Made by a program: the position numbers and the translations under genes. DNA of 63,267 nt from Myxococcales bacterium (GTDB lineage Bacteria; Myxococcota; Myxococcia; Myxococcales; 40CM-4-68-19): assembly GCA_036518615.1 (NCBI GenBank), contig DATDMU010000186.1:1-63267 (forward strand). The letters are read 5' to 3'. This document shows positions 1-63,267 of this stretch, in pieces (positions within the stretch are counted from its first letter, which is position 1; the number at the start of each line of letters is the position of its first letter). A model generated the notes under the pieces. The model saw only the letters and a list, made by a program, of their open reading frames with translations, searched no databases and was not told the origin of the DNA.

Positions 1-390
1 GACCTGGCGCAAGAAGGCGCGCGCCGCAAGGACAGCGGGGGCCGCGTTCCCGATGCGGTACACCTCGCCGCTGGGAAAGGCGGCGACGCCGCGGGTCTGC
101 GAGAGGCCGGACCCGCCGCTCAGCTCCGGCTGGAAGTAGAGCTGCGCTCCTTGCCAGAGGCGGACGCCGAGGAAGAGGTCGGTCACGATGGAGGTGGCCG
201 ACTCGGCCTCCTTCTGCATGCTGTTGCGGCCGCTGCAGAGCGCCGGAAACGACGGATGAGCCTGGGTGGCCACCGTCATCTGGAAGTGAAGGCTGAAGCG
301 CTCGTCAGCCGGCGGCTCCGCGTCCGCCCGGGCGGTGCCAGCAGCGAGCGCGCAGGCGACGAGGCCCGGTGCCCAGCGAGCTATTCCCAC
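1..390 (-). CDS. Carbohydrate-selective porin (OprB family), N-terminal 130 codons; rest of gene lies beyond the window start
   Basis: Manual minus-strand translation from GTG 388-390. Signal peptide (M)GIARWAPGLVACALAAGTARA, then ERFSLHFQMTVATQAHPSFPALCSGRNSMQKEAESATSIVTDLFLGVRLWQGAQLYFQPELSGGSGLSQTRGVAAFPSGEVYRIG, the conserved N-terminal pattern of OprB-type porins. Absent from the ORF track because no stop lies inside the window. Confidence 0.55.
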   Translation of the reverse strand, partial: MGIARWAPGLVACALAAGTARADAEPPADERFSLHFQMTVATQAHPSFPALCSGRNSMQKEAESATSIVTDLFLGVRLWQGAQLYFQPELSGGSGLSQTRGVAAFPSGEVYRIGNAAPAVLAARAFLRQV

Positions 391-432
391 CTGTGCTTCG
401 CCCGGGCGACCGTCTGCCGTTTCATGTCCGCC

Positions 433-1509
433 CTACCCGGCGCGCTTCCGGCGCTGTCGCACGGCGGCGGCGAGGACGTCGAGCACGCGCACCGTGTCGT
501 CCCAGCCGATGCAGCCGTCGGTGATGCTCTGGCCGTACACCAGCTCCTTGCCGGCGACGAGGTCCTGCCGCCCGCCCACGAGGTGGCTCTCCACCATCAC
601 GCCCACGATGCGCGCGTCTCCCCCGGCGATCTGCCCGGCGATGTCCTCGCAGACAGGCAGCTGCCTCTCGGGCTTCTTGCTGCTGTTGGCGTGGCTCGCG
701 TCGATCATCAGCCGCTGCGGGAGCCCTGCGGCGGCGATCTGGCTGCAGGCCAGGGCGACGCTGGCGGCGTCGTAGTTCGGCGTGCGGCCACCCCGCAGGA
801 TGATGTGGCAGTCGTCGTTGCCGCGGGTGGCGACGATGGCGGAATGGCCGCCCTTGGTCACCGAGAGGAAATGGTGCGGCTGCCCCGCCGCCTTCACCGC
901 GTCGATGGCGATCTTGATGCTGCCGTCGACGCCGTTCTTGAAGCCCACCGGACACGACAGGCCCGAGGCCAGCTCGCGGTGCACCTGGCTCTCGGTGGTG
1001 CGCGCGCCGATGGCGCCCCAGGAGACCAGATCGGCGATGTACTGCGGCGTGATCATGTCCAGGTACTCGCAACCCGCGGGCAGGCCCATCTCGGCGATGT
1101 CCAGCAACAGCTCCCGCGCCAGGCGCAGGCCGCGGTTGATCTCGAAGCTGCCGTCGAGGTCCGGGTCGTTGATCAGCCCCTTCCAGCCCACGGTGGTGCG
1201 CGGCTTCTCGAAGTAGACGCGCATCACGATCTCGAGATCGGCCGCCATGCGCGCTCGTTGACCGGCCAGGCGGCCGGCATATTCCCGGGCAGCGCGCACG
1301 TCGTGGATGGAGCAGGGGCCGACGACGGCGATCAGCCGGTCGTCCAGGCCGTGGAGGATGCGGTGGATGGCCTGCCGCGCGTCGTGCACCGCCGTGGCCG
1401 CGCCGTCGCTGCAGGGGAACTCCCGGATGAGGTGGGCCGGGGGGGCCAGCTCCTTGATGGCCTGGATCCTGAGGTCGTCGGTCGCGAAAACCATGCGCCC
1501 TTTCCGCAA
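433..1509 (-). CDS. aroG: 3-deoxy-7-phosphoheptulonate (DAHP) synthase, class I (AroF/G/H type)
   Basis: The 358-aa ORF is collinear with E. coli AroG: DDLRIQAIKELAPP, GPCSIHD, IVMRVYFEKPRTTVGWKGLINDP, WGAIGARTTESQVHRELASGLSCPVGFKNG, HIILRGG, IDASHANS, GVMVESHL. Feedback isozyme (Phe/Tyr/Trp) cannot be deduced, so the symbol is generic. Start is 1509 or ATG 1494. Confidence 0.93.
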   Translation of the reverse strand: MRKGRMVFATDDLRIQAIKELAPPAHLIREFPCSDGAATAVHDARQAIHRILHGLDDRLIAVVGPCSIHDVRAAREYAGRLAGQRARMAADLEIVMRVYFEKPRTTVGWKGLINDPDLDGSFEINRGLRLARELLLDIAEMGLPAGCEYLDMITPQYIADLVSWGAIGARTTESQVHRELASGLSCPVGFKNGVDGSIKIAIDAVKAAGQPHHFLSVTKGGHSAIVATRGNDDCHIILRGGRTPNYDAASVALACSQIAAAGLPQRLMIDASHANSSKKPERQLPVCEDIAGQIAGGDARIVGVMVESHLVGGRQDLVAGKELVYGQSITDGCIGWDDTVRVLDVLAAAVRQRRKRAG

Positions 1510-1583
1510 GTGAAAGGCGGAATCTAACCCACGCCGCCGCGCCTCGCGAGCGGCCGCGCCACCCGTCAGGGCATGATGTCCCG

Positions 1584-2183
1584 ATGCATCCCTTTCCGCG
1601 CATGCGCTGGGTCGCGGCCGCCTGGCTCTGCGTCTGGGCGCCTGCGTACGCCTCGGTGTGGGGATTTTCGAACTTCCTCCGCCTCTGCGACGTCGCCGTG
1701 ATCCTCACCTGCGCGGGGCTCTGGTGGGGCAGCGCCCTCCTGCTCTCCAGCCAGGCGCTGTTCTCCATCGGCGCGGACCTCCTCTGGGACGTCGACGTCT
1801 GCTCGCGCCTGCTCCTGGGCAGGCACCTCTTCGGCGGCACCGAGTACATGTGGCAGCCGGAGTTCCCGCTCTTCGTGCGGCTGCTCTCGCTCTTCCACGT
1901 GGTCTGGCCGCTCCTGTTGGTCTGGTCGCTGCGGCGGGTCGGATACGATCGCCGCGGCCTGCCGCTGCAGGCGGCGGTCACGCTCGCCGCGCTGGTCGCC
2001 TCGCGCGCTTGCGGGCCTGCGCTCAACCTCAACTATGCCTTTCGCGATCCGCTCTGGGGAAGGCAGCTCGGGCCTCCCGCGGCGCACCTGATCGTCATCT
2101 TCGCCGGCACCGTCGCCCTGCTCTACCTGCCCACCCACCTGCTGCTCTCGCGGCTGCTCGCGCCTGCGACGCGCCGCCGTTGA
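1584..2183 (+). CDS. Integral membrane protein of unknown function
   Basis: 199-aa ORF with several hydrophobic Trp/Leu-rich helices (VAAAWLCVWAPAYASVWGF, VAVILTCAGLWWGSALLL, LLSLFHVVWPLLLVWSL, LIVIFAGTVALLYL) and GC3-rich codons. No family recognised. Alternative start is ATG 1602. Confidence 0.5.
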   Translation: MHPFPRMRWVAAAWLCVWAPAYASVWGFSNFLRLCDVAVILTCAGLWWGSALLLSSQALFSIGADLLWDVDVCSRLLLGRHLFGGTEYMWQPEFPLFVRLLSLFHVVWPLLLVWSLRRVGYDRRGLPLQAAVTLAALVASRACGPALNLNYAFRDPLWGRQLGPPAAHLIVIFAGTVALLYLPTHLLLSRLLAPATRRR

Positions 2184-2330
2184 GGCAGGCACGGCGACGG
2201 CGCAATCGGCTTCGAGTCGCAGCGTGGACGCGGGTGGTGCACATGGCCGCCGACTCGCCGGCCGGCGAATCGGTGCCCGGCGAAGTACTACCGGGCGGAT
2301 CACCCGCGAGCCCGGCTGGGAGCCGCGCCT

Positions 2331-2915
2331 TCAGGATCTGCGCGTCGCCTCGGGAATGGCGAGCATCCGCAGCATCGCCGACATCGCGCGGGTGACTCGC
2401 TTCTCGTCGCCCGTCGCCAGCAGATCGAGCAGCAGCCCGCGCATCGTCGCGAGAAGGACGGTGGCGAGGACGTCGCTTCGCGGGGTGGGCGGCATGCCGG
2501 CTCGCTCGAGCAGTTGCTTCCAGTAGCCGACGGGGTCCTCGAGCACGCCGGGATACGACTGCGGATCCCGAAGCGCGAGCGCATAGAGCTCGAAGATCAA
2601 CTTCCCCGCCGACCGTGCGTCGGGGGCAGTCAGCCGGCGCCAGTACCAACGCACGAACTGCGCGATGGTCCGTGGCCGGCGCGCGGAGGAGAACCAGGAC
2701 CGGATGCGCGCGTCCTCGCGCTCGCGGAGGCCGCCGAGAATGGCGCGCATCAGCCCCTCGCGCGATCCGAAGTGGTAGACGAGCATGCGCGCGTTGGTGC
2801 CCAGCTCCTTTGCCAGCGGCCGCAGCGACAGCTCGGCGAAGCCATGCGCGAGGACGTAATCGACGGCGCGGTCGCGCAGCCCGCGGCGGATGGACGGGTC
2901 GGGTCTTCTCGGCAC
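2331..2915 (-). CDS. TetR/AcrR family transcriptional regulator
   Basis: N-terminal HTH AVDYVLAHGFAELSLRPLAKELGTNARMLVYHFGSREGLM. GTG start at 2913-2915 with AAGGAGG 8 nt upstream on the coding strand. Confidence 0.85.
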   Translation of the reverse strand: MPRRPDPSIRRGLRDRAVDYVLAHGFAELSLRPLAKELGTNARMLVYHFGSREGLMRAILGGLREREDARIRSWFSSARRPRTIAQFVRWYWRRLTAPDARSAGKLIFELYALALRDPQSYPGVLEDPVGYWKQLLERAGMPPTPRSDVLATVLLATMRGLLLDLLATGDEKRVTRAMSAMLRMLAIPEATRRS

Positions 2916-2939
2916 CTGGCGGTCCTCCTTGCCGGTACA

Positions 2940-2955
2940 TGTAACATATGTTACA
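2940..2955. promoter_or_regulatory. Perfect 16-bp palindrome TGTAACATATGTTACA; candidate TetR operator
   Basis: Read directly from the sequence. It sits centrally in the 65-bp divergent intergenic region between the TetR start (2915) and the SnoaL-like gene start (2981). It is the only AT-rich patch locally. Confidence 0.6.
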
Positions 2956-2980
2956 CCTACGTCGCCCCGCTGGAGGCCAC

Positions 2981-3913
2981 ATGCGCTTCGTGCTCCTGCT
3001 GCTCGTCCCCACCCTGGCGGCTCCCGGTGCGCTTGCCGGCGACAAGGCCGTGGCCCGGCGGATCTTCCGGGAGATCCTCAGCGGCGGAAACTTCACCCTG
3101 GCCGGGGAGCTCTACGCGCCGGACTTCGTCAACCACGGGCGCAACCGCGACGTCGATCTCGCGACCGATCAGTCCGCCGCGCGCGAGTGGAAGAAGGCCT
3201 TTCCCGACCTGGTCGTCGAGCCGGAGGTGCTCGTCGCGGAGGGCGACGTCGTCGCCGCGGTCTGGCACGCGAGCGGCACCAACACCGGTTCGGGCAACGG
3301 CATCCCGGCGACGGGCCGCAGGATCGAAGGCCGCGGCATCACCTTCTGGCGCGTCGCGGGCGGACGCGTGCGGGAGGAATGGTCCGAGTTCAGCCAGCTG
3401 GCGCTCCTGCAGCAACTCGGACTCGTTCCGGGCGCCGGGCCGATCGAGCCGGGCAGCGCAAGGCCCCTGCGCGAGGAACGCGCCGCCGGGACCGCGTCCG
3501 AGGCCGACCGGGCGCGAAACCGCGCGCTGGTCGCCCGCGTCCTCGAGGAGACGCTCGGCAGCGGCAGGATCGCGCTCTTCGGCGCTCTCTACGCGAAGGA
3601 CTTCGTCAACCACGGGCCCACCGGCGACGGCGGCGTACAGGACGTGATGGACCAGGCCGTCGAATTGCGGAAGCTCCTCCCGGACCTGACGGTGTCGGTC
3701 ACCCGGAGCATCGCGGAGGGAAACCTCGTCGCCGTGATCTACACGGCAAGAGGGACGAGCACGGGCACGGGACATCCGGCCGCTGGAAAGCGCATCCAGC
3801 TTCGCGGCATGGCGGTGATGAGCATCGAGGGCGGACGCATTCGCGAGCAGTGGGCCGTGTTCGATCACCAGGAGCAGTTGGGAGCGCTGACGGCGCCGGA
3901 GGGCAAGCGCTGA
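2981..3913 (+). CDS. Secreted protein with two tandem SnoaL-like / ester-cyclase (NTF2-fold) domains
   Basis: ATG 2981 is preceded by GGAGG (2972-2976). Signal peptide MRFVLLLLVPTLAAPGALAG. Two homologous halves: ARRIFREILSGGN..LYAPDFVNHG..GRRIEGRGITFWRVAGGRVREEW and ARVLEETLGSGR..LYAKDFVNHG..GKRIQLRGMAVMSIEGGRIREQW. Confidence 0.75.
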   Translation: MRFVLLLLVPTLAAPGALAGDKAVARRIFREILSGGNFTLAGELYAPDFVNHGRNRDVDLATDQSAAREWKKAFPDLVVEPEVLVAEGDVVAAVWHASGTNTGSGNGIPATGRRIEGRGITFWRVAGGRVREEWSEFSQLALLQQLGLVPGAGPIEPGSARPLREERAAGTASEADRARNRALVARVLEETLGSGRIALFGALYAKDFVNHGPTGDGGVQDVMDQAVELRKLLPDLTVSVTRSIAEGNLVAVIYTARGTSTGTGHPAAGKRIQLRGMAVMSIEGGRIREQWAVFDHQEQLGALTAPEGKR

Positions 3914-4078
3914 ATCGGAACAAATTGCGGGCGCCCGCCGCAAGCGCGCAATGACTTCGCCCGCCGCCCGCGCGCTCGCTGCGGCTATCCCGGAGCACAT
4001 GGATTGCATCGTCGGGTAAACGCCCACGGAGACGACGGCGCAGATTCACAAGCCGTCCTCCCTGCGGCGGAGCGCACA

Positions 4079-6052
4079 ATGCAATCAATCCGGTTTATAG
4101 CCACTCTCCTGGCTTTCCTGCTCCCGCAGGCTTCATTCGCCGCCGTCCTCGGCCCGAAAGTCGTGCTGCCTCTCGAATGGGTCTGGAATCGAAGCAACTA
4201 TGGCGGCACCTATTACAAGGCGACCGCGTTCGTGAACGCGGCGACGGCGTCCAGCGGAACCGACTTCCTGGTGGTCTGGACGCAGTCTGCGCGCTTCGGC
4301 GTGGTCGGTCCGAACGGCGAGGCTCCCTGGCAGACGACTCCAGGCGTCTTCGCGCTGCGGATGGATTCCGCCGGAGCGATCCTCGACGCCGCCCCGCTGC
4401 TGCTCTCGGCGGACTGGTCGGGGCCGACCCTCGTTGGCGCCGGCTCCTGGGTCGCGTACGCAGAGGCCTCCGACAGCTATCTCGCGGCCTTCGGGTGCCC
4501 GGCCGGGCTTTGCGCGGCGCGCGTGAGCTCTTCCGGAGCGCTGCTCGACGCGGCGCCGATCGCCTTGCCCTCCGGCGGGACCGCGGCCGTCACCTCGGAC
4601 GGCGTGCGCCACTTCGTGCTTTCCGGGAGCCAGGTGTTCGTCGTCGCCGCCGACGGCACCTGGACCGCCTTCCCCATCGCCTTCACCCCGGGCGCGGTGG
4701 CCTCCGACGGCCTCAACCTGCTCAACGTGGCGGGGCCCGACATCACGCTCGCCGGTCCCGACGGCGTGACGCTCGCGACCGCGTCGCTGCCGGCGGGGAT
4801 CAACGGACGGTCGGTGACGTTCGATGGCAGCGGTTACACGATCCTCGGATATGGCCCGGGTCCGGACGGAGAGTCCCTGGAGGGAGAGTATCTGACCCGC
4901 GTCGATACCGGCGGAGCCGTCATCGGCACCACCTCGCGGCTGCGGACGGGATATGCCGACAACTTCTTCGACGTGTCGTTCGACGGACTCAACGCCGTCG
5001 CCGTCTGGTGCCCGACGCCGCCGGCGTACGACGGCGGACCGGTCACCATCGCGGTGCTCCAGCCCGGGGCACCCGTCGCCGACGCGCAGTTCCTCACCAC
5101 CGGAAAGGTCCTGAACCGGCTCTCCAGCACGAGCAACGCCGTCGGGACCTCCGCGATCGTGGTCGACGGGTTCGCGTACGGCGAGTCCTTCAACTCGTTC
5201 CATCCCGCCGTGCAGTTCGTCACCTCCTGGGCTCCCGTCGCGGTCAGCAAGTCCGGGGCCGGCAGCGGCACGGTGATCTCCGCGCCTGCCGGAATCGACT
5301 GCGGCCCAACCTGCACCGCCGGCTTCGCGGTGCCGGCGACGGTCACGCTGACTGCGACTGCGGACGCCGGCTCGACCTTCGAGGGCTGGAGCGGCGACTG
5401 CGCCGGCACCGACCCGGTCTGCATCGTGTCGTTCGACGCTGCCTCGTCCGTCGTCGCGACGTTCGCCGCGACCCCGCCGCCGACCTTGACCGTGCCGGAC
5501 ACCATCCACGCCATCGCGACCACGGCGCATGGAACCCCGATCGAGTTCGCGGTCTCCGCGCGCGACGGGAACGGGGGCGCATTGACCGCTGTCTGCACGC
5601 CCGCGTCGGGATCGATCTTCCCGCCTGGAATCACGAGCGTCGCCTGCACCGCGACCGACGCGGCCAACCGGAGCGCCAGCGCCTCCTTCGACGTCATGGT
5701 CACCTTCGGGTGGAGCGGCGTCCTGCGGCCGATCAGCGCCGACGGATCGTCGATCTTCAAGCTCGGGCGCAGCATCCCCGTCAAGTTCCAGCTCGCGGGC
5801 GCGAGCGCCGGCATCCCGGATCTGATCGCGACCTTGACGATCGCGAAGATCTCGGACGAGATCCAGGGAAGCGCGGACGAGTCGCTCTGGACCATCGCTT
5901 CCGACGATGGGAATTTCTTCCGCTTCGATCCGGCGTCCGGAAATTACATCTTCAACCTGTCGACCCGCGGGCTCTCGTCGGGCACCTGGGCCCTCCGGTT
6001 CGACTTCGGCGACGGCGTGAACCGCGCGGTCTCGTTCTCGCTGCGGCAATGA
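4079..6052 (+). CDS. Secreted multidomain protein: beta-rich N-terminal region, InlB B-repeat-like domain, HYR-like domain, C-terminal PxKF-type domain
   Basis: ATG 4079 gives signal peptide MQSIRFIATLLAFLLPQASFA. GSGTVISAPAGIDCGPTCTAGF..TLTATADAGSTFEGWSGDCAG..CIVSF is InlB B-repeat-like. TLTVPDTIHAIATTAHGTPIEF..VACTATDAANRSASASFDVMV is HYR-like. GRSIPVKFQL near the C-terminus is the PxKF motif. Confidence 0.7.
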   Translation: MQSIRFIATLLAFLLPQASFAAVLGPKVVLPLEWVWNRSNYGGTYYKATAFVNAATASSGTDFLVVWTQSARFGVVGPNGEAPWQTTPGVFALRMDSAGAILDAAPLLLSADWSGPTLVGAGSWVAYAEASDSYLAAFGCPAGLCAARVSSSGALLDAAPIALPSGGTAAVTSDGVRHFVLSGSQVFVVAADGTWTAFPIAFTPGAVASDGLNLLNVAGPDITLAGPDGVTLATASLPAGINGRSVTFDGSGYTILGYGPGPDGESLEGEYLTRVDTGGAVIGTTSRLRTGYADNFFDVSFDGLNAVAVWCPTPPAYDGGPVTIAVLQPGAPVADAQFLTTGKVLNRLSSTSNAVGTSAIVVDGFAYGESFNSFHPAVQFVTSWAPVAVSKSGAGSGTVISAPAGIDCGPTCTAGFAVPATVTLTATADAGSTFEGWSGDCAGTDPVCIVSFDAASSVVATFAATPPPTLTVPDTIHAIATTAHGTPIEFAVSARDGNGGALTAVCTPASGSIFPPGITSVACTATDAANRSASASFDVMVTFGWSGVLRPISADGSSIFKLGRSIPVKFQLAGASAGIPDLIATLTIAKISDEIQGSADESLWTIASDDGNFFRFDPASGNYIFNLSTRGLSSGTWALRFDFGDGVNRAVSFSLRQ

Positions 6053-6097
6053 GCAGAGGGCGGTGGCAGGAGGGATGACCGCCTCGGGCCTTCGCCC

Positions 6098-6811
6098 TCA
6101 AGCGACTCCGTCCCTCCTCATCCGCGCGAGCTGCGCGCTCTCGCTCTGCGGGTCGCGGTCGATCGCCAGGCCGTACGCATGGCGCGCGTCGTCCGGCCGG
6201 CCGAGCCGGAAGAGCACGTCGCCCCAGAGCAAGAGCGCGTCGCCGCCCTGACCGCGCCAGGGGTGCAGGGCGGCCGCGCGGAGCAGGCGCTCGGCCTGGT
6301 CCCAGTCCTCCATCGCGGCGGCCACGCGGCCGCAGACGGCGAGCGCGTTGCGGCGGCTGGAAACGCGGACCGCGACGTGCGCCCCGGCCCGCGCGCAGCG
6401 GTCGGCCGCGGCCAGATCGCCCGCGGCAATCCGGGCCACGGCGCCGGTGAAGAAGTGCTCGGCGTGGTAGCGCCGCGGCAGATCCGCAAGCTCCGCGCGG
6501 TACCAGTGATGCAGCGCCTCGTCCGCGCGCCCGGCGTGAGCGGCGATCCAGGCGCGCTGCTGCGAGAGGCCCGCCCGCGCGATGGGGAAGGCGGCGGCCA
6601 GCGGATCGAGCCCGCGCAGGCGATCCCACGCCTCCGTCCAGCGCCCCAGGTTGTATTCGGCCTCCGCGAGGTTGATCTGGACGAGCAGCGCGCTGGCGGT
6701 GTCCGCATCGCGCGGCGCGAAGGCGCGCGGAAGCTCGAGCGCGCCGCGATAGTCGCCGCGGGCAACCCGCGCGTCCACCGCCGCGTTCAGGGTCTCGAGC
6801 GAATGCGCCAC
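6098..6811 (-). CDS. TPR-like repeat protein
   Basis: Only the C-terminal ~237 codons of the 563-aa track ORF look protein-like (helical repeats: GDYRGALELPRAF.., AEAEYNLGRWTEAWDRL, AMEDWDQAERLLRAAA, LFRLGRPDDARHAYGLAIDRDP). The proposed GTG start at 6809-6811 overlaps the ChaN stop. The start is uncertain. Confidence 0.5.
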   Translation of the reverse strand: MAHSLETLNAAVDARVARGDYRGALELPRAFAPRDADTASALLVQINLAEAEYNLGRWTEAWDRLRGLDPLAAAFPIARAGLSQQRAWIAAHAGRADEALHHWYRAELADLPRRYHAEHFFTGAVARIAAGDLAAADRCARAGAHVAVRVSSRRNALAVCGRVAAAMEDWDQAERLLRAAALHPWRGQGGDALLLWGDVLFRLGRPDDARHAYGLAIDRDPQSESAQLARMRRDGVA

Positions 6812-7806
6812 GGCCAGCGATTGTCCGTCTCGCGCGCCGCATCCGCAACCGGCGCCTGACCCGCCGACGCGAGCTCCCGCGCGGCGGTCTGGCGGCGCTT
6901 CTTCATCCGCTTCTCGAACGCCTTGCACGGGTCCTCGCGCTGCGCCGCGGGCGTGAACACCGCGAAGTCGAAGGGCATGCGCGAGGCGCCGAATTCCGCC
7001 GCGAGACCTTCCGGCGACTGCATCCCCGGCGAGACCTCGATGAACGCCACGCTGAGAATCCGCCGACCGGGCGCGAGCCGGCCGAGATGCACCGGCACGC
7101 CGCGATCGGTGCGCGCGTGACCGGAGCCCGCGACGAGGATGGCGCCCTCCGCCGATGCGGCGGTGCGGATGGCAAGCTGCGCGTCGCGCGCGTGCTGCGC
7201 CAGCACCATCGGCGCGAGCAGCGTCTCGGGGAGCTGCCCGCAGTGCTGCGCCCGCATCTCCGCCCGCTCCGCCTCCGCCACCTCCGCGGCAGGCTCGGGC
7301 TGGCGCTCGAGGAGCGCGGCGACGTCCGGCGGGACCTTCGCCGCTCCTTCCCGCACGATGGCGTTCATCTGCGCCTTGGTGAAGTTGCCGGCGACGATGG
7401 GCAACCCCGCGGCGAGCGCGGCCTCGAAGACGGGGCGGTAGAGGGAGAAGTCCGGCCAGCCGCCGTGCGACCAGTCCACCGCTTCCGCGATGCCTTCCGG
7501 CGTCCGCGGCGCGGCGTCCACCTTTGCCTGCTGGCTGACGTCGAGCATCTCGAAGACGACCGCGGGCCTCTTGCCCTGCGCGGCGATGCGCACCAGCCGC
7601 GCCTCCAGCGCGTGGTGATCGGGGTTGTCGTGCGTCTCGCCGAGCAGCACGAAGTCGGCGGAGCGCACGGCCGCGTCCAGCGCCTCGTCGCCGACGAACG
7701 AGGTCCCGTTCCAGATCCTGCCGACCAATGGGTTTTCCCGGTAGAGCGGCGAGCGCCACGGGCTCGAGGCGCACGCCAGCGCCGCGCAAAGGGCTGCGAC
7801 CCGCAT
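6787..7806 (-). CDS. ChaN-family (Cofac_haem_bdg-like) lipoprotein
   Basis: Signal/lipobox MRVAALCAALACASS. Family motifs FVLLGETHDNPDHH, VVFEM, AGNF, SGHARTDRGVP. The track start (GTG 7827) would overlap the upstream NHL gene stop by 4 nt. ATG 7806 gives the lipoprotein signal. Confidence 0.75.
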   Translation of the reverse strand: MRVAALCAALACASSPWRSPLYRENPLVGRIWNGTSFVGDEALDAAVRSADFVLLGETHDNPDHHALEARLVRIAAQGKRPAVVFEMLDVSQQAKVDAAPRTPEGIAEAVDWSHGGWPDFSLYRPVFEAALAAGLPIVAGNFTKAQMNAIVREGAAKVPPDVAALLERQPEPAAEVAEAERAEMRAQHCGQLPETLLAPMVLAQHARDAQLAIRTAASAEGAILVAGSGHARTDRGVPVHLGRLAPGRRILSVAFIEVSPGMQSPEGLAAEFGASRMPFDFAVFTPAAQREDPCKAFEKRMKKRRQTAARELASAGQAPVADAARETDNRWPWRIRSRP

Positions 7807-7823
7807 CAGGCGACGGCTCGGGG

Positions 7824-9962
7824 TCACCGGCGCAGCACGACGACCGCGTTGTCGGCGAAGTCCGCGAGGAAGAGCGCTCCGGCGTTGGGCGCTCCCGGCG
7901 GCGCCAGCGCGATGGACACCGGCGCTTCCAGGGAGGCGGGAAGCGGCCCGGGCCTGACCGCCTCGACGCCGGCGGTCCCTGCCAGGACGGCGGCGTTGCC
8001 GCCGGCGGGGATGACGGTCACCTTCCCGGGAAAGGTCCGCGTGACGTAGAGGGTGCCCGCGGCGTCGGCGGCGAGCGACGCGAAGGGAACCGAATCGATC
8101 GGAATCACGGAAGCGAGCGCTCCACCGGACCAGCGCTCGATGCGCGACTGCCCGGCGAGGATGTACACGTCGCCGCCGGAGACCGCCACGGCCTGCGGCG
8201 GATCCGAGAGCAGCGCGAACGTCTTCACCTGACCGCCGGCGATCTTGCGGACGCGCAGATTCTCCGCATCCGCGACGTAGACGGTGGCGCCGTCATAGGC
8301 GAGCGCTCCGCCGGCGAAACCCTGGGTCACCTGCTCGGAAGAGACGGCGAATTTCCCGAAGCGGGCGGACAGCGGGGGCACGTCGTCGACGAATCCGGCG
8401 ACCCCATCGCCGGCGAAGACGGTGACCTTCCCGGCCGGCGAGACGGCGCGAATGGTCGCGTCCGCGCAGGACACCAGGAGATCTCCCCCAGGACCGACCA
8501 CCAGGTGCGTGGGAGAGGTGACGTTCGCCAGGGTGGAGAGGAATCCGCCGGGCGTCGCGCGGACGATGCGCCCTCCCATCTCCGCCACGTACACCGAGCC
8601 GTCGGGGCCCACCGCGACCGCCGCGGGGAATCGCAGCCGGGTGGCGACGCCGGGGCCGTCGATTTCGCCGGAGCCGGAGGGGATGCCGGCGAGGGTGGTG
8701 ACGGTGCTCCCCGCCGCGTCGAGCTTGCGCAACAGACCGTCCGAATTGTCCACCATCCAGAGCGCCCCGGCCTCGTCGAGGGCGAGGGCTTGCGCGGCGC
8801 CGAGCGTCGCCTTCGAGACCGCGCCGTCCTCGTGCCCCTGCTGGTTCGGGATTCCCGCGATGAGGTGGAGCCCGCTGCCGTCGTACCGCGAAACCGTCGA
8901 CTTGCCGAAATCGGCCACCAGCAATTGGCCGTCCGGCCGCGCGACGATGCCTTCCGGCATGCAGAGGAGCGCCGAACCACAGGGCGCGCCCGGCCACGGC
9001 GTCGCGGTGCTGAAGAACGGAGTCACGGTGCCGCTCCCCACCGTCGCCAGCACCGCCTGGCGAGGCGCCGTCGCGGTGATGCCCGCGATCGCGATGCTGC
9101 CGTCGGCCAGCGCCGCGATGCCCTGGATGTCCCAGCCCTCGACCTGGCCGGCCGCCCCGAGCGCCCGTCCGATCGAGCCGTCGAGGTTCACCTCGGTGAC
9201 CTCTCCATGGTCGTGCACCGCCGCCAGCCGGCCCGCGCCAAAGGCAAGCCCGTCGATCGGCGTGCCCAGCGTGGCGAGCAGCGTGACCGTTCCCTGCGCG
9301 TCGACCTTGCAGATGGTGCCGTTGTCTCCCGACACATAGAGCAGGCCCGAGGCGTCGCGGGCGATGCCGGTGACCCCGGGGAGGCCGGCGCCGGGCCCCT
9401 GTCCCGTGCAGTTGGCCGGCGAACCGGTCGGAAGGCCGGCCACCGTCCGCAGCTCGCCTCCGCTCCAGTGCCGGACGCTGCGATAATCCGCCAGATACAC
9501 GCCGCCGTCGCCGTCGCTGACCAGGCCGTGCGGAGCCAGGAGGCGCGCCTCGGGTCCGGGTCCGTCGGCAAATCCAAGCCCACCCGGGCTTCCCGCGAAC
9601 ACTTCCAACCCCGTGTCCGCGACCGTGACCGAGACGGTGGTGGAGGCGTCGGCGTCGCTGGCGGTGATCGAGACGGTCCCCGGCGCGGACGCAGTCCAGC
9701 TCATCGTGGCTCCCTGGGTCGCCGAGGTGATCTGGCCGCCCGAGATCGTCCACGCGACCGGACGATCCGCAAGTGCCGTCGCGCCGGGAATATTGGTCAA
9801 TGCGAACGATTGCGCCCGTATCACCGGCGGGGTCGCCGCATCCGGCGGCGCCGATATGACCGGCGGGACACCGGCGTCGCCTCCGCCCGTGGGACCGCCG
9901 GAGTTGCCGCAACCTGCGAGCAGGAGCGCGACGATCGAGACGAGTCCCCGACGATGGTCCAT
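7824..9962 (-). CDS. NHL-repeat beta-propeller lipoprotein with N-terminal Ig-like domain
   Basis: ATG 9962 gives MDHRRGLVSIVALLLAGC (lipobox). Ig-like segment VAWTISGGQITS..GTVSITASDADASTTVSVTV. Then many blades of the type P.G...D..G..YVAD (GVYLADY, LLYVSGD, LLVADFG, LWMVDNS, VYVAEMG, VYVADAE, LYVTRT, LFLADFA). Confidence 0.8.
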   Translation of the reverse strand: MDHRRGLVSIVALLLAGCGNSGGPTGGGDAGVPPVISAPPDAATPPVIRAQSFALTNIPGATALADRPVAWTISGGQITSATQGATMSWTASAPGTVSITASDADASTTVSVTVADTGLEVFAGSPGGLGFADGPGPEARLLAPHGLVSDGDGGVYLADYRSVRHWSGGELRTVAGLPTGSPANCTGQGPGAGLPGVTGIARDASGLLYVSGDNGTICKVDAQGTVTLLATLGTPIDGLAFGAGRLAAVHDHGEVTEVNLDGSIGRALGAAGQVEGWDIQGIAALADGSIAIAGITATAPRQAVLATVGSGTVTPFFSTATPWPGAPCGSALLCMPEGIVARPDGQLLVADFGKSTVSRYDGSGLHLIAGIPNQQGHEDGAVSKATLGAAQALALDEAGALWMVDNSDGLLRKLDAAGSTVTTLAGIPSGSGEIDGPGVATRLRFPAAVAVGPDGSVYVAEMGGRIVRATPGGFLSTLANVTSPTHLVVGPGGDLLVSCADATIRAVSPAGKVTVFAGDGVAGFVDDVPPLSARFGKFAVSSEQVTQGFAGGALAYDGATVYVADAENLRVRKIAGGQVKTFALLSDPPQAVAVSGGDVYILAGQSRIERWSGGALASVIPIDSVPFASLAADAAGTLYVTRTFPGKVTVIPAGGNAAVLAGTAGVEAVRPGPLPASLEAPVSIALAPPGAPNAGALFLADFADNAVVVLRR

Positions 9963-10137
9963 TGGCACCCCCCGGAAATGCGGATTGCGCATCATCGAAG
10001 ATGGCATTGCCCGGGTCAATCGCGCCGCTGGTCATCCTCGGCGCGAGAGGCGGAAGTGACCGCTCGAACCGTCTGGAATCGCACGGATGGACCGGCGCCG
10101 GACTGCCGCGCGAAGCCGCGCGTCGCAGCTTCGCCAG

Positions 10138-10617
10138 ATGCGATGGATTGTCGCAGTCGCCCTGGTGCCCGCCGCTCTCGCCAACCCGCCGGTGCACGCG
10201 CCGGATCGACTCGACCGCTGCCTCTTGTTCAAGCCCGGCGCCGACGCCGTGCCGGCGCAGACCTGCGTCTCCTGCCACAGGGGAGACACGCCGGGCAATC
10301 ATCCCGTTGGCGTCAACTACGCTGCGGCGCAGGCGGGCAGCGACGGCCTTCGCCCCGCGGCCGAGGTGATCCGCCGCGGCGTCCATCTGCCGGACGGCGA
10401 GGTGCGCTGCACCACCTGCCACGACGGCAACTCGCCCTGGAAGCACCGGATCGCGCTGCCTCCGGGGACGAAACCGGCTCCGGCGGTCAATCCGCTGGAC
10501 CCGAAGACGTACGACGAGGCCGAGAAGCTGAAGGCGCCGCCGATGCCGTCGCCGCTGCCGCCGGAGACCGAGGTCTCGCCCAAGCCGCTCTGCCTCGCCT
10601 GCCACATGATGGATTAG
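10138..10617 (+). CDS. Periplasmic triheme c-type cytochrome
   Basis: Three CXXCH motifs (CVSCH, CTTCH, CLACH). Signal peptide MRWIVAVALVPAALA from ATG 10138; the track ORF opens at 10087. Confidence 0.7.
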   Translation: MRWIVAVALVPAALANPPVHAPDRLDRCLLFKPGADAVPAQTCVSCHRGDTPGNHPVGVNYAAAQAGSDGLRPAAEVIRRGVHLPDGEVRCTTCHDGNSPWKHRIALPPGTKPAPAVNPLDPKTYDEAEKLKAPPMPSPLPPETEVSPKPLCLACHMMD

Positions 10618-10642
10618 GCGAACCTGCGGGGCGTGCGACCGC

Positions 10643-11053
10643 TCATTTCCGCGGGACGAGGCGCTCCATGAGGAAGCGCCGGTACGGCGCCAGCGAGCAC
10701 TCGTTCTCGCAGAGCTCGAGGTCCTCGATGTTCGTGCAGTGCCCTCCGCAAGCCTCGGTCCCTGCGAGGCACGTCTCCGGAATCTTCTCCGAGATCTGGT
10801 CGCGGAACGTCTCGACCGGCAGCCCGAACGTGGTCCGGCACGCCCAGCGCGTGTGCGTGAAGCAGTAGACCGTCGAGGCCACCGAGTCGCCGTCCAGGTT
10901 GAGCATCCCGATGGGCGTGAGCGCCCGCAGGTGGAGCAGGTCGTCCCGGGTGAAGCGCGCGCCGCACGAGCACTGCTTTGCGCATTCCGGCGCGTCGGAG
11001 CGCTGGCGTGAGCGCGCCTTGCTGGTCGAACGGGAGGCGCCGGTCTTCTTCAT
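10643..11053 (-). CDS. Cys-rich hypothetical protein (136 aa)
   Basis: ATG start, GC3-rich codons, basic N-terminus, 11 Cys (ECAKQCSCG, YCFTHTRWAC, ETCLAGTEACGGHCTN, LCENEC). No SD seen and no family recognised. Confidence 0.45.
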   Translation of the reverse strand: MKKTGASRSTSKARSRQRSDAPECAKQCSCGARFTRDDLLHLRALTPIGMLNLDGDSVASTVYCFTHTRWACRTTFGLPVETFRDQISEKIPETCLAGTEACGGHCTNIEDLELCENECSLAPYRRFLMERLVPRK

Positions 11054-11256
11054 GGGGGCGGGGCGATGCTCCCAACATCCGGACGGCGTGGAAATGTGGC
11101 GCTTGGCCGCAGACCAATCGCGGGCGCGGCTTCTGTCTGCCGGTGGATGGGCCGCGACGGGGCGCTACCCGCGCCGGTTCCAGCGCTGCTACAATCGTTC
11201 AAACCGCAAAACATCCCGATGAAATGTCCTGACCCTGCCCACGCCGAGTCCCGCCG

Positions 11257-14200
11257 ATGATGTGGCTGGTGCGCATGGCGCTCAAGCGCCCGTACACCTT
11301 CGTGGTGATGTCGATGCTGATCGTCATCGTCGGCGTCCTCACCATCGCGCGGATGCCCACCGACATCTTTCCCGACATCGACATCCCGGTGATCTCCGTC
11401 ATCTTCCACTACTCGGGCCTCGCGCCCGAGGACATGGAAAAGCGGATGGTCAACAACTTCGAGCGGGGGCTGACCACCACCGTCAACGACATCGAGCACA
11501 TCGAGAGCCAGTCGCTCACCGGCGTGTCGGTGGTGAAGGTCTTCTTCCAGCCCGGCGCGAAGATCGAGGCGGCCACCGCCCAGGTGACCGCCATCTCGCA
11601 GGCCGCCATCCGCTCGATGCCGCCCGGCACCACCCCGCCGTTCATCATCCGCTACAGCGCTTCCAGCGTGCCGATCCTGCAGGTCGCGCTGCAGAGCGAC
11701 TCGCTGAGCGAGCAGCAGCTCTTCGACTACGGCATCAACTTCATCCGCTCCGACATGGCGACCATCCCGGGCGTGCAGATCCCCTACCCGTACGGGGGCA
11801 AGCAGCGCCTGATCATGATCGACATCGACCCCCAGCGGCTCTTCGCCTGGGGGCTGTCTCCGAGCGACGTGAACAGCGCGCTCGGGCAGCAGAACGTGAT
11901 CGTCCCCACCGGCAGCGCCAAGATCGGCGCCAACGAGTACCCCATCGTCCTCAACGCCAGCCCGGATCTGCTGGCGGAGATCGAGGCGCTTCCGGTCAAG
12001 GTGGTGCGCGGCACCACCGTCTACGTCCGCGACGTGGCCCACGTCCGCGACGGCTATTCGCCGCAGACCAACATGGTCCACGTCGAGGGCCACCGCTCCG
12101 TCCTGATGTCCATCCTCAAGCAGGGCAGCGCCAGCACCCTCGACGTGGTGCGCCGGGTGCGCGACGTGCTCCCCGTGACGCTGTTGCGGCTCCCCAAGGA
12201 GCTGAAGGTGGCGCTGCTCTTCGATCAGTCGCTGTTCGTGCGCGCGTCCATCGAGGGCGTGGTCCGCGAGGCGCTGATCGCGGCGGGCCTCACCGCCATG
12301 ATGCTGCTCGTCTTCCTCGGAAGCTGGCGCAGCACGCTCATCGTCCTCGTCTCCATCCCGCTCTCCATCCTCGTCTCCATCATCGCGCTCTCCTTTCTCG
12401 GAGAGACGCTCAACGTGATGACCCTGGGCGGCATGGCGCTGGCGGTGGGCATCCTGGTGGACGATGCCACCGTGGAGATCGAGAACGTCCACCGCAACAT
12501 GGCGCAGAAGAAGCCCATACTCCGCGCCATCCTCGACGGAGCATCGGAAATCGCGACGCCCGCGCTCGTCTCCACGCTCTGCATCTGCATCGTCTTCGTG
12601 CCGGTGGTGTTCATCAGCGGGTCGGCGAAGTCGCTGTTCGTGCCCCTGGCGATGTCGGTGGTCTTCGCCATGCTCACTTCCTATTTCCTCTCCCGCACGC
12701 TGGTCCCGACCATGATGCGGTATCTCCTCTCGGGCGAGGCGGCTCGCCACGCCGCGGGACACGACCCTGCTCCCAGCTGGCTCGGCGCGCGCTTCATCGC
12801 CGCCTTCGAGCGCGGCTTTGCCCGGATGCGCATGGCCTACGGCTCGCTCCTCGCCTCCACGCTGCAGCACCGGCGCAACCTCGTCGGCGGCTTCAGCCTC
12901 TTCGTCGCCGCCTCGCTGCTGCTCCTGCCGCTGGTCGGGCGCGACTTCTTTCCCACCGTGGACGCGGGCCTGATCAAGCTGCACGTGCGCGGCGTCCCGG
13001 GAACCCGGATCGAGGAGACCGAGCGCAAGTTCGTCCAGATCGAGGACGCCATCCGGCAGGTGATTCCCCCCGCGGAGATCGAAAACCTGCTCGACAACAT
13101 CGGCATCCCCTACAGCGGCCTCAACCTCTCCCTGAGCGAGGGTGCGCTCATCTCCGCGGCCGACGGCGAGATCTTCATCTCGCTCAAGAAGGACCACCGG
13201 CCCACCGCCGGCTACGTGCGAGAGCTGCGCGCCACGCTGGCGGAGCGGTTCCCCGAGCAGACCTTCTTCTTCCTCGCGCCCGACATCTCGACGCAGGTGC
13301 TGAACTTCGGCCTGCCCGCGCCCATCGACGTGCAGGTGACGGGCGCGGTGGGCAACGAGCAGGCCACCTACGAGGTGGCGAAGGAGATCGCCCGCGGCGT
13401 GCTCTCGATTCCCGGCGCCGCCGACGTGCACCTCGCGCAGGTGCCCCGGCAGCCGGAGCTGCGCATCGACGTGAACCGCACCATGGCGGGCGAGGTCGGC
13501 CTCACCGAGCGCGACGTGGCCGGCGACCTCCTGGTGGCGCTGGCCTCCAGCTCCATCGTGGCGCCGACCTACTGGCTGGACAAGCGCGGCGTGCAGTACC
13601 TGGTGGCGGTGCAGACGCCCCAGCACGAGATCGATTCCATCGACGCGATGAACACGCTGCCGGTCTCCAACGGCAACGGCAAGCCGCAGCTGCTCTCCAA
13701 CCTGGCCTCCATCTCGCGCACCGAAGGCCCGGTGAACATCACCCACTACGACATCCGCCGCACCTACGACGTGCAGGCCAACGTGGACGGCACCGACCTG
13801 GGCTCGGTGACCGGCAAGGTGGAGGAGCTGGTGAACAAGCTCAAGCCCGGCATGCCGCGCGGGACCACCGTCCGCATCAAGGGCCAGGCCGAGAGCATGC
13901 AGTCCTCGTTCCGCGGCCTCGGCTTCGGCCTCTTCTTCGCCATCCTGCTCGTCTACCTGCTCATGGTGGTGAACTTCCAGTCCTGGCTCGACCCGCTGGT
14001 GATCCTGATGGCGCTGCCCGGCGCGCTCGCCGGCATCGCCTGGATCCTCTTCCTCTCCCACACCACGCTGAGCGTGCCGGCCCTGATGGGATCGATCATG
14101 TGCGTGGGCGTGGCCACGGCGAACAGCATCCTGGTGGTGACCTTCGCCAACGACATGCGCGAGAAAGGCATGGATGCCACCCGCGCCGCGCTGGCTGCGG

Positions 14201-14433
14201 GCATGACCCGGCTGCGCCCGGTGATCATGACCGCGCTGGCGATGATCCTCGGCATGCTGCCCATGTCGCTCGGCCTGGGCGAAGGCGGTGAGCAGAACGC
14301 GCCGCTCGGACGCGCGGTGATCGGTGGACTGGCGCTCGCGACCGTGACCACCCTGTTCTTCGTGCCGGTCATGTACAGCATCCTGCGGCGCAAGCCGCCC
14401 GCCCCGGTCGATCCGGAGCTGGAGGCGGCGTGA
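11257..14433 (+). CDS. RND efflux transporter permease (AcrB/HAE-type)
   Basis: 1058-aa ORF with typical N-terminus WLVRMALKRPYTFVVMSMLIVIVGVLTIARMPTDIFPDIDIPVISV and 12-TM/two-large-loop layout. Motifs: ALAVGILVDDATVEIEN, MGSIMCVGVATANSILV. Confidence 0.93.
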   Translation: MMWLVRMALKRPYTFVVMSMLIVIVGVLTIARMPTDIFPDIDIPVISVIFHYSGLAPEDMEKRMVNNFERGLTTTVNDIEHIESQSLTGVSVVKVFFQPGAKIEAATAQVTAISQAAIRSMPPGTTPPFIIRYSASSVPILQVALQSDSLSEQQLFDYGINFIRSDMATIPGVQIPYPYGGKQRLIMIDIDPQRLFAWGLSPSDVNSALGQQNVIVPTGSAKIGANEYPIVLNASPDLLAEIEALPVKVVRGTTVYVRDVAHVRDGYSPQTNMVHVEGHRSVLMSILKQGSASTLDVVRRVRDVLPVTLLRLPKELKVALLFDQSLFVRASIEGVVREALIAAGLTAMMLLVFLGSWRSTLIVLVSIPLSILVSIIALSFLGETLNVMTLGGMALAVGILVDDATVEIENVHRNMAQKKPILRAILDGASEIATPALVSTLCICIVFVPVVFISGSAKSLFVPLAMSVVFAMLTSYFLSRTLVPTMMRYLLSGEAARHAAGHDPAPSWLGARFIAAFERGFARMRMAYGSLLASTLQHRRNLVGGFSLFVAASLLLLPLVGRDFFPTVDAGLIKLHVRGVPGTRIEETERKFVQIEDAIRQVIPPAEIENLLDNIGIPYSGLNLSLSEGALISAADGEIFISLKKDHRPTAGYVRELRATLAERFPEQTFFFLAPDISTQVLNFGLPAPIDVQVTGAVGNEQATYEVAKEIARGVLSIPGAADVHLAQVPRQPELRIDVNRTMAGEVGLTERDVAGDLLVALASSSIVAPTYWLDKRGVQYLVAVQTPQHEIDSIDAMNTLPVSNGNGKPQLLSNLASISRTEGPVNITHYDIRRTYDVQANVDGTDLGSVTGKVEELVNKLKPGMPRGTTVRIKGQAESMQSSFRGLGFGLFFAILLVYLLMVVNFQSWLDPLVILMALPGALAGIAWILFLSHTTLSVPALMGSIMCVGVATANSILVVTFANDMREKGMDATRAALAAGMTRLRPVIMTALAMILGMLPMSLGLGEGGEQNAPLGRAVIGGLALATVTTLFFVPVMYSILRRKPPAPVDPELEAA

Positions 14434-15719
14434 GCGCGCCCACCGGGAGCACCCGCGGCACCGGCGGCGAACCGCACCTCGGCTTCACCCTGCCCGCCGC
14501 CCGCCCGATCGCGAAGAAGCGGGTCGCGCTGGCGGCGCTCCTCGCGCTCGCGATCCTGGGTCTCGCCTTCGTGGTCGGCTACCTGCCGCGGCTGCAGAAG
14601 CGCGCCGCTCTCGCCGCGTCGGTCGAGATGAGCCGCCGCGCGCTGCCGCGCGTGGAGACCATCTCCCCCCGGCCCGGGGCCAGCGACCGCGCCCTCGCGC
14701 TTCCCGGGACGGTGCAGCCGCTGCAGGCCACCCTGCTCTTCGCTCGCGCCAGCGGCTTCGTCCGCGCCTGGTACGCCGACATCGGCGACCGGGTGAAGGC
14801 GGGCCAGGTGCTCGCCGACATCGAGACGCCCGAGCTCGACCAGGAGCTGTCGCAGGGCCAGGCCCAGTTGCAGCAGGCGCGGGCCTCGCTGACGCAGGCG
14901 CAGGCGAATCGCAACCTCGCCAGGGCGAACCTTTCCCGCGCGCGGCGGCTGGCACCTTCCGGGATCGTCTCCCGCGCGGACCTGGAGCAGAGCGAGGCGC
15001 AGGCGGAGGTGGGCGAGGCCAACGTCAAAGTCGCCGAGGCGAACGTCGCCGCGCAGCAGGCGAACATCCGCAGGCTCACCCAGCTCAAGGCCTTCTCGCA
15101 CGTGACCGCCCCGTTTGCCGGCACCGTCACCCAGCGGATGGTCGAGGTCGGAGCGCTGGTGACCGCGGGCAACGGCCAGCCGCTCTTCCGGCTGGCGGCG
15201 ATGGATCCGGCCCGCGTCTTCGTGCAGATCCCGCAGGACGTCGCGCCCTCGGTGCGCGCCGGCGTGTCCGGCAACGTGACGGTGCGCGAGTATCCCGGCA
15301 GGAGCTTCGCGGGCACCGTGATGCGCGCCGCCGGCGAGCTGGACACGGCGACGCGCACGATGAACACCGAGATCCGCGTGCCCAACGGGGAAGGCGCGCT
15401 CCTGCCCGGGATGTACGCCCAGGTCGCGCTCACGCTGCCCTCGCCCCATCGGGTCCTCGAGATCCCCGCCACCGCGCTGCTCAACGACTCGCGCGGCCAG
15501 CGCGTGGCGGTGGTGGACGCGCAGCGCCGGCTGCATCTCGTCCCGGTGGTGGTCGAGCGCGACGACGGCGCCACCCTCGCCATCTCCAGCGGCCTGTCGG
15601 GCGGCGAGAAGGTGGTGAAGATCGGCAGCGCCGCGTTTACCGAGGGCATGGAAGTCGAGGTCGCCAGCCCATCGGGCGAGTCGCAGCCCGGCAAGCGCCC
15701 GTCCCCCGGACCGCACTGA
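14430..15719 (+). CDS. RND efflux periplasmic adaptor (membrane fusion protein)
   Basis: 4-nt overlap with the pump stop. TM anchor, biotinyl-lipoyl-like GFVRAWYADIGDRVKAGQVLADIETPELD, coiled-coil QAQLQQARASL..EANVKVAEANVAAQQANI, VTAPFAGTVTQR. Confidence 0.88.
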   Translation: MSAPTGSTRGTGGEPHLGFTLPAARPIAKKRVALAALLALAILGLAFVVGYLPRLQKRAALAASVEMSRRALPRVETISPRPGASDRALALPGTVQPLQATLLFARASGFVRAWYADIGDRVKAGQVLADIETPELDQELSQGQAQLQQARASLTQAQANRNLARANLSRARRLAPSGIVSRADLEQSEAQAEVGEANVKVAEANVAAQQANIRRLTQLKAFSHVTAPFAGTVTQRMVEVGALVTAGNGQPLFRLAAMDPARVFVQIPQDVAPSVRAGVSGNVTVREYPGRSFAGTVMRAAGELDTATRTMNTEIRVPNGEGALLPGMYAQVALTLPSPHRVLEIPATALLNDSRGQRVAVVDAQRRLHLVPVVVERDDGATLAISSGLSGGEKVVKIGSAAFTEGMEVEVASPSGESQPGKRPSPGPH

Positions 15720-16028
15720 CCCGGCGTACGTGCTTTTGCGCAGCTTTTGCGTCGCGGCGCAGCGGCTGCACCCCGAAACGCGATAAATGCGGCTTCAACC
15801 CGGAATTTGCGTTGGCACGCGCGACGCATTGTCGCGCTGCATGGCCATCGACGGCGTCATCACCAGCAGGGATGTCATCCGGCACACGCTGACGATCGTC
15901 CGCGAATTCGGCCCCCGCGCGTACCTGCGCTGCTGCGCCGCCATGCTCAGGGGCCGCAGGACCACCTTCCTCTCCTGCGTCTTCGCCTTCTGAAAGACCG
16001 CTCGCGGCCGCTCATGTAGGCTGCGGCG

Positions 16029-16709
16029 ATGGTCCCCATCCTCGCCCTGCTGCTCGCCGCCTCTCCCGCACATCCCGCCGAGAAGCTCGACGCGCTGCTC
16101 GCGCGCATCGCCCGCGCCTACGGCGGCGAGCGGGCGCTCGCCCGCCTGAGGACGTACCGCGAGACCGGCACGCTGGAGTCGCAGCGCGGAGTGGCGAGGA
16201 CCGTGCGGCTGTTCTCTCCGCCCGACCGGCTGCGGGTGGAGATCGTCTACCCGGACGGCAGCGGCGAGGCGCGGGTCATCGACGGGCAGACCGGATGGCG
16301 CAACGGCGAGCCGGTCGAAGGCCCGCCGCGCGACGCCATGGTGCTGCAGGCGGCGCGGCTCGATCTGCCCGGCCTTCTCCTGCGCAACCGCAGGCGGCTG
16401 ATCGACCTGGGCGGCGTGCAGCGCGAGGGCAGGACGCTGCGCGGCGTGGGCGTGCCGCTGTCGCAGAGCCTGACCCTGGCGGTCACCGTGGACCCGAAGA
16501 CCGCCCTCATCGTCCACTCGGAAGGCGCGCTTCCCGGACCGGGAGGGCAGATCCGATTCGCCACCGACTACTCCGATTTCCGCGCCGTGGGCGGCGTCCT
16601 CTTCGCCTTCCACGAGGCGAACTTCGCCTCCGGGCAAAGGACGGGAGAGACCCGGCTGGAGAAGATCGAGCTGCTCGCCTCGGCCCCTGCCGGCGCCTTC
16701 CGGCCCTGA
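16029..16709 (+). CDS. Secreted hypothetical protein (LolA-like / lipoprotein-sorting fold suspected)
   Basis: Signal peptide MVPILALLLAASPAHPA. Beta-rich sequence with GC3-rich codons. Assignment is from general resemblance only. Confidence 0.5.
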   Translation: MVPILALLLAASPAHPAEKLDALLARIARAYGGERALARLRTYRETGTLESQRGVARTVRLFSPPDRLRVEIVYPDGSGEARVIDGQTGWRNGEPVEGPPRDAMVLQAARLDLPGLLLRNRRRLIDLGGVQREGRTLRGVGVPLSQSLTLAVTVDPKTALIVHSEGALPGPGGQIRFATDYSDFRAVGGVLFAFHEANFASGQRTGETRLEKIELLASAPAGAFRP

Positions 16710-16717
16710 GCGCGCGC

Positions 16718-17254
16718 ATGAAACCGATCGCTTTCGATGCGTCCACGGCGGAGTGCCTGGTGTTCACCTGCAAGGCTGGCCTGCTCGCGGGCGTCGCCCA
16801 CGACCTCAAGCTGCGGGTGGAGCGATTCGACATCGCCGTGGACGAGGCAGGCATTCGCGCGCGCTTCGATGCCAGCTCGCTCCGCGTGGTCTGCGCGCAG
16901 GCCGGCGGAAGAGACGACCCCCGCGCGCTCTCCGACCGGGACCGCCGCGAGATCGAGGCGACCATCGCCCGCGAGGTCCTCGACGCGCGCGCGCATCCGG
17001 CCATCGAGTTCCGATCGAAGCCGGTCGCGCCTTCCGCCGAGCCGGAGATCGAGGGGACGCTCAGGATCCGCGGGCGCGAGCAGCCGCTCGCGGTCAGGCC
17101 GCGCCGCGACGGCGACCGCGCGGTGATCGAGGTCACGCTCGATCAAACCGCCTTCGGCATCCGCCCCTACACCGCGATGCTCGGCGCGCTGCGCATCCGC
17201 CCCGAGGTGCGGGTGCGGCTCACCACGCCGTGGCCCGAGGCTCACGACGCATGA
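16718..17254 (+). CDS. YceI-like domain protein
   Basis: ATG 16718, 9 nt after the upstream stop. Pattern DASSLRV...SDRDRREIEATIAREVLDARAHPAIEFRS....IEGTLRIRGREQPL...VTLDQTAFGIRPY matches the YceI-like layout. No signal peptide. Confidence 0.65.
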   Translation: MKPIAFDASTAECLVFTCKAGLLAGVAHDLKLRVERFDIAVDEAGIRARFDASSLRVVCAQAGGRDDPRALSDRDRREIEATIAREVLDARAHPAIEFRSKPVAPSAEPEIEGTLRIRGREQPLAVRPRRDGDRAVIEVTLDQTAFGIRPYTAMLGALRIRPEVRVRLTTPWPEAHDA

Positions 17255-17298
17255 GCAGGCCCTCTTCGGCACCGGGCATCCCGCATCCCGCGCCACCC

Positions 17299-18081
17299 TC
17301 AGACGCGGCGGACCAGCTCCATCACCACCTCGATGACGATGAGCACGCCGATGAAGAGCTCGAGCAGCCACATGCGGCGGTCCCGCGCCACGTCGAGGAC
17401 CAGCTCCAGCGCCTCCTGGATTCCGGCCAGCTTCTGCGTCAGCGTCGCATAGCGATCGCTGAGATCGAACTCCGCGCGCAGGTCGTCGTAGATCCGATCC
17501 ATCGCCGCGTCCTCCCAGGTGTCGTCGGGCTTGTCGAGCAGCGCCAGGACGGTGATCACTTCCGAGCGGGTGCCGACGGCCTCTCCGATGAAGCGGTGCA
17601 GCCGCCGGGTCCGGAAGGGGACGCTTCCGCGCCTCTCCAGCGGCTCCACCAGGCGGGCGGTCCGGTCGAACAGATCGGCGACGATGCGCTCGTAGTACTC
17701 CATCGCGGCGCTCTGCCCCACGATCAGGGCGACCACCGCGGCGCGGCCCGGACCGAGCGCGTCGACGACCAGCGCATCCTGCCGCAATTCGACTCCTGCC
17801 CCCGCCTCCTCGCGGACGGTGAACGTCTCGCGGACCACCTGCGTGGTCAGGGGCAGGATCGCCTTGAGCCGCGCCAGCTCCTTTTCGCGCAGCGGAGGCG
17901 CGACGTCGTGGAACACGACCGCGCCGAAGGGATAGAGGAACGCCTCTCCGCCTTCGCAAGGGACGCGAAGCTCGCGCGACGTCGCGCGCGCGCCCGGATA
18001 GTGCGGCACGAGATCGCGCAGGTTGAGGTTCTCCTCGAACGCGATGGCCGCGAACTGGTGGATCCTGTCGGTCACCGCCAC
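17299..18081 (-). CDS. RMD1 / DUF155 family protein
   Basis: 260-aa ORF with FLYPFGAVVFHDV, SAAMEYYERIV, ITVLALLDKPDDTWED, DDLRAEFDLSDRYATLTQKL and a C-terminal TM helix LLELFIGVLIVIEVVMEL. Confidence 0.7.
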   Translation of the reverse strand: MAVTDRIHQFAAIAFEENLNLRDLVPHYPGARATSRELRVPCEGGEAFLYPFGAVVFHDVAPPLREKELARLKAILPLTTQVVRETFTVREEAGAGVELRQDALVVDALGPGRAAVVALIVGQSAAMEYYERIVADLFDRTARLVEPLERRGSVPFRTRRLHRFIGEAVGTRSEVITVLALLDKPDDTWEDAAMDRIYDDLRAEFDLSDRYATLTQKLAGIQEALELVLDVARDRRMWLLELFIGVLIVIEVVMELVRRV

Positions 18082-18129
18082 AGACTACAGCGGACTGTCG
18101 CCCCGGCCCGGTGAGGGGCGCGCCCGGCG

Positions 18130-18420
18130 TCAGCTTTGCGCGACCGGCCCGGGAGCGGCCTTGGCGGGCTCCGCCGCCGGCTGCGGCTTCGCGGCGGGTG
18201 CCTTCTTCTCCTCGGCCAGCGTCGCCACGGCCTTGTTCACGCTGCGGATGGCGCCGTACACGCCGCCGATGATCTTCGCCTGCACCTCGCCCACCTTCTT
18301 CGTGAGCGCGAGGTTCGGCACGATCGACTCCACCACCTCGATCGGCTTGTGCGCGATCTCCTGGTGCACCTTCTCCACGCTGGTCGTGACCTTCTCGATG
18401 ACCTCGTTCAGCTTGCCCAT
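18130..18420 (-). CDS. Small Lys/Ala/Val-rich hypothetical protein (96 aa)
   Basis: ATG start with a coding-like Lys-containing helical sequence MGKLNEVIEKVTTSVEKVHQEIAHKPIEVV.. and an Ala/Pro-rich tail. No family recognised. Confidence 0.5.
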   Translation of the reverse strand: MGKLNEVIEKVTTSVEKVHQEIAHKPIEVVESIVPNLALTKKVGEVQAKIIGGVYGAIRSVNKAVATLAEEKKAPAAKPQPAAEPAKAAPGPVAQS

Positions 18421-18650
18421 CGCTCCTCCTTCCGGAGCCGCGACGCGACCATAACCACGCCGCGGTGGCGTGCCCGGGAACGACGGGGTGTGCGGCCAAC
18501 TGACACGCCGCGCATCCTGCGCGAAAAATTCGTGCTCCCGATCCGCGCTGCCGTCACGCGGGGAATACCCTCCCGCCGCCGCGGGTCAGTAACCGGGCGG
18601 GCGCGTGCCGGGCGCCCGTGCTACCTCCACGCACCGGCGAGCGAGGCGCC

Positions 18651-19070
18651 ATGGACGTCAAGAACAGCAACGAGAAGAGCGTCACCACCGCGGAGTCCAC
18701 GGCGCAGTCCCAGGCGACGGGCGCATCCAGCGACCTGCTGCTCGGCCGCGGCGTCCGCTTCGAGGGCAAGCTGACCTTCGCGGGCACCGTGCGCATCGAC
18801 GCGAGCTTCGTCGGCACCATCGTCACCGACGACGTCCTCGTCGTCGGCGAGGGCGCCCGCATCGACGCGAAGATCACCTGCGGCACCATCGTGGTGCATG
18901 GCGAGGTGAACGGGAACGTCCAGGCGAAGCGCGGGGTCGAGATCCACGCCGGCGCCAGGGTCCGCGGCGATCTGGAGACGGCGTCGCTGGCGATCGAGAA
19001 GGGCGCGTTCTTCCAGGGCGCCTCGAGGATGGAACCGGCGGCGGCCGCCCGGGCAAAGGCCGCGGCGTAG
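18651..19070 (+). CDS. Bactofilin family cytoskeletal protein
   Basis: ATG 18651. Beta-helical repeat core LLLGRGVRFEGKLTFAGTVRIDASFVGTIVTDDVLVVGEGARIDAKITCGTIVVHGEVNGNVQAKRGVEIHAGARVRGDLETASLAIEKGAFFQG. Confidence 0.85.
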   Translation: MDVKNSNEKSVTTAESTAQSQATGASSDLLLGRGVRFEGKLTFAGTVRIDASFVGTIVTDDVLVVGEGARIDAKITCGTIVVHGEVNGNVQAKRGVEIHAGARVRGDLETASLAIEKGAFFQGASRMEPAAAARAKAAA

Positions 19071-19077
19071 CGGATCC

Positions 19078-21327
19078 CTAGCGGGGCGCGGGAGCTTCGA
19101 GGGCGTAGCTCAGGCTGGCGAAGATCTGCAGGGGCCGGCCCGGAGTGAGGAATTGCTCCACCGGAGCTCCGGGTCGCCTCGGATTGGGCGCGAAGGTGCC
19201 GAAGGTGCTGTAGCGCGCATCGAGAAGGTTGCCGAGCTGGATCGACGCGGCCAGCTGGCCCGCCGAAAGGCGGACGCCGCCGTCGGTCGAGAGCCAGGCA
19301 GCGAGCATGGGAGCGACGTTCTCCTCGTCGCCGCGCAGGCGCTGCGCCCCCACGAAGGTGCCGGCCAGCCAGAGCGAGAGCCAGCTGCTCGGCTGCAGCT
19401 CGATGCCGAGACGCGCGCGATGCCGCGGCACCAGCGGGAACTGGCTGCCTGCGCGGACCGTCTCGGTGCAGGACAGGGCGCCGCAATCGGAGGTCCGCCG
19501 CGCGGTGGCGAGCGACACGTCCTCTTCGAAGCGCGCGTCGGTGAGCGCCCAGGTGAGGCTGCCCTCGATCCACCGGGCAGGCCGGAGGCGGAGGTTCGCT
19601 TCCACGCCTTGCCGACGCGTCCTGCCGATGTTCTGGAAATACACCCCGACGGTCCCCGCCGGCGAGATGGAGAAGATGTCGTCCGCGACGTCGGTCCGGT
19701 ACGCGCTGATCTGCCCGGAGAGCCATGGCGCAGGCGCCGAGCGCAACCCGATCTCGTAGTTGACCGCGCGCACCGGCTTCAGGGGCGGGTCCGGAGCGGT
19801 GCCCGCCTGCAGGCCCGGGCAGATGGCGGCGGCGCCCGCGCAGGTCAGCTCCAGGAGGGCGGGCGCGCGGAACCCCTGCGAGAGGGAGAGGTAGACGCCG
19901 TGCTCGCGCGAAAGGTTGTAGTTCAGGCCGACCAGCGGGTCGAAGCGGCGGAACGCGGGAACACCGCTTGCGTTCTCCCGTCCGGGCGCGCTCGGGCTCT
20001 CGTCGGCGATGCGGTGGCGGATGAAGTCCCAGCGGCCCGCGGCGGTGACCACCCATTCGTCGTCTTCGCGAAGCGTGCCGCGGGCGATCCGGAAGGTGTC
20101 TTGCAGGTAGGCGCCCACCGCATCCTGGAGATCGCGCACCTTCGTGTCCAGATCCTGCGCGCCGAACACGCTCACCTCGACGTCGCTGTGCGCGTATTCG
20201 AGGCCGGCGGTGAGCAGGTTCCGCCGTCCGAAGAACGGCGCGGTGCAGTCGAGCTGGACCGTCCCTCCCGCCGAGGCGGTGCGCGAAAGGAGCCTGGTGT
20301 TCTCCGCGATCAGGTTCACGTTGAATTGCTCGACGTGCAGCAGCCGCCCGAACCCGTTCGCGGAGAGGGCGAAGCGGTCTCCCAGATCCCGCCGGAAGTT
20401 CAGCGTCGCCTGGTCCAGGCGCGGAGCGAAGAAGTCGCCCGCGGTGAAGTTCGCCGCGCGGTCGCGGTCCAGCTCCGAGGCAGGCAGCGGACCCGCCTGC
20501 GAGATCCGGTTGTCCACGTGCTGGTAGGAGAGGGTGACGTCGGTGCCGTCCGCCCGCAGGCCGAGCTTTCCGAACGCCTTGGAGAGCCGCGCTCCCGACG
20601 CTTGCCTCCAGCCGTCCTCCGCCGTCTGCGTCCCGGAGAGGTAGAAGTCGAGCGGGCCCTCCCCCCCGGAGACCGCCCCGCGAATCTTCCGCAGCCCTGA
20701 GCTCCCCGCGGAGAGCTCCGCGGACGCGGCGGCACCCTCCTTGCCGCGACGGGTGACGAGCTGGATGGCCCCTGCGAGCGTGTTCCTTCCGAACAGCACC
20801 GAGGGGCCCGGGACCACCTCGATCCGCTCGAGGTCCTCGACGGGAAGGAGATCGAAGTTGATCTCCTCGGCGGTGGGCTCGTTGACGCGGACTCCGTCGA
20901 GAAACACGCTCACGCCCTGCGGGACGCCGGTGACCGAGGTGGCCTGGAACCCGCGCAGCGAGACGTCCGGCTGGTACGAATTCCCCTGCTCGTCGGAAAG
21001 CGACAGCCCCGGCACCTGGCCGGCGATCACCTCGGGCAGGCCCTGAGGTCCGGGCCGCTTCAGCTCCTTCAGCTCGAACACCTGCGCGGCGGCGGGCACG
21101 CTGGAGGGCGGAAGCGGCAGCCGGGGCAGCCGCCCGATGACGATGATCTCCTCCGACGCCTCCTTCGGCTTCGTTCCCTCCTGCGCCGGATCCTGCGGCG
21201 CGGGCGGATCCGGCTGGGCGGCCGGCGGCCGATCTCCGCCGCCCTGCTCCGCGCGGCCGCCGCGAGGCGCGGCCGCGATCAGCAGGCAGGCGGCGATATG
21301 GCGCAATGCCCGCGCTTGCGGTTTCAT
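19078..21327 (-). CDS. TonB-dependent outer-membrane receptor
   Basis: Signal peptide. Plug motifs EEIIVIG, VPGLSLSDEQGNSYQPDVSLRGF, VFLDGVRVNEP, IEVVPGPSVLFGRNTLAGAI. Then a ~550-aa barrel region. Confidence 0.88.
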   Translation of the reverse strand: MKPQARALRHIAACLLIAAAPRGGRAEQGGGDRPPAAQPDPPAPQDPAQEGTKPKEASEEIIVIGRLPRLPLPPSSVPAAAQVFELKELKRPGPQGLPEVIAGQVPGLSLSDEQGNSYQPDVSLRGFQATSVTGVPQGVSVFLDGVRVNEPTAEEINFDLLPVEDLERIEVVPGPSVLFGRNTLAGAIQLVTRRGKEGAAASAELSAGSSGLRKIRGAVSGGEGPLDFYLSGTQTAEDGWRQASGARLSKAFGKLGLRADGTDVTLSYQHVDNRISQAGPLPASELDRDRAANFTAGDFFAPRLDQATLNFRRDLGDRFALSANGFGRLLHVEQFNVNLIAENTRLLSRTASAGGTVQLDCTAPFFGRRNLLTAGLEYAHSDVEVSVFGAQDLDTKVRDLQDAVGAYLQDTFRIARGTLREDDEWVVTAAGRWDFIRHRIADESPSAPGRENASGVPAFRRFDPLVGLNYNLSREHGVYLSLSQGFRAPALLELTCAGAAAICPGLQAGTAPDPPLKPVRAVNYEIGLRSAPAPWLSGQISAYRTDVADDIFSISPAGTVGVYFQNIGRTRRQGVEANLRLRPARWIEGSLTWALTDARFEEDVSLATARRTSDCGALSCTETVRAGSQFPLVPRHRARLGIELQPSSWLSLWLAGTFVGAQRLRGDEENVAPMLAAWLSTDGGVRLSAGQLAASIQLGNLLDARYSTFGTFAPNPRRPGAPVEQFLTPGRPLQIFASLSYALEAPAPR

Positions 21328-21412
21328 TCATCCAGGCCTCGCCGCGACCTTACCAGAAGGCCGCCTGCGGGCTGAACGCGGACCCCGCCGGGCGCGGATC
21401 CGCAAGGCCGCG

Positions 21413-21814
21413 TCAGTTGGCCGAGCGGGCCGTGGACGGGGGCAGGCAGACGATCTGGCCGCGATCCGGGCTCGGCTCCCAGGCCATTCCCTGCGCCCGG
21501 CACTTGTGCACGCTGGCGACGCCGTCGTTCCAGCGCGACCGCGAGTAGTTCAGCTTTTCGGCCGTGTCGGGAAACGCGAAGGTGTACTGGAAGGCGTTGG
21601 GCGCCCAGCAGCGGCAGAGATCGCCCTTCGCCGAGACTTCCACGTACGTCGCCTCAGTGCACGCCTGCAGGCAGCCGGCCGCGACGTGGGCCTGCGCCAC
21701 CGTTCCTGGCGCGCGCGATTGCTGGACCTCGGCGGCTGGATGCGCGCACCCGATGGCGGCGAGGGCGAGCGACGCAAGCGCCACGCGGACGCGGAACGGA
21801 TTCGACGACGGCAT
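21413..21814 (-). CDS. Small Cys-rich lipoprotein
   Basis: ATG 21814 is preceded by GAGGAGGG. Lipobox LALAAIGC. Six further Cys. Confidence 0.55.
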   Translation of the reverse strand: MPSSNPFRVRVALASLALAAIGCAHPAAEVQQSRAPGTVAQAHVAAGCLQACTEATYVEVSAKGDLCRCWAPNAFQYTFAFPDTAEKLNYSRSRWNDGVASVHKCRAQGMAWEPSPDRGQIVCLPPSTARSAN

Positions 21815-21962
21815 GGATTCCCTCCTCGGCAAGAGGAGAAGATGGGCACGCCGTTCGCGCGCGACACCTCCCCGTGCAGCCCGTGGACGAGCGCCGCCGG
21901 TACGAGCCGCAAGGTACGAGACGTACGCAGGCTCACGCGGCCACCTGCACGGCCGCGGCACA

Positions 21963-23198
21963 TCAATCGCCCGGGCTCATCCGATCGAGATTCTTCGCCT
22001 GCTCGCTTCCGCGCAACCGGGAACGCCCGCGGACGGAGCGCAGGGTCGCGTCGAGGAAGTCGGCCCCCGCCACGTCTGCTCCCTCGAGGTTCGCGCCCGA
22101 CAGATCCGCCCGGGCAAAGTTCACCTTCCTCAGATTCGCGCCGCCGAGATCGGCCCCGGCGAGGCTCGCGCCGCTCAAATCGGTGCGCATCAGCCCCATC
22201 GGCTGGTTGCCCGGGTGCGCCCCGAGGTCCGCGTGGACGAGCTTCGCCCCCTTCAGATTTGCGCCTGTCATCGTCGAGATGATCCGCGCGCGGGTCAGGT
22301 CCGCGTCCACCAGCACGGCTCCGGTGAGGATCGTGGCGTAGAGGCTCGCCTCGTGCAGGTCCGCGCCGGTCAGATCCGCGCGCTCGAGCACCGCGAGATC
22401 GAGCACGGCGCCGGCCAGGACCGCCCCGCTGGCCACTGCATCGGTCAGCTTCGCGCCGAACAGCCGCGCCCGGCTCAGGTTCGCGCCGGCCAGACGGCTG
22501 CCGGAGAGATCCGCACGCCGGAAGTCCGTCCCCTCGAAGTTCAATCCCGACAGGTCGAGGCCCGCCAGATTCGCCGGAGCCTGTTCGCTGGCGGCGCCGA
22601 GCAGCGCGAGAACCTCATCGCGCGTCGGCTTCCGTCGCTCCCGCCCGGGCGCGAGCTGCGGCGCAGGCGAGGCGGTGTCCGCCGCCGCGAGCCGGCGTGC
22701 CATCGAAGACATCGCGTGCGGCAGCAGTTGCGCGATGTCTCCTTTCAGCTCGAGTTGCTCGCGCCGCAGCACGCGGTTGGCGCTGGCGTCGACCAGCGTC
22801 GCATCCAGGAACCAGATGATGCTGCTCACCTTGGTCACGCTTGCGAAAGCGGCGCGCTCCGCGCGCACCATCCTCGCCAGCCGTGTCGCGCACTCCGCTC
22901 CGGCGCAGGAGGCCGCTGGACCTTGCGGGCCGCCGATGCCGCCGTCCGACGCCGGCCCGTCGATCACCGTGTACCCCTGACCTTCGAGCGACGAGGCGAG
23001 CCATCCTCGCGGCGTCTTCCCGCCGGCGGAGAGCGATTTCCGAACCGCCTCGACGTCGGAGATGGGGCTGACGTCCGCGATCGCGACGTCGAGAAGGACC
23101 ACCGGCCCGCGCGAACCGGCCAGGCAGGGCAGCGCGATCAGGAGCGCGCACGCCGCCCCTCGCGCCGGCGGCAGATCCAGACGCCCCTCGGACCTCAT
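21963..23198 (-). CDS. Pentapeptide-repeat protein with N-terminal signal peptide and non-repeat domain
   Basis: C-terminal ~200 aa of A(D/N)LSG-type pentapeptides (LAGLDLSGLNFEGTDFRRADLSGSRLAGANLSRARLFGAKL...ADLGGANLRKVNFARADLSGANLEGADVAGADF). The N-terminal ~170 aa is a separate globular domain behind a signal sequence. Confidence 0.8.
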   Translation of the reverse strand: MRSEGRLDLPPARGAACALLIALPCLAGSRGPVVLLDVAIADVSPISDVEAVRKSLSAGGKTPRGWLASSLEGQGYTVIDGPASDGGIGGPQGPAASCAGAECATRLARMVRAERAAFASVTKVSSIIWFLDATLVDASANRVLRREQLELKGDIAQLLPHAMSSMARRLAAADTASPAPQLAPGRERRKPTRDEVLALLGAASEQAPANLAGLDLSGLNFEGTDFRRADLSGSRLAGANLSRARLFGAKLTDAVASGAVLAGAVLDLAVLERADLTGADLHEASLYATILTGAVLVDADLTRARIISTMTGANLKGAKLVHADLGAHPGNQPMGLMRTDLSGASLAGADLGGANLRKVNFARADLSGANLEGADVAGADFLDATLRSVRGRSRLRGSEQAKNLDRMSPGD

Positions 23199-23595
23199 CC
23201 GGAGGGCCTACCACGGCGCCCTCGCGCGCGCGAGGCGTGCACCGCGGCATCCCGGCGGGGAGCGGGTTGGCCCATCTTTCAATCGCGAGAGATGCACCGC
23301 CAGAGGCGAGCTTTTCCGAGGGAGCCGTAGCGGGTGCGTCATGCCTTTTTATACTTTCACTGGATATGCGCACGCCGCGCGGTGCGACCGATTGACACGC
23401 GCGGTCTTGACCCGGGGATCCCTTCCGCGCCTAAACCGATTCCCATCGACGGGCGGTTCCCAGTCGGTCGTCATCCCGGTAGCACTGCAATCTTCGACAC
23501 GGCCGCTGCGCGTACGACTTCGAGCTACCCGGGGCCGCCCCTCCGGATTCGGGGAAGCAGTCGCAGCGAACGAACAAGCGAACACGGAGATGACA

Positions 23596-25389
23596 ATGAA
23601 ATTCATGCGCGGTTGGCGAGCGTGCGCGTCCCTCGTCGCTCTCGTCGTTGGCCTCGCCTCTGGCTCGGCTGCCGATTCGAAGGGCGAGTGGACCATGACC
23701 GGTCGCACCTACGATCTGCAGCGGTTCAGCCCGCTCGACCAGCTCAAGCCGGCGAACGTCGGCAGGCTGGTGCCCACCTGGACCTTCTCCACCGGAGCGC
23801 TCCGCGGGCACGAGGGGAATCCGCTGGTGATCGGCAACGTGATGTATCTCCATTCGGCATTCCCCAACACGGTGTATGCCCTCGACCTCGCCCGCCCGGG
23901 CGCGCCGATGCTGTGGAGGCACGTCCCGGCGCAGCCGGCGGACACCATCCCGATCGCGTGCTGCGACGTGGTGAACCGCGGCCTCGCCTATCACCCGAGC
24001 GGCAAGCTCTTCATCGAGCTGCTCGCCGGCGATCTGCTCGCCCTCGACGCCAAGACCGGCAAGCAGCTCTGGCGGGTGAAGAACGCCGACTACAAGGAAG
24101 GCTCCACCATGACCAACGCGCCCATCGTGATCAAGGACACGGTGATCGCGGGGATCTCCGGCGGCGAGTTCGGCGTCCGCGGCCGGGTGACGGCGTACGA
24201 CGTCAACAGCGGCCAGGAGAAGTGGCGCGCCTACAGCACCGGCCCCGACGCGGAGGTCAAGATCGGGTCGGACTTCATCGCCAACTACCCGTCGCACAAG
24301 GGCGCCGACCTGGGCGTCAGCACCTGGCAGGGCGACCAGTGGAAGCGCGGCGGCGGGACGACCTGGGGCTGGTACTCCTACGATCCCGAGCTGAACCTCT
24401 TCTATTACGGCACCGGCAATCCCGGCACCTGGAACCCCGACCAGCGCCCCGGCGACAACAAGTGGTCGATGACCATCTTCGCCCGCAATCCGGACACGGG
24501 GATGGCGCGCTGGGCCTATCAGATGACGCCGCACGACGAATGGGACTACGACGGCGTCAACGAGATGATCCTCGCCGACCTCAACGTCAACGGAAAGAAG
24601 ACCAAGGCGCTGGTGCACTTCGACCGCAACGGGTTCGGCTACACCCTCGACCGCGCCACCGGGAAGGTGCTGGTGGCGGAGCATTTCGGTCCCGGCGTGA
24701 ACTGGGCATCCAAGGTCGATTTGAATACCGGCGTTCCCGTGCGCAATCCGAAGTACGGCACGACGTCGAAGGAGAACACCACCGGCATCTGCCCGGCGGC
24801 CATCGGCTACAAGGACCAGCAGCCGGCTGCGTTCTCGCCGAAGACCGGGTTCTTCTACGTTCCGGCGAACAACATCTGCATGGACTACGAAGGAGTCGAG
24901 GTCAAGTACGCTGCCGGCCAGCCCTACGTCGGCGCCATCGTCCGCATGTTCCCGGGTCCGGGCGGCAACCGCGGCCGGTTCTTCGCCTGGGACGCCACCA
25001 AGGGCAAGGTGGTGTGGGAGATCAAGGAGGACCTCGCCGCGTACGGCGGCGCCCTCGCCACCGCGGGCGGACTGGTCTTCTACGGCACCATGGAAGGATG
25101 GCTGAAGGCAGTCGACGCCAAGACCGGCAAGGAGCTGTGGAGGTTCAAGACTCCCTCCGGGATCATCGGCAATCCGATGACCTACCTGGGCCCGAACGGC
25201 AAGCAGTACGTCGCGGTCCTCTCCGGCATCGGCGGCTGGGCCGGCATCGGCGTCGCCGCGGGCATCAGCAACGAGGACCCCACCGCGGGTCTCGGCGCGC
25301 TGGGAGCGTTCGGCGACGCGGACAAGTTCAGCACGCAGGGCGGAGTGCTGACGGTGTTCGGCCTGCCGGAGGGACTCGCCTCCCGCTGA
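23596..25389 (+). CDS. xoxF: PQQ-dependent methanol/ethanol dehydrogenase, lanthanide (XoxF) type
   Basis: Signal peptide MKFMRGWRACASLVALVVGLASGSA. Vicinal Cys pair IACCDVVNRG. Propeller motifs throughout. TPHDEWDYDGVNE carries the extra Asp (DYDG) that distinguishes XoxF from Ca-MxaF (DYAG). No MxaI-like small subunit is adjacent. GGAG at 23586-23589 favours ATG 23596 over ATG 23590. Confidence 0.9.
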   Translation: MKFMRGWRACASLVALVVGLASGSAADSKGEWTMTGRTYDLQRFSPLDQLKPANVGRLVPTWTFSTGALRGHEGNPLVIGNVMYLHSAFPNTVYALDLARPGAPMLWRHVPAQPADTIPIACCDVVNRGLAYHPSGKLFIELLAGDLLALDAKTGKQLWRVKNADYKEGSTMTNAPIVIKDTVIAGISGGEFGVRGRVTAYDVNSGQEKWRAYSTGPDAEVKIGSDFIANYPSHKGADLGVSTWQGDQWKRGGGTTWGWYSYDPELNLFYYGTGNPGTWNPDQRPGDNKWSMTIFARNPDTGMARWAYQMTPHDEWDYDGVNEMILADLNVNGKKTKALVHFDRNGFGYTLDRATGKVLVAEHFGPGVNWASKVDLNTGVPVRNPKYGTTSKENTTGICPAAIGYKDQQPAAFSPKTGFFYVPANNICMDYEGVEVKYAAGQPYVGAIVRMFPGPGGNRGRFFAWDATKGKVVWEIKEDLAAYGGALATAGGLVFYGTMEGWLKAVDAKTGKELWRFKTPSGIIGNPMTYLGPNGKQYVAVLSGIGGWAGIGVAAGISNEDPTAGLGALGAFGDADKFSTQGGVLTVFGLPEGLASR

Positions 25390-25423
25390 CGGCGCGCAGG
25401 AAGACGAACGAGCCGGCGCCGTC
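25388..25423 (+). terminator. Stem-loop overlapping the xoxF stop codon (intercistronic hairpin / partial terminator candidate)
   Basis: GACGGCGC (25388-25395) pairs with GCGCCGTC (25416-25423) around a 20-nt loop. No U-tract. Confidence 0.3.
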
Positions 25424-25494
25424 CCGATGGGCGGCGCCGGCCGCGCAGCGATGTTTCCGCGCAGCGGTCTGACCCGTCGTCGGAGGGAGACACC

Positions 25495-26724
25495 ATTCGC
25501 CGATCCCTGTCCCGCTTCTGCCTCGTCTCGCTGGTCCTCGCCGGTGCGGCGCTCCTCGTTTCCACTCCGGTCGCGGGGGAGGACGCGAAGCCGCTGCGCG
25601 TCTGCGCCGATCCCGACAATCTTCCCTTCTCCGATCGACAGGAGCAGGGGTTCGAGAACCGCATCGCGGCCCTGCTCGCCAGGGAGATGGGCGTTCCGCT
25701 GAGCTACTTCTGGTGGCCGCACCGCCGCGGCTTCCTGCGGCAGACCCTGCGCGCCGGCGAGTGCGACGTGCTGATGGGAGTGCCCGAGGGGATGGACGCG
25801 TTCCTCGCCACCAGGCCCTACTACCGCTCGGCGTACCAGTTCGTCACCCGCGTCGATCGCGATCTGGATCTCACCTCCTTCGACGATCCCCGCCTGCGCC
25901 AGCTGAAGATCGGCGTCAACATGATCGGCTACGAGTACACGAACTCGCCCGCCGCGCGCGCGCTCGGCGCCCGCGGAATCGTCGGCCTGGTCGGGTTCCC
26001 CACCTTCTACAACGAGGAGAACAGGCCGGGGGACATCATCGAGGCGGTGGCGGAGGGCAAGATCGACGTGGCCATCGTCTGGGGCCCCGTCGCCGGTTAT
26101 TACGCGAAGCAGCAGGAGGTTCCGCTGGCGCTCGCGCCGGTGCCCGCTTTCGACGGGCAGAGCGGGACGCCGTTCGCCTTCTCCTTCGTCGTCGGCACGA
26201 GGAAGTCGGAGAAGGCGCTGGCGGAGCGGATCGAGAAGGCGCTCGAGGGAAAGCAGGAAGAGGTGCGAAAGATCCTGCAGGAGTACGGCGTGCCGCTCGC
26301 GGCCGCGCCTTCTGCCGCGCCGCCCGCGGGCAAGCGCGCCGACGGAACGGGAGCCCCCGCCGCGACGGCCGCGACAGCCGTGTCGACCATGACCCACGCC
26401 GGGCAGAACGGCGACAACCTGCTGGCGACGCCGGACGAGTATCAGGGCTGGAAGTGGTTCCACGTCTATTGCTTTCGCTGCCATGGCATCGATGCGATGG
26501 GATCCGACCTGGCGCCCAATCTGAGGAAGTCGGTATCGTCCGAGGGGCTGGTCACCCACGACGTCTTCCTCAAGACGGTGCGCGACGGCCGGCAGGAGAA
26601 AGGAATGCAATCCTGGAAGGCGCTGCTCGACGATCCGCAGATCGAGCAGCTCTACGCCTACATCAAGGCGCGCAGCGAGGGCCGTCTCGCCGCGGGCAGG
26701 CCTCACCGGGCGACCAGCAAATGA
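25495..26724 (+). CDS. xoxJ: MxaJ/XoxJ-family periplasmic binding protein fused to a C-terminal monoheme cytochrome c
   Basis: The track ORF starts at ATG 25687, but the same frame is open from the xoxF stop. It encodes (I)RRSLSRFCLVSLVLAGAALLVSTPVAG-EDAKPLRVCADPDNLPFSDRQEQGFENRIAALLAREMGV, a signal peptide plus the conserved MxaJ N-terminus. GGAGGGAG (25482-25489) lies 5 nt before ATT 25495. The C-terminal ~100 aa has CFRCH and the Met-ligand region GMQSW after an Ala/Pro linker. The protein call is confident; the start codon is not. Confidence 0.8.
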   Translation: MRRSLSRFCLVSLVLAGAALLVSTPVAGEDAKPLRVCADPDNLPFSDRQEQGFENRIAALLAREMGVPLSYFWWPHRRGFLRQTLRAGECDVLMGVPEGMDAFLATRPYYRSAYQFVTRVDRDLDLTSFDDPRLRQLKIGVNMIGYEYTNSPAARALGARGIVGLVGFPTFYNEENRPGDIIEAVAEGKIDVAIVWGPVAGYYAKQQEVPLALAPVPAFDGQSGTPFAFSFVVGTRKSEKALAERIEKALEGKQEEVRKILQEYGVPLAAAPSAAPPAGKRADGTGAPAATAATAVSTMTHAGQNGDNLLATPDEYQGWKWFHVYCFRCHGIDAMGSDLAPNLRKSVSSEGLVTHDVFLKTVRDGRQEKGMQSWKALLDDPQIEQLYAYIKARSEGRLAAGRPHRATSK

Positions 26725-26739
26725 GGGGGCGGATGCTGT

Positions 26740-26753
26740 CGCTCCGCGGAGCG
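26740..26753. terminator. 14-bp perfect palindrome CGCTCCGCGGAGCG between convergent genes (bidirectional terminator candidate)
   Basis: Lies in the 36-nt gap between the xoxJ-fusion stop (26724) and the FDH Fe-S gene stop (26761). The stem is extendable with G-U pairs. No U-tract. Confidence 0.3.
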
Positions 26754-26760
26754 GCGCAGG

Positions 26761-27612
26761 TCAGTCCTTGACGTAGCGCCAGCCGAAGCGCCCCTTGATG
26801 CAGAGGTTGCCGCGCGTCACCGGATGCTCGAACGGCGAGGTCACCTTGACGATCTCGCCGTCCTGCACGTGCAGGCGCAGCGTGCAGCCGACGCCGCAGT
26901 ACCCGCAGATGGTATCGACCTGCGCTTGCCGCGCCTCGTTCCAGGTGCCCGCCTGCCGGTGGTCGTGCTCGCTCTTGAAGACGAGCGCGCCGGTCGGACA
27001 GACGGCGATGCAGTTGCCGCAATAGACGCACGCGGAACGGGGCAGCGGCACGCCCAGCTCGGTCGAGATGCGGGCATCGAAGCCGCGCCCGGCCACGGAG
27101 ATGGCGAAGGTGTTCTGGAAGTCGTCGCCGCACGCCTCCACGCACTTGTAGCAGAGGATGCACTTCGAGTAGTCGCGCACGTAGAGGTCGTTGTCCAGCT
27201 TGACCGGCTGCGCGACGGTGGCGGCGGATCCGTACCGATCGGGGCGGCATCCATACTCGGCCATCCACCCTTCGACGTTCGCCGTGGTGGAGAGGTCGAC
27301 GGAAGAGGCGAGGAGCTCGAGCACCATCTTGCGGCTGTGCCGGACCCGCTCGGATCCGGTGCGCACGATCATCCCGGGCTCGGCCCTGCGCGAGCAGGCG
27401 GGAACGAGCGCGCGCGACCCCTCCAGCTCGACCACGCAGAGGCGGCACACGTTCACCGGCTCGAGCGTCTCCAGATGGCAGAGCGTGGGAATCGCCTTCC
27501 CCTGCCGGCGGCAGGCCTGCAGCAGGGTCGTTCCCTCCTCGACGCGAACGGCCTCGCCGTCGATCTCCAGCTCGACCATCCGCGCTCCGGCGGTCTGCAG
27601 CGGGCCGCTCAT
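26761..27612 (-). CDS. Formate dehydrogenase Fe-S module: 2Fe-2S, two ferredoxin-type 4Fe-4S, and the MopB-type FS0 4Fe-4S domain, without a molybdopterin domain
   Basis: ATG 27612 overlaps the upstream stop (ATGA). LCHLETLEPVNVCRLCVVEL..PAC is the 2Fe-2S site. CILCYKCVEAC and CVYCGNCIAVCP are the ferredoxin-type sites. The C-terminal CGYCGVGCTLRL...LCIKGRFGWRYVKD-stop is CxxCxxxC..C, as at the N-terminus of FdhF-type enzymes. Confidence 0.85.
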   Translation of the reverse strand: MSGPLQTAGARMVELEIDGEAVRVEEGTTLLQACRRQGKAIPTLCHLETLEPVNVCRLCVVELEGSRALVPACSRRAEPGMIVRTGSERVRHSRKMVLELLASSVDLSTTANVEGWMAEYGCRPDRYGSAATVAQPVKLDNDLYVRDYSKCILCYKCVEACGDDFQNTFAISVAGRGFDARISTELGVPLPRSACVYCGNCIAVCPTGALVFKSEHDHRQAGTWNEARQAQVDTICGYCGVGCTLRLHVQDGEIVKVTSPFEHPVTRGNLCIKGRFGWRYVKD

Positions 27613-29429
27613 GCGCCCTCGCCTCCGGCGAAGATGCGCAGCCGCGTCGCAGCCGACTCGACGGCGCCGTACGCCGTCTGCCCGAGGCCGCAGATCGAGG
27701 CGTCCTTCATCGCCCGGCCGATCTCGTCGAGCAGCAGGAGCTCCGCGCCTGCGCCGCCGCGAGGCTGGCCCGCGGCGAGTCTCCGCAAGGCCTCCTCCTG
27801 CCGCACGGTGCCCACGCGGCAAGGAACGCATTGCCCGCAGGACTCTTCGCGGAAGAAGGCGGCGATGCGCAGCAGGACGGGGATCAGGTCGATGGAATCG
27901 TCGAACACCATCACCGCGCCCGAGCCCAGCGTGACCCGCGCCGCCCGCGCCCCCTCGAAGGTGAGCGGGATGTCCACCTCGTCGCCGCGCACGAACGCGC
28001 CGGCCGCGCCGCCGAGCAGGATCGCCTGCGCCTTGCGCCCTGCCCGGACGCCGCCGGCGAGGTCGATCAGATCGCGCAGCGTCGCCCCGAACCGCACCTC
28101 GTACACGCCCGGCCGCTCGACGCATCCGCACACGGAGAAGAGCTTCGGGCCGGTGGACTGCGCGGTCCCGATGCCCGCGTACGCCTGCCCGCCCTCGAGC
28201 AGGACGCCGAGGACGTTCACCAGGGTCTCCACGTTGTTGACGACGGTGGGCCTGCCGAACAGCCCGGCCTCCACCGGAAAGGGCGGCTTGTTGCGGGGCT
28301 CTCCCCGGTACCCCTCGATCGAGTTGAAGATCGCCGTCTCCTCGCCGCAGATGTAGGCGCCGGCGCCCCTGCGGATCTCGACGTCGAAGCGGACCCCTTT
28401 GCCCATCACGTCGTTGCCGAGCAGCCCGCGGGCGCGCGCCGCGTCGATGGCGGACTGCAGCCGCTCGGCAGCGAGCGGGTACTCCCCGCGCAGGTAGACG
28501 AAGCCCTCTTCGCATCCCGTGGCGCAGGCGCAGATGGTCATCGACTCCAGAACCGCGAACGGATCGCCCTCCAGCAGCACGCGATCCTTGAACGTGCCGG
28601 GCTCCGACTCGTCCGCGTTGCAGACCAGGTAGTGCGGCCGCGCCGGTTGTCGCGCGACCGCGTCCCATTTGCGTCCCATGGGGAAGGCCGCGCCGCCGCG
28701 CCCCATGATCTTCGACTCGAGCACTTCGCGGATGACGGCTTCCGGCCCGATGGCGAAGGCGCGCTCCAGCGCGCGGTAGCCGCCGTGGGCCAGGTAATCG
28801 TCGAGGCTTTCCGGATCGACGGAGCCAACCCGCCGGAGCAGGCGCAGCGACGGATCTCCTGCCTGCGGCAGCCGGCGGCGACGCATGTCGGGCAGCCGGC
28901 CATCCGGGGCAAGCGCCGCCAGGGCTTCCTCCGCGGTCACCGGCCCGAAGAGACGCTGCGCGGGCGAGCGGCCGGCAACGGTCAGGAACGCCGCGGGCGC
29001 CTGATCGCAGAGTCCGAGGCACGGGCTGCGCCGCCAGGGCGCGCCGTCGCCGTCGCCGAGGGTCCGTTCCAGGGCCGCGATCACCTCGGCCGCGCCGCTG
29101 CAGCGGCAGGCGATGTCCTCGCAGACGTGGAGCACGCGCGCAGGGCGCGGCTCCGTCGAGAGCAGCCCGTAGAAGGTGGCCACCCCCCAGGCATCGGCCG
29201 GTGGCACGACCAGCCGCCTGCACACGTAGCCGAGCGCGCCCTCGCTGATCCAGCCGGCGCGCGCCTGCGCCGCCTGCAGCGCGGGAAGCAGCAGGTGGCG
29301 GCGGCTGCGCCGGATGCCCGCCGCGAAGTGGCCGTCCGCCTCCTGCCCTTCCGGCGCGGCGCCGAGAAGCGCGTCGATCGCGTCGCGCTCGTCGGCGGTC
29401 GGTTCCGCTTCCATCTGGCGCAGGTCCAC
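27609..29429 (-). CDS. NuoE-NuoF fusion (FdsG/FdsB-like NAD(P)-linked diaphorase subunit)
   Basis: The N-terminal NuoE-like 2Fe-2S part has VCEDIACRCSG..CLGLCDQAP. The NuoF part has GRGGAAFPMGRKW, YLVCNADESEPGTFKDR, GAGAYICGEETA, ESCGQCVPCR. GTG 29429 immediately follows the fdhA TAG, with GGAGGA just upstream. Confidence 0.9.
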   Translation of the reverse strand: MDLRQMEAEPTADERDAIDALLGAAPEGQEADGHFAAGIRRSRRHLLLPALQAAQARAGWISEGALGYVCRRLVVPPADAWGVATFYGLLSTEPRPARVLHVCEDIACRCSGAAEVIAALERTLGDGDGAPWRRSPCLGLCDQAPAAFLTVAGRSPAQRLFGPVTAEEALAALAPDGRLPDMRRRRLPQAGDPSLRLLRRVGSVDPESLDDYLAHGGYRALERAFAIGPEAVIREVLESKIMGRGGAAFPMGRKWDAVARQPARPHYLVCNADESEPGTFKDRVLLEGDPFAVLESMTICACATGCEEGFVYLRGEYPLAAERLQSAIDAARARGLLGNDVMGKGVRFDVEIRRGAGAYICGEETAIFNSIEGYRGEPRNKPPFPVEAGLFGRPTVVNNVETLVNVLGVLLEGGQAYAGIGTAQSTGPKLFSVCGCVERPGVYEVRFGATLRDLIDLAGGVRAGRKAQAILLGGAAGAFVRGDEVDIPLTFEGARAARVTLGSGAVMVFDDSIDLIPVLLRIAAFFREESCGQCVPCRVGTVRQEEALRRLAAGQPRGGAGAELLLLDEIGRAMKDASICGLGQTAYGAVESAATRLRIFAGGEGA

Positions 29430-31325
29430 CTATCCTCCCGCCGGCTCGACGCGGACGGCGCACGCCTTGAACTCCGCCGTGCCCGACCTCGGGTCGGCCA
29501 CGTCGATGGTGAGGGCATTGACCGCGACGTCGTCCTGGAAATGCGGCGTCATGAAGACGAGGCCGGCGCGAACGGAGGCGTCGATGCGCACCGGCGCGAC
29601 CACGCTGCCGCGGCGCGAGGAGACCCGCGCCATGGCGCCCTCGCTGAGACCGAGACGGCGCGCGTCCTCTGCCGAGATGTCCAGCGTCTCGCCGCGCCTG
29701 AGCGGCGAGGGCATCGAGCCCGACTGCACGCCGGTGTTGTACGAGTCCAGCCTCCTGCCGGTGGTGAGCACCAGCGGATAGGCTTCGTCCGGCGTCTCCA
29801 CCGGCGGCCTGTGCTGCACGGCGAAGAACGGCGCGGGAGGGCCCCGCCGCGGGTCTTCCCAGAGGCGGCCGTGGAGGAAGAGCTCCCCCGGATGCTGCTC
29901 GTCGTAGCACGGCCATTGCAGCCCCCGGTGCTCCTCGAGGCGGCGATAGCTCATCCCGGCGAAGATGGGCGCCAGGGAACGGACCTCGTTCCACACCTGC
30001 TCGGCGGCCGGATTGCCCCAGTCATGGCCCAGTCGAGCCGCGATCTGCGCGAGGATCCAGAGCTCGTCGCGCGCCTCGCCGGGAGGATCGAGCGCCTTGC
30101 GCACGCGCTGCACGCGCCGCTCGCTGCTGGTCACCGTCCCTTCCCCCTCGCACCAGGTCGCGGCGGCGGGGAGGACCACGTCGGCCAGCTGCGCCGTGGG
30201 CGTGAGGAAGATGTCCTGCACCACCAGGAAATCGAGGCCTTCGAGCAGGGCCTGCGCCCGATGCTGATTGGCCTCCGACTGGCAGGGGTTCTCGCCGATC
30301 ACCAGGAGCGCCCGGAGGTCCCCCCGCTCCATCGCCTCGAACATCTGGGTGACGTTCCAGCCGTGCCCGGGCTGCAGGCGGACGCCCCAGGCGGCTTCGA
30401 ACTTCGCCCTGACCGCCGGGTCCAGCACGTCCTGGAAACCGGGCAGGCGATTGGGAATCGCGCCCATGTCGCCGCCGCCCTGGACGTTGTTCTGGCCGCG
30501 GAGCGGATTGAGTCCGGAGCCATGGCGCCCGACGTGGCCGGTCAAGAGAGCGAGGTCGATGAGTGCGAGGACGTTGTCCACCGAGGTGTGGTGCTCGGTG
30601 ATTCCCAGCGTCCAGCAGATCATCGCCTTTCCTGCCCGGGCATACGCGTGCGCGGCCTCGCGGATCGCGCTGGCGGGCACGCCGGTCACCGCTTCGGCGT
30701 ATTCCAGCGTGTACGGTTCGACGCACGCGCGGTACGCAGCGTAGCCCGCCGTCGCCCGCTCGATGAACCCGGCGTTCGCCAGCCCCGCGTGGATGATCTC
30801 GCGCCCCATCGCATTGGCGAGCGCGATGTCGGTGCCCACCTCCAGCCCGAGCCAGAGGTCCGCCCAGCGCGCCGACGCGGTCCGCCGCGGATCGACCGCA
30901 AAGAGCCGCGCTCCGGCGTTCACGCCCTTGAGCACGTGCTGGAAGAAGATCGGGTGCGTCTCGCGGGCATTGGAGCCCCAGAGGAAGATGACCTCGGCCT
31001 CTTCGATCTCGCGGTAGGAGCTCGTCCCTCCCCCCGCTCCGAACACCGTCGCCAGACCGACGACGCTGGGCGCATGTCAGGTCCGGTTGCAGCTGTCGAT
31101 GTTGTGCGTGCCGAACGCGACGCGGGCCAGCTTCTGCGCGAGGAAGTTGACCTCGTTGGTGGCCCGCGAGCAGCTGAAGATGCCCAGGGCGTCGGGCCCC
31201 GCCTGGTCGCGCGTCCGGCGAAATCCCGAGGCGACCCGATCGAGCGCCGCGTCCCAGGTCGCGGGGACGAGCGCATCGCCCTGGCGCACGAGAGGTCGCA
31301 GCAACCGGCGATAGCGTGTCTGCAT
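29430..31325 (-). CDS. fdhA: Formate dehydrogenase catalytic subunit (Mo/W-bis-PGD domains), selenocysteine-containing, lacking the N-terminal FS0 cluster domain
   Basis: Track ORFs 31077..31325 and 29430..31046 share one frame and are joined by TGA 31077-31079: [34 protein letters not shown]. This aligns with E. coli FdhF NNVDCCARV-U-HGPSVAG. Downstream MopB features: FLWGSNARETHP, NPLRGQNNVQGGGDMG, LVLTTGRRLDSYNTG, GLVFMTPHF. Confidence 0.85.
31047..31065 (-). promoter_or_regulatory. SECIS-like mRNA hairpin 11 nt downstream of the in-frame UGA
   Basis: On the mRNA: UGA-CAUGCGCCCAG-CGUCGUC-GGUCU-GGCGACG. This is a 7-bp stem (one G-U pair) with apical loop GGUCU, the GGUC-type loop I recall from the E. 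coli fdhF SECIS. Confidence 0.55.
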
Positions 31326-31392
31326 GGGCGGCCGTGGGGAAGGAGCAAGTCTAGGCAGCGTCGAGACGCCGGGTCAATGAGCTCTGCAAAGT

Positions 31393-32196
31393 TTGCGGAT
31401 TCGCAGGGGCACGCCGCTTGCGTCCGCAATGGGCGTGTCCGCGCAAGCGTCGCCACAGCAGGCACGGCGCGCGCGGGAGGGGCCGGCCGGCGCAGACACC
31501 GTCCTCTCCTGCGAGCGGCTGCGCAAGGTTTACCGCATGGGGGAGGTCGACGTCCGCGCCCTCGACGGCGTGGATTTCCAGCTCCATGCCGGCGAGCTGG
31601 TGGTGCTGCTCGGTCCCTCGGGCAGCGGGAAGTCCACGCTGCTCAACATCCTCGGCGGCCTGGACGTCCCCACCTCCGGCCGCGTCTTCTTCGAGGACCA
31701 GGAGCTCACCTCGGCGGACGAGGACGACCTCACCCGCTACCGGCGGCGCAACGTGGGGTTCGTCTTCCAGTTCTACAACCTGATCCCGAGCCTCACCGCC
31801 CGCGAAAACGTCCAGCTGGTCACCGAGATCGCCGACGACCCGCTGGAGCCGGAGGACGCGCTCGCGCTGGTCGGGCTGGAGAACCGCCTCGATCCTTTTC
31901 CCGCACAGCTTTCCGGCGGCGAGCAGCAGCGGGTGGCCATCGCGCGCGCGGTGGCCAAGCGGCCCTCGGTGCTGCTCTGCGACGAGCCCACCGGGGCGCT
32001 CGACTTCCACACCGGCATCCTGGTGCTCGAGGTCATCGAGCAGGTCAACCGCGAGCTGGGCACCGCCACCGCGGTCATCACCCACAACGCGCCCATCGCC
32101 GAGATCGCCGACCGCGTGGTCGCGCTCGCCGACGGACGCATCGCCAGCGAGCGGAGCGTGGGCCGGCGCGCGCACGCGCGGGACCTGCGCTGGTGA
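31393..32196 (+). CDS. ABC transporter ATP-binding protein (MacB/LolD-like)
   Basis: Walker [11 protein letters not shown]-loop, signature [14 protein letters not shown], Walker [13 protein letters not shown]. The start is uncertain (TTG 31393 or ATG 31429). Confidence 0.9.
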
Positions 32197-34556
32197 CCGC
32201 CCTCGACCGCAAGCTGCTGCGCGAGGTGAAGCACCTCAAGGGGCAGATCGTCACCATCGCGCTGGTGCTCGCCGGCGGGATCACCACCTTCATCGGCTTG
32301 CGCGGGACCTACGCCTCGCTGCTGCAGTCGCGCGAGGCCTACTACGACCGGCAGCGCTTCGCCCACGTCTTCGCGGTGCTCGAGCGCGCGCCGGAATCGA
32401 TCGGGCGGCGCATCGAAGCCATGCCTGGCGTGGCCGCGGTGCAGACGCGCATCTCCAAGGAGGTGTCGCTGCCCATCGAAGGGATGCCGCGCGCCGCGTC
32501 GGGAATGCTCCTCTCGCTGCCACCTTCCGGAGAGCCCGCCACCAACGCCATCCACCTGCGCAGCGGGCGCCTGCCCGAGCGAGACCGCGACGACGAGGTT
32601 GCGGTCCTCGAGTCGTTTGCGAACGCGCACGGGCTCGAGCCCGGGCAGCGCCTGCCCGCGGTGATCAACGGCAAGCTGCGCAAGCTGCGCGTGGTGGGCC
32701 TCGCCCTCTCGCCGGAGTTCGTCTACGCGCTGCGGCCGGGCTCCATCGCCGACGACCCCAGGCGCTACGCGATCCTCTGGATGAACCGCGCTCCGCTCGC
32801 GGCCGCCTTCCAGCTCGAGGGCGCATTCAACGACATCTCCCTGCGCCTGCAGCCCGGCGCCTCCGAGGCTTCCGTGCGCTCTGCCGTGGACCGGCTGCTG
32901 GTCCCCTACGGCGGCAACGGCGCGGTGGGGCGAAAGGACCAGCTCTCCAACAAGATCCTCGACGGCGAGCTGGGCCAGCTCCAGGCGCTGGCGGGCATGG
33001 TCCCCATGGTCTTCCTCGGCGTCGCCACCTTCCTCATCCACATGGTGCTGAGCCGGCTCATCACCCTGCAGCGGGCCGACATCGCCACGCTGAAGGCGGT
33101 GGGCTACGGGAACGGCGAGCTGCGCCGGCACTACGCGGGCCTCGTGGCCATCGTGCTGTTCCCCGGATCCGCGCTCGGCGTCGCCGGCGGCTGGGGACTG
33201 GGCCGCGTGGTGCTCGGCCTCTACGCCACCGTCTTCCGCTTCCCCGATCTGGAGTTCCGGATGACCGGCTCGCTCGTCGCCGCCGGCGTGGTGGTGAGCG
33301 CATGCGGCGCGCTGGTGGGCGCGCTCTGGGCGGTCCGCGCCGCGGTGCGGTTGCCTCCGGCCGAGGCGATGCGGCCTCCGGCGCCGGCGGTCTATCACCG
33401 GACGCTGCTCGAGCGTCTCAACCTCCAGGGCCTCGCCGGGCCCACCGGGATGATGATCCTGCGCGAGGTCGAGCGCCGCCCCGTGCGCACCCTGCTCTCG
33501 TCCATCGGAATCGCCGGCGCGTTGGCGCTGGTGGTGCTGGGCCGCTTCGGCATCGACTCGTTCGACAGCTATCTCGAAGGCTCGCTGCGCCGCGAGCAGC
33601 GTCAGGATCTGGCGGTGTCGTTCGCGCGTCCCGTCTCGCCGCGCGCCGCGCGGGAGATCGCGGCGATCCCGGGCGTGCGCAAGGTGGAGGGAATCCGCGC
33701 CATGCCGGTGCGGCTGCACGCCGGGCACCGGAGCCGCGACACGGTGCTGCTCGGCTTGCCCGCGGGGGCCACGCTGCGCAGGCTCGTGGAGCGCAGCGGC
33801 CGCCCGGTGGAGGTGCCCGACGACGGCATCCTGGTCACCGCCAAGCTGGGCGAAGTTCTCGGGCTGCGCATCGGCGACCGGCCCGAGCTGGAGATTCGCG
33901 AGGGCGCGCGTCCGGTGGTGCGGCCGCTCGTGGCCGGCTTCATCGACGAGTCGGTGGGTCTGCAGATCTACGCGCGCGAGGAGATGGTGGCGCGCCTGGA
34001 GGGAGATCAGGGCGCGCTCGGGGCGGTGAACGTGACCGTCGATCCGCTCCGGATCGATGCCATCGAGGAGCGCCTGCGGCGCTCGCCTCGCATCATCGAC
34101 GTCTCCGACCTGGGCGCCGACATCCAGCGCATGCGCGACATGCAGTCCTCGATGATGGACATCTGGACCACCATCTCCGTCTTCCTCGGCGCGATGGTCA
34201 TCTTCGGAGTCGTCTACAACAACGCGCGCATCGCCCTGGCCACCCGCAGCCGCGAGCTCGCCAGCCTGCGCGTGCTGGGCTTCTCGCGCCGCGAGATCTC
34301 CTCCATCCTCATCGGCACCCTGACCGTCGAGGTGGCGATCGCCATCCCCATCGGTCTGCTCCTGGGCCGCGGCTGGGCCCGGCTCTTCATGCAGTCCGTC
34401 GATCAGGAGATGTTCCGCTGGGCGGTGTACATCGCGCCCACCACCTACCTTCTCGCCGCCGCCGTCGGGGTCGTCGCCGCGGCGACGAGCGCGCTGTGGG
34501 TGCGCCGCAGCCTCGATCGGCTCGATCTCATCGGCGTGCTCAAGACTCGGGAGTGA
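32193..34556 (+). CDS. ABC transporter permease with two FtsX/MacB-type domains
   Basis: GTG 32193 overlaps the ATPase stop (GTGA). The 787 aa have two large extracytoplasmic loops and two 4-TM FtsX-like blocks ([15 protein letters not shown].., [15 protein letters not shown]..). This is the only real part of the 2241-aa track ORF. Confidence 0.88.
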
Positions 34557-34559
34557 GAC

Positions 34560-35879
34560 ATGACGGACTCGTTGCAGGCAGGAAACTCTCGAATGGAGCA
34601 GCCGCCCGCGGCTCCGCAGCCGGCGCGACCGGCGCTCGGCGAGGTCACCGGCGGCTCGAGCTCCCGCGAGCGGGAGCGGCGCCGGCGCTTCATGCACCGC
34701 GTCCGGCATGTGCTCTCCGCTGCGGCGGTCCTGGCCGTCCTGGCGCTGGCCGCCCTGGCGGTGCGGCCGCGCCCGGTTCCGGTCGACGCGGAACGGGTTG
34801 CGCGCGGCAAGCTGGTGGTCGCCATCGAGGAGACCGGCGTGACCCGGGTCAAGGATCGCTACGTCGTCTCCGCGCCGGTGACCGGCGCGGTGTCGCGGCA
34901 GCTTCGCGAGCCCGGCGACGCGGTCGAGGAAGGCGAGGTGCTGGCCGAGATCGCGCCGGTGCTGGCGCCGCTGCTCGACGAGCGCACGCGCTCCGAGGCG
35001 CAGGCGACGCTGAGCGCGGCCCTCTCCGCGCTGGGGCAGGCGCAGGCGCAACAGGAGCGCGCCAGGGTGGCGAAGGAGCTGGCCGCCGCCGAGCACGCGC
35101 GCGCCGAGGCGCTGGCCCGGGCAGGGTCGCTGCCGCAGCAGGCGCTGGATCGCGCCGCGTTCGACGCGCGCCTGCGCGCGGAGGAGCTGTCGTCTGCGGT
35201 GTTCGCGGTCAAGGTGGCGAGCGAGCAGGTGCGCATCGCGCGCGCGACGCTCGCGGGCGAGGGCCGCGGCGCCGCCAAGGGCCGGCACATCGACGTGCTC
35301 GCGCCCGCCTCGGGCCGGGTGCTGCGCGTGCCGCAGAAGAGCGCCGGCGTGGTGCAGGCGGGCGCGCCGCTGCTCGAGGTGGGAGATCCGGAAGCGCTCG
35401 AGCTGGTGGTCGATCTGTTGACCACCGATGCCGTCCAGGTCCGCCCGGGCACCGCGGTCGCCGTCCAGGGCTGGGGCGGCGACCGCGCGCTCGCCGCGAC
35501 CGTGCGCCGGATCGAGCCGTCGGCGTTCACCAAGCTCTCCGCGCTCGGCGTCGAAGAGCAGAGGGTCAACGTCATCGCCGTCTTCGCCGAGCCGCGCGCC
35601 GCCTGGTCGGCGCTGGGTGACGCCTTCCGCATCGAGGCGCGCCTCGTGCTCTGGCAGGCAGAGGACGTCGCCAAGGTCCCGCAGGGCGCCGTCTTCCGCC
35701 ACGGCAACGAATGGGCGGCGTTCCGCCTCGATTCGGGCAGGGCCCATCTGGCGCCGGTGCGGATCGGCCACCGCGGCGAGTCGGAGGTGGAGGTGCTGGA
35801 GGGGCTTCAGCCCGGAATGCTCGTCGCCGTCCACCCCGGCGACCGCGTCAAGGACGGAGCGCGTGTGGAGCTCCGCTGA
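34560..35879 (+). CDS. HlyD-family periplasmic adaptor
   Basis: TM anchor VLSAAAVLAVLALAALAV. Lipoyl-like VSAPVTGAVSRQLREPGDAVEEGEVLAEI, long coiled coil, VLAPASGRVLRV, beta-barrel tail. Confidence 0.85.
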   Translation: MTDSLQAGNSRMEQPPAAPQPARPALGEVTGGSSSRERERRRRFMHRVRHVLSAAAVLAVLALAALAVRPRPVPVDAERVARGKLVVAIEETGVTRVKDRYVVSAPVTGAVSRQLREPGDAVEEGEVLAEIAPVLAPLLDERTRSEAQATLSAALSALGQAQAQQERARVAKELAAAEHARAEALARAGSLPQQALDRAAFDARLRAEELSSAVFAVKVASEQVRIARATLAGEGRGAAKGRHIDVLAPASGRVLRVPQKSAGVVQAGAPLLEVGDPEALELVVDLLTTDAVQVRPGTAVAVQGWGGDRALAATVRRIEPSAFTKLSALGVEEQRVNVIAVFAEPRAAWSALGDAFRIEARLVLWQAEDVAKVPQGAVFRHGNEWAAFRLDSGRAHLAPVRIGHRGESEVEVLEGLQPGMLVAVHPGDRVKDGARVELR

Positions 35880-35910
35880 CGCAGCGCCGTGCGTGCCGTC
35901 GGGGTGTGGC

Positions 35911-36573
35911 CTACTTCCAGCTCAGCTTCAAGGTGGGGACGGCGAGGGCCACCGCGCGGAGCAACTGCACCGGCCAGGTGCCAAACTGGTCACGCGCCTT
36001 GGTCTCCGTCTTGAATGCCTTGAACGGCGTGCGGTAGATCGCCAGGTGCGAGCGCGGATTGGCGATGGGAAACTGCTTCCGGCCAACCGTCTTCACCACC
36101 GGGACCGCAAAGAAATCGGGGACGAGCACGACGGTGTTCTGTGAGAAGAATTGGTCCTTCAACGCCACCTTCTCTTCCGGCACTTTGCCGTATTCGACGA
36201 CCCGATAGACCTTGAAGTGATCGAGATTCCGGGGCGGCTCGCTGCCGTGCTCCAGCTTCTGCGCCGGGCACAGCAGCGCCTCCACTTTTCCAATGGCGAG
36301 GGTCGCGTCGCCGAACTGGTTCCGGATCTTCACCGATCGGGTGGTCTCGATGGTCTTCTGGAACAGACGATACCAGGTCAGGTGCGCGCCGGGGTCGAAG
36401 AGCGGCTCCTTGTTCTTCATGGTGCAGACGCCGAACAGATCGAGAGCCTGCAGCTGCCCTTTGCTCGCGATGCGATCGAATTGTCCTTTGGTCTGGACGA
36501 CGGCTTCCGCAGCCACGTTGGCAATGTCGTAGATACGGAAGTAGTCCAGCCTCAGCTCGCGAGCGGTGGTCAT
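35911..36573 (-). CDS. Orphan protein built from four ~50-aa repeats (two-fold duplicated pair), unknown family
   Basis: ATG 36573 has GGGGGAGG 6 nt upstream. Repeats: LDYFRIYDI..KGQFD..LFGVCTMK / HLTWYRL..VKIRNQFGDATLAI..LLCPAQK / LDHFKVYRV..LKDQFF..FFAVPVVK / HLAIYRT..KARDQFGTWPVQL..LAVPTLK. The local sequence is visibly less GC-rich than the flanks. No signal peptide. Confidence 0.6.
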   Translation of the reverse strand: MTTARELRLDYFRIYDIANVAAEAVVQTKGQFDRIASKGQLQALDLFGVCTMKNKEPLFDPGAHLTWYRLFQKTIETTRSVKIRNQFGDATLAIGKVEALLCPAQKLEHGSEPPRNLDHFKVYRVVEYGKVPEEKVALKDQFFSQNTVVLVPDFFAVPVVKTVGRKQFPIANPRSHLAIYRTPFKAFKTETKARDQFGTWPVQLLRAVALAVPTLKLSWK

Positions 36574-36637
36574 TGGCGCCTCCCCCGAATCAGGGCCAAA
36601 GATAGACTGTCATGCCGCCCGAAGACCTGCAAGATGG

Positions 36638-36671
36638 CCGAGGGAATCCTCGCGGTTATGCGAGCCCTCGG
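36638..36671 (-). terminator. Imperfect hairpin downstream of iorB (terminator candidate)
   Basis: Plus-strand CCGAGGG-AATC-CTCGC-GGTTAT-GCGAG-CCCTCGG gives 12 bp of pairing. It lies 40 nt after the iorB stop and before the orphan gene. Confidence 0.35.
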
Positions 36672-36710
36672 AGATCATTCCTTTAATATGCAGTCGCGGC
36701 GCGGTGGAGC

Positions 36711-38950
36711 TCAGACGATGCCGGCGCGCGCGAAGGGAATGCTGCGAATCCGCTGCCCGGTCAGCGCGAAGATGGCGTTCGCGATCGCCGGCGCCACCGG
36801 CGGGACTCCCGGCTCGCCGATGCCGCCCGGAGGCCCGTCGCTCTCGACGATCTCCACGTGCGTGCGCCGCGGCGCCTGCCCGATGCGGACGAGCTTGTAG
36901 GAATCGAAGTTCCCCTGCTCGGTGACGCCGTTCTTCATCGTCGCGCCGCCGTAGAAGGCGTGGCTCATGCCGAAGATCACCGCGCCTTCCATCTGCGAGC
37001 GCGCCCGCTCCGTATCGACCACGGTCCCGGCGTCCGCCGCGAGCCAGACTTCGTCCACGGCGATCTTTCCCCGCGCGTCCTTCACCACCGAGACGACCAC
37101 GGCCACGTAGGTGAGGAAGCTGCGGTGCGCCGCGAGCCCGAGCGCGCGCCCCTTGCGCTCGCTCCAGTTCGCCATGCGCGTGACCCGCTCGATGACGTTG
37201 CGGTAGCGCCCGGCGTCCACGGGGTGCTTCTCCAGCGGCGCGCCGTAGTTGCGCAGCTTCTCCACCCCCAGCTCCTCCAGGCTGACGATCCGCGCCGGGC
37301 CGAAGATCTCCAGCAGGTTCTCGCGCGGATCGACGCCGCGCGCGTGCGCCAGCTCGTCCATGAACGATCCCGCCGAGAAGCCGTGGAAGATGTTGTAGAC
37401 CGAGCGCAGCCAGCCGATGCGCACGTGCGCCGCGGCATCGCACGTCTCCGCACGCACGTTGGGGATGAAGAGCGGCAGGTCGGTGACGCCCTGCTGCAGA
37501 TCGTCCGGCCCGGGGCCCTTCACGTTCGGCGCCATGGTGTTGGCGATGGGCGGAAACGCGGTGCGCTGCCGCCAGGCGATGACCTTGTTCTGCGCGTCGA
37601 GACCGGCGGTGAGGAGCTGCGTGTTGACCGCGTTGTAGTAATCATGGCGCAGGTCGTCCTCGCGGGTGAACTGCACCCGCACCGGCGCGCGCGCCTCGCG
37701 CGAGAGGAAGGCCGCCTCGCCCACGAAGTCCGCCTTGGACTTGCGCCCGAACGCGCCGCCGAGCAGCGTCACGTGGCAGGTCACCTTCGACTCGTCGAGC
37801 CCGAGGACCTTCGCCGCCTCGGTGCGGGCCGCCTGCGGGTTCTGCGTGGACGCCCACACCTCGCAGGCGCCGTCGGCGTAGCTGGCGATGCAGGCGGGCG
37901 GCTCCATCGAGACGTGCGCGAGATGGGGCACGTGGTACTCCGCCTCCACCTTGCGCGCGGCATGCGCGAGCGCCTGCTCCACGTCGCCGACGTTGCGCGC
38001 GGGCTTGCCGGCAGCGTGAACGGCGCGGCTCAGCTCCTGCGCGTAGCTTTCCGAGTCGTAGACGGCGTTGTCGCCGGGGTCCCACTCGATCCGGAGAGCG
38101 TTGCGGCCCCGGATGGCGGCCCAGGTGTTGGTGGCGAGCACGGCCACGCCGCCCCAGGGCTGGAAGCGGTACGGCTTCGACGGCTCCGGCATGCGCACCA
38201 CCTTCTTCACGCCGGGGATGGCAAGCGCCGCCCTGTCGTCGACGCTGCGGATTTTCCCGCCGACCACCGGCGGACGGGCGATCACAGCGACCAGCATGCC
38301 GTCCATGCGCACGTCCGCGCCGAAGCGCGCCTTGCCGGTGACGATGTCCTTGCCGTCCACCAGCGGCAGATCGCGGTAGACGTGCTTCATCTCCGAGCGC
38401 GGCCGCGGCTTCGCCGAATCGGGCACCGGCAGCTTCGCCGCCGCCTCGGCGAGCTCTCCGAACGGGAGCGACTTCCTGCCGTTCCAGACCGCGTGGTCGT
38501 GCGCCTGCAGCCTGGCCGCGGGCACGCGCCACTTCTTCGCCGCCGCGGCGATCAGCATGGTGCGCGCCGTCGCGCCCGCCTTGCGCAGGTCGTCGTAGGC
38601 GTTGCGGATGCTGCTCGATCCGTCGGTGTTCTGGTCGCCGTACTTCTTGTCTCCCACCGCCTGCTCGATGGCGACGCGCGAAGGGTCCGCCCCCATCTCG
38701 TCGGCGATCAGCGCGGGGATGGTGCTGCGCACGCCCTGGCCCATCTCCGAGCGGGCGCAGACGATGGTGAGCGCGCCGTCGCTGGCAAGGTGCACGAAGA
38801 CGTTGGGGCGGAAGCCTTCCGAGGCATTCTTGAGGGCGGCATCGCCGGGCTTCGGCTTGCGCGTGCTCTTGCCGCTGGGCTCGTCCGCGAAGATGCGGCC
38901 GCCGATGACCGAGAGCGCGAGGCCGCCCACGAACGTGCGCCGGGAGAGGG

Positions 38951-38954
<4 letters not shown>
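36711..38954 (-). CDS. iorB: Molybdopterin-dependent hydroxylase large subunit (IorB / aldehyde oxidase-xanthine dehydrogenase family), Tat-exported
   Basis: ATG 38954 gives Tat signal [19 protein letters not shown]. Family motifs [34 protein letters not shown]. Substrate unknown. Confidence 0.9.
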
Positions 38955-39417
<463 letters not shown>

Positions 39418-39421
<4 letters not shown>

Positions 39422-40044
39422 GGACGCGCTCCTTCCGGCGGGCACTCCGCGCCGGTGTCCACCCAGGCCTGCATCAGATCTCCGAGCTGCTCCTGCGTCC
39501 CCGGCGCCGGCTCGCGGCCGTGGCCCGGCTGCCATCCCCAGCTCACCAGATCGTCGAGCCGGTTGTGGTCGACCACGTCCTGGAGGCTGCGGTTGCCGTT
39601 GCGGGACTTGTCCTTCATCTGCTCGCAGATGGCGTGCGGCGACTTGCCCACCCACGCCATCTTGCGCGGCGCGAGCTGCCAGTGCGGCGCGCCGGGAATC
39701 CGCGCCAGCTCGAGGTTCTTGTCCTGGTGGCAGCCGGTGCAGCGCATGCCGGGGATTCCGGTGTCGAGGGGGCCGCGGACGACCGGCGGATCGTGGACGT
39801 GCATGTCGGCGCCCGAGCGAGGCGTGTCGCCGTCGGGATGGCAATTCGCGCAGCGCGGGTGCAGGAAGACGCGGCTCGCCTCGAGGAAGAGGGCGCGGGA
39901 CCGCTCCGCGCGATCGCCGATCTGCGCGAACGCCGCGGGCGCCCTCAGCGCGCCGGAAGCGGGCGGGGCCGCCGCTGGTTGCGCGGTCGCCGCGGGCTTC
40001 TGCGACGCGCAGGCTGCAAGGAGGACGAAGACGAGCTTGCGCAC
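39418..40044 (-). CDS. Diheme c-type lipoprotein, third subunit of the IorAB-type operon
   Basis: Lipobox VLLAAC. Two CXXCH motifs (CANCH, CTGCH). The stop overlaps the iorA GTG (GTGA). Confidence 0.75.
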
Positions 40045-40112
40045 GCGCCGAGTCTGCCGCGTCCGGGGGGGCGGTCAAGCCCGATTCGGGTCCAGCGGGC
40101 AGCGATCGACTC

Positions 40113-41840
40113 TCACTCCTGCGGGAAGTTCATCTTCCTGAGGAAGACCTTCCACCTGTCATCGCCGTGCAGCGACCGGAACCAGAAGCTCCTCACCTCG
40201 GTCTCTCCAATCGTGAGATCGCGATCCGCGACGGCACGGTCGAGCCACTGGAATGCCTTGTCGCGATCCCCCATCCATCCATACGCGTGGGCCAGCGCCA
40301 CCGGATCCGGTCTCGGCTGCGCCTGCAACTCGTCCAATAGCGCATGGGCTTCATGCGAGCGCCCCAGGGAATGCAGCGCTGCTGCGATACCGTCTTCGAC
40401 GCCTGCAGGTGAACCCGGAGCCTGGCGGTACCTCTCGAGAGCCGCTGCGGACTCCCCCTGCGCGAGGAGCGCGTCAGCCAGACCCCGCGCAGCATTCTGT
40501 GCGTCGGGGGTGAGCTGCATCGCGCGTTCAAAGGTCGCACGGGCCGCAGCGTTCTTGCCCGCGTCGAGCTGCAACTGACCCAGCTTGATGGCGGAATGGC
40601 CGAGCGGATCGAGGTCGACCGCCCGCTCCGCGGCCGCCAGCGCCTCGGCGGTCCTGCCGAGATTGTCGAGCAGAATGGCATATCTCCGCCAGGCATCCGG
40701 ATCTCCGGGGCACAGCTGCACCGCGCGAACGAGGTCCTGCTCCGCACCCGTCCAGTCCCAGCGAAGCACCTGCCGGAGAAAGCCGCGCGTGGAAAGGCCG
40801 TCACAAAGGTCGGGTGACAGCAGCAGCGCCTTCTGCGCTGCCGCCATGGCCTTCTCCGCCGTTGCGAGCGCCTCGGCCTGCGTGTCGGCGGCTGTCGCGA
40901 CCAGGTAGAGCGGTACGCCAAGAGCGGCCCACGCCGGCGCGAATCGGGAATCCAGCTCCAGCGCCTTCTCATAAGCCGCGACTGCACGGACGAAGTTTTC
41001 ACCCGAGAACCGGCGATAGAAGCGCTCACCCAGTAAGTATTGGTTGTACGCCTCCGGCGAGGTCCGGGGCACCGGTTGTGGCGCGCCAGCGCGGCCGCCG
41101 AGCAGCTTCCCCTCGAGCGACTCGACGACCGCACGCGCGATCTCGTCCTGGATGGCGAAGACATCGGTCAGCTCGCGGTCGAAGCGCCGGGCCCAGAGCC
41201 GCTCGCCCGTGGCGGCCTTCACCACCTCGGCCGTGATCCGCAATCTCGCCTGGTCCCGGCGCACGCTCCCTTCGAGGAGATAGGTGACGCCGAGCATCCG
41301 GGCGATTTCGGCGGGCGCCTCGTTGCGCCCCTTGAAGAAGAACGACGAGGCTCGGCCCGGAACGCGCAACCCGTCCACGTTCGAGAGCACCGTCAGGATC
41401 TCTTCCGCGACGCCGTCGGAGAAGTAGTCCTGATCGTGCGCGGGACTCAAGTCGGCAAACGGCAGGACGGCGATCGACGGCGCGTCGGCCTTGCTCGTAT
41501 TTCCGGAGGCGCTTCGAAGCAGGACCCAGACGATTGCGGGGGCGGCGGCGAGCAGGCCGACGCCCACGAGCAGCAGGGTCAGACGCGCGCCGTGCGCCTG
41601 CGCGGAAGCCGTGCGCGAGATGCCACTCGCGTTGACGTCGAAGATCCATGCAAGCGCCACGACGACGGGAAGGCCTGCGGCCAGCGCGACGACGACCCAC
41701 GACAAGACGACGTCGGGCCAATGCAGGCCGTGCATGACCGGCTCGACGATCTGGAGGACCGCGAACGCGGCGACCCCGTAGCCGAGCACCGCCCGGAATA
41801 CGCGCCGGCGCTTGAGTTCCGTGAAAAGCGGAAGCTCCAC
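40113..41840 (-). CDS. Membrane-anchored TPR-repeat protein
   Basis: N-terminal [25 protein letters not shown] plus two further TM helices. Periplasmic [22 protein letters not shown] module. C-terminal TPR-like helical repeats. Confidence 0.8.
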
Positions 41841-42023
41841 GGTCTCCTCCGCCGTGAGGGTAACCGGCTTCTTCCTCGCCGTCCCCGGTCTCGATCAGGC
41901 GCCACCTTCTCCTGACCGCCGAAGGCAGCATCAGCGCAAGCTCTGCGTGCATCCTTGCGTCGGTTGCGCGGTCGCTCTACGAAAACCGGCAAGAACCTGC
42001 GATTTCCGCGGAATCGACGGCTG

Positions 42024-42974
42024 CTACTCCTCGCCGGCCGCCTGGCGATACCAGCGCATGTCGTACAGCTTGCCCGCGGGCTTCGACAGCTCGTCCAGAT
42101 CCTGCGCTGTCTCGAAACCGCCGTACTTCGCGCGCAGGGAGAGGACGTTCGCGAGGCCCTCGCGCTCCAGCTTGCCGATGCCGGCGTCCTTGACCATGCC
42201 CTTGCCCGGCGCGACCGAGGCGTCGAAGATCCGCTCTGCCACCGCCGGCGTGATTCCCGGCGCGACCAGCGACGCCACCGCGGCACTGCGGTTGGCCGGA
42301 TCGAAGGCCCAGGCAGAGGCGGCGACATAAGCGCGGATGAAGCGGATCAGCTCCGCGGCATGCGCTTCCATCCAGGGCTCCATCGCGACGCCGGTCGAGC
42401 CCAGATAGGGATTGGCCACGTCGTAGACGTTCTCGAACAGCGGACGGCCCTCGGCCGCCGCGCGGACCTCGAAGCCGCCGTTGAGCAGCGTGGCGTCCAC
42501 CGCGCCGGCCATCAGCGCGTTGAAGCGCCCGAGGCCGCCGCCGATCAGCGCCACCTGGTAGTCCACGTCCTTGCGAAGGCCGTGGCGCTCGAGGATCTCG
42601 TACGCTGCGTAGGCGAATCCGGACGCAGGCGCGTCGACGGCCACCTTCTTGCCGCGCAGGTCCTCGACCGCGGCGATGCCCAGCTTGCCGGCCAGGGTCA
42701 GGTTGCTGGCGTAGTCCACGCTCATGAACGCCTGCACCGGCTGGACGGCGCCCAGCGCATTGTGCGGGTTGAGGCGGAAGTTGACCACGTTGTCGATCGA
42801 CGCGAGGACGATGTCGTACTTGCCGTCGCGGAGGTCCTTGAAGGCCTGCTCCGAGCTCTGGATCTGCAGGTCATTCACGGTCAGATCCTGCGCCGCGAAG
42901 AAGCCCTGCTGCTGCGCCGCGAGCATCGCGGCGTTCTTGCCGAAGAAGCCCAGGTTCAGCGTGGCCGGATCCAT
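42024..42974 (-). CDS. NMT1/THI5-like (NitT/TauT-type substrate-binding fold) protein, no signal peptide
   Basis: ATG 42974 (MDPATLNLGFFGKNAAMLAAQQQGFFAAQDL..DIVLASIDNVV..LRGKKVAVDAPASGFAYAAYEIL). The N-terminal 58 codons of the track ORF look non-coding. Confidence 0.7.
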   Translation of the reverse strand: MDPATLNLGFFGKNAAMLAAQQQGFFAAQDLTVNDLQIQSSEQAFKDLRDGKYDIVLASIDNVVNFRLNPHNALGAVQPVQAFMSVDYASNLTLAGKLGIAAVEDLRGKKVAVDAPASGFAYAAYEILERHGLRKDVDYQVALIGGGLGRFNALMAGAVDATLLNGGFEVRAAAEGRPLFENVYDVANPYLGSTGVAMEPWMEAHAAELIRFIRAYVAASAWAFDPANRSAAVASLVAPGITPAVAERIFDASVAPGKGMVKDAGIGKLEREGLANVLSLRAKYGGFETAQDLDELSKPAGKLYDMRWYRQAAGEE

Positions 42975-42976
42975 CG

Positions 42977-43468
42977 TCACCGCGCCCGATACGCCTTCTC
43001 GAGCGCCGCGATGTCGAACTTGACCATCTTCATCATCGCGTCGGTCGCCCGCTTCGACCGGACCGGATCCGCGTCGCGCATCATCTCCTCCATCACCGCC
43101 GGCACGATCTGCCAGCGAAGCCCGAACCGGTCGACGAGCCACCCGCACGCCAGCGGCTTGCCGCCGCCCTGGAGCAGCGCGTTCCAGTAGCGGTCGAGCT
43201 CCGCCTGGTCCTCGCAGAGCACCATCATCGAGACGGCGTCGTTGAACTCGTGGTGCGGCCCTGCCGTCATGGCCTGGAACGGCTGGCCGAAGAGGCTGAA
43301 GTCCACCACCTTGACGGACCCGGGCGGCCCGCTCGGCGATTCGCTCTGCATCGCCGTCACGCGGTCGACGCGGGAATCGGGAAAGATCGACGCATAGAAC
43401 CTGGCAGCCTCCTCGGCCTCCTTCGCATACCAGAGAAAAGGGAGGATCTTCGCGCGCGGTTTCGCCAT
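42977..43468 (-). CDS. VOC / PhnB-like (3-demethylubiquinone-9 3-methyltransferase-domain) protein
   Basis: ATG 43468 is preceded by AGGAGG. ILPFLWYAKEAEEAARFYASIFPDSRV..FSLFGQPFQAMTAGP..CGWLVDRFGLRWQIVP. Confidence 0.75.
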   Translation of the reverse strand: MAKPRAKILPFLWYAKEAEEAARFYASIFPDSRVDRVTAMQSESPSGPPGSVKVVDFSLFGQPFQAMTAGPHHEFNDAVSMMVLCEDQAELDRYWNALLQGGGKPLACGWLVDRFGLRWQIVPAVMEEMMRDADPVRSKRATDAMMKMVKFDIAALEKAYRAR

Positions 43469-43668
43469 GACGTCCTCCTGGCGGGGTGATTCAGGATGTG
43501 CACGGCGGCTCGATCTCTGCAAACGGGGCTCCTCGAACAGCCGCTTTGGCACGACATACCTTCGTCGGATGCCATTTGCCGCGCGGCACGGTGTCGCTTT
43601 GCGCCGCTCGTTCGGCAGCGACCATAGTCGTTCCGCTCGTTCCTTCCACCATAAAGAGCGAGAAGCAA

Positions 43669-45456
43669 ATGACACCACTCCGATTGCGCTCCATCGTCGC
43701 ATTGGTCGCTCTCGCAATCATCGCCGCTGCCGCGCCTTCCTTCGCCGTCAGCGGACAGACGCATCTCGACCCCACCACGCTGACGAAGTACCTCGATCCG
43801 CTTCCGGCGCCCGCGAGGCTCGACGGGACCGTCGCGCAGACCGTCACCATGTCGGAGCTCACCCAACAGGTCTTGCCCTCGAACTTCAAGGCGGGCCCTT
43901 ACGGCGGAAAGACGCTGGTGTGGGGCTACAACAACTCGTACCCCGGTCCCACCATCGTCGCGCGCAGAGGCACGGCATCCAGGCTCACGTACGTGAACAA
44001 CCTGGTCAACCCGGCATTGCTGAAGTACCTGCCCATCGACCAGACGCTCGATTGGGCCGATCCGCTCGGCTGCCACATGGCGTCGTCGTGTGACACGCAG
44101 CGCTACACGGGTCCCGTCCCGACGGTGGTCCACTTCCACGGCGGCGAGGTGCCCTCCGCTTTCGACGGGCACCCCGAAACGTGGTTCACCAACGGCTTCG
44201 CCTACGTGGGCCCGGACTGGGTTGCGCAGACGTATACGTATCCGAACGCGCAGGAAGCTTCGACGTTCTGGTACCACGACCACACCATCGGCATCACCCG
44301 GCTGAACGTATACGCGGGGCTCGCCGGCTTCTATCTCCTGCGCGATCCCAACAACGAGCCCGCCAACCTGCCGTCGGGCGCCTACGAGCGTGAGATCGTC
44401 TTCCAGGATCGCTCGTTCGATACCAGCGGCCAGATCATGTATCCGGACCAGGGCGAGGGCGGCCACCCGTTCTGGGTGAAGGAGTTCTACGGAGACGTGG
44501 CGGTGGTGAACGGCAAGGCCTGGCCGTACCTGAACGTCGAGCCGCGGCGTTACCGGTTCCGGATGCTGAACGGGTCGACGACGCGCACCTACACCATCCA
44601 GCTGCAGACCACGTCGGGAAGCGCCGGCCCGGCCATCTGGCAGATCGGCACCGACGGCGGCCTGCTCAACACGCCCATCCAGATCAGCTCCATCTCGATC
44701 GCGCCGGGCGAGCGCATCGACGCCATCGTCGACTTCAGCGGCAAGAGCGGCACCTCGTTCCTGCTCAAGAATGGCGACGGCACGCGCGGCACCTGGAGCT
44801 CGTCGGCGCTCTCCGAGCTGGTGAAGATCAACGTCTCGCTCCCGCTCAACGGGTCGGACACGAGCCTCAACCCGGCCACCGGCCCCAACCTGCGTCCCAA
44901 CAATCCCATCGTGCAGCTCTCCGCGACCGTGACTTCGGCCACGCCGACACGGCAGATGTCGCTGGAGAAGGACCGCAGCGGCGGCGGCTTCCTGCTCAAC
45001 GGCCTGCACTTCAACGACACCGTCACCGAGACGCCGCGGGTCGGCTCGACCGAGGTGTGGCAGATCAACAACCACACGGGCGACATGCACCCCATCCACC
45101 TCCACCTGGTCGAGTTCCAGGTCTACAAGGACGGCAGCGGATACCACGACGGCTGGGGCGGCGGCAGCGGTTGGGGCAGCAGCCCCAGCGGGACCGACCC
45201 GAACGACGTCGGCTGGAAGGACACCATCCAGGTGCCGGGCTGGGGCACCGTGACCATCGTCGTGCGCTGGGCGCCGTTGAATACGCCGGCGGGCGGCGTG
45301 CAGCCGGGCCAGAACCTCTACCCGTTCGACCCGACCGCGGGCATCGGCAAGCTCGACGCCTTCGGGTTCCCCGGCGGACCGGGATACGTGTGGCACTGCC
45401 ATCGCATCGAGCATGAGGACAACGAGATGATGCGGCCGTATCTCGTGGTTCCTTGA
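43669..45456 (+). CDS. Three-domain multicopper oxidase (CotA/bilirubin-oxidase-like)
   Basis: Signal peptide MTPLRLRSIVALVALAIIAAAAPSFA. Copper motifs VVHFHGG, WYHDHT, HPIHLHL, WHCHRIEHEDNEMM. Confidence 0.9.
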   Translation: MTPLRLRSIVALVALAIIAAAAPSFAVSGQTHLDPTTLTKYLDPLPAPARLDGTVAQTVTMSELTQQVLPSNFKAGPYGGKTLVWGYNNSYPGPTIVARRGTASRLTYVNNLVNPALLKYLPIDQTLDWADPLGCHMASSCDTQRYTGPVPTVVHFHGGEVPSAFDGHPETWFTNGFAYVGPDWVAQTYTYPNAQEASTFWYHDHTIGITRLNVYAGLAGFYLLRDPNNEPANLPSGAYEREIVFQDRSFDTSGQIMYPDQGEGGHPFWVKEFYGDVAVVNGKAWPYLNVEPRRYRFRMLNGSTTRTYTIQLQTTSGSAGPAIWQIGTDGGLLNTPIQISSISIAPGERIDAIVDFSGKSGTSFLLKNGDGTRGTWSSSALSELVKINVSLPLNGSDTSLNPATGPNLRPNNPIVQLSATVTSATPTRQMSLEKDRSGGGFLLNGLHFNDTVTETPRVGSTEVWQINNHTGDMHPIHLHLVEFQVYKDGSGYHDGWGGGSGWGSSPSGTDPNDVGWKDTIQVPGWGTVTIVVRWAPLNTPAGGVQPGQNLYPFDPTAGIGKLDAFGFPGGPGYVWHCHRIEHEDNEMMRPYLVVP

Positions 45457-45482
45457 CGGAGAGAACGTCGTCGAAGTGCGGG

Positions 45483-47774
45483 ATGAGCCGACGGGGAGTC
45501 GCCCTCCCCGTCGCCCTCGCGCTGTCGCTGCCGTTCGCCTCGGCGCGCGCCGGCGCGGCGGAGGATTCTCGCGACGAGGACTGCGCCCGCTGCCACGCGC
45601 AGCTCGCGGAGAAGTACGCGTCGCGGCGCTACGTCCATGCCGCGCTGAGGCAGCGCCGGTGCGACGACTGCCACCTTCCGCACGGCCCACAGCCGCGGCT
45701 GGTCCTCAAGGGCGACGGCGTCTGCATCGGTTGTCACGCCGCCCGCGATCTCGGCAGCAACCTGCGCTGGGTCCATGCGCCGGTGCGGAAGGGCTCCTGC
45801 ACGAGCTGCCACGATCCGCATGGCTCGGACGTGCCGCACATGCTGAAGGCGGAGGGCAGCGCAGGATGTTTCTCCTGCCACGATCGCGCGCCATTTCAGC
45901 GCAGCACCGTCCACCCCGTGCTCGCGCGCGAAGGGTGTGGAGCGTGCCACGCGCCGCACGGCTCGCAGGTCAGGGGACTGCTCTCCGCGTCCGAGGGGAC
46001 ACTCTGTCGCACTTGCCACCCCGGCGATGCCCGGTTCGCCGCGGCCCACGGCGGCCGCACCGTCGAGACCTGTGGAACCTGCCACGATCCGCATTCGTCC
46101 GATCGGCCCAGGCTCCTCGAGCGATCGCTGCATGCGCCCGTCGCACAGGGGAACTGCAGCGCCTGCCACGCGCCGCCGACCTCGGCGAATCCGCTCGCAG
46201 TGGTCAGCGCCTGCGAGAGCTGTCACCAGGCGGCGTCGCTCTACGCGGGCGGCCCGGTCCGGCACGGGTCCGGCATTTCCCGGGAGTGCTCGACCTGCCA
46301 TGAACCGCACGCCTCGGAAAATCCCAAACTGACCAGGGCGCCCGGCGACGCGCTGTGCGTTCCCTGCCACCGCGCGCTCATCCGCAAGAAGGAGCACCCG
46401 CACTCTCCCATGCAGGCGGGCTGCGTGTCGTGTCATCCGCCCCACAGCGGGAAGAAGAAGCTGCTCTTCGTTTCCGTTCCCGTCCTCTGCCGATCCTGTC
46501 ACCCACGCGCGGCCGGTGGCGACGAGACGGCGCATCTTCCGTTTGCGGCGGGCGAATGCACCGCATGCCACGACGCGCATGGCTCGGATGCACCGGCAAT
46601 GATGAAGGCGCCCCTCGGCCGCGTCTGCTTCGGCTGCCACTCCGACGCCGAGGCGCGCTTCGCCACCAGATACACGCACGCGCCGGTCGCGGAGGGAAAC
46701 TGCGCGGCGTGCCACTCCGGACACGCGGGGACCTCGGCGAACCACCTCCGCGCGCCCGCCGCTGCGCTCTGCGACGGATGCCATGCCCGGCTGACCAGGG
46801 AGCCGGCCGCCACGACCCACGCGTCGTTCGACGCGCAGACCTGCCTCGGCTGCCACGACCCGCACGGATCGGACGTGGCGGGAATGCTGCGCGAGGAGTC
46901 CGCGCGGGGTGGCGCACCAGCGCCTGCGCCCGACCGGACCGGCCCGTGCGAGACTTGCCACGCCTCCGTCGCAGCGCGGAAGGTGAGCCATCGGCATCCC
47001 GCCATGCAGGGCGGATGCACCACCTGCCACGACGCACACACCGCGAGCGCGCGGCCACGAGTGCAGGAGCGGTGCGCGAAGTGCCACGAGCTGGACGAAG
47101 CGGACTTCGTGCGCAAGCACATGGGGTACCCGACTTCGAAGGCGCGCTGCACCGGCTGCCACGACCCGCACGGCTCCGACAGCCCGGGAATGCTCCGGGA
47201 CGAGGTGCACGCGCCGGTGGCCCGGAAGCAGTGCGACGCCTGCCACGAGGAGCCCGGCTCGCGGACGCCGCTCGGGTTGAAGCAGGAGGGACTTGCGCTC
47301 TGCGGCGCGTGCCACGCGAAGATGGTCTCGGCCGCGTTCGACAGGACTCGCCTCCACCAGCCGGTTGCCGAGGGAAGATGCCTCGACTGCCACACTCCGC
47401 ACGCCTCCCGGGAGCGCGGCCTCCTCAAGGCGGGGATGGCCGCCACCTGCGGCGCGTGTCACCAGGACACCATCGAGCGGTCCTCGCCGGCGAAGCATCC
47501 GCCCGCCGGCCGGTGCACGCAGTGCCACGAGCCGCACGCATCGGACTTCCCGCTCCTCTACGTGACCTCGACGGAGGAGGCGACGTGCCGCCGCTGCCAT
47601 TCGGGGCAAGGCCACCCGCACCAGCTCTCCGCGCGCCAGCATCCGCGCAATCCCAACGTGCCGATGGACTGCATGAGCTGTCACCGCGCGCACGGCACGC
47701 GCTACGAGCATTTCCTTCCCGTCGCGCGGAAGGATCAGCTCTGCGTGCGCTGCCACGTCTCGCGCGGGAAGTGA
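45483..47774 (+). CDS. Giant multiheme c-type cytochrome with 31 CXXCH motifs
   Basis: I counted 31 CXXCH motifs in the translation. Signal peptide MSRRGVALPVALALSLPFASARA from ATG 45483. The track ORF opens at TTG 45453, overlapping the oxidase stop. Confidence 0.9.
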   Translation: MSRRGVALPVALALSLPFASARAGAAEDSRDEDCARCHAQLAEKYASRRYVHAALRQRRCDDCHLPHGPQPRLVLKGDGVCIGCHAARDLGSNLRWVHAPVRKGSCTSCHDPHGSDVPHMLKAEGSAGCFSCHDRAPFQRSTVHPVLAREGCGACHAPHGSQVRGLLSASEGTLCRTCHPGDARFAAAHGGRTVETCGTCHDPHSSDRPRLLERSLHAPVAQGNCSACHAPPTSANPLAVVSACESCHQAASLYAGGPVRHGSGISRECSTCHEPHASENPKLTRAPGDALCVPCHRALIRKKEHPHSPMQAGCVSCHPPHSGKKKLLFVSVPVLCRSCHPRAAGGDETAHLPFAAGECTACHDAHGSDAPAMMKAPLGRVCFGCHSDAEARFATRYTHAPVAEGNCAACHSGHAGTSANHLRAPAAALCDGCHARLTREPAATTHASFDAQTCLGCHDPHGSDVAGMLREESARGGAPAPAPDRTGPCETCHASVAARKVSHRHPAMQGGCTTCHDAHTASARPRVQERCAKCHELDEADFVRKHMGYPTSKARCTGCHDPHGSDSPGMLRDEVHAPVARKQCDACHEEPGSRTPLGLKQEGLALCGACHAKMVSAAFDRTRLHQPVAEGRCLDCHTPHASRERGLLKAGMAATCGACHQDTIERSSPAKHPPAGRCTQCHEPHASDFPLLYVTSTEEATCRRCHSGQGHPHQLSARQHPRNPNVPMDCMSCHRAHGTRYEHFLPVARKDQLCVRCHVSRGK

Positions 47775-47778
47775 GGAC

Positions 47779-48672
47779 ATGCGGATCCGTCGCGCCGCCG
47801 CGCTTCTTGCCAGCCTCTGCGCCGTCGCCTGCGCGCACGGCGTGACCTACGCGCGCACGGCAGGGTTGAAGCACGAGCGATCGATCTACACCGACGAGCG
47901 GCGCGGCCGGCTGGAGGCGCCGGAAGGAGTGGCCTGCGCAGACGATGGAACGCTCATCGTCGCGGACAGCGGTCACGGGCGGCTCGTCAAGTACACGTGG
48001 CGGGACGGTGCGCTGGACGGCGGAGCGGAGATCAAGCTGCCGCAGCTTTCGTATCCGACGCGGATCCAGCTCGACGGGGCGGGCAACCTGTTCGTGCTCG
48101 ATCGCAAGCTGCGCCGCATCGGGCGCATCGACCGGGCGGGCCGTTTTGCGGGCTACCTCGACGCGGGGGGCGAGCCTCCGGCTGCGCCGATCGCCTTCAA
48201 GGCGGGCGGCGCCCGCGTCTACCTGCTCGACGCGCCCGGGCGCCGGCTCCTCGTCGTCGAACCCTCCGGCCACGTCGCCCGCGCAGTCGGATTACCGGAC
48301 TCCGGCTCCTTCACCGACCTCGCGCTCGGCACAGCCGGCAGCGTCTACGCCATCGATGCGACGACTTCGACGGTGTGGGCGCTGGACGCGGGCGGCAGCG
48401 CATTCCGCCGCCTGACGCCGAGCCTCGAGGCGCAGATGCGCTTTCCCACCGACATGGCGAGCGACGGCCGCGGCCATCTCTTCGTCGTCGATCACGGCGG
48501 CGGCGCGATCGCGGTCCTCGGCGAGGACGGCAGCTTCCAGGGCCGCGCACTCAGTCCGGGCCACGCCGACGGCCTCCTCTCCTACCCCGCCCAGGTCTGC
48601 GTCACCGGAGGCTTCCTCTTCGTCGCCGACCGCGGCAACAGCAGGGTGCAGGTGTTCGAGATCATGAGGTGA
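47779..48672 (+). CDS. NHL-repeat beta-propeller lipoprotein
   Basis: Starts 5 nt after the cytochrome stop. Signal/lipobox MRIRRAAALLASLCAVAC. Blades LIVADSGHGRL, LFVLDRKLRRI, VYLLDAPGRRL, VYAIDATTSTV, LFVVDHGGGAI, LFVADRGNSRV. Confidence 0.8.
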   Translation: MRIRRAAALLASLCAVACAHGVTYARTAGLKHERSIYTDERRGRLEAPEGVACADDGTLIVADSGHGRLVKYTWRDGALDGGAEIKLPQLSYPTRIQLDGAGNLFVLDRKLRRIGRIDRAGRFAGYLDAGGEPPAAPIAFKAGGARVYLLDAPGRRLLVVEPSGHVARAVGLPDSGSFTDLALGTAGSVYAIDATTSTVWALDAGGSAFRRLTPSLEAQMRFPTDMASDGRGHLFVVDHGGGAIAVLGEDGSFQGRALSPGHADGLLSYPAQVCVTGGFLFVADRGNSRVQVFEIMR

Positions 48673-48699
48673 CGAGGAGTCTGCGGGTGGAGCGCTCGA

Positions 48700-49851
48700 C
48701 TACTTGCCCGGGTCCTTCACCTCCGGGAACTTGTCGAACTCGACGTTCCAGAGCTTGCCGTCCACCTTTTCCACCTTGCGGACGTAGATGGTCTGCACGA
48801 TGTCCCGCGTCTCCGCATCGATGCGGATGGGCCCGCGCGGGCTCTGGCGCGTCCATCCCTTGAGCGCCGCCATCGCCTTCTCGCCGTCGATTGCCCCGCC
48901 CGCGGCCTTGCGCACGATCTCGTCGATGGCGGCCATGCCGTCGTAGCCCGCCACCGCCATGAAGTTGGGCCGCTTCTCTCCCGCGACCCTGGCGTACGCC
49001 GTCAGGAAGGCCTTGTTCTCCGGCGAATCGTGCGCCGCCGAATAGTGGAAGCTGGTGATCACTCCCAGCGTGGGGTCGCCCATCGCTTCCAGCACGCCGT
49101 CGTCGGTGAGGTCGCCGGTGGAGATGACCTTGATGCCGGCGCGCGCCAGCCCGCGCTCGCTGAAGCCCTTCATGAAAGCGATGCCCGGCTCGCCCGCGGG
49201 CAGGAAGACGAACACCGCCTCCGGCTGCGCGTCCTTGATGCGCTGCACGAAGGGCGCGAAGTCCGGGTTGCTCAGCGGCACCCGCGCCGAGTCCACGATG
49301 GTCCCGCCGAGCCCGGTGAACACCTTCTTGAACGTCCCTTCCGCGTCGAGCCCGGGCGCATAGTCGGCTACCAGCGTATAGACCTTCCGGATGCCGTTCT
49401 TGAACGCCCATTGCGCCATCGGCGCGGAGAGCTGGGCGATGGTCATCGAGACCCGCACCACGTACGGCGATTTGGTGGTGATGACCGAGGCGGCGGCGTT
49501 CATCACGATCATCGGCTTCTTCGCCTGCGTGGCGACGGCGGTGGCGGCCAGCGCGTTGGGGGTGAGCCCGAAGCCTGCGAGGAAGTCGGCGTGGTCGCGG
49601 GTGATCAACTCGGCGGCGAGGCGCTTGGCGACGTCCGGGGCGGGGCCGGTGGTGTCGCGCTCGAGGATCTCCACCTTGCGGCCGGCCACCTCGCCGCCGT
49701 GGCTCTGCAGCCAGGCCTTCATGCCGTTCTCGATCTGCGCGCCGTATTCGGCGAAGGGGCCGGAGAACTCGGCGATGAGGCCGATCTTCACCGGCGGCGG
49801 CGCGGCGTTCGCGGCAGAGGCCAGCAAGAGGCAGGCGACGGCGAGCTTCAT
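48700..49851 (-). CDS. Branched-chain amino acid-type ABC substrate-binding protein (LivK/LivJ family)
   Basis: Signal peptide MKLAVACLLLASAANA. VKIGLIAEFSGPFAEYGAQIENGMK and type I PBP layout. Confidence 0.88.
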   Translation of the reverse strand: MKLAVACLLLASAANAAPPPVKIGLIAEFSGPFAEYGAQIENGMKAWLQSHGGEVAGRKVEILERDTTGPAPDVAKRLAAELITRDHADFLAGFGLTPNALAATAVATQAKKPMIVMNAAASVITTKSPYVVRVSMTIAQLSAPMAQWAFKNGIRKVYTLVADYAPGLDAEGTFKKVFTGLGGTIVDSARVPLSNPDFAPFVQRIKDAQPEAVFVFLPAGEPGIAFMKGFSERGLARAGIKVISTGDLTDDGVLEAMGDPTLGVITSFHYSAAHDSPENKAFLTAYARVAGEKRPNFMAVAGYDGMAAIDEIVRKAAGGAIDGEKAMAALKGWTRQSPRGPIRIDAETRDIVQTIYVRKVEKVDGKLWNVEFDKFPEVKDPGK

Positions 49852-49911
49852 GGTTCCTCCTTGTCGACGGCCGCACCGTCGTCCGCGGCGAGAAACGAGT
49901 CAAGCCGCGCC

Positions 49912-52401
<2,490 letters not shown>

Positions 52402-52405
<4 letters not shown>

Positions 52406-53265
52406 GCGCGCCGTCCGTAGAGGCCTTTGGGAAAGAGCAGGAGCAGCACCACCATGAGCGCGTAGATGATGAACGCGCCGGCATCGGGCACGTAGTACTT
52501 GCCGGCGATGTCGAAGACGCCGAGGAGGAGCGCCGCCGCCGCAGTGCCCCTGGCGCTGCCCGGCCCGCCCACGGTGACGGCGAGCAGGAAGTAGATCAGG
52601 TACTTGAGCGCGAAGGTGGGGTCGAGGCCGAGCAGGTCGATGGCCAGCGCTCCACCGAGGCCCGCGAGGCCCGTGCCGAGCGCGAAGGTGACGCTGAAGA
52701 CGCGCCCCACGTCGATGCCCAGCCCCTCGGCGGCCGCGCGGTTGTCCACGGCGGCGCGCACCTGCGCGCCGAAGCGCGTGCGCACGACCAGGCTCTCGAG
52801 CAGCGCGGTGATCACCACCACCAGCAGGATGAGGAAGAGCTGGTAGCGGCCCAGGTCGACTCCCAGGATGCGCATGCGGCCCACCAGCAGGTCCGGCCGC
52901 GGCACCCCCTGCTGGCCGGGGCCGAAGAGCCAGGTCGCCGTCGCCACCGCCATGAAGGTGATGCCGATGGAGAAGAGCACCTGGTCGAGTTGCGGCGCGC
53001 GGTAGAGCCGGCGGAAGAGCGCGCGCTCCAGCACCGCGCCGGCGACGGCCGCGGCGAGGAATGCTGCCGGCAGCGCCAGCAGGAAAGGGACGCCGCGCCG
53101 CTGCAGCGCCAGGCAGGTGTACGCCCCGAGCATGGCGAACGCGCCGTGCGCGAGGTTGACGAAGTTCATCAACCCCAGCGTCACCGAGAGCCCGTTGCTG
53201 ATGAGAAAGAGCAGGCTCCCATAGGCGAGCCCGTCGAAGAGGACGCCGACGAAGTTCCGGAGCAT
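52402..53265 (-). CDS. livH: Branched-chain amino acid-type ABC permease (LivH-like)
   Basis: MLRNFVGVLFDGLAYGSLLFLISNGLSVTLGLMNFVNLAHGAFAMLGAY. Confidence 0.9.
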
Positions 53266-53319
53266 GCGCTACACGCCGGGTGAAGCGCTCTGCGATGCCG
53301 CCGCCGATCGCATATGGAC

Positions 53320-54291
53320 CTACGGACCTGTCGTCGCGCCGAGCACCTGGATCTGCGCTGGAAGACGTTCCCGGAGAGGCCACCCCACGAAGAGGCGATC
53401 CAGCTCGCTCGACCAGAGACCCGTGCGCGCGCCGGCGCGAGTCTGAATCCGCCCGAGGCGCGCGTATCGCGCCGCAGGGCTCGCGTCGAAGACGTCCACG
53501 TACCCCTCGCCTCCGATGACGTACACCCGATCTCGCGCAGCGTCGTAGAAGAGGTCGTCGCTGTCACCGGCGCAGCGACGGGCGGCGACCTGATCCATCG
53601 ACCCGGTATCGAAGACGAGGAGCCGCGCCGGATGGCGCACGGCGACGAACAGCCGATGATTTCTCTCGTCGAGGTCCATCGGGTAGTTGTCGGCCAGGTT
53701 CCCGAGCGAGACGCGCTTGACGATCGAGCGCTGCTTGCGGTCGATCACCAGGATCTCGCGCGTCGGCGGCATGTTGACGAAGATGCGAGGCCCGCCCTGC
53801 TCCAGGCGAAACGACTCCGGGTGCCCCGGGAGCGGGATCTCCCCGAGGAGCTTCATGCTCGCGGGATCGATCATCCCGAGCGCCCCTTCCCCGTGACCGA
53901 CGTAGAGCACACCCGCCGCCGCATCGAATCTGAGGTTGTCGGCGTCGGGCAGGTTGGAGAGCGTGGCCAGCGGCCGATACTCTTTGTCGTCGAACGCCGT
54001 CACCGTTCCGCCCGCGCGCGTGGCGACGACGATGCGGTGGACCGAGGGCAGGTACGCGACGCCCTGCGGCTCGTTCAAGTCGGGGATGCTGGCGACGCGC
54101 TTGCCGGCGGCGAGGTCGACGACCTCGAGCGTGTGGTTGCCGAGAGCGGAGACGAAGAGCCGCTTTCCGGCCGCGTCCACCGCGAAATGATCGATGCGGC
54201 GCCGCACGCCGGGCAGCGCGATCGCTTGCACCTCCTTCAGCATCGGCGACGCCGCCAGGGCCAGCCCCAGTGCGACTCCCGGGATGAGCAT
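53320..54291 (-). CDS. YVTN/YncE-like beta-propeller protein, secreted
   Basis: ATG 54291 with GGGGAG upstream. Signal peptide MLIPGVALGLALAASP. Repeats RLFVSALGNHTLEVVDL, RIVVATRAGGTVTAFD, VLYVGHGEGALGMID, RIFVNMPPTREILVID, RLFVAVRHPARLLVFD, RVYVIGGEGYVDVFD. Confidence 0.75.
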   Translation of the reverse strand: MLIPGVALGLALAASPMLKEVQAIALPGVRRRIDHFAVDAAGKRLFVSALGNHTLEVVDLAAGKRVASIPDLNEPQGVAYLPSVHRIVVATRAGGTVTAFDDKEYRPLATLSNLPDADNLRFDAAAGVLYVGHGEGALGMIDPASMKLLGEIPLPGHPESFRLEQGGPRIFVNMPPTREILVIDRKQRSIVKRVSLGNLADNYPMDLDERNHRLFVAVRHPARLLVFDTGSMDQVAARRCAGDSDDLFYDAARDRVYVIGGEGYVDVFDASPAARYARLGRIQTRAGARTGLWSSELDRLFVGWPLRERLPAQIQVLGATTGP

Positions 54292-54356
54292 CCCGCTCCC
54301 CTTACGTCTCGCCGCCTTCTCTTGCAAGCGGAGCCGCGTGGCGCTTTAAGCAGGAG

Positions 54357-55334
54357 GTGTTCCACTTCGCGCTCGCGCTGCTCGCCGCGGGATCGCTCGG
54401 GCTCGACCCTGTCGCGGACGTGCCGCTGCCCGGCGGCGCGTCGCGTTTCGATTATCAGGCCGTCGATCCGGTCAATCGCCGCCTGTACATCGCGCACCTC
54501 GGCGACAGCTCGCTGGTCGTCTTCGATCTCGACGCCCAGCGCGTCGCGCAGGAGATCCCGGGCCTTCCCGGCGTGCACGGCGTCGCCGCCGCACCGGAAC
54601 TGCACCTCGTCTTCGCGACGGCGACGGGCGAGAAGACCCTCGCCTTCATCGACGACAGGACCTGGAAGGTGCGGTCGCGCGTGCACGCGGGCGAGTACCC
54701 GAACGGGCTCGCCTTCGATCCCGGCTCGGAAAGGGTCTTCGTCTCGAACAACCGCGGCACGGGAGTGGCCGTCGTCGACGTGAAGACCGCACGTCCCCTG
54801 CCGGGAATCGACGTCGGCGGCGGCGCGGGCAACACGCAGCACGACGCCGGCTCCGGTCGCGTGCTGGCGGCCGTCCACGGAAAGCCGTACCTCGCCGAGA
54901 TCGATCCCGGCGCCTCGCGGGTCGCGGGGCGCATCGCCTTGCGCGGCGTCAGCGGATGTCACGGGCTCCTGGTCGCCTCCGGCTTGCGCCTGGCGTTCGC
55001 CGCCTGCCATGGAAAGAGCGCGCTTCTGGTGGTGGTCGACCTGCGCGAGCGCCGGCAATCGATCGCCTTGCCGCTGCCGGCAGGGATCGACGTGCTCGCC
55101 TTCGATCCGGGCCTGGGAAGACTCTACGCAGCCTCCGAGACCGGCACCGCCGTCGTTTTCGCCGTCGCCGCCGATGGCCACTTGACCGAGCTCGGACGCG
55201 GGTTCGTCGGTCCCAACGCGCATTCGGTCGCCGTCGACCCGAGGACCCATCGCGTGTATTTCCCGATCGCGAACTCCGGCGGGCGGCCCGTGTTGCGGAT
55301 CATGCAGCCCCGCGTCGTTCCACCGAGACGCTGA
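54357..55334 (+). CDS. YVTN/YncE-like beta-propeller protein (paralog-like, divergent orientation)
   Basis: Repeats RLYIAHLGDSSLVVFDL, LVFATATGEKTLAFID, RVFVSNNRGTGVAVVDV, RLYAASETGTAVVFAV, RVYFPIANSGG. The GTG 54357 start overlaps an AGGAGG, so the exact start is uncertain. Confidence 0.7.
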   Translation: MFHFALALLAAGSLGLDPVADVPLPGGASRFDYQAVDPVNRRLYIAHLGDSSLVVFDLDAQRVAQEIPGLPGVHGVAAAPELHLVFATATGEKTLAFIDDRTWKVRSRVHAGEYPNGLAFDPGSERVFVSNNRGTGVAVVDVKTARPLPGIDVGGGAGNTQHDAGSGRVLAAVHGKPYLAEIDPGASRVAGRIALRGVSGCHGLLVASGLRLAFAACHGKSALLVVVDLRERRQSIALPLPAGIDVLAFDPGLGRLYAASETGTAVVFAVAADGHLTELGRGFVGPNAHSVAVDPRTHRVYFPIANSGGRPVLRIMQPRVVPPRR

Positions 55335-55581
55335 TCGCGGACCGCGCGTGGCGATCCGCAGAGCGGCGGAACGCGGGGCGCGACTCTTGCGGGCCGCGCG
55401 GCGGATGCCTGCAATTCTTGCGAAGAGCAGACCCTGCACGGAGGGCGAGCCACGTCGATGCGCCCGCGCTCCGGGAAGCGCGGGCGCGCCGTCGAGTGCG
55501 GACACGTGGCGCAACCCTCGACAGGACCACCGCGCGCCAGAGGGCGCAGCGGCTGGCACGGCTCATGCCACTGCCAGAGAC

Positions 55582-58317
55582 ATGAAACCGGTCCCCTGTC
55601 CCCCGACGCCGGCTTCCTTTTCCGCGTGGCATGCGAGAGACGTCGCGGAAATCGCCGAGGAGCTCCGCACCGACCTCGACAGGGGCCTTTCCACGGAAGT
55701 GCTTCCGGCCGCCGCCACCGAGGCCGTTGCCACGATGAAACGGGGGCCGTGGCCCATCTTCGTCAATCAGATCAAAGGCGGCGTCATCCTCGTCCTGTTG
55801 GCCGCCACCGGCATCATGCTGGCGCTCGGCCATTACGGTGACGCGATCGCAATCGGCGCATCCGTCGTTTTCTCCGTCGTCTTCGGTTTTCTCACCGACT
55901 TCCGCGCCGAGCGCGCGCTGGAAGCCTTGCGCAACCTGACGGCGCCCAGCGCGCGCGTCGTGCGCGGCGGCCTGGAACGGGAGCTGCCCGTATCCGAGAT
56001 CCGCCGCGGCGACCTCCTCGTGCTCTCCGGAGGGCAGATCGTCGCCGCAGATGGCCGCATCGCAGCCGCGCGCGACCTGCAGGTCGACGAGTCCGCCCTC
56101 ACCGGCGAGAGCGCTCCCGTCACCAAGTCTGCCGACGCGGTCGTCGCCGATGCCGCGCTTCCCGACCGCTCGGACATGGCCTACGCAGGCACGACCGTCG
56201 TGAGCGGGTGGGGGCACGCAATCGTCACCGGGACGGCGGCCGAGACCGAGCTCGGGCGCATCGGCAAGCTCGTCGCCGATCAACGGCGTGAACAGACTCC
56301 CCTGGAGAAGCAGGCGGAGCAGCTCGGTCGCCGCCTTGCGCTCCTCGCCATCGTCCTCTCGGCGTTGGTGACCCTCCTCGGCCTTTTGCGTGACGTCCCC
56401 TTCTGGCTGATGCTGGAGACGGGAGTGCTCCTCGCGATCGCCGCGATCCCGGAAGGACTTCCTGCCGTCACGACGATCGCGCTCGCGGCGGGCGTCCGCC
56501 GGATGGCGAAGACAGGGAGCCTCGTCCGCCGCCTCGCCTCGGTCGAGACGCTCGGGTCGACGACGGTGATCTGCACGGACAAGACGGGGACGCTCACCGA
56601 GAACGTCATGCGCGTGACGCGCATCGTCCTTCCCGGAGCTGAGCTCGAGGTCACAGGCGCTGGTTACGAGCCCGAGGGCGCGTTCCTCCAGGGCGGGCAT
56701 CCCGTCGCCGCGACGGCGGTTCCCGGTCTCGTCAGGCTCCTCGAGATCGCTGCCGTCTGCAACGATGCGAAGCTCGAGTCGCACGGAGGCTGGCACGTCC
56801 ACGGCTCGTCGACCGAAGGAGCGCTCCTCGCGCTCGCCGGAAAGGGCGGCGTGGAAGCGCGGCTCTTCGAGCGGTTGCGCGCGATCGGGTTCTCGTCGAG
56901 TCGCAAGCGCATGTCCGTCGTCGCGCGCGGCCGCGACGGCGCGCTCCACTCGTTCGTGAAGGGCTCGCCGGAGGCGATCGCGAGTCTCGTCACCCGGGTT
57001 CTCGGGCGTTGCGGGGAGGAATCGATCGACGACGACGTCCGCGCGCGCCTGCGCAGCCGCGCCGCCGCGCTCGGTGAATCGGGCTATCGGGTGCTCGCCC
57101 TCGCGGAACGCAGTCTGGATGCGGGCGACGATCCCGACGCAGCCGAAAGAGACCTGGTCTGGGTCGGGATGGTCGGCCTCATCGATCCTCCTCGCGCCGA
57201 GGTGCGCGAGGCGATCGGCGCGTTGACCGGAGCCGGGATCCGGACGGTGATGGTCACGGGCGACCAGAAGGGAACCGCCATGGCCGTGGCACGACATCTC
57301 GGCATCGCCCAGGCCGGAGACCTCTGCATCGATTCGAAGGAGCTTGCGACCTACACGGCGGAGCACCGGTGGGAAGATCTCCGCCACACCGCGGTGTTTG
57401 CGCGGGTGACGCCCGAGGACAAGCTCTCCATCGTCCGCGCGCTTCGCGAGGCCGGTCAGATCGTCGCGATGACCGGAGACGGAATCAACGACGCGCCCGC
57501 GCTGCGTGCCGCCGACATCGGAATCGCCATTGGACGCGGCGCCGCGGACGTCGCGCGCGAGTCGTCGGACCTCGTGGTCACCACCGGGAACTATGCGACG
57601 CTGCCCGTCGCCGTGGCCGAAGGGCGCCGGATCTACGCGAACATCCGCCGCTCGGTGCACTTCCTCCTGCTCTGTACCCTCTCCACCATCGGCGTGATGC
57701 TGGTGGCCGTCGTCACCAACCTGCCCTTGCCGATGAGCCCGCTCCAGCTCCTCTGGTTGAATCTCGTCGTCCACATCTTTCCGGCAATGGGCCTCGTCCT
57801 CAGCCCCGGAGAGCCCGGCGTGATGCGCCGCCCGCCACGCAACCCGACGGAGCCAATCCTGACCTGGCGGGCACTTGGCGGCATCGCCCTGCGCAGTGCG
57901 TTGGTGTCCGGGGTGGTCCTGTGGAGCTACGCAGCCCGGTCCGGTGGTGACGCGGGACCGGCTGCGCAGACGCTGGTGATGTCGACGCTCGCTCTCGCGC
58001 TCCTCGTGCAGACCCTCCCCATGCTCTCGGAGACCGCGCCTTTCTGGAGAGCAGGCCGGAGCATCACCGCGAGCTTCGCATTGTCGCTCGCGGGAGGCCT
58101 CGCGCTCCAGGCGCTCGCGCTCTACTGGCCCTTTCTCGCCTCCATTCTCGTCACCGCGGCGCTCCCTGCAGCGACCCTGGCGCAGATCGCGGGAATCTCC
58201 GTTCTCGCGCTCGCCCTCGTGGAAGCAGGCAAGTGGCTTCTATCGCGGAATCGTGATTCTCATATGCCGCCCGCGAACGAGGAGATCAGACAGCTCGTCC
58301 GGGAACATCAGGGCTGA
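55582..58317 (+). CDS. Cation-transporting P-type ATPase (P2-like, Ca/Mg-type architecture)
   Basis: ATG 55582. TGES, PEGLP, ICTDKTGTLT, MTGDGINDAPAL, 10-TM layout. Ion specificity cannot be deduced. Confidence 0.9.
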   Translation: MKPVPCPPTPASFSAWHARDVAEIAEELRTDLDRGLSTEVLPAAATEAVATMKRGPWPIFVNQIKGGVILVLLAATGIMLALGHYGDAIAIGASVVFSVVFGFLTDFRAERALEALRNLTAPSARVVRGGLERELPVSEIRRGDLLVLSGGQIVAADGRIAAARDLQVDESALTGESAPVTKSADAVVADAALPDRSDMAYAGTTVVSGWGHAIVTGTAAETELGRIGKLVADQRREQTPLEKQAEQLGRRLALLAIVLSALVTLLGLLRDVPFWLMLETGVLLAIAAIPEGLPAVTTIALAAGVRRMAKTGSLVRRLASVETLGSTTVICTDKTGTLTENVMRVTRIVLPGAELEVTGAGYEPEGAFLQGGHPVAATAVPGLVRLLEIAAVCNDAKLESHGGWHVHGSSTEGALLALAGKGGVEARLFERLRAIGFSSSRKRMSVVARGRDGALHSFVKGSPEAIASLVTRVLGRCGEESIDDDVRARLRSRAAALGESGYRVLALAERSLDAGDDPDAAERDLVWVGMVGLIDPPRAEVREAIGALTGAGIRTVMVTGDQKGTAMAVARHLGIAQAGDLCIDSKELATYTAEHRWEDLRHTAVFARVTPEDKLSIVRALREAGQIVAMTGDGINDAPALRAADIGIAIGRGAADVARESSDLVVTTGNYATLPVAVAEGRRIYANIRRSVHFLLLCTLSTIGVMLVAVVTNLPLPMSPLQLLWLNLVVHIFPAMGLVLSPGEPGVMRRPPRNPTEPILTWRALGGIALRSALVSGVVLWSYAARSGGDAGPAAQTLVMSTLALALLVQTLPMLSETAPFWRAGRSITASFALSLAGGLALQALALYWPFLASILVTAALPAATLAQIAGISVLALALVEAGKWLLSRNRDSHMPPANEEIRQLVREHQG

Positions 58318-58540
58318 AATGCTGTCGTTCTTCGACGGGCGGCGAAACGACGACGACCGGGCAGGGGCACTGAACCGCCACCTTCGCCGCAACCGAGCCG
58401 AGCGCGAACGAGAGCCGGTTTCGGGCGCGGGAACCCATCACCAGAAAATCGCACCCCTTTTGCTTCGCATGCAACAGACGACGGATTTGCGTGATGCCAT
58501 GGCCGACTCCGTGGTTTTCGCCACGGGGGCTTGCATCCAT
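58286..58540 (-). pseudogene. Universal stress protein (UspA-family) C-terminal half only; probable truncated remnant
   Basis: The 84-aa ORF has CDFLVMGSRARNRLSFALGSVAAKVAVQCPCPVVVV, the C-terminal USP motif. The frame closes at a TAA ~75 nt upstream with no room for the N-terminal half. Its 3' end overlaps the ATPase 3' end by 32 nt. Confidence 0.45.
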
Positions 58541-58676
58541 CGTGCCTGCGCACTCCCGAGAGCCCTGCTGGCTGCGCGGAGCGACAGGACGTGAAATAGA
58601 CCCATCGGCCCGACGTTACTGCGCTGTCTTTCAGGCAATGCAGCAGGCGCCGCATCGACCAGAGGATGCTTGCCTC

Positions 58677-60749
58677 ATGTCCGAACATGTGACCAGACGC
58701 GATTTCTTGCGCGCTGCGGCGGCGATGGGTGCGACGTTCGCCTGGGGCAAAGCCTTCGCCGCGCCGTCGCGCAGACGATGGCTCGAGCGCCGCGACCTGT
58801 TCGCGGAAGGCGTTGCTTCCGGCGATCCGGCGCCGGACAGCATCCTTCTCTGGACGCGCGTGTCGGGCGCGGGACCAGCGACGGAGGTCCCCCTCACCGT
58901 CGAGGTGGCCGAGGACCCGGAGTTCACCCGCGTGATCGCCACGGCGCGGACCCGCGCGCTGGCCGCCGCCGATCACACCTGCCGCGTGCTCGTGGGCGGG
59001 CTGCGCCCGGCGCGAACGTACTGGTACCGGTTCGCCGATCGGCACGGCAACGGGAGTCGCGTCGGACGCACGCGCACGGCTCCTTCCGCCGACGACCCGC
59101 GGCCGGTGCAGTTCGCGTTCGTGAGCTGTCAGAACGTCTGCGAGGGCGCGCAGAACGCGTACCGGCGCATGGCGTACGAAGACGAGCGCGCGAAGCCGGA
59201 GGATCAGCTCTGGTTCGTGCTGCACCTCGGCGACTTCGTCTACGAGGTCGTCGACTACCCCGAGGACTTCAAGGACGGGCATCGCTACGACCGCCGCATC
59301 CGGCCGGCGGTCCGCTACCCGCAGGGCGAGAAGCTCAAGGTGGGCTTCCACATCCCCGTCACGCTCGAGGACTACCGGACGCTCTACCGATCCTATCTCC
59401 ACGACCCGGACATCCAGGACGCGCGGGCGCGCTGGCCGTTCGTCTCGATGTGGGACAATCACGAGTTCTCCTGGCTCGGCTGGCAGTCGTTCCAGCAGTT
59501 CGACGGGATCGATCGCCCTGCGCAGACGCGCAAGGTGATGGCGAACCAGGCCTGGTTCGAGTACCTGCCGGCGCGCCTCGACAAGCCGGCCCGCGGATGG
59601 CCGGAGCGCTTCGAGGCGCCTTCGGTGAAGGACGCGCCGATCGAACGGTTCGACGAGAACGGCCTGGGGCAGGAGCCGAACAACCTGGCCGCCATTCGCA
59701 GCCTGACCGGGTATCGGGCGTTGCGATTCGGGCGCCACGTGGATCTGCTGATCACCGATCAGCACTCGTATCGCTCGGCGGACCCCGGCGGCCGGAAGGA
59801 AGGAGCGGAGCTGGGGTCCAGGGACTTCCCGCAGACGGCCCCCGAAGAGTTGATGCAGGCGCTCGATGCCGGGCGGGAGCTCGCGGGCGGTCCGCCGGAC
59901 AAGCTCTCGTTTGGGGTCGAGATACCCAATTACCGCAAGAATGAGCGGGCGCAGACGATTCTCGGCGCCGAGCAGAAAGCCTGGTTCCTGAAGCGGCTCG
60001 CGGCATCGCACGCGACGTGGAAGGTGTGGGGCAACTCGGAGGGAACGCTGGACTCGCGGGCGGATCCGCAGAACCTGCCTGCCGGCACCGGCGCGCGCTG
60101 GCCCGGCAAGGGCTACGCCTCGCTCGGCGGCGGCGATTACGGAACGGCGTACATCGAACGGGCCGAGATCTACGACAAGGTGCGCGACAGCGGGATCACG
60201 GGCTTCGTCACGCTCTCCGGCGACCGGCACAGCTTCTGGGCGGGCCTCGCCGCGAAGGCCCTGCCGCCGGCTCCATTCGAGCCCGTCGGCGTGGCGTTCG
60301 TCGGCGCGTCGATCTCTTCGCCAGGCATGGTCGAGGCGCTCGAGCATCGTTTCCCGAAGGACCACCCGCTGCGGCCGCTCTACATTGCGGACGTCGCCGG
60401 GAAGATGAAGCCGGCCGTGAATCTCCTGATGCATCACGGCGTCCGCGCGTGCCTCGAGTACCAGCGCACCGGAGACGCCGCCGCGGCGCGGCGCGCGTCC
60501 AACCCCGACCTGGCGCCTCACCTCTCCTTCCTCGACATGGGCGGCCACGGCTACGCCATCGCCCGGTTCGACGCGAACGCGATGACCTGCGAGTTCGTCT
60601 GCATCCCGAGACCGCTCGAGCGCAGCGAAGGCGCAGACGGCGGACCGGTCCGCTATCGCGTCAGGCACCGGGCGGCGCTCTGGAGCGCGGGAGGCCGACC
60701 GCAGCTCGAGCAGCGTGTCATCGAGGGCGACCCCGACCTCGCGCTTTGA
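58677..60749 (+). CDS. phoD: PhoD-family alkaline phosphatase / phosphodiesterase, Tat-exported
   Basis: ATG 58677 gives Tat signal MSEHVTRRDFLRAAAAMGATFAWGKAFA. GVASGDPAPDSILLWTR, YWYRF, FVSCQN, HLGDFVYE, MWDNHEF, SGDRHSFWAG. Confidence 0.88.
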   Translation: MSEHVTRRDFLRAAAAMGATFAWGKAFAAPSRRRWLERRDLFAEGVASGDPAPDSILLWTRVSGAGPATEVPLTVEVAEDPEFTRVIATARTRALAAADHTCRVLVGGLRPARTYWYRFADRHGNGSRVGRTRTAPSADDPRPVQFAFVSCQNVCEGAQNAYRRMAYEDERAKPEDQLWFVLHLGDFVYEVVDYPEDFKDGHRYDRRIRPAVRYPQGEKLKVGFHIPVTLEDYRTLYRSYLHDPDIQDARARWPFVSMWDNHEFSWLGWQSFQQFDGIDRPAQTRKVMANQAWFEYLPARLDKPARGWPERFEAPSVKDAPIERFDENGLGQEPNNLAAIRSLTGYRALRFGRHVDLLITDQHSYRSADPGGRKEGAELGSRDFPQTAPEELMQALDAGRELAGGPPDKLSFGVEIPNYRKNERAQTILGAEQKAWFLKRLAASHATWKVWGNSEGTLDSRADPQNLPAGTGARWPGKGYASLGGGDYGTAYIERAEIYDKVRDSGITGFVTLSGDRHSFWAGLAAKALPPAPFEPVGVAFVGASISSPGMVEALEHRFPKDHPLRPLYIADVAGKMKPAVNLLMHHGVRACLEYQRTGDAAAARRASNPDLAPHLSFLDMGGHGYAIARFDANAMTCEFVCIPRPLERSEGADGGPVRYRVRHRAALWSAGGRPQLEQRVIEGDPDLAL

Positions 60750-61026
60750 AGGGGAAAACAAGAAGCGCGCCTCAATCGAGCCGGGCTGTACCTGGAGCGG
60801 AACACCGCGTCAGGCGCCGCGCGACTACCGCCGCGCACGGTTCGTCGAGGACCCGATGAAGGTCCGGAGCATGCGCGCGTGCCCTGCCCGTGTAGCGCGC
60901 CATCGTACCGGAAGTCCCGCCGCATCATCGACGTGGAAGGTCCACTCGATGGTGCAACCCGCGGATATCGTCCCACGCTACGACGCTATCTGTTAGACCG
61001 ATGGCGCACTCAAGCCGGAGGCAGGG

Positions 61027-62208
61027 ATGGCACGCCGCCGAGGCATCCGACTCCGCCGCGCCAGCGCGGCATACCTGATCCGGAACACCGACGAGACGGC
61101 CGAGCTGGACATCGCCCGCGCGGAAGGAAGCCTGCTCTTCGACAGGAGGGGCAAGCGGTACATCGATTTCGCGGCCGGGTGGTCCGGGGGTCAGCTCGGC
61201 TGGGGCCGCGAAGAGCTGCGCAAGGCCGTCCGCTCCTTCGACGGACCCGACGGCGTCAACCCGTCCTGGAGATACGCGCGCTGGGACGAGCTGGCGGCGG
61301 AGCTCGCGGCGATCGCGCCCGGTCGCCTCCGGAAGTGCTATCGCGCCACCGGCGGAACGGAGGCGGTGGAGATCGCGCTGCAGATCGCCATGGCTTGCAC
61401 GGGCCGGCGCGGGTTTGTCGCGATCGAAGGCAGCTACCACGGCAACTCCATCGCCGCCGTCAGCGTGGCTGAGGGCGGAGCCCTTCCCCGCTGCCGGCAC
61501 TTGAAGCCGCCCCTGGACGAAGCTGCCCTCGACCGCCTGGACAGGTTGCTGCGCGACCGCCGGACGGCCGCGTTCATCTTCGAGCCGGTGATCTGCAACC
61601 TCGGGGTGCTCGTCCCCGACGACGCCTTCATGCGCGGGGTGGCGCGGACATGCCACAAGCACGGAACGCTGCTCATCGCCGACGAGGTGGCCTGCGGATT
61701 CGGCCGCACGGGCCGGCTCTTCGCCTGCGAGCATTTCGACCTCGAGCCCGACCTCCTCTGCATGGCGAAAGGAATCACCGGCGGACACGCGGCGCTGGGC
61801 GCGACCATGGCCACGCCAAAGGTCGCCTCCGCCGCAGGCGACGAGGTGAGCTTCTACTCGACCTTCGGCTGGCACCCGCTCAGCGTCGAGGTGGCGCTGG
61901 CGAACATCCGCCAGATGCGGCGGAAGGCTCGCGCCATCTTCGCGAACGTGGAGGCGCGCAGCCGCGACTTCGCTCTGCGCCTGGCGCAGATCGCTTTTCC
62001 GTCGCCGCCTCGGACCCGCATCCTGGGGCTCGCCGTCGGGCTCGAGTTCGAGGACGAGGACTACGTGAGAGAGTTCCGGGAACGATGCCGCAGCGAAGGG
62101 CTGATCATCAACGCGACCGAAGCGGTGGTCACGCTCTTTCCCGCGCTGGACATCGACGAGCGCACCACGCGCGCCGGGCTCGACATCCTCGAGCGCTGCG
62201 CGACCTGA
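61027..62208 (+). CDS. Class III (omega-type) PLP-dependent aminotransferase
   Basis: GGTEAVEIALQIA, IADEVACGFGRTGRLFA, and CMAKGITGG carrying the PLP lysine. Confidence 0.85.
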   Translation: MARRRGIRLRRASAAYLIRNTDETAELDIARAEGSLLFDRRGKRYIDFAAGWSGGQLGWGREELRKAVRSFDGPDGVNPSWRYARWDELAAELAAIAPGRLRKCYRATGGTEAVEIALQIAMACTGRRGFVAIEGSYHGNSIAAVSVAEGGALPRCRHLKPPLDEAALDRLDRLLRDRRTAAFIFEPVICNLGVLVPDDAFMRGVARTCHKHGTLLIADEVACGFGRTGRLFACEHFDLEPDLLCMAKGITGGHAALGATMATPKVASAAGDEVSFYSTFGWHPLSVEVALANIRQMRRKARAIFANVEARSRDFALRLAQIAFPSPPRTRILGLAVGLEFEDEDYVREFRERCRSEGLIINATEAVVTLFPALDIDERTTRAGLDILERCAT

Positions 62209-62217
62209 CCACAGGGA

Positions 62218-62322
62218 GTGCAGCGAATCGTACTCGCCGACGAGCATGCGCGCGTCCGGGCGGGGGTTCGCCTGCTGCTCGAGGCCCTCCACGAATCATC
62301 ACGGCGCTGCGATTTCCTTTGA
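62218..62322 (+). pseudogene. Remnant of a response-regulator receiver domain (first ~25 residues only)
   Basis: Manual translation (V)QRIVLADEHARVRAGVRLLLEAL matches the beta1-alpha1 start of NarL/FixJ-type receivers. The frame stops after 34 codons and no continuation was found in other frames. Confidence 0.4.
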
Positions 62323-62479
62323 GTCTTCAGAAAGCACCGCTGAGGGCGCGGCGGCGGCGCGCACCCTTTCGGAGATCGACCTGAGCTGCCCAGCCGGCAG
62401 CGCGGCGGCAGCCCCGAAGGGCAGATCGGTCACGCGGATTGCACCGTCGCTACAGCAGGACCGCTCGCGCGGCATGTAA

Positions 62480-62677
62480 CGAAAATGTCGCGCGAAGGTC
62501 AGGGGGCCATGGCTCCTCGACGACGGGACAGCGGCAACTGAATACGGCGTGGTTGGAATTCCGCATTCCGTCCTCATCGATGCGCACGCGCGCGTCGTCC
62601 GGGTCTTCACTGGCGAGATCACGCGCGAAGTCGTGAGAAGCGCGGTCCGGAAGCTCGACACGGCGCCGCGCTGCTAG
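62480..62677 (+). pseudogene. Remnant of a TlpA/ResA-like thioredoxin-fold protein (C-terminal ~50 residues only)
   Basis: Manual translation ..TEYGVVGIPHSVLIDAHARVVRVFTGEITREVVRSAVRKL-stop matches the YGV.G.P..FLID..G.I C-terminal pattern. The frame opens right after a TAA (62477-62479), has no start codon, and no CxxC region lies upstream. Confidence 0.45.
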
Positions 62678-62683
62678 AGGACA

Positions 62684-63267
62684 ATGATGTCGACCAGCTC
62701 GCGGACTACCCCGGCCGGGGGAGTTGCTCGGGCTCATGGCGCGCGCGCCCGCCGCGGACTGATCCCCAACATGTACGGAGCCATGGCCAATGCCTCCGAA
62801 GCGCTCGACACGTACCTGTACGGGTACGAGCGCTTCCGGAAGGAGTCGGGGTTCACTCCGGCCGAGCAGGAGATCGTCTTCCTGACGATCAGCTACGAGA
62901 ACGGATGCGAGTACTGCATGGCCGCGCACAGCACGATCGCCGACACGAGGTCGGGCGTCCCCCGCGCAGCGACCGACGCAATCCGCGCGGGGGCGCGGAT
63001 CGATGACCCGCGGCTCCGGGCGCTGAGCGAGTTCACCCGGGCAATGCTCAGGAAGCGAGGTCGTCCTGACCAGGAAGACGTCGACTCCTTCCTGGATGCT
63101 GGATTCAGCGAGAAGCAGATCCTCGACATCTTGCTCGCGATTGCCGTGAAGACGATCAGTAACTATACGAATCACATCTTCGACACGCCCCTCGACGCGC
63201 CGTTCAAGAGCCGGGAGTGGAAGCCGGCCGATTCCACGCCGCGCCCGCAACCGGCGGACGCGAAGGT
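62684..63267 (+). CDS. Carboxymuconolactone decarboxylase / AhpD-like family protein; 3' end beyond the window
   Basis: Manual translation from ATG 62684/62687 (GAGGA upstream): ..GLIPNMYGAMANASEALDTYLYGYERFRKESGFTPAEQEIVFLTISYENGCEYCMAAHSTIA..FSEKQILDILLAIAVKTISNY. Has the CxxC motif and typical family pattern. Absent from the track because no stop lies inside the window. Confidence 0.75.
   Translation, partial: MMSTSSRTTPAGGVARAHGARARRGLIPNMYGAMANASEALDTYLYGYERFRKESGFTPAEQEIVFLTISYENGCEYCMAAHSTIADTRSGVPRAATDAIRAGARIDDPRLRALSEFTRAMLRKRGRPDQEDVDSFLDAGFSEKQILDILLAIAVKTISNYTNHIFDTPLDAPFKSREWKPADSTPRPQPADAK

Follow-up and report, generated by a model that had tools for sequence, protein, structure and literature searches.

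How can the α chain of a formate dehydrogenase be encoded in two pieces, with its N-terminal half placed last in the operon? The question is raised by three minus-strand genes on a contig of a Myxococcales bacterium, analysed here over its whole 63,267 nucleotides (the window), in which a first-pass annotation had described an α chain cut at the boundary between its FS0 cluster domain and its catalytic domains. Translation and domain searches place the three genes at the positions originally given. Gene (i), or cat (29430..31325, minus strand), encodes a 631-aa Mo/W-bisPGD catalytic subunit of formate dehydrogenase that has no FS0 domain. Gene (ii), or EF (27609..29429, minus strand), encodes a 606-aa NuoE-NuoF fusion, predicted to be the diaphorase subunit with a 2Fe-2S cluster, an FMN/NAD(H) site and a 4Fe-4S cluster. 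Gene (iii), or NG (26761..27612, minus strand), encodes a 283-aa Fe-S subunit in which a NuoG/FdsA N-terminal module is followed by the FS0 domain, and the N-terminal half of the α chain is indeed encoded last, after the NuoE-NuoF fusion. We consider it likely (a probability of roughly 80%), judging from sequence, that the three products form one cytoplasmic NAD(P)+-linked selenocysteine Mo/W formate dehydrogenase of the FdsABG/Fdh1AB kind, with the α subunit present as two polypeptides.

Where the α chain is cut

Protein (i) contains the Molybdopterin domain PF00384 (residues 7–430, E 8e-67) and the Molydop_binding domain PF01568 (518–623, E 3.5e-26), and a Pfam search found no Molybdop_Fe4S4 domain (PF04879) in it, as expected from the original description of the gene as lacking FS0. 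It matches the 672-position NCBIfam model TIGR01591 (Fdh-alpha) over positions 51–672. All top PDB matches of the protein are formate dehydrogenases, with E-values of 1e-154 for the FdhF of HDCR, 1e-140 for FdhH and 1e-123 for FdsA, and residues 7–629 align with residues 61–688 of Escherichia coli FdhH (1AA6_A, E 2.5e-140). Because the catalytic part is closer to FdhF-type chains than to FdsA, the ancestry of the two halves of the α chain need not be identical.

A substrate other than formate, as in an assimilatory nitrate reductase-like or some other MopB oxidoreductase working with NAD(P)H, could be argued from the score against TIGR01591, which at 669.5 bits passes the cut-off of 666.25 by only about 3 bits, and from matches to the NasC and NasA models (419 and 370 bits). 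The latter are however far under the cut-offs of those models (1100 and 1000 bits), and scores against nitrate reductase and other MopB models in general are likewise far below threshold. The formate dehydrogenase signature is present, with U-H at residues 83–84 (C-H in some relatives) and an NPLRGQNNVQG motif, and the conserved active-site His and Arg of formate dehydrogenases are those named in PMC7171172. Given also the uniform identity of the top PDB matches and the adjacency of fdhD in half of the related loci, we regard a different substrate as highly improbable.

Pfam supports the composition previously proposed for protein (iii), namely a 2Fe-2S domain (Fer2_4), two ferredoxin-type 4Fe-4S motifs and a C-terminal FS0 [4Fe-4S] domain (PF04879, residues 232–282, E=7e-20; 26767..26919, minus strand), with the stop codon only one residue past the latter. 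The FS0 ligands are arranged as C236-x2-C239-x3-C243 ... C271-I-K273-G, and the four Cys and the CIKGRFG motif are invariant across 14 homologues, although the protein has no Mo domain. The best 120 homologues are all 274–354 aa long, and those aligned terminate 2–41 residues past FS0 (13/13). The PF10588 domain and its H-x3-C-x2-C-x5-C motif, corresponding to a His-ligated cluster, are absent from protein (iii) and from all listed homologues, a loss that the first-pass annotation had overlooked. A single-chain AlphaFold model of protein (iii), built on a 14-sequence alignment, had a mean pLDDT of 55.8, falling to <50 in the ferredoxin and FS0 regions.

The two proteins complement each other along single-chain references. 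Residues 234–282 of protein (iii) cover positions 1–49 of TIGR01591, and in Rhodobacter capsulatus FdsA (6TG9_A) residues 24–303 align with residues 12–281 of protein (iii) (E 1e-43) and residues 304–935 with residues 3–630 of protein (i). By these alignments the cut relative to FdsA residues 303|304 is seamless, with neither gap nor overlap, and coincides with the FS0/domain-I boundary at which the chain had been proposed to be split. An unsplit relative of 911 aa (P0128) likewise aligns continuously with both proteins, with 41% identity to protein (iii), while the nearest unsplit relatives of the catalytic part are about 46% identical to it. As matches to every domain in the operon have E-values between 1e-20 and 1e-200, and the arrangement recurs in all related loci examined, chance can be set aside.

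Another role is conceivable for the C-terminal domain of protein (iii), which might be an N7-like structural cluster in a diaphorase module of the NuoG/HoxU type rather than the point of electron entry from protein (i), the latter being FS0-less, as are TorA and DorA, or otherwise partnered. In NuoG an off-pathway cluster, N7, does occupy the FS0 position, and the superfamily includes members without FS0 (PMC5123574); protein (iii), moreover, has weak matches to NuoG and HoxU models. However, in both FdsA and P0128 the segment matching the end of protein (iii) runs straight into that matching the start of protein (i), the CxxCxxxC...C-x-K-G motif that does not vary is of the formate dehydrogenase type, protein (i) has no other candidate proximal cluster, and the cat and NG genes are never found apart in 78 related loci. 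We therefore find the N7-like role quite unlikely and favour an FS0 domain acting in trans.

Both halves of the fusion proposed for gene (ii) have their Pfam domains: the NuoE-like 2Fe-2S_thioredx (PF01257, residues 42–149) and, in the NuoF-like part (residues 237–595), Complex1_51K (PF01512, 237–406), SLBB and NADH_4Fe-4S (PF10589, 518–595), with residues 199–598 matching the nuoF_fam model. PDB matches include the β subunits of formate dehydrogenases (6VW7_B, 6TG9_B, 7E5Z_B), but the best ones also include bifurcating enzymes (9BOV_B, 8OH5_B, 8A6T_B). Together with the NuoE-, NuoF- and NuoG-like building blocks held in common, and with the frequent reversibility of Sec-type formate dehydrogenases, this could point to a complex that bifurcates or confurcates electrons between ferredoxin and NAD, in the manner of HydABC or HylABC-FdhF2, or to a CO2 reductase, rather than to a simple formate:NAD+ oxidoreductase. 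Against this, Pfam found no extra Fe-S domains on the NuoF part, which lacks the N- and C-terminal additions that PMC7311640 describes for bifurcating β subunits; such extras are present in the nearest unsplit relatives (L088–L090) and were lost in the split family, as was PF10588, and the hosts of the split operon are mostly aerobic soil lineages. Bifurcation or CO2 reduction is in our judgement very unlikely, and the simple oxidoreductase remains the preferred reading.

A TGA codon and a SECIS-like hairpin in gene (i)

While the extent of gene (i) held, it had been taken for an uninterrupted reading frame, and this did not hold: codon 83 is an in-frame TGA (31077..31079, minus strand; SCNRT-TGA-HAPSVVG), and the SECIS element behind it had been overlooked. 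Mechanical ORF calling breaks the gene into 82 aa and 538 aa, and several public gene callers also split it, into 82 aa and about 530 aa, which is what a decaying pseudogene cluster would look like, with the TGA as a nonsense mutation and the split α chain as a remnant. However, among 81 loci the same column holds TGA in 67 and is otherwise replaced only by Cys codons (TGC/TGT, 14 loci, from cultured actinomycetes). The frame is open and conserved on both sides of the TGA, with 63–78% identity across related loci, and in GCA_035495075.1 the NCBI gene call, of 646 aa, reads across it.

A SECIS-like hairpin (31036..31073, minus strand) lies directly 3' of the TGA. In the computed fold, the lower stem pairs 31073–31069 with 31040–31036 and the upper stem pairs 31065–31059 with 31053–31047, closed by a GGUCU loop at 31058–31054. 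This loop is invariant in 63/63 aligned Sec sequences, and the upper helix is 96% paired over the 63 Sec loci, with compensatory CG->GC changes at pair 18/30. GGTCTG stands at +22..+27 from the T of the TGA, exactly where E. coli fdhF has it. In the Cys forms, by comparison, the Gly/Leu codons at the position of the loop vary freely and the loop is degenerate; synonymous sites are thus frozen where the TGA is present. Decay of the cluster has next to nothing to recommend it in the light of these data, and, read from its sequence context, TGA codon 83 is the active-site selenocysteine of the formate dehydrogenase.

No Rfam family matched the window when gathering thresholds were applied, a result whose bearing on the SECIS element depends on whether Rfam models bacterial SECIS elements. 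The 63-kb window contains no tRNA, and hence no tRNA-Sec, and neither selA/B/D nor fdhD was found among the neighbours scanned within it; Sec decoding in this host is therefore inferred from cis signals only.

Conservation and possible origin of the split operon

The first-pass annotation had argued for a genuine coupled operon rather than a misassembly from the tight gene junctions. At the (i)/(ii) junction (29432–29427) the GTG start of gene (ii), preceded by GGAGGA, abuts the TAG stop codon of gene (i) (29432–29430), while at the (ii)/(iii) junction (27612–27609, GCATGAGC) the ATG of gene (iii) lies on the TGA of gene (ii) in an ATGA overlap. No promoter-like or terminator-like site was found inside the operon. 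A tentative promoter (TTGACC-18-TAGACT; 31348..31377, minus strand) precedes the start codon of gene (i) by 23 nt, within a 68-nt divergent intergenic region, one such site having been found against 0.2 expected.

That argument is now considerably extended, as the cat-EF-NG order and strand are identical in 78/78 related loci, a count that takes in only those with enough flanking DNA. These loci come from about eight phyla (Acidobacteriota, Gemmatimonadota, Actinomycetota including Streptomyces, Chloroflexota, Eremiobacterota, Dormibacterota, Verrucomicrobiota and Myxococcota). EF and NG still overlap by 4 nt in 57/70 loci, and the cat/EF gap is between −1 and +6 nt in 47/70. A normal fdsA-like gene broken during assembly, with its halves placed around nuoEF, was conceivable a priori for a metagenome-derived contig of 70% GC. 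It is hardly credible given that independent assemblies of different projects share the order, among them isolate genomes of Streptomyces, Amycolatopsis and Thermopolyspora (for example Streptomyces bicolor, S. calvus and Amycolatopsis kentuckyensis) and complete long-read MAG chromosomes, that the start/stop overlaps are conserved, and that the aligned homologues of protein (iii) consistently end shortly after FS0. In Streptomyces, a single 90% cluster of the Cys variant has 2212 members.

FdhD, the sulfurtransferase/chaperone of formate dehydrogenases, is encoded next to the operon in 42/86 related loci. In the window, a gene for a XoxF-type dehydrogenase adjoins the operon. Such a gene is adjacent in only one other locus (L025), and glutathione-formaldehyde genes lie near the operon only in two (L001/L002); a C1 gene neighbourhood was rejected as a general feature, as it is not conserved among relatives and is local context only. 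The enzyme may serve its host by removing formate that arises in C1 or other metabolism.

In the nearest unsplit relatives the order is nuoE-nuoF-[NG.FS0.cat], of which cat-EF-NG is a cyclic rotation. As far as topology goes, such a rotation could have originated if a nuoE-nuoF-fdhA operon was duplicated in tandem and the outer parts were then lost. A tblastn search for leftover NG or cat fragments flanking the operon found none in any related locus, and the duplication-loss origin accordingly stays a topological inference.

The split layout is common, yet annotated only generically: NCBIfam has no dedicated model for protein (ii) or (iii), and the latter is named "2Fe-2S iron-sulfur cluster-binding protein" in RefSeq and 'YjgC' elsewhere. 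As gene (i) is split at its Sec codon and protein (iii) is named so generically, the operon is easily mis-scored in metabolic reconstructions. In the dominant soil phyla, the split family appears to provide a main formate dehydrogenase. A literature search, in which absence is not proof as subscription journals fell largely outside it, found no paper on a formate dehydrogenase with FS0 on a separate subunit. In our judgement the split operon is real, ancient and widespread, and represents a subunit architecture that has apparently not been described before, within a known kind of enzyme. We are evenly divided over a fuller claim, by which it would stand for a class of NAD-linked Mo/W formate dehydrogenases that is undescribed, ancient and very widespread, has FS0 on the electron-transfer subunit and originated by rotation, and would be the first member of the Mo/W-bisPGD superfamily with FS0 and pterin on separate polypeptides.

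Proposed electron path and comparison with known systems

If the three proteins assemble, as their shared operon and the FdsA complement suggest, the site of formate oxidation would be the Mo/W-bisPGD centre in protein (i), with Sec83 as ligand beside His84 and the Arg of RGQNNVQG. Electrons would then cross between subunits to FS0, in the C-terminal part of protein (iii), and from there pass through the two ferredoxin-type [4Fe-4S] clusters of this protein to its [2Fe-2S] cluster. In protein (ii), the NuoF part would take up the electrons at its [4Fe-4S] cluster and FMN and reduce NAD(P)+, the NuoE-type 2Fe-2S cluster being probably a side cluster, as in FdsG. NAD+ as acceptor and the direction of catalysis are, like this path, predicted from the modules present.

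Mo/W-bisPGD enzymes are currently described with FS0 as a piece of the catalytic chain. Listed exceptions have either lost FS0 or gained Fe-S extensions, and in nitrate reductase Moco insertion requires that FS0 be inserted first (PMC5123574). If the fuller claim is true, Moco insertion into protein (i) and assembly of FS0 would have no physical coupling before the subunits dock, and an FS0 in trans would offer a direct way to separate the two insertion steps. The split also marks a site at which the α chain tolerates a cut, which may be useful for the modular engineering of CO2-reducing or formate-oxidising catalysts. Because a Cys variant occurs in genetically tractable Streptomyces, the split family should be easy to test.

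A close known counterpart is FdsABG(D), the NAD+-dependent Mo formate dehydrogenase of R. capsulatus and Cupriavidus necator (6TG9, 6VW7), which has the same NuoE-like, NuoF-like, NuoG-like Fe-S, FS0 and Mo-bisPGD modules. Proteins (iii) and (i) align end to end with FdsA 24–935, keeping the active-site His and Arg, with identity that is moderate. FdsA is however a single chain of 958 aa with Cys instead of Sec, and its cluster A4 at the dimer interface (His117/Cys121/124/130, PF10588) has no equivalent in protein (iii). Moreover, NuoE and NuoF are fused in the window, unlike in FdsABG, no FdsD was seen for the window operon, and the gene order differs, being G-B-A in the fdsGBACD operon (PMC7171172).

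The tungsten-dependent FDH1 of Methylobacterium extorquens (Fdh1AB; 7VW6, 7E5Z, 8J83) is a two-module NAD-linked enzyme from a methylotrophic setting, and both of its PDB chains (989-aa α, 572-aa β) match the window proteins. Its β chain is reportedly also a NuoE-NuoF fusion, but its α chain is a single polypeptide that combines the N-terminal Fe-S module with FS0 and the catalytic domains and has a Cys ligand. Unsplit α proteins of ~900 aa (P0128, P0271, P0274, P0277) from Armatimonadota, Poribacteria, Planctomycetota and others have nuoE- and nuoF-like genes adjacent, in the order nuoE-nuoF-fdhA. In contrast to the split family, they are single chains that keep PF10588, have a Cys ligand in the examples examined, and are partnered by a NuoF-like protein bearing extra ferredoxin or GltD-like domains. 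E. coli FdhH (FdhF, 1AA6) has catalytic domains strongly similar to those of protein (i), with Sec then His in both, but it keeps FS0 in its own chain (residues 1–60), has no NuoG-like module and passes electrons to hydrogenase 3, not NAD+.

Modules of this kit can occupy separate polypeptides, as in HylABC-FdhF2 and HDCR, which have a separate NuoG/HydA-like Fe-S subunit, and a MopB catalytic chain is naturally split in FwdB/FwdD of formylmethanofuran dehydrogenase, where domain IV forms a subunit of its own. To our knowledge, FS0 is covalently part of the Mo/W-binding chain in all of these, whereas the cut in the window falls between FS0 and the pterin-binding domains.

Layout of the operon and position of the cut

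Three abutting genes occupy the minus strand of the window from 31325 to 26761. Gene (i) (31325 to 29430, minus strand) encodes 631 residues with the Pfam domains Molybdopterin (7–430) and Molydop_binding (518–623), while gene (ii) (29429 to 27609, minus strand) encodes a 606-aa protein in which a NuoE-like 2Fe-2S module (42–149) is fused to a NuoF-like FMN/NAD(H)/4Fe-4S module (~199–598). The 283-aa product of gene (iii) (27612 to 26761, minus strand) combines a Fer2_4 2Fe-2S domain, two ferredoxin-type CxxCxxCxxxCP motifs and, at residues 232–282, the Molybdop_Fe4S4 domain of the proximal [4Fe-4S] cluster (FS0), with one residue left before the stop codon. This is the gene content proposed in the first-pass annotation, and the HMM search it suggested, now run against Pfam, found no Molybdop_Fe4S4 domain in the product of gene (i) and placed that domain at the end of (iii). 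The tight junctions it described were also seen, as GGAGGA-TAG-GTG between (i) and (ii) (29432–29427, minus strand) and as an ATGA overlap, with GGAGG ahead of it, between (ii) and (iii) (27612–27609, minus strand). The NCBIfam equivalog model for the formate dehydrogenase alpha chain, TIGR01591 (672 positions), is shared out between two proteins, with positions 1–49 on (iii) 234–282 and 51–672 on (i) 5–626.

Residues 12–281 of (iii) align with residues 24–303 of the Rhodobacter capsulatus alpha chain FdsA (6TG9_A), and residues 3–630 of (i) with 304–935, without a gap, so that the cut is exact and lies at the FS0/catalytic boundary, as had been proposed. At the cut, (iii) ends in CIKGRFGWRYVKD followed by the stop codon and (i) begins with MQTRYRRLLRPLVRQG. 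An unsplit relative, P0128 (911 aa, from an Armatimonadetes MAG), reads across the same boundary in one chain. Residues 61–688 of E. coli FdhH correspond to (i) 7–629, whereas the FS0 domain of FdhH (1–60) has no counterpart in (i). The four FS0 cysteines of (iii) (C236, C239, C243 and C271) and the KGRFG that follows are invariant in 14 homologues. Lys44 of FdhH has reportedly been proposed as the mediator of electron transfer from the pterin to FS0; its equivalent in the window is carried on a polypeptide other than the one that holds the metal.

What the first-pass annotation observed and how it read the locus both hold, but it lacked two features, the selenocysteine codon with its SECIS hairpin and the fact that the His-ligated cluster has been lost. 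Neither PF10588 nor the H-x3-C-x2-C-x5-C motif was found in (iii) or in any of its listed relatives, and the corresponding site (window 27240–27330, minus strand; residues ~95–125) carries LASSVDLST instead, invariant throughout the split family; the unsplit relatives retain PF10588. In R. capsulatus FdsA this motif binds cluster A4, which lies at the dimer interface and off the electron pathway (PMC7171172). Because the missing cluster is off-pathway in that enzyme, the main path from FS0 through two [4Fe-4S] clusters and the [2Fe-2S] cluster to the NuoF cluster and FMN would be intact, and the FdsA-type dimer contact may not be preserved in the split family.

The in-frame TGA codon of gene (i)

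The open reading frame of gene (i) is interrupted at codon 83 (31079–31077, minus strand) by a TGA, within SCNRT-TGA-HAPSVVG. Residue 83 is the position of the Sec or Cys molybdenum ligand, with the catalytic His next to it, and four lines of evidence indicate that this TGA is decoded as selenocysteine. The codon is TGA in 67 related loci and TGC or TGT in 14, the Cys-codon loci belonging to Streptomyces, Amycolatopsis, Thermopolyspora and Sphaerisporangium, and in related loci the frame is open and conserved on both sides of the TGA. The 45 nt 3' of the TGA fold into a hairpin (TGA and SECIS together at window 31036–31079, minus strand), the upper helix of which (columns 15–21 with 27–33) is 96% paired across 63 Sec sequences; sliding the 3' partner by one or two columns leaves pairing at only 27–37%. 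Pair 18/30 shows a compensatory CG to GC change, and other pairs show U-A/U-G and U-G/C-G/U-A exchanges. The apical GGUCU is invariant (63/63 Sec sequences), whereas the corresponding Gly-Leu codons of the Cys-type genes are variable (GGA/GGC/GGG and CTG/TTG/CTC). Moreover, GGTCTG lies at +22 to +27 from the T of the TGA, in a register identical to that of E. coli fdhF. No tRNA-Sec or sel genes were found in the 63-kb window. Public gene callers break gene (i) at this codon.

Spread and possible origin of the split family

In a collection of 5.8 billion proteins, the 120 best homologues of (iii), of 8000 scored, are all 274–354 aa long, and the closest named relatives among these 120 are from Anaeromyxobacteraceae and "Deltaproteobacteria" MAGs (77–80% identity), which makes a Myxococcota bacterium the probable source of the window. 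All aligned homologues (13/13) end 2–41 residues past FS0, and an internal insertion of ~25 aa, together with short tails, accounts for their differences in length. A Pro/His-rich insertion of ~25 residues (GPPAPP...GHH...; columns ~140–165 of the gene (iii) alignment A1) separates the 2Fe-2S from the ferredoxin domains in L003, L006 and other Gemmatimonadota and Gaiellales loci, and is missing in the window and in the Myxococcota and Streptomyces versions. A pattern-based scan, with each GTDB species represented by one genome, identified a relative in at least 596 genomes, and the best 80 loci, which were examined, are distributed over Gemmatimonadota, Acidobacteriota, Actinomycetota, Chloroflexota, Eremiobacterota, Dormibacterota and Verrucomicrobiota. 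The search for the same gene order in related genomes that had been suggested returned catalytic gene, NuoE-NuoF fusion and Fe-S gene, in this order and on a single strand, in 78 of the 78 examined loci with enough DNA. The stop codon of the fusion gene overlaps the start of the Fe-S gene by 4 nt in 57/70 loci, and the distance from the catalytic gene to the fusion gene is -1 to +6 nt in 47/70. The repeated order and the conserved start/stop spacing bear out the view that this is a genuine operon and not a misassembly; the split family is large and old, and the locus is not an artefact.

In the Anaerolineaceae MAG locus L040 (1250–2349), a 1.1-kb insertion separates the catalytic gene from the fusion gene and contains an opposite-strand pair of genes (130 and 110 aa) that looks like a PIN-toxin/antitoxin module. 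The contig of L073, labelled "Candidatus Micrarchaeaceae archaeon", carries a bacterial-type operon (65–70% identity) and is probably mis-binned. In five long-read MAG contigs (L006, L026, L034, L037 and L057) the catalytic and fusion genes are broken into several frames, most likely through homopolymer indel errors rather than as real pseudogenes.

When the post-Sec part of (i) was searched exhaustively with HMMER against 1.84 billion cluster representatives, the only matches above ~50% identity were fragments of the split family itself. The next matches (at most 46% identity) are single-chain FdhA proteins of ~900 aa, in which the match begins at about residue 360–370 and the N-terminal Fe-S module and FS0 are in cis, followed by FdhF-type chains of ~680–720 aa and fusions of 1365 aa. 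One such 1365-aa chain, P0130, joins a complete FdhA to a 2Fe-2S domain and a flavoprotein region resembling glutamate synthase. The neighbourhoods of three unsplit relatives read nuoE, nuoF (with extra domains), fdhA, the same order as fdsG-fdsB-fdsA (PMC7171172). The NuoF-like partners in L089 (2696–5773) and L090 (2590–5724) are fused to GltD-like Fer4_20/Pyr_redox_2 domains (1025–1044 aa).

The order found in the window is a cyclic rotation of one in which the fusion gene precedes a single chain of Fe-S module, FS0 and catalytic part. Judging from this topology, the operon may have been duplicated in tandem and have then lost the first fusion gene with its Fe-S/FS0 part and the last catalytic part; this would give the rotated order and the split in one step, as an operon-level counterpart of permutation by duplication. 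Flanking operon remnants were not found in the loci examined. Module exchange as the source of the two halves is also possible, because the catalytic half scores higher against FdhF-type structures than against FdsA.

Predicted function, surroundings and relation to known enzymes

Formate is the substrate to which the sequence points: (i) carries the active-site signature U-H with the Arg in PLRGQNNVQG and passes the TIGR01591 cut-off, nitrate-reductase and other MopB models score far below theirs, its top structural relatives are all formate dehydrogenases, and fdhD follows the operon, on either strand, in 42/86 loci, though it was not found in the 63-kb window. The NuoF part of (ii) contains the domains for FMN/NAD(H) and the N3 cluster, and a domain search revealed no Fe-S domains of the additional kind that bifurcating enzymes carry, which argues that the activity is most likely that of a simple formate:NAD(P)+ oxidoreductase. 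The physical assembly of the three proteins, the electron path and the NAD specificity are inferred; structure prediction for (iii) as a single chain was too poor in quality for use.

A PQQ-dependent dehydrogenase gene (23593–25389, plus strand), whose WDYDG motif we take to mark it as XoxF-type, and a gene for a 345-aa protein with a C-terminal cytochrome c domain (25687–26724, plus strand) converge on the 3' end of the operon; among the relatives, such a dehydrogenase lies beside the operon only in L025. In the closest long loci, L001 and L002 (1241–3823), the operon adjoins genes for a class-III Zn alcohol dehydrogenase (369 aa), a GST (202 aa) and an esterase-D-like protein (278 aa), which, named from their Pfam domains, resemble a set for glutathione-dependent formaldehyde oxidation. 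For the lineage of the window, this is consistent with a role in the oxidation of formate produced by C1 metabolism; the gene neighbourhood, however, is not conserved across the split family.

Elsewhere in the window, a TonB-dependent receptor and a DUF3280 + pentapeptide-repeat protein (19081–23195, minus strand) are encoded immediately upstream of the PQQ dehydrogenase gene; that they might serve the uptake of lanthanides or a cofactor is no more than a guess. Further on (43471–47771, plus strand) come, in this order, a multicopper oxidase, a 785-aa multihaem cytochrome with 11 paired-CXXCH matches and an MtrC/MtrF-like domain, and an NHL-repeat protein. At 35911–39473 (minus strand), a DUF7450 repeat protein neighbours a 920-aa MoCoBD protein of the aldehyde oxidase/xanthine dehydrogenase family, which is a second, unrelated molybdoenzyme.

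Whether the split was already catalogued had been left as a question; it is common, and its annotation is generic. In RefSeq, (iii) goes under "2Fe-2S iron-sulfur cluster-binding protein", as does a Streptomyces cluster of 2212 members, JGI names it "YjgC", and in NCBIfam release 20.0 neither (ii) nor (iii) passes any model, the best (HoxU, FeFe_hydrog_A6 and nuoF_fam) all scoring below cut-off. We found no description of a formate dehydrogenase with FS0 on a separate chain in the full-text literature searched, which takes in only a minority of subscription-journal papers, and we put at about one half to two thirds the probability that such an enzyme has in truth not been described before. The interest of the locus is mainly for molybdoenzyme biogenesis, structure and engineering and for the annotation of soil genomes. 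A review-like discussion of the superfamily (PMC5123574) names the loss of FS0 and the addition of Fe-S extensions as the only departures from the archetype. The enzyme encoded at this locus is of a familiar kind, and its subunit architecture is conserved and apparently new.

Follow-up and report, generated by a model that had tools for sequence, protein, structure and literature searches.

Gene layout and assembly of the locus

The window analysed here is the whole of contig DATDMU010000186.1 from a Myxococcales bacterium (63,267 nt), and it contains genes for a multicopper oxidase, a multihaem cytochrome and an NHL propeller placed head-to-tail on the plus strand. The three open reading frames lie at 43669-45456, 45483-47774 and 47779-48672, as placed by the initial annotation, and the signal peptides in their translations agree with its reading of all three products as exported. 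The tight packing described there also holds, with intergenic gaps of 27 nt (oxidase to cytochrome) and 4 nt (cytochrome to NHL). At the oxidase-cytochrome junction (45453-45482, plus strand), an in-frame TTG at 45453 overlaps the oxidase TGA (TTGA), so that the cytochrome reading frame opens at the oxidase stop, and the signal-peptide ATG follows the 27-nt spacer at 45483. The NHL start at 47779 is five positions on from the end of the cytochrome stop codon at 47774, and a GAGGA sits just 5′ of it. The gene on either side is encoded on the minus strand, leaving the three genes as an isolated plus-strand unit, and the Pfam assignments across all flanking ORFs are a Liv ABC transporter, a solute-binding protein, a TPR protein, a glyoxalase-like gene and a molybdoenzyme.

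Because only 27 nt, without a terminator, separate the oxidase gene from the cytochrome gene, the two are probably co-transcribed. The scan for terminator-like sites between them returned none, although at 70% GC we treat sigma-70 and terminator scans as uninformative. The spacing leaves no space for a separate promoter except inside the oxidase coding region, and the cytochrome-NHL pair therefore seems dependent on the oxidase promoter, which could mean a real functional recruitment. The junction was found in 0 RNA runs, a result that decides neither co-transcription nor independent regulation.

It is scarcely credible that a chimeric assembly put the oxidase gene next to that of the cytochrome. 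Assemblies often break in the repetitive cytochrome gene, and contigs L168, L170 and L167 terminate in or at it, but the junction is crossed in four soil metagenomes by independent contigs, which span it at even depth in several runs. Single Logan contigs cover it with 0-1 mismatch over positions 45142-47408 (X1), 45214-46867 (X4) and 45415-49000 (X3). A depth spike at 45403-45440 had raised the suspicion of strain variation in the linkage; this was rejected, as the spike corresponds to the conserved HCH copper motif common to other oxidases of the community.

The 31-haem cytochrome and its NHL partner

The cytochrome (763 aa) carries 31 CxxCH motifs spaced 19-35 residues apart and 68 histidines, and is almost wholly covered by Paired_CXXCH_1 (16 repeats, 454 bits in Pfam), at about 25 residues per haem. 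Its leader is of the signal-peptidase-I type. An OscI-type HMM built from 57 26-haem proteins aligns collinearly, over its positions 24-536, with residues 15-522. When segments are scored against this 26-haem HMM and a 16-haem HMM, residues 1-378 (382 vs. 231 bits) and residues 379-522 (113 vs. 85 bits) favour the former, while for residues 523-763 the 16-haem HMM gives 275 bits and the 26-haem HMM 176 bits, with positions 181-421 of the 16-haem HMM aligned to residues 523-760. We therefore regard the protein as a predicted fusion that joins OscI and OscJ in frame with about 21 + 10 haems, in which the assignment of residues 379-522 is ambiguous. On these segment scores, the signal peptide and the OscI-like (GSU2495-like) part with ∼21 CxxCH motifs extend over 45483-47048 (plus strand), and the OscJ-like (GSU2494-like) C-terminal part with 10 CxxCH motifs and the stop codon over 47049-47774 (plus strand). 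A split into 15 + 16 haems, drawn from full-length HMM envelopes, was rejected since the segment scoring favours ∼21 + 10. A single 31-haem ORF thus replaces the separate 26- and 16-haem genes, and other fused cytochromes in the family contain 22, 29, 31, 33 or 42 haems. A protein search with the cytochrome returned many full fusions of ∼1060 aa and missed the nearest relatives through its word filter. Sub-threshold or partial matches of the cytochrome to DmsE/MtrA-type and MtrC-domain models were also seen, and are caused by shared haem-packing motifs.

The third gene (47779-48672, plus strand) encodes an exported OscK-type NHL beta-propeller of 297 aa, recognised by Pfam NHL. Its AF2 model is a six-bladed propeller (pLDDT 91), and the Foldseek matches are NHL domains. 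The family has about 64 members matching at E<1e-40, and the genome scan for it used an alignment of 11 proteins, a 27-protein alignment being too diverse. The N-terminus reads A-V-A-C18, a poor lipobox when set against L-[AS]-[GA]-C; Cys18 is shared by no more than a few close relatives, and A-x-A signal-peptidase-I sites are found in most family members.

These leaders bear on the outer-surface conduit raised by the initial annotation. In its full form, an outer-membrane-spanning porin-cytochrome complex of the Mtr, Pcc or Ext kind would carry the NHL lipoprotein as its surface component. The N-terminal Cys of the NHL protein could be lipidated, and the DmsE/MtrA-type and MtrC-domain matches point in the same direction. 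However, A-V-A-C18 makes a poor lipobox with a Cys that the family does not conserve, the cytochrome leader is of the signal-peptidase-I type, Pfam analysis of the flanking ORFs shows no beta-barrel gene within about 10 kb, and no porin gene is present anywhere in the window. The Geobacter homologues GSU2495 and GSU2494 are moreover listed as periplasmic (PMC13194489). We consider such a conduit very improbable, and the proposed surface location is not supported.

Relationship to the osc cluster

The cytochrome-propeller pairing is highly conserved. Multihaem cytochrome ORFs lie directly upstream of the NHL gene in 77 of 80 genome loci, and the cytochrome-NHL gap is at most 203 nt in 74 of them. 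The usual order is 26-haem gene, 16-haem gene, NHL gene, with the 26-haem gene present in 57 loci and the 16-haem gene in 61. A SurA/PPIase gene stands upstream of the cytochromes in 65 of the 80 loci, and OmcS-like hexahaem genes are nearby in 18. At one locus (L014), the Pfam order is a YncE-like propeller, a 755-aa protein, a GNA1162/LpoB-like lipoprotein, a CsgG-like protein, a PPIase, the 26-haem cytochrome, the 16-haem cytochrome and the NHL protein. The last three genes close an eight-gene block that matches Geobacter sulfurreducens GSU2500-GSU2493 (oscD-K, the omcS-companion cluster). In papers describing this cluster, GSU2495 is oscI (26 haems) and GSU2494 is oscJ (10.1101/2025.11.06.686851; PMC13194489; PMC2996986), and of the Osc proteins only OscD-H are described there as functionally assigned (PMC13194489, citing Shen et al., 2025).

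From this match, we take the pair in the window to be homologous to oscI, oscJ and oscK, with which the omcS-companion cluster ends. Compared with OscI, OscJ and OscK of G. sulfurreducens, as described in citing papers, the window pair belongs to the same families, has the doubled-CxxCH repeats with about 25 residues per haem in both, is collinear with the 26- and 16-haem profiles, and has a propeller gene of ∼300 aa directly downstream with minimal spacing. It differs in having one fused 31-haem gene for 26 + 16, about 11 haems fewer, in lacking both the OscD-H chaperone/channel block and a nearby OmcS-like hexahaem gene, and in having a multicopper oxidase rather than a PPIase as the upstream gene. 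Tblastn with OscE, OscF, OscG and OscH queries from 10 loci found no homologues in the 63-kb window, the only signals being weak propeller matches at 53.5-54.9 kb. No OmcS-like hexahaem gene was found in the window either, where other CxxCH ORFs have only 1-3 motifs.

In the neighbour-joining tree, the NHL protein of the window is nested within the family, and the stand-alone pairs (window, L005, L006 and L168-L172) group in a single NHL clade whose sister is the set of canonical Anaeromyxobacter loci. This stand-alone clade, monophyletic in Anaeromyxobacter-like Myxococcota, appears from its gene content to have lost the chaperone and channel genes. When flanks were compared, the window had no neighbours in common with the related loci L001-L006, so that the comparison gives no direction for the rearrangement. 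The existence of the stand-alone form argues that cytochrome(s) and propeller would make up a self-sufficient functional unit.

It is also possible, although we give it clearly less weight, that the pair, as a paralogue specialised for another filament or condition, still takes part in making or charging cytochrome nanowires, acting in trans with a canonical osc/OmcS-like cluster at another place in the genome. The family is embedded in the osc block at 65 of the 80 loci, with OmcS-like hexahaem genes near 18, and the sister relationship to the canonical Anaeromyxobacter clade suggests duplication. Against this role, the 63-kb window holds no osc or hexahaem gene outside the pair, and the disappearance of 11 haems, together with that of the linked chaperone/channel genes, suggests that the role has changed.

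The multicopper oxidase and the two proposed units of the locus

The first gene (43669-45456, plus strand) encodes a CotA-type three-domain multicopper oxidase of 595 aa with a Sec-type signal peptide, matched by Pfam Cu-oxidase_3 (53 bits, cut-off 21) and Cu-oxidase_2 (63 bits, cut-off 20.4). A search of the translation for the patterns HxH, HxH, HxxHxH and HCHxxxHxxxxM recovered all four copper-ligand motifs, as HFH, HDH, HPIHLH and HCHRIEHEDNEM. The best solved relatives are structures of Bacillus subtilis CotA (1gsk, 2wsd) at 1e-98, above bilirubin oxidase, PhsA and CueO, and the nearest named relatives are likewise CotA-like. The analogy with Geobacter OmpB/OmpC drawn in the initial annotation is one of general class. 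The likeness to CotA and bilirubin oxidase-type enzymes extends over residues 37-536, with all copper ligands and an equal domain order, but the window oxidase comes from a Gram-negative-type organism, is exported through a Sec signal peptide and has a Gly/Ser/Trp-rich insert before the last copper motif.

The initial annotation had joined this oxidase to the cytochrome and propeller as a coupled three-gene module. The cytochrome-NHL part of that proposal stands, as the pair is conserved and tightly coupled; the oxidase part is not supported. Conserved synteny of all three genes had been set beforehand as the test, and the oxidase failed to co-occur in each direction. No oxidase homologue lies within 10 kb of the NHL gene in any of the 80 genome loci, no multihaem cytochrome is near the oxidase homologue at any of 86 loci (6 close and 80 distant), and none of the 5 closest stand-alone cytochrome-NHL pairs has an oxidase upstream. 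The closest relatives are thinly sampled, and contigs with >66% NHL identity end before the region upstream of the cytochrome. A metagenome scan with the oxidase gave distant homologues only (≤43% identity), which serve as background and not as a test of close relatives. Oxidase homologues at 51-85% identity are stand-alone genes in other settings, some near Cu-efflux and YHS genes, and the oxidase gene is solitary in every relative examined. The Anaeromyxobacter MAG DATDDC01 has both units, with the oxidase (L002) and the cytochrome-NHL pair (L005) on separate contigs.

A true three-protein module would have the haem wire feed the oxidase T1 copper, where O2 is reduced, as a periplasmic outlet or overflow valve, or would have the oxidase oxidise Fe(II), Mn(II) or Cu(I) together with the wire. 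The single strand, the TTGA overlap or 27-nt spacer without a terminator, and the export of all three products fit this arrangement. Thermodynamics favours the passage of electrons from low-potential bis-His haems to a laccase-type T1 copper. The Uet EET cluster of Tenderiales, found in ‘Ca. Tenderia electrophaga’ and in Gallionella, offers a parallel in gene content, joining a copper protein (the cupredoxin UetF), NHL propellers (UetH/I) and multihaem cytochromes (10.1101/2022.05.06.490989; PMC10734462). However, its copper protein is a cupredoxin and not a laccase-type oxidase, its cytochromes have 3-11 haems, and the cluster, which also encodes a beta-barrel and a PPIase, is conserved as a whole. 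NHL beta-propeller genes also lie among multihaem cytochrome genes in Desulfovibrio ferrophilus (DFE_0448-0451 and DFE_0461-0465), a likeness again by gene content, although gene order and cytochromes differ from the window; these NHL genes are expressed at levels comparable to the cytochrome genes, their products have been proposed as stabilisers of the cytochrome complex, and cytochrome deletion gave no Fe(III)-oxide phenotype (PMC5815863; PMC9769857). The earlier statement stands that no characterised complex is known in which a multicopper oxidase is combined with both a >20-haem cytochrome and an NHL protein. With the oxidase absent from all 80 + 5 cytochrome-NHL loci, a cytochrome near 0 of 86 oxidase homologues, the two units on different contigs in a related MAG, and Cu-efflux and YHS genes beside some oxidase homologues instead, we judge the three-protein module unlikely. 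Functional coupling of the pair to the oxidase is, on its own, doubtful, and it is similarly doubtful that a soil Anaeromyxobacter-like lineage recruited the CotA-type oxidase to reduce O2 at the terminus of a periplasmic 31-haem wire that the NHL propeller holds.

The oxidase adjoins the pair only in one soil lineage. We read the linkage as a recent, lineage-specific operon arrangement and not as a conserved functional module, with the oxidase as a putatively independent neighbour in evolutionary terms. The explanation that we favour, and hold to be probable, is that the region comprises two evolutionary units. The first would be a CotA-type periplasmic multicopper oxidase encoded by a solitary gene, and the second a pair derived from oscI (26 haems), oscJ (16 haems) and oscK (NHL). 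Recombination between internal haem repeats may have joined oscI and oscJ in frame in the Anaeromyxobacter-like lineage, giving the 31-haem protein, and the pair would have become separated from the chaperone and channel genes oscD-H. With 68 His for its 31 haems, the cytochrome is predicted to be a peptide-minimised chain in which most haems are bis-His, Sec-exported to the periplasm, where it could serve as a long relay or store of electrons. The propeller, presumably produced by translational coupling with the cytochrome, would be its obligate protein partner in docking or scaffolding, and the oxidase is probably co-transcribed with the pair.

The apparent three-part “conduit” thus resolves into a solitary laccase-type oxidase and a conserved cytochrome-propeller pair. 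If the recruitment were true, the oxidase would be a cytochrome-fed periplasmic oxidase of a previously undescribed kind. The pair is tied to the osc cluster, which has itself been linked to OmcS nanowire assembly, and across Myxococcota, Desulfobacterota, Nitrospirota, Acidobacteriota and other phyla no part of the cluster is as constant as the 26-haem/16-haem/NHL triplet. The two cytochromes of the triplet repeatedly fuse and shrink. The stand-alone form, lacking the chaperone and channel genes, is a natural experiment, and this lineage may suit study of the pair.

Gene organization around the oxidase–cytochrome junction

At the ∼70% G+C of the window, genes were picked by third-position G+C and Pfam matches, and all three of the plus-strand ORFs proposed in the initial annotation are present at the positions given there. 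The multicopper oxidase (43669-45456, +; 595 aa) carries a Sec-type leader; it has Cu-oxidase_3 and Cu-oxidase_2 domains, and none of the four copper-ligand motifs is missing. The cytochrome ORF begins at a TTG (45453, +) overlapping the oxidase TGA, and its signal-peptide ATG, which is clear, lies at 45483. In the cytochrome, 31 CxxCH motifs are spaced at 19–35 residues; the protein also has 68 histidines and 16 Paired_CXXCH_1 repeats. Only 4 nt separate the cytochrome stop from the NHL start at 47779 (+), which has GAGGA ahead of it. AF2 models the NHL product (pLDDT 91) as a six-bladed propeller. The earlier “lipoprotein” label is doubtful: A-V-A-C18 makes a poor lipobox, and the cysteine is unconserved in the family. 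The flanking genes are on the minus strand, with a glyoxalase-like (3-dmu-9_3-mt family) gene and an NMT1-type binding protein upstream and a whole Liv-type ABC transporter downstream. Within the Liv operon (50606-52400, −), a LivM-type permease and a LivG-type ATPase share one ORF, which reflects gene fusion or, alternatively, ORF calling in high-GC DNA.

The oxidase–cytochrome junction is genuine: it is spanned by single contigs assembled from independent soil metagenomes, with even depth to either side. At 45403-45440, contig depth rises ∼15-fold over 35 nt in each of the four soil runs, since this stretch encodes the copper motif HCHxxxHEDxxMM, common to many multicopper oxidase genes in the community.

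Elsewhere in the window, a molybdopterin-binding oxidoreductase subunit (36711-39287, −), a small two-CxxCH ORF (39418-40044, −) and a TPR protein weakly matching the CcmH/CycH-type TPR (40113-41840, −) may together make up a periplasmic redox unit of their own. Shortly before the gene for an AcrB-family RND pump (11233-14433, +) comes an ORF of 185 aa (10060-10617, +) that has three CxxCH motifs and a weak cytochrome c7 match.

The cytochrome–propeller cassette and the osc cluster

The NHL family was scanned with one genome per species, giving 80 loci. In 77 of these the NHL gene is immediately preceded by multihaem ORFs, with a gap of ≤203 nt in 74, and the cytochrome–NHL linkage noted initially is therefore strongly conserved. 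The commonest order is a 26-haem gene (∼660 aa), a 16-haem gene (∼430 aa) and NHL. ORF clustering across the 80 loci found additional conserved upstream genes in 48–65 loci, and 18 have an OmcS-sized hexahaem gene in the vicinity. At locus L014 (3-10837), Pfam gives the order YncE-like propeller, 755-aa protein, GNA1162/LpoB-like lipoprotein, CsgG-like protein, SurA/PPIC chaperone, 26-haem cytochrome, 16-haem cytochrome and NHL. This eight-gene block is the match of Geobacter sulfurreducens GSU2500-GSU2493, the omcS-companion (osc) cluster. GSU2495 is oscI (∼70 kDa, 26 haems) and GSU2494 is oscJ (PMC13194489; PMC2996986), both listed as periplasmic (PMC13194489), and from position and gene count we infer that GSU2493 is the NHL gene. 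Proposed roles are folding for OscH, secretion for OscE-G and morphology for OscD (PMC13194489).

The 26-haem/16-haem/NHL order is the most constant part of the osc-like block (L007-L080), and occurs in Geobacter, Geomonas, Anaeromyxobacter, Nitrospirota, Acidobacteriota, Desulfurivibrionaceae, Deferrimicrobia and Rokubacteria. At 11 loci, mostly Anaeromyxobacter-type, the NHL gene is directly followed by another one, whose ∼350-aa product is weakly similar to NHL (for example L009 10823-11881, L010 10812-11852, L013 10815-11879 and L021 10886-11929) and may be a tandem propeller paralogue.

No homologues of OscE, OscF, OscG, OscH or the hexahaem cytochrome were found in the 63-kb window. Two divergent β-propeller-like genes (53320-54327, −; 54288-55334, +) show weak YncE/THOC3-propeller Pfam matches and weak tblastn similarity to OscD-like propellers. 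Beyond them lie genes for a P-type cation ATPase (55186-58317) and the phosphatase PhoD (58374-60749).

Cytochrome fusion and the stand-alone clade

The cytochrome was compared with profiles of 57 26-haem (OscI) and 61 16-haem (OscJ) proteins. Residues 15–522 are collinear with OscI profile positions 24–536, while residues 523–760 match OscJ positions 181–421 (275 bits versus 176 for the alternative); residues 379–522 are ambiguous (OscI 113 bits versus OscJ 85). Because its segments match first OscI and then OscJ, the 31-haem gene is an in-frame OscI–OscJ chimera of ∼21 + 10 haems. Recombination between internal repeats is the likely cause; the end of OscI was lost in it, as were the leader and first haems of OscJ. 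OscI–OscJ fusions are common, with a complete 42-haem form in L032 (6737-9919) and shorter forms of 22, 29, 31 and 33 haems. Many ∼1060-aa proteins from several candidate phyla have a length, with haems uncounted, consistent with full fusion; the 42-haem and ∼1060-aa proteins come from GN15, Zixibacteria, Latescibacterota, Gemmatimonadota and Krumholzibacteria. In P0292, a PPIase is fused to the cytochrome.

The window and seven further loci (L005, L006, L168-L172) carry one fused cytochrome plus NHL as far as their contigs reach, and all lack oscD-H. In a neighbor-joining tree without support values, the NHL proteins of these loci group as a single clade, sister to the canonical Anaeromyxobacter and Myxococcota loci. 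At the five stand-alone loci having upstream DNA, no oxidase precedes the pair (0/5); the genes there are a response regulator, gyrase/topoisomerase genes, a phosphatase, a SnoaL-like gene and a metallo-β-lactamase-fold gene. In L172 (1487-5808), topoisomerase IV/gyrase A- and B-like genes (Pfam) lie a few kb upstream of the pair, and L006 (774-5191) has unannotated ORFs of 827 and 673 aa of matching size and position. These two loci may have common neighbours, and if they are syntenic, the pair would hold a stable position in that sub-lineage, unlike the pair in the window.

The oxidase and a model for the region

The oxidase is a CotA-type enzyme within a Sec-exported clade. Its six homologues with readable neighbourhoods (51–85% identity; L001-L004, L165, L166) are all solitary, with copper-efflux or YHS genes near two. 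In L166 (8001-17674), the neighbours of a 72%-identity homologue include another Cu-oxidase gene, an RND pump and a CusB/CzcB-type adaptor that bears a YHS domain; in L165 (14115-14291), a homologue of 72% identity has a YHS protein nearby. These neighbours hint at a copper-homeostasis role for the oxidase clade. ORFs with at least three CxxCH motifs were absent from 80 more distant oxidase loci, and no oxidase homologue lies within 10 kb of the NHL gene at any of the 80 loci in the one-genome-per-species scan. In the Anaeromyxobacter sp. MAG DATDDC01, the oxidase orthologue (L002) and the cytochrome–NHL pair (L005) are on separate contigs with unrelated neighbours. The synteny check thus finds the oxidase unlinked from both the oxidase and NHL sides, and the initial reading is partly supported: the cytochrome–NHL link stands, and the conserved three-gene module does not.

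Adjacency of the oxidase and cytochrome genes would also fit an O2-reducing outlet of the haem wire, in which low-potential haems reduce the T1 copper, and the Uet cluster shows co-selection of copper proteins with NHL propellers and multihaem cytochromes to be possible (10.1101/2022.05.06.490989); we consider this improbable. The simplest reading is that a recent operon rearrangement joined unrelated genes, as only this lineage has the arrangement. The oxidase is probably co-transcribed with the pair, given the 27-nt gap without a terminator. With ∼25 residues per haem and histidines sufficient for bis-His ligation, the cytochrome would be an electron-transfer chain and not a catalytic cytochrome; its signal-peptidase-I type leader, without a membrane anchor or porin, would place it in the periplasm, where it would serve as a long relay or store electrons. 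The propeller, predicted to be made by translational coupling and accompanied by multihaem ORFs at 77 of the 80 loci, would most simply be its docking or scaffolding partner, the role proposed for NHL proteins of the D. ferrophilus (PMC5815863) and Tenderiales (10.1101/2022.05.06.490989) clusters. The region is a fused, shortened, stand-alone form of a known cytochrome–propeller cassette, behind an ordinary CotA-type oxidase.
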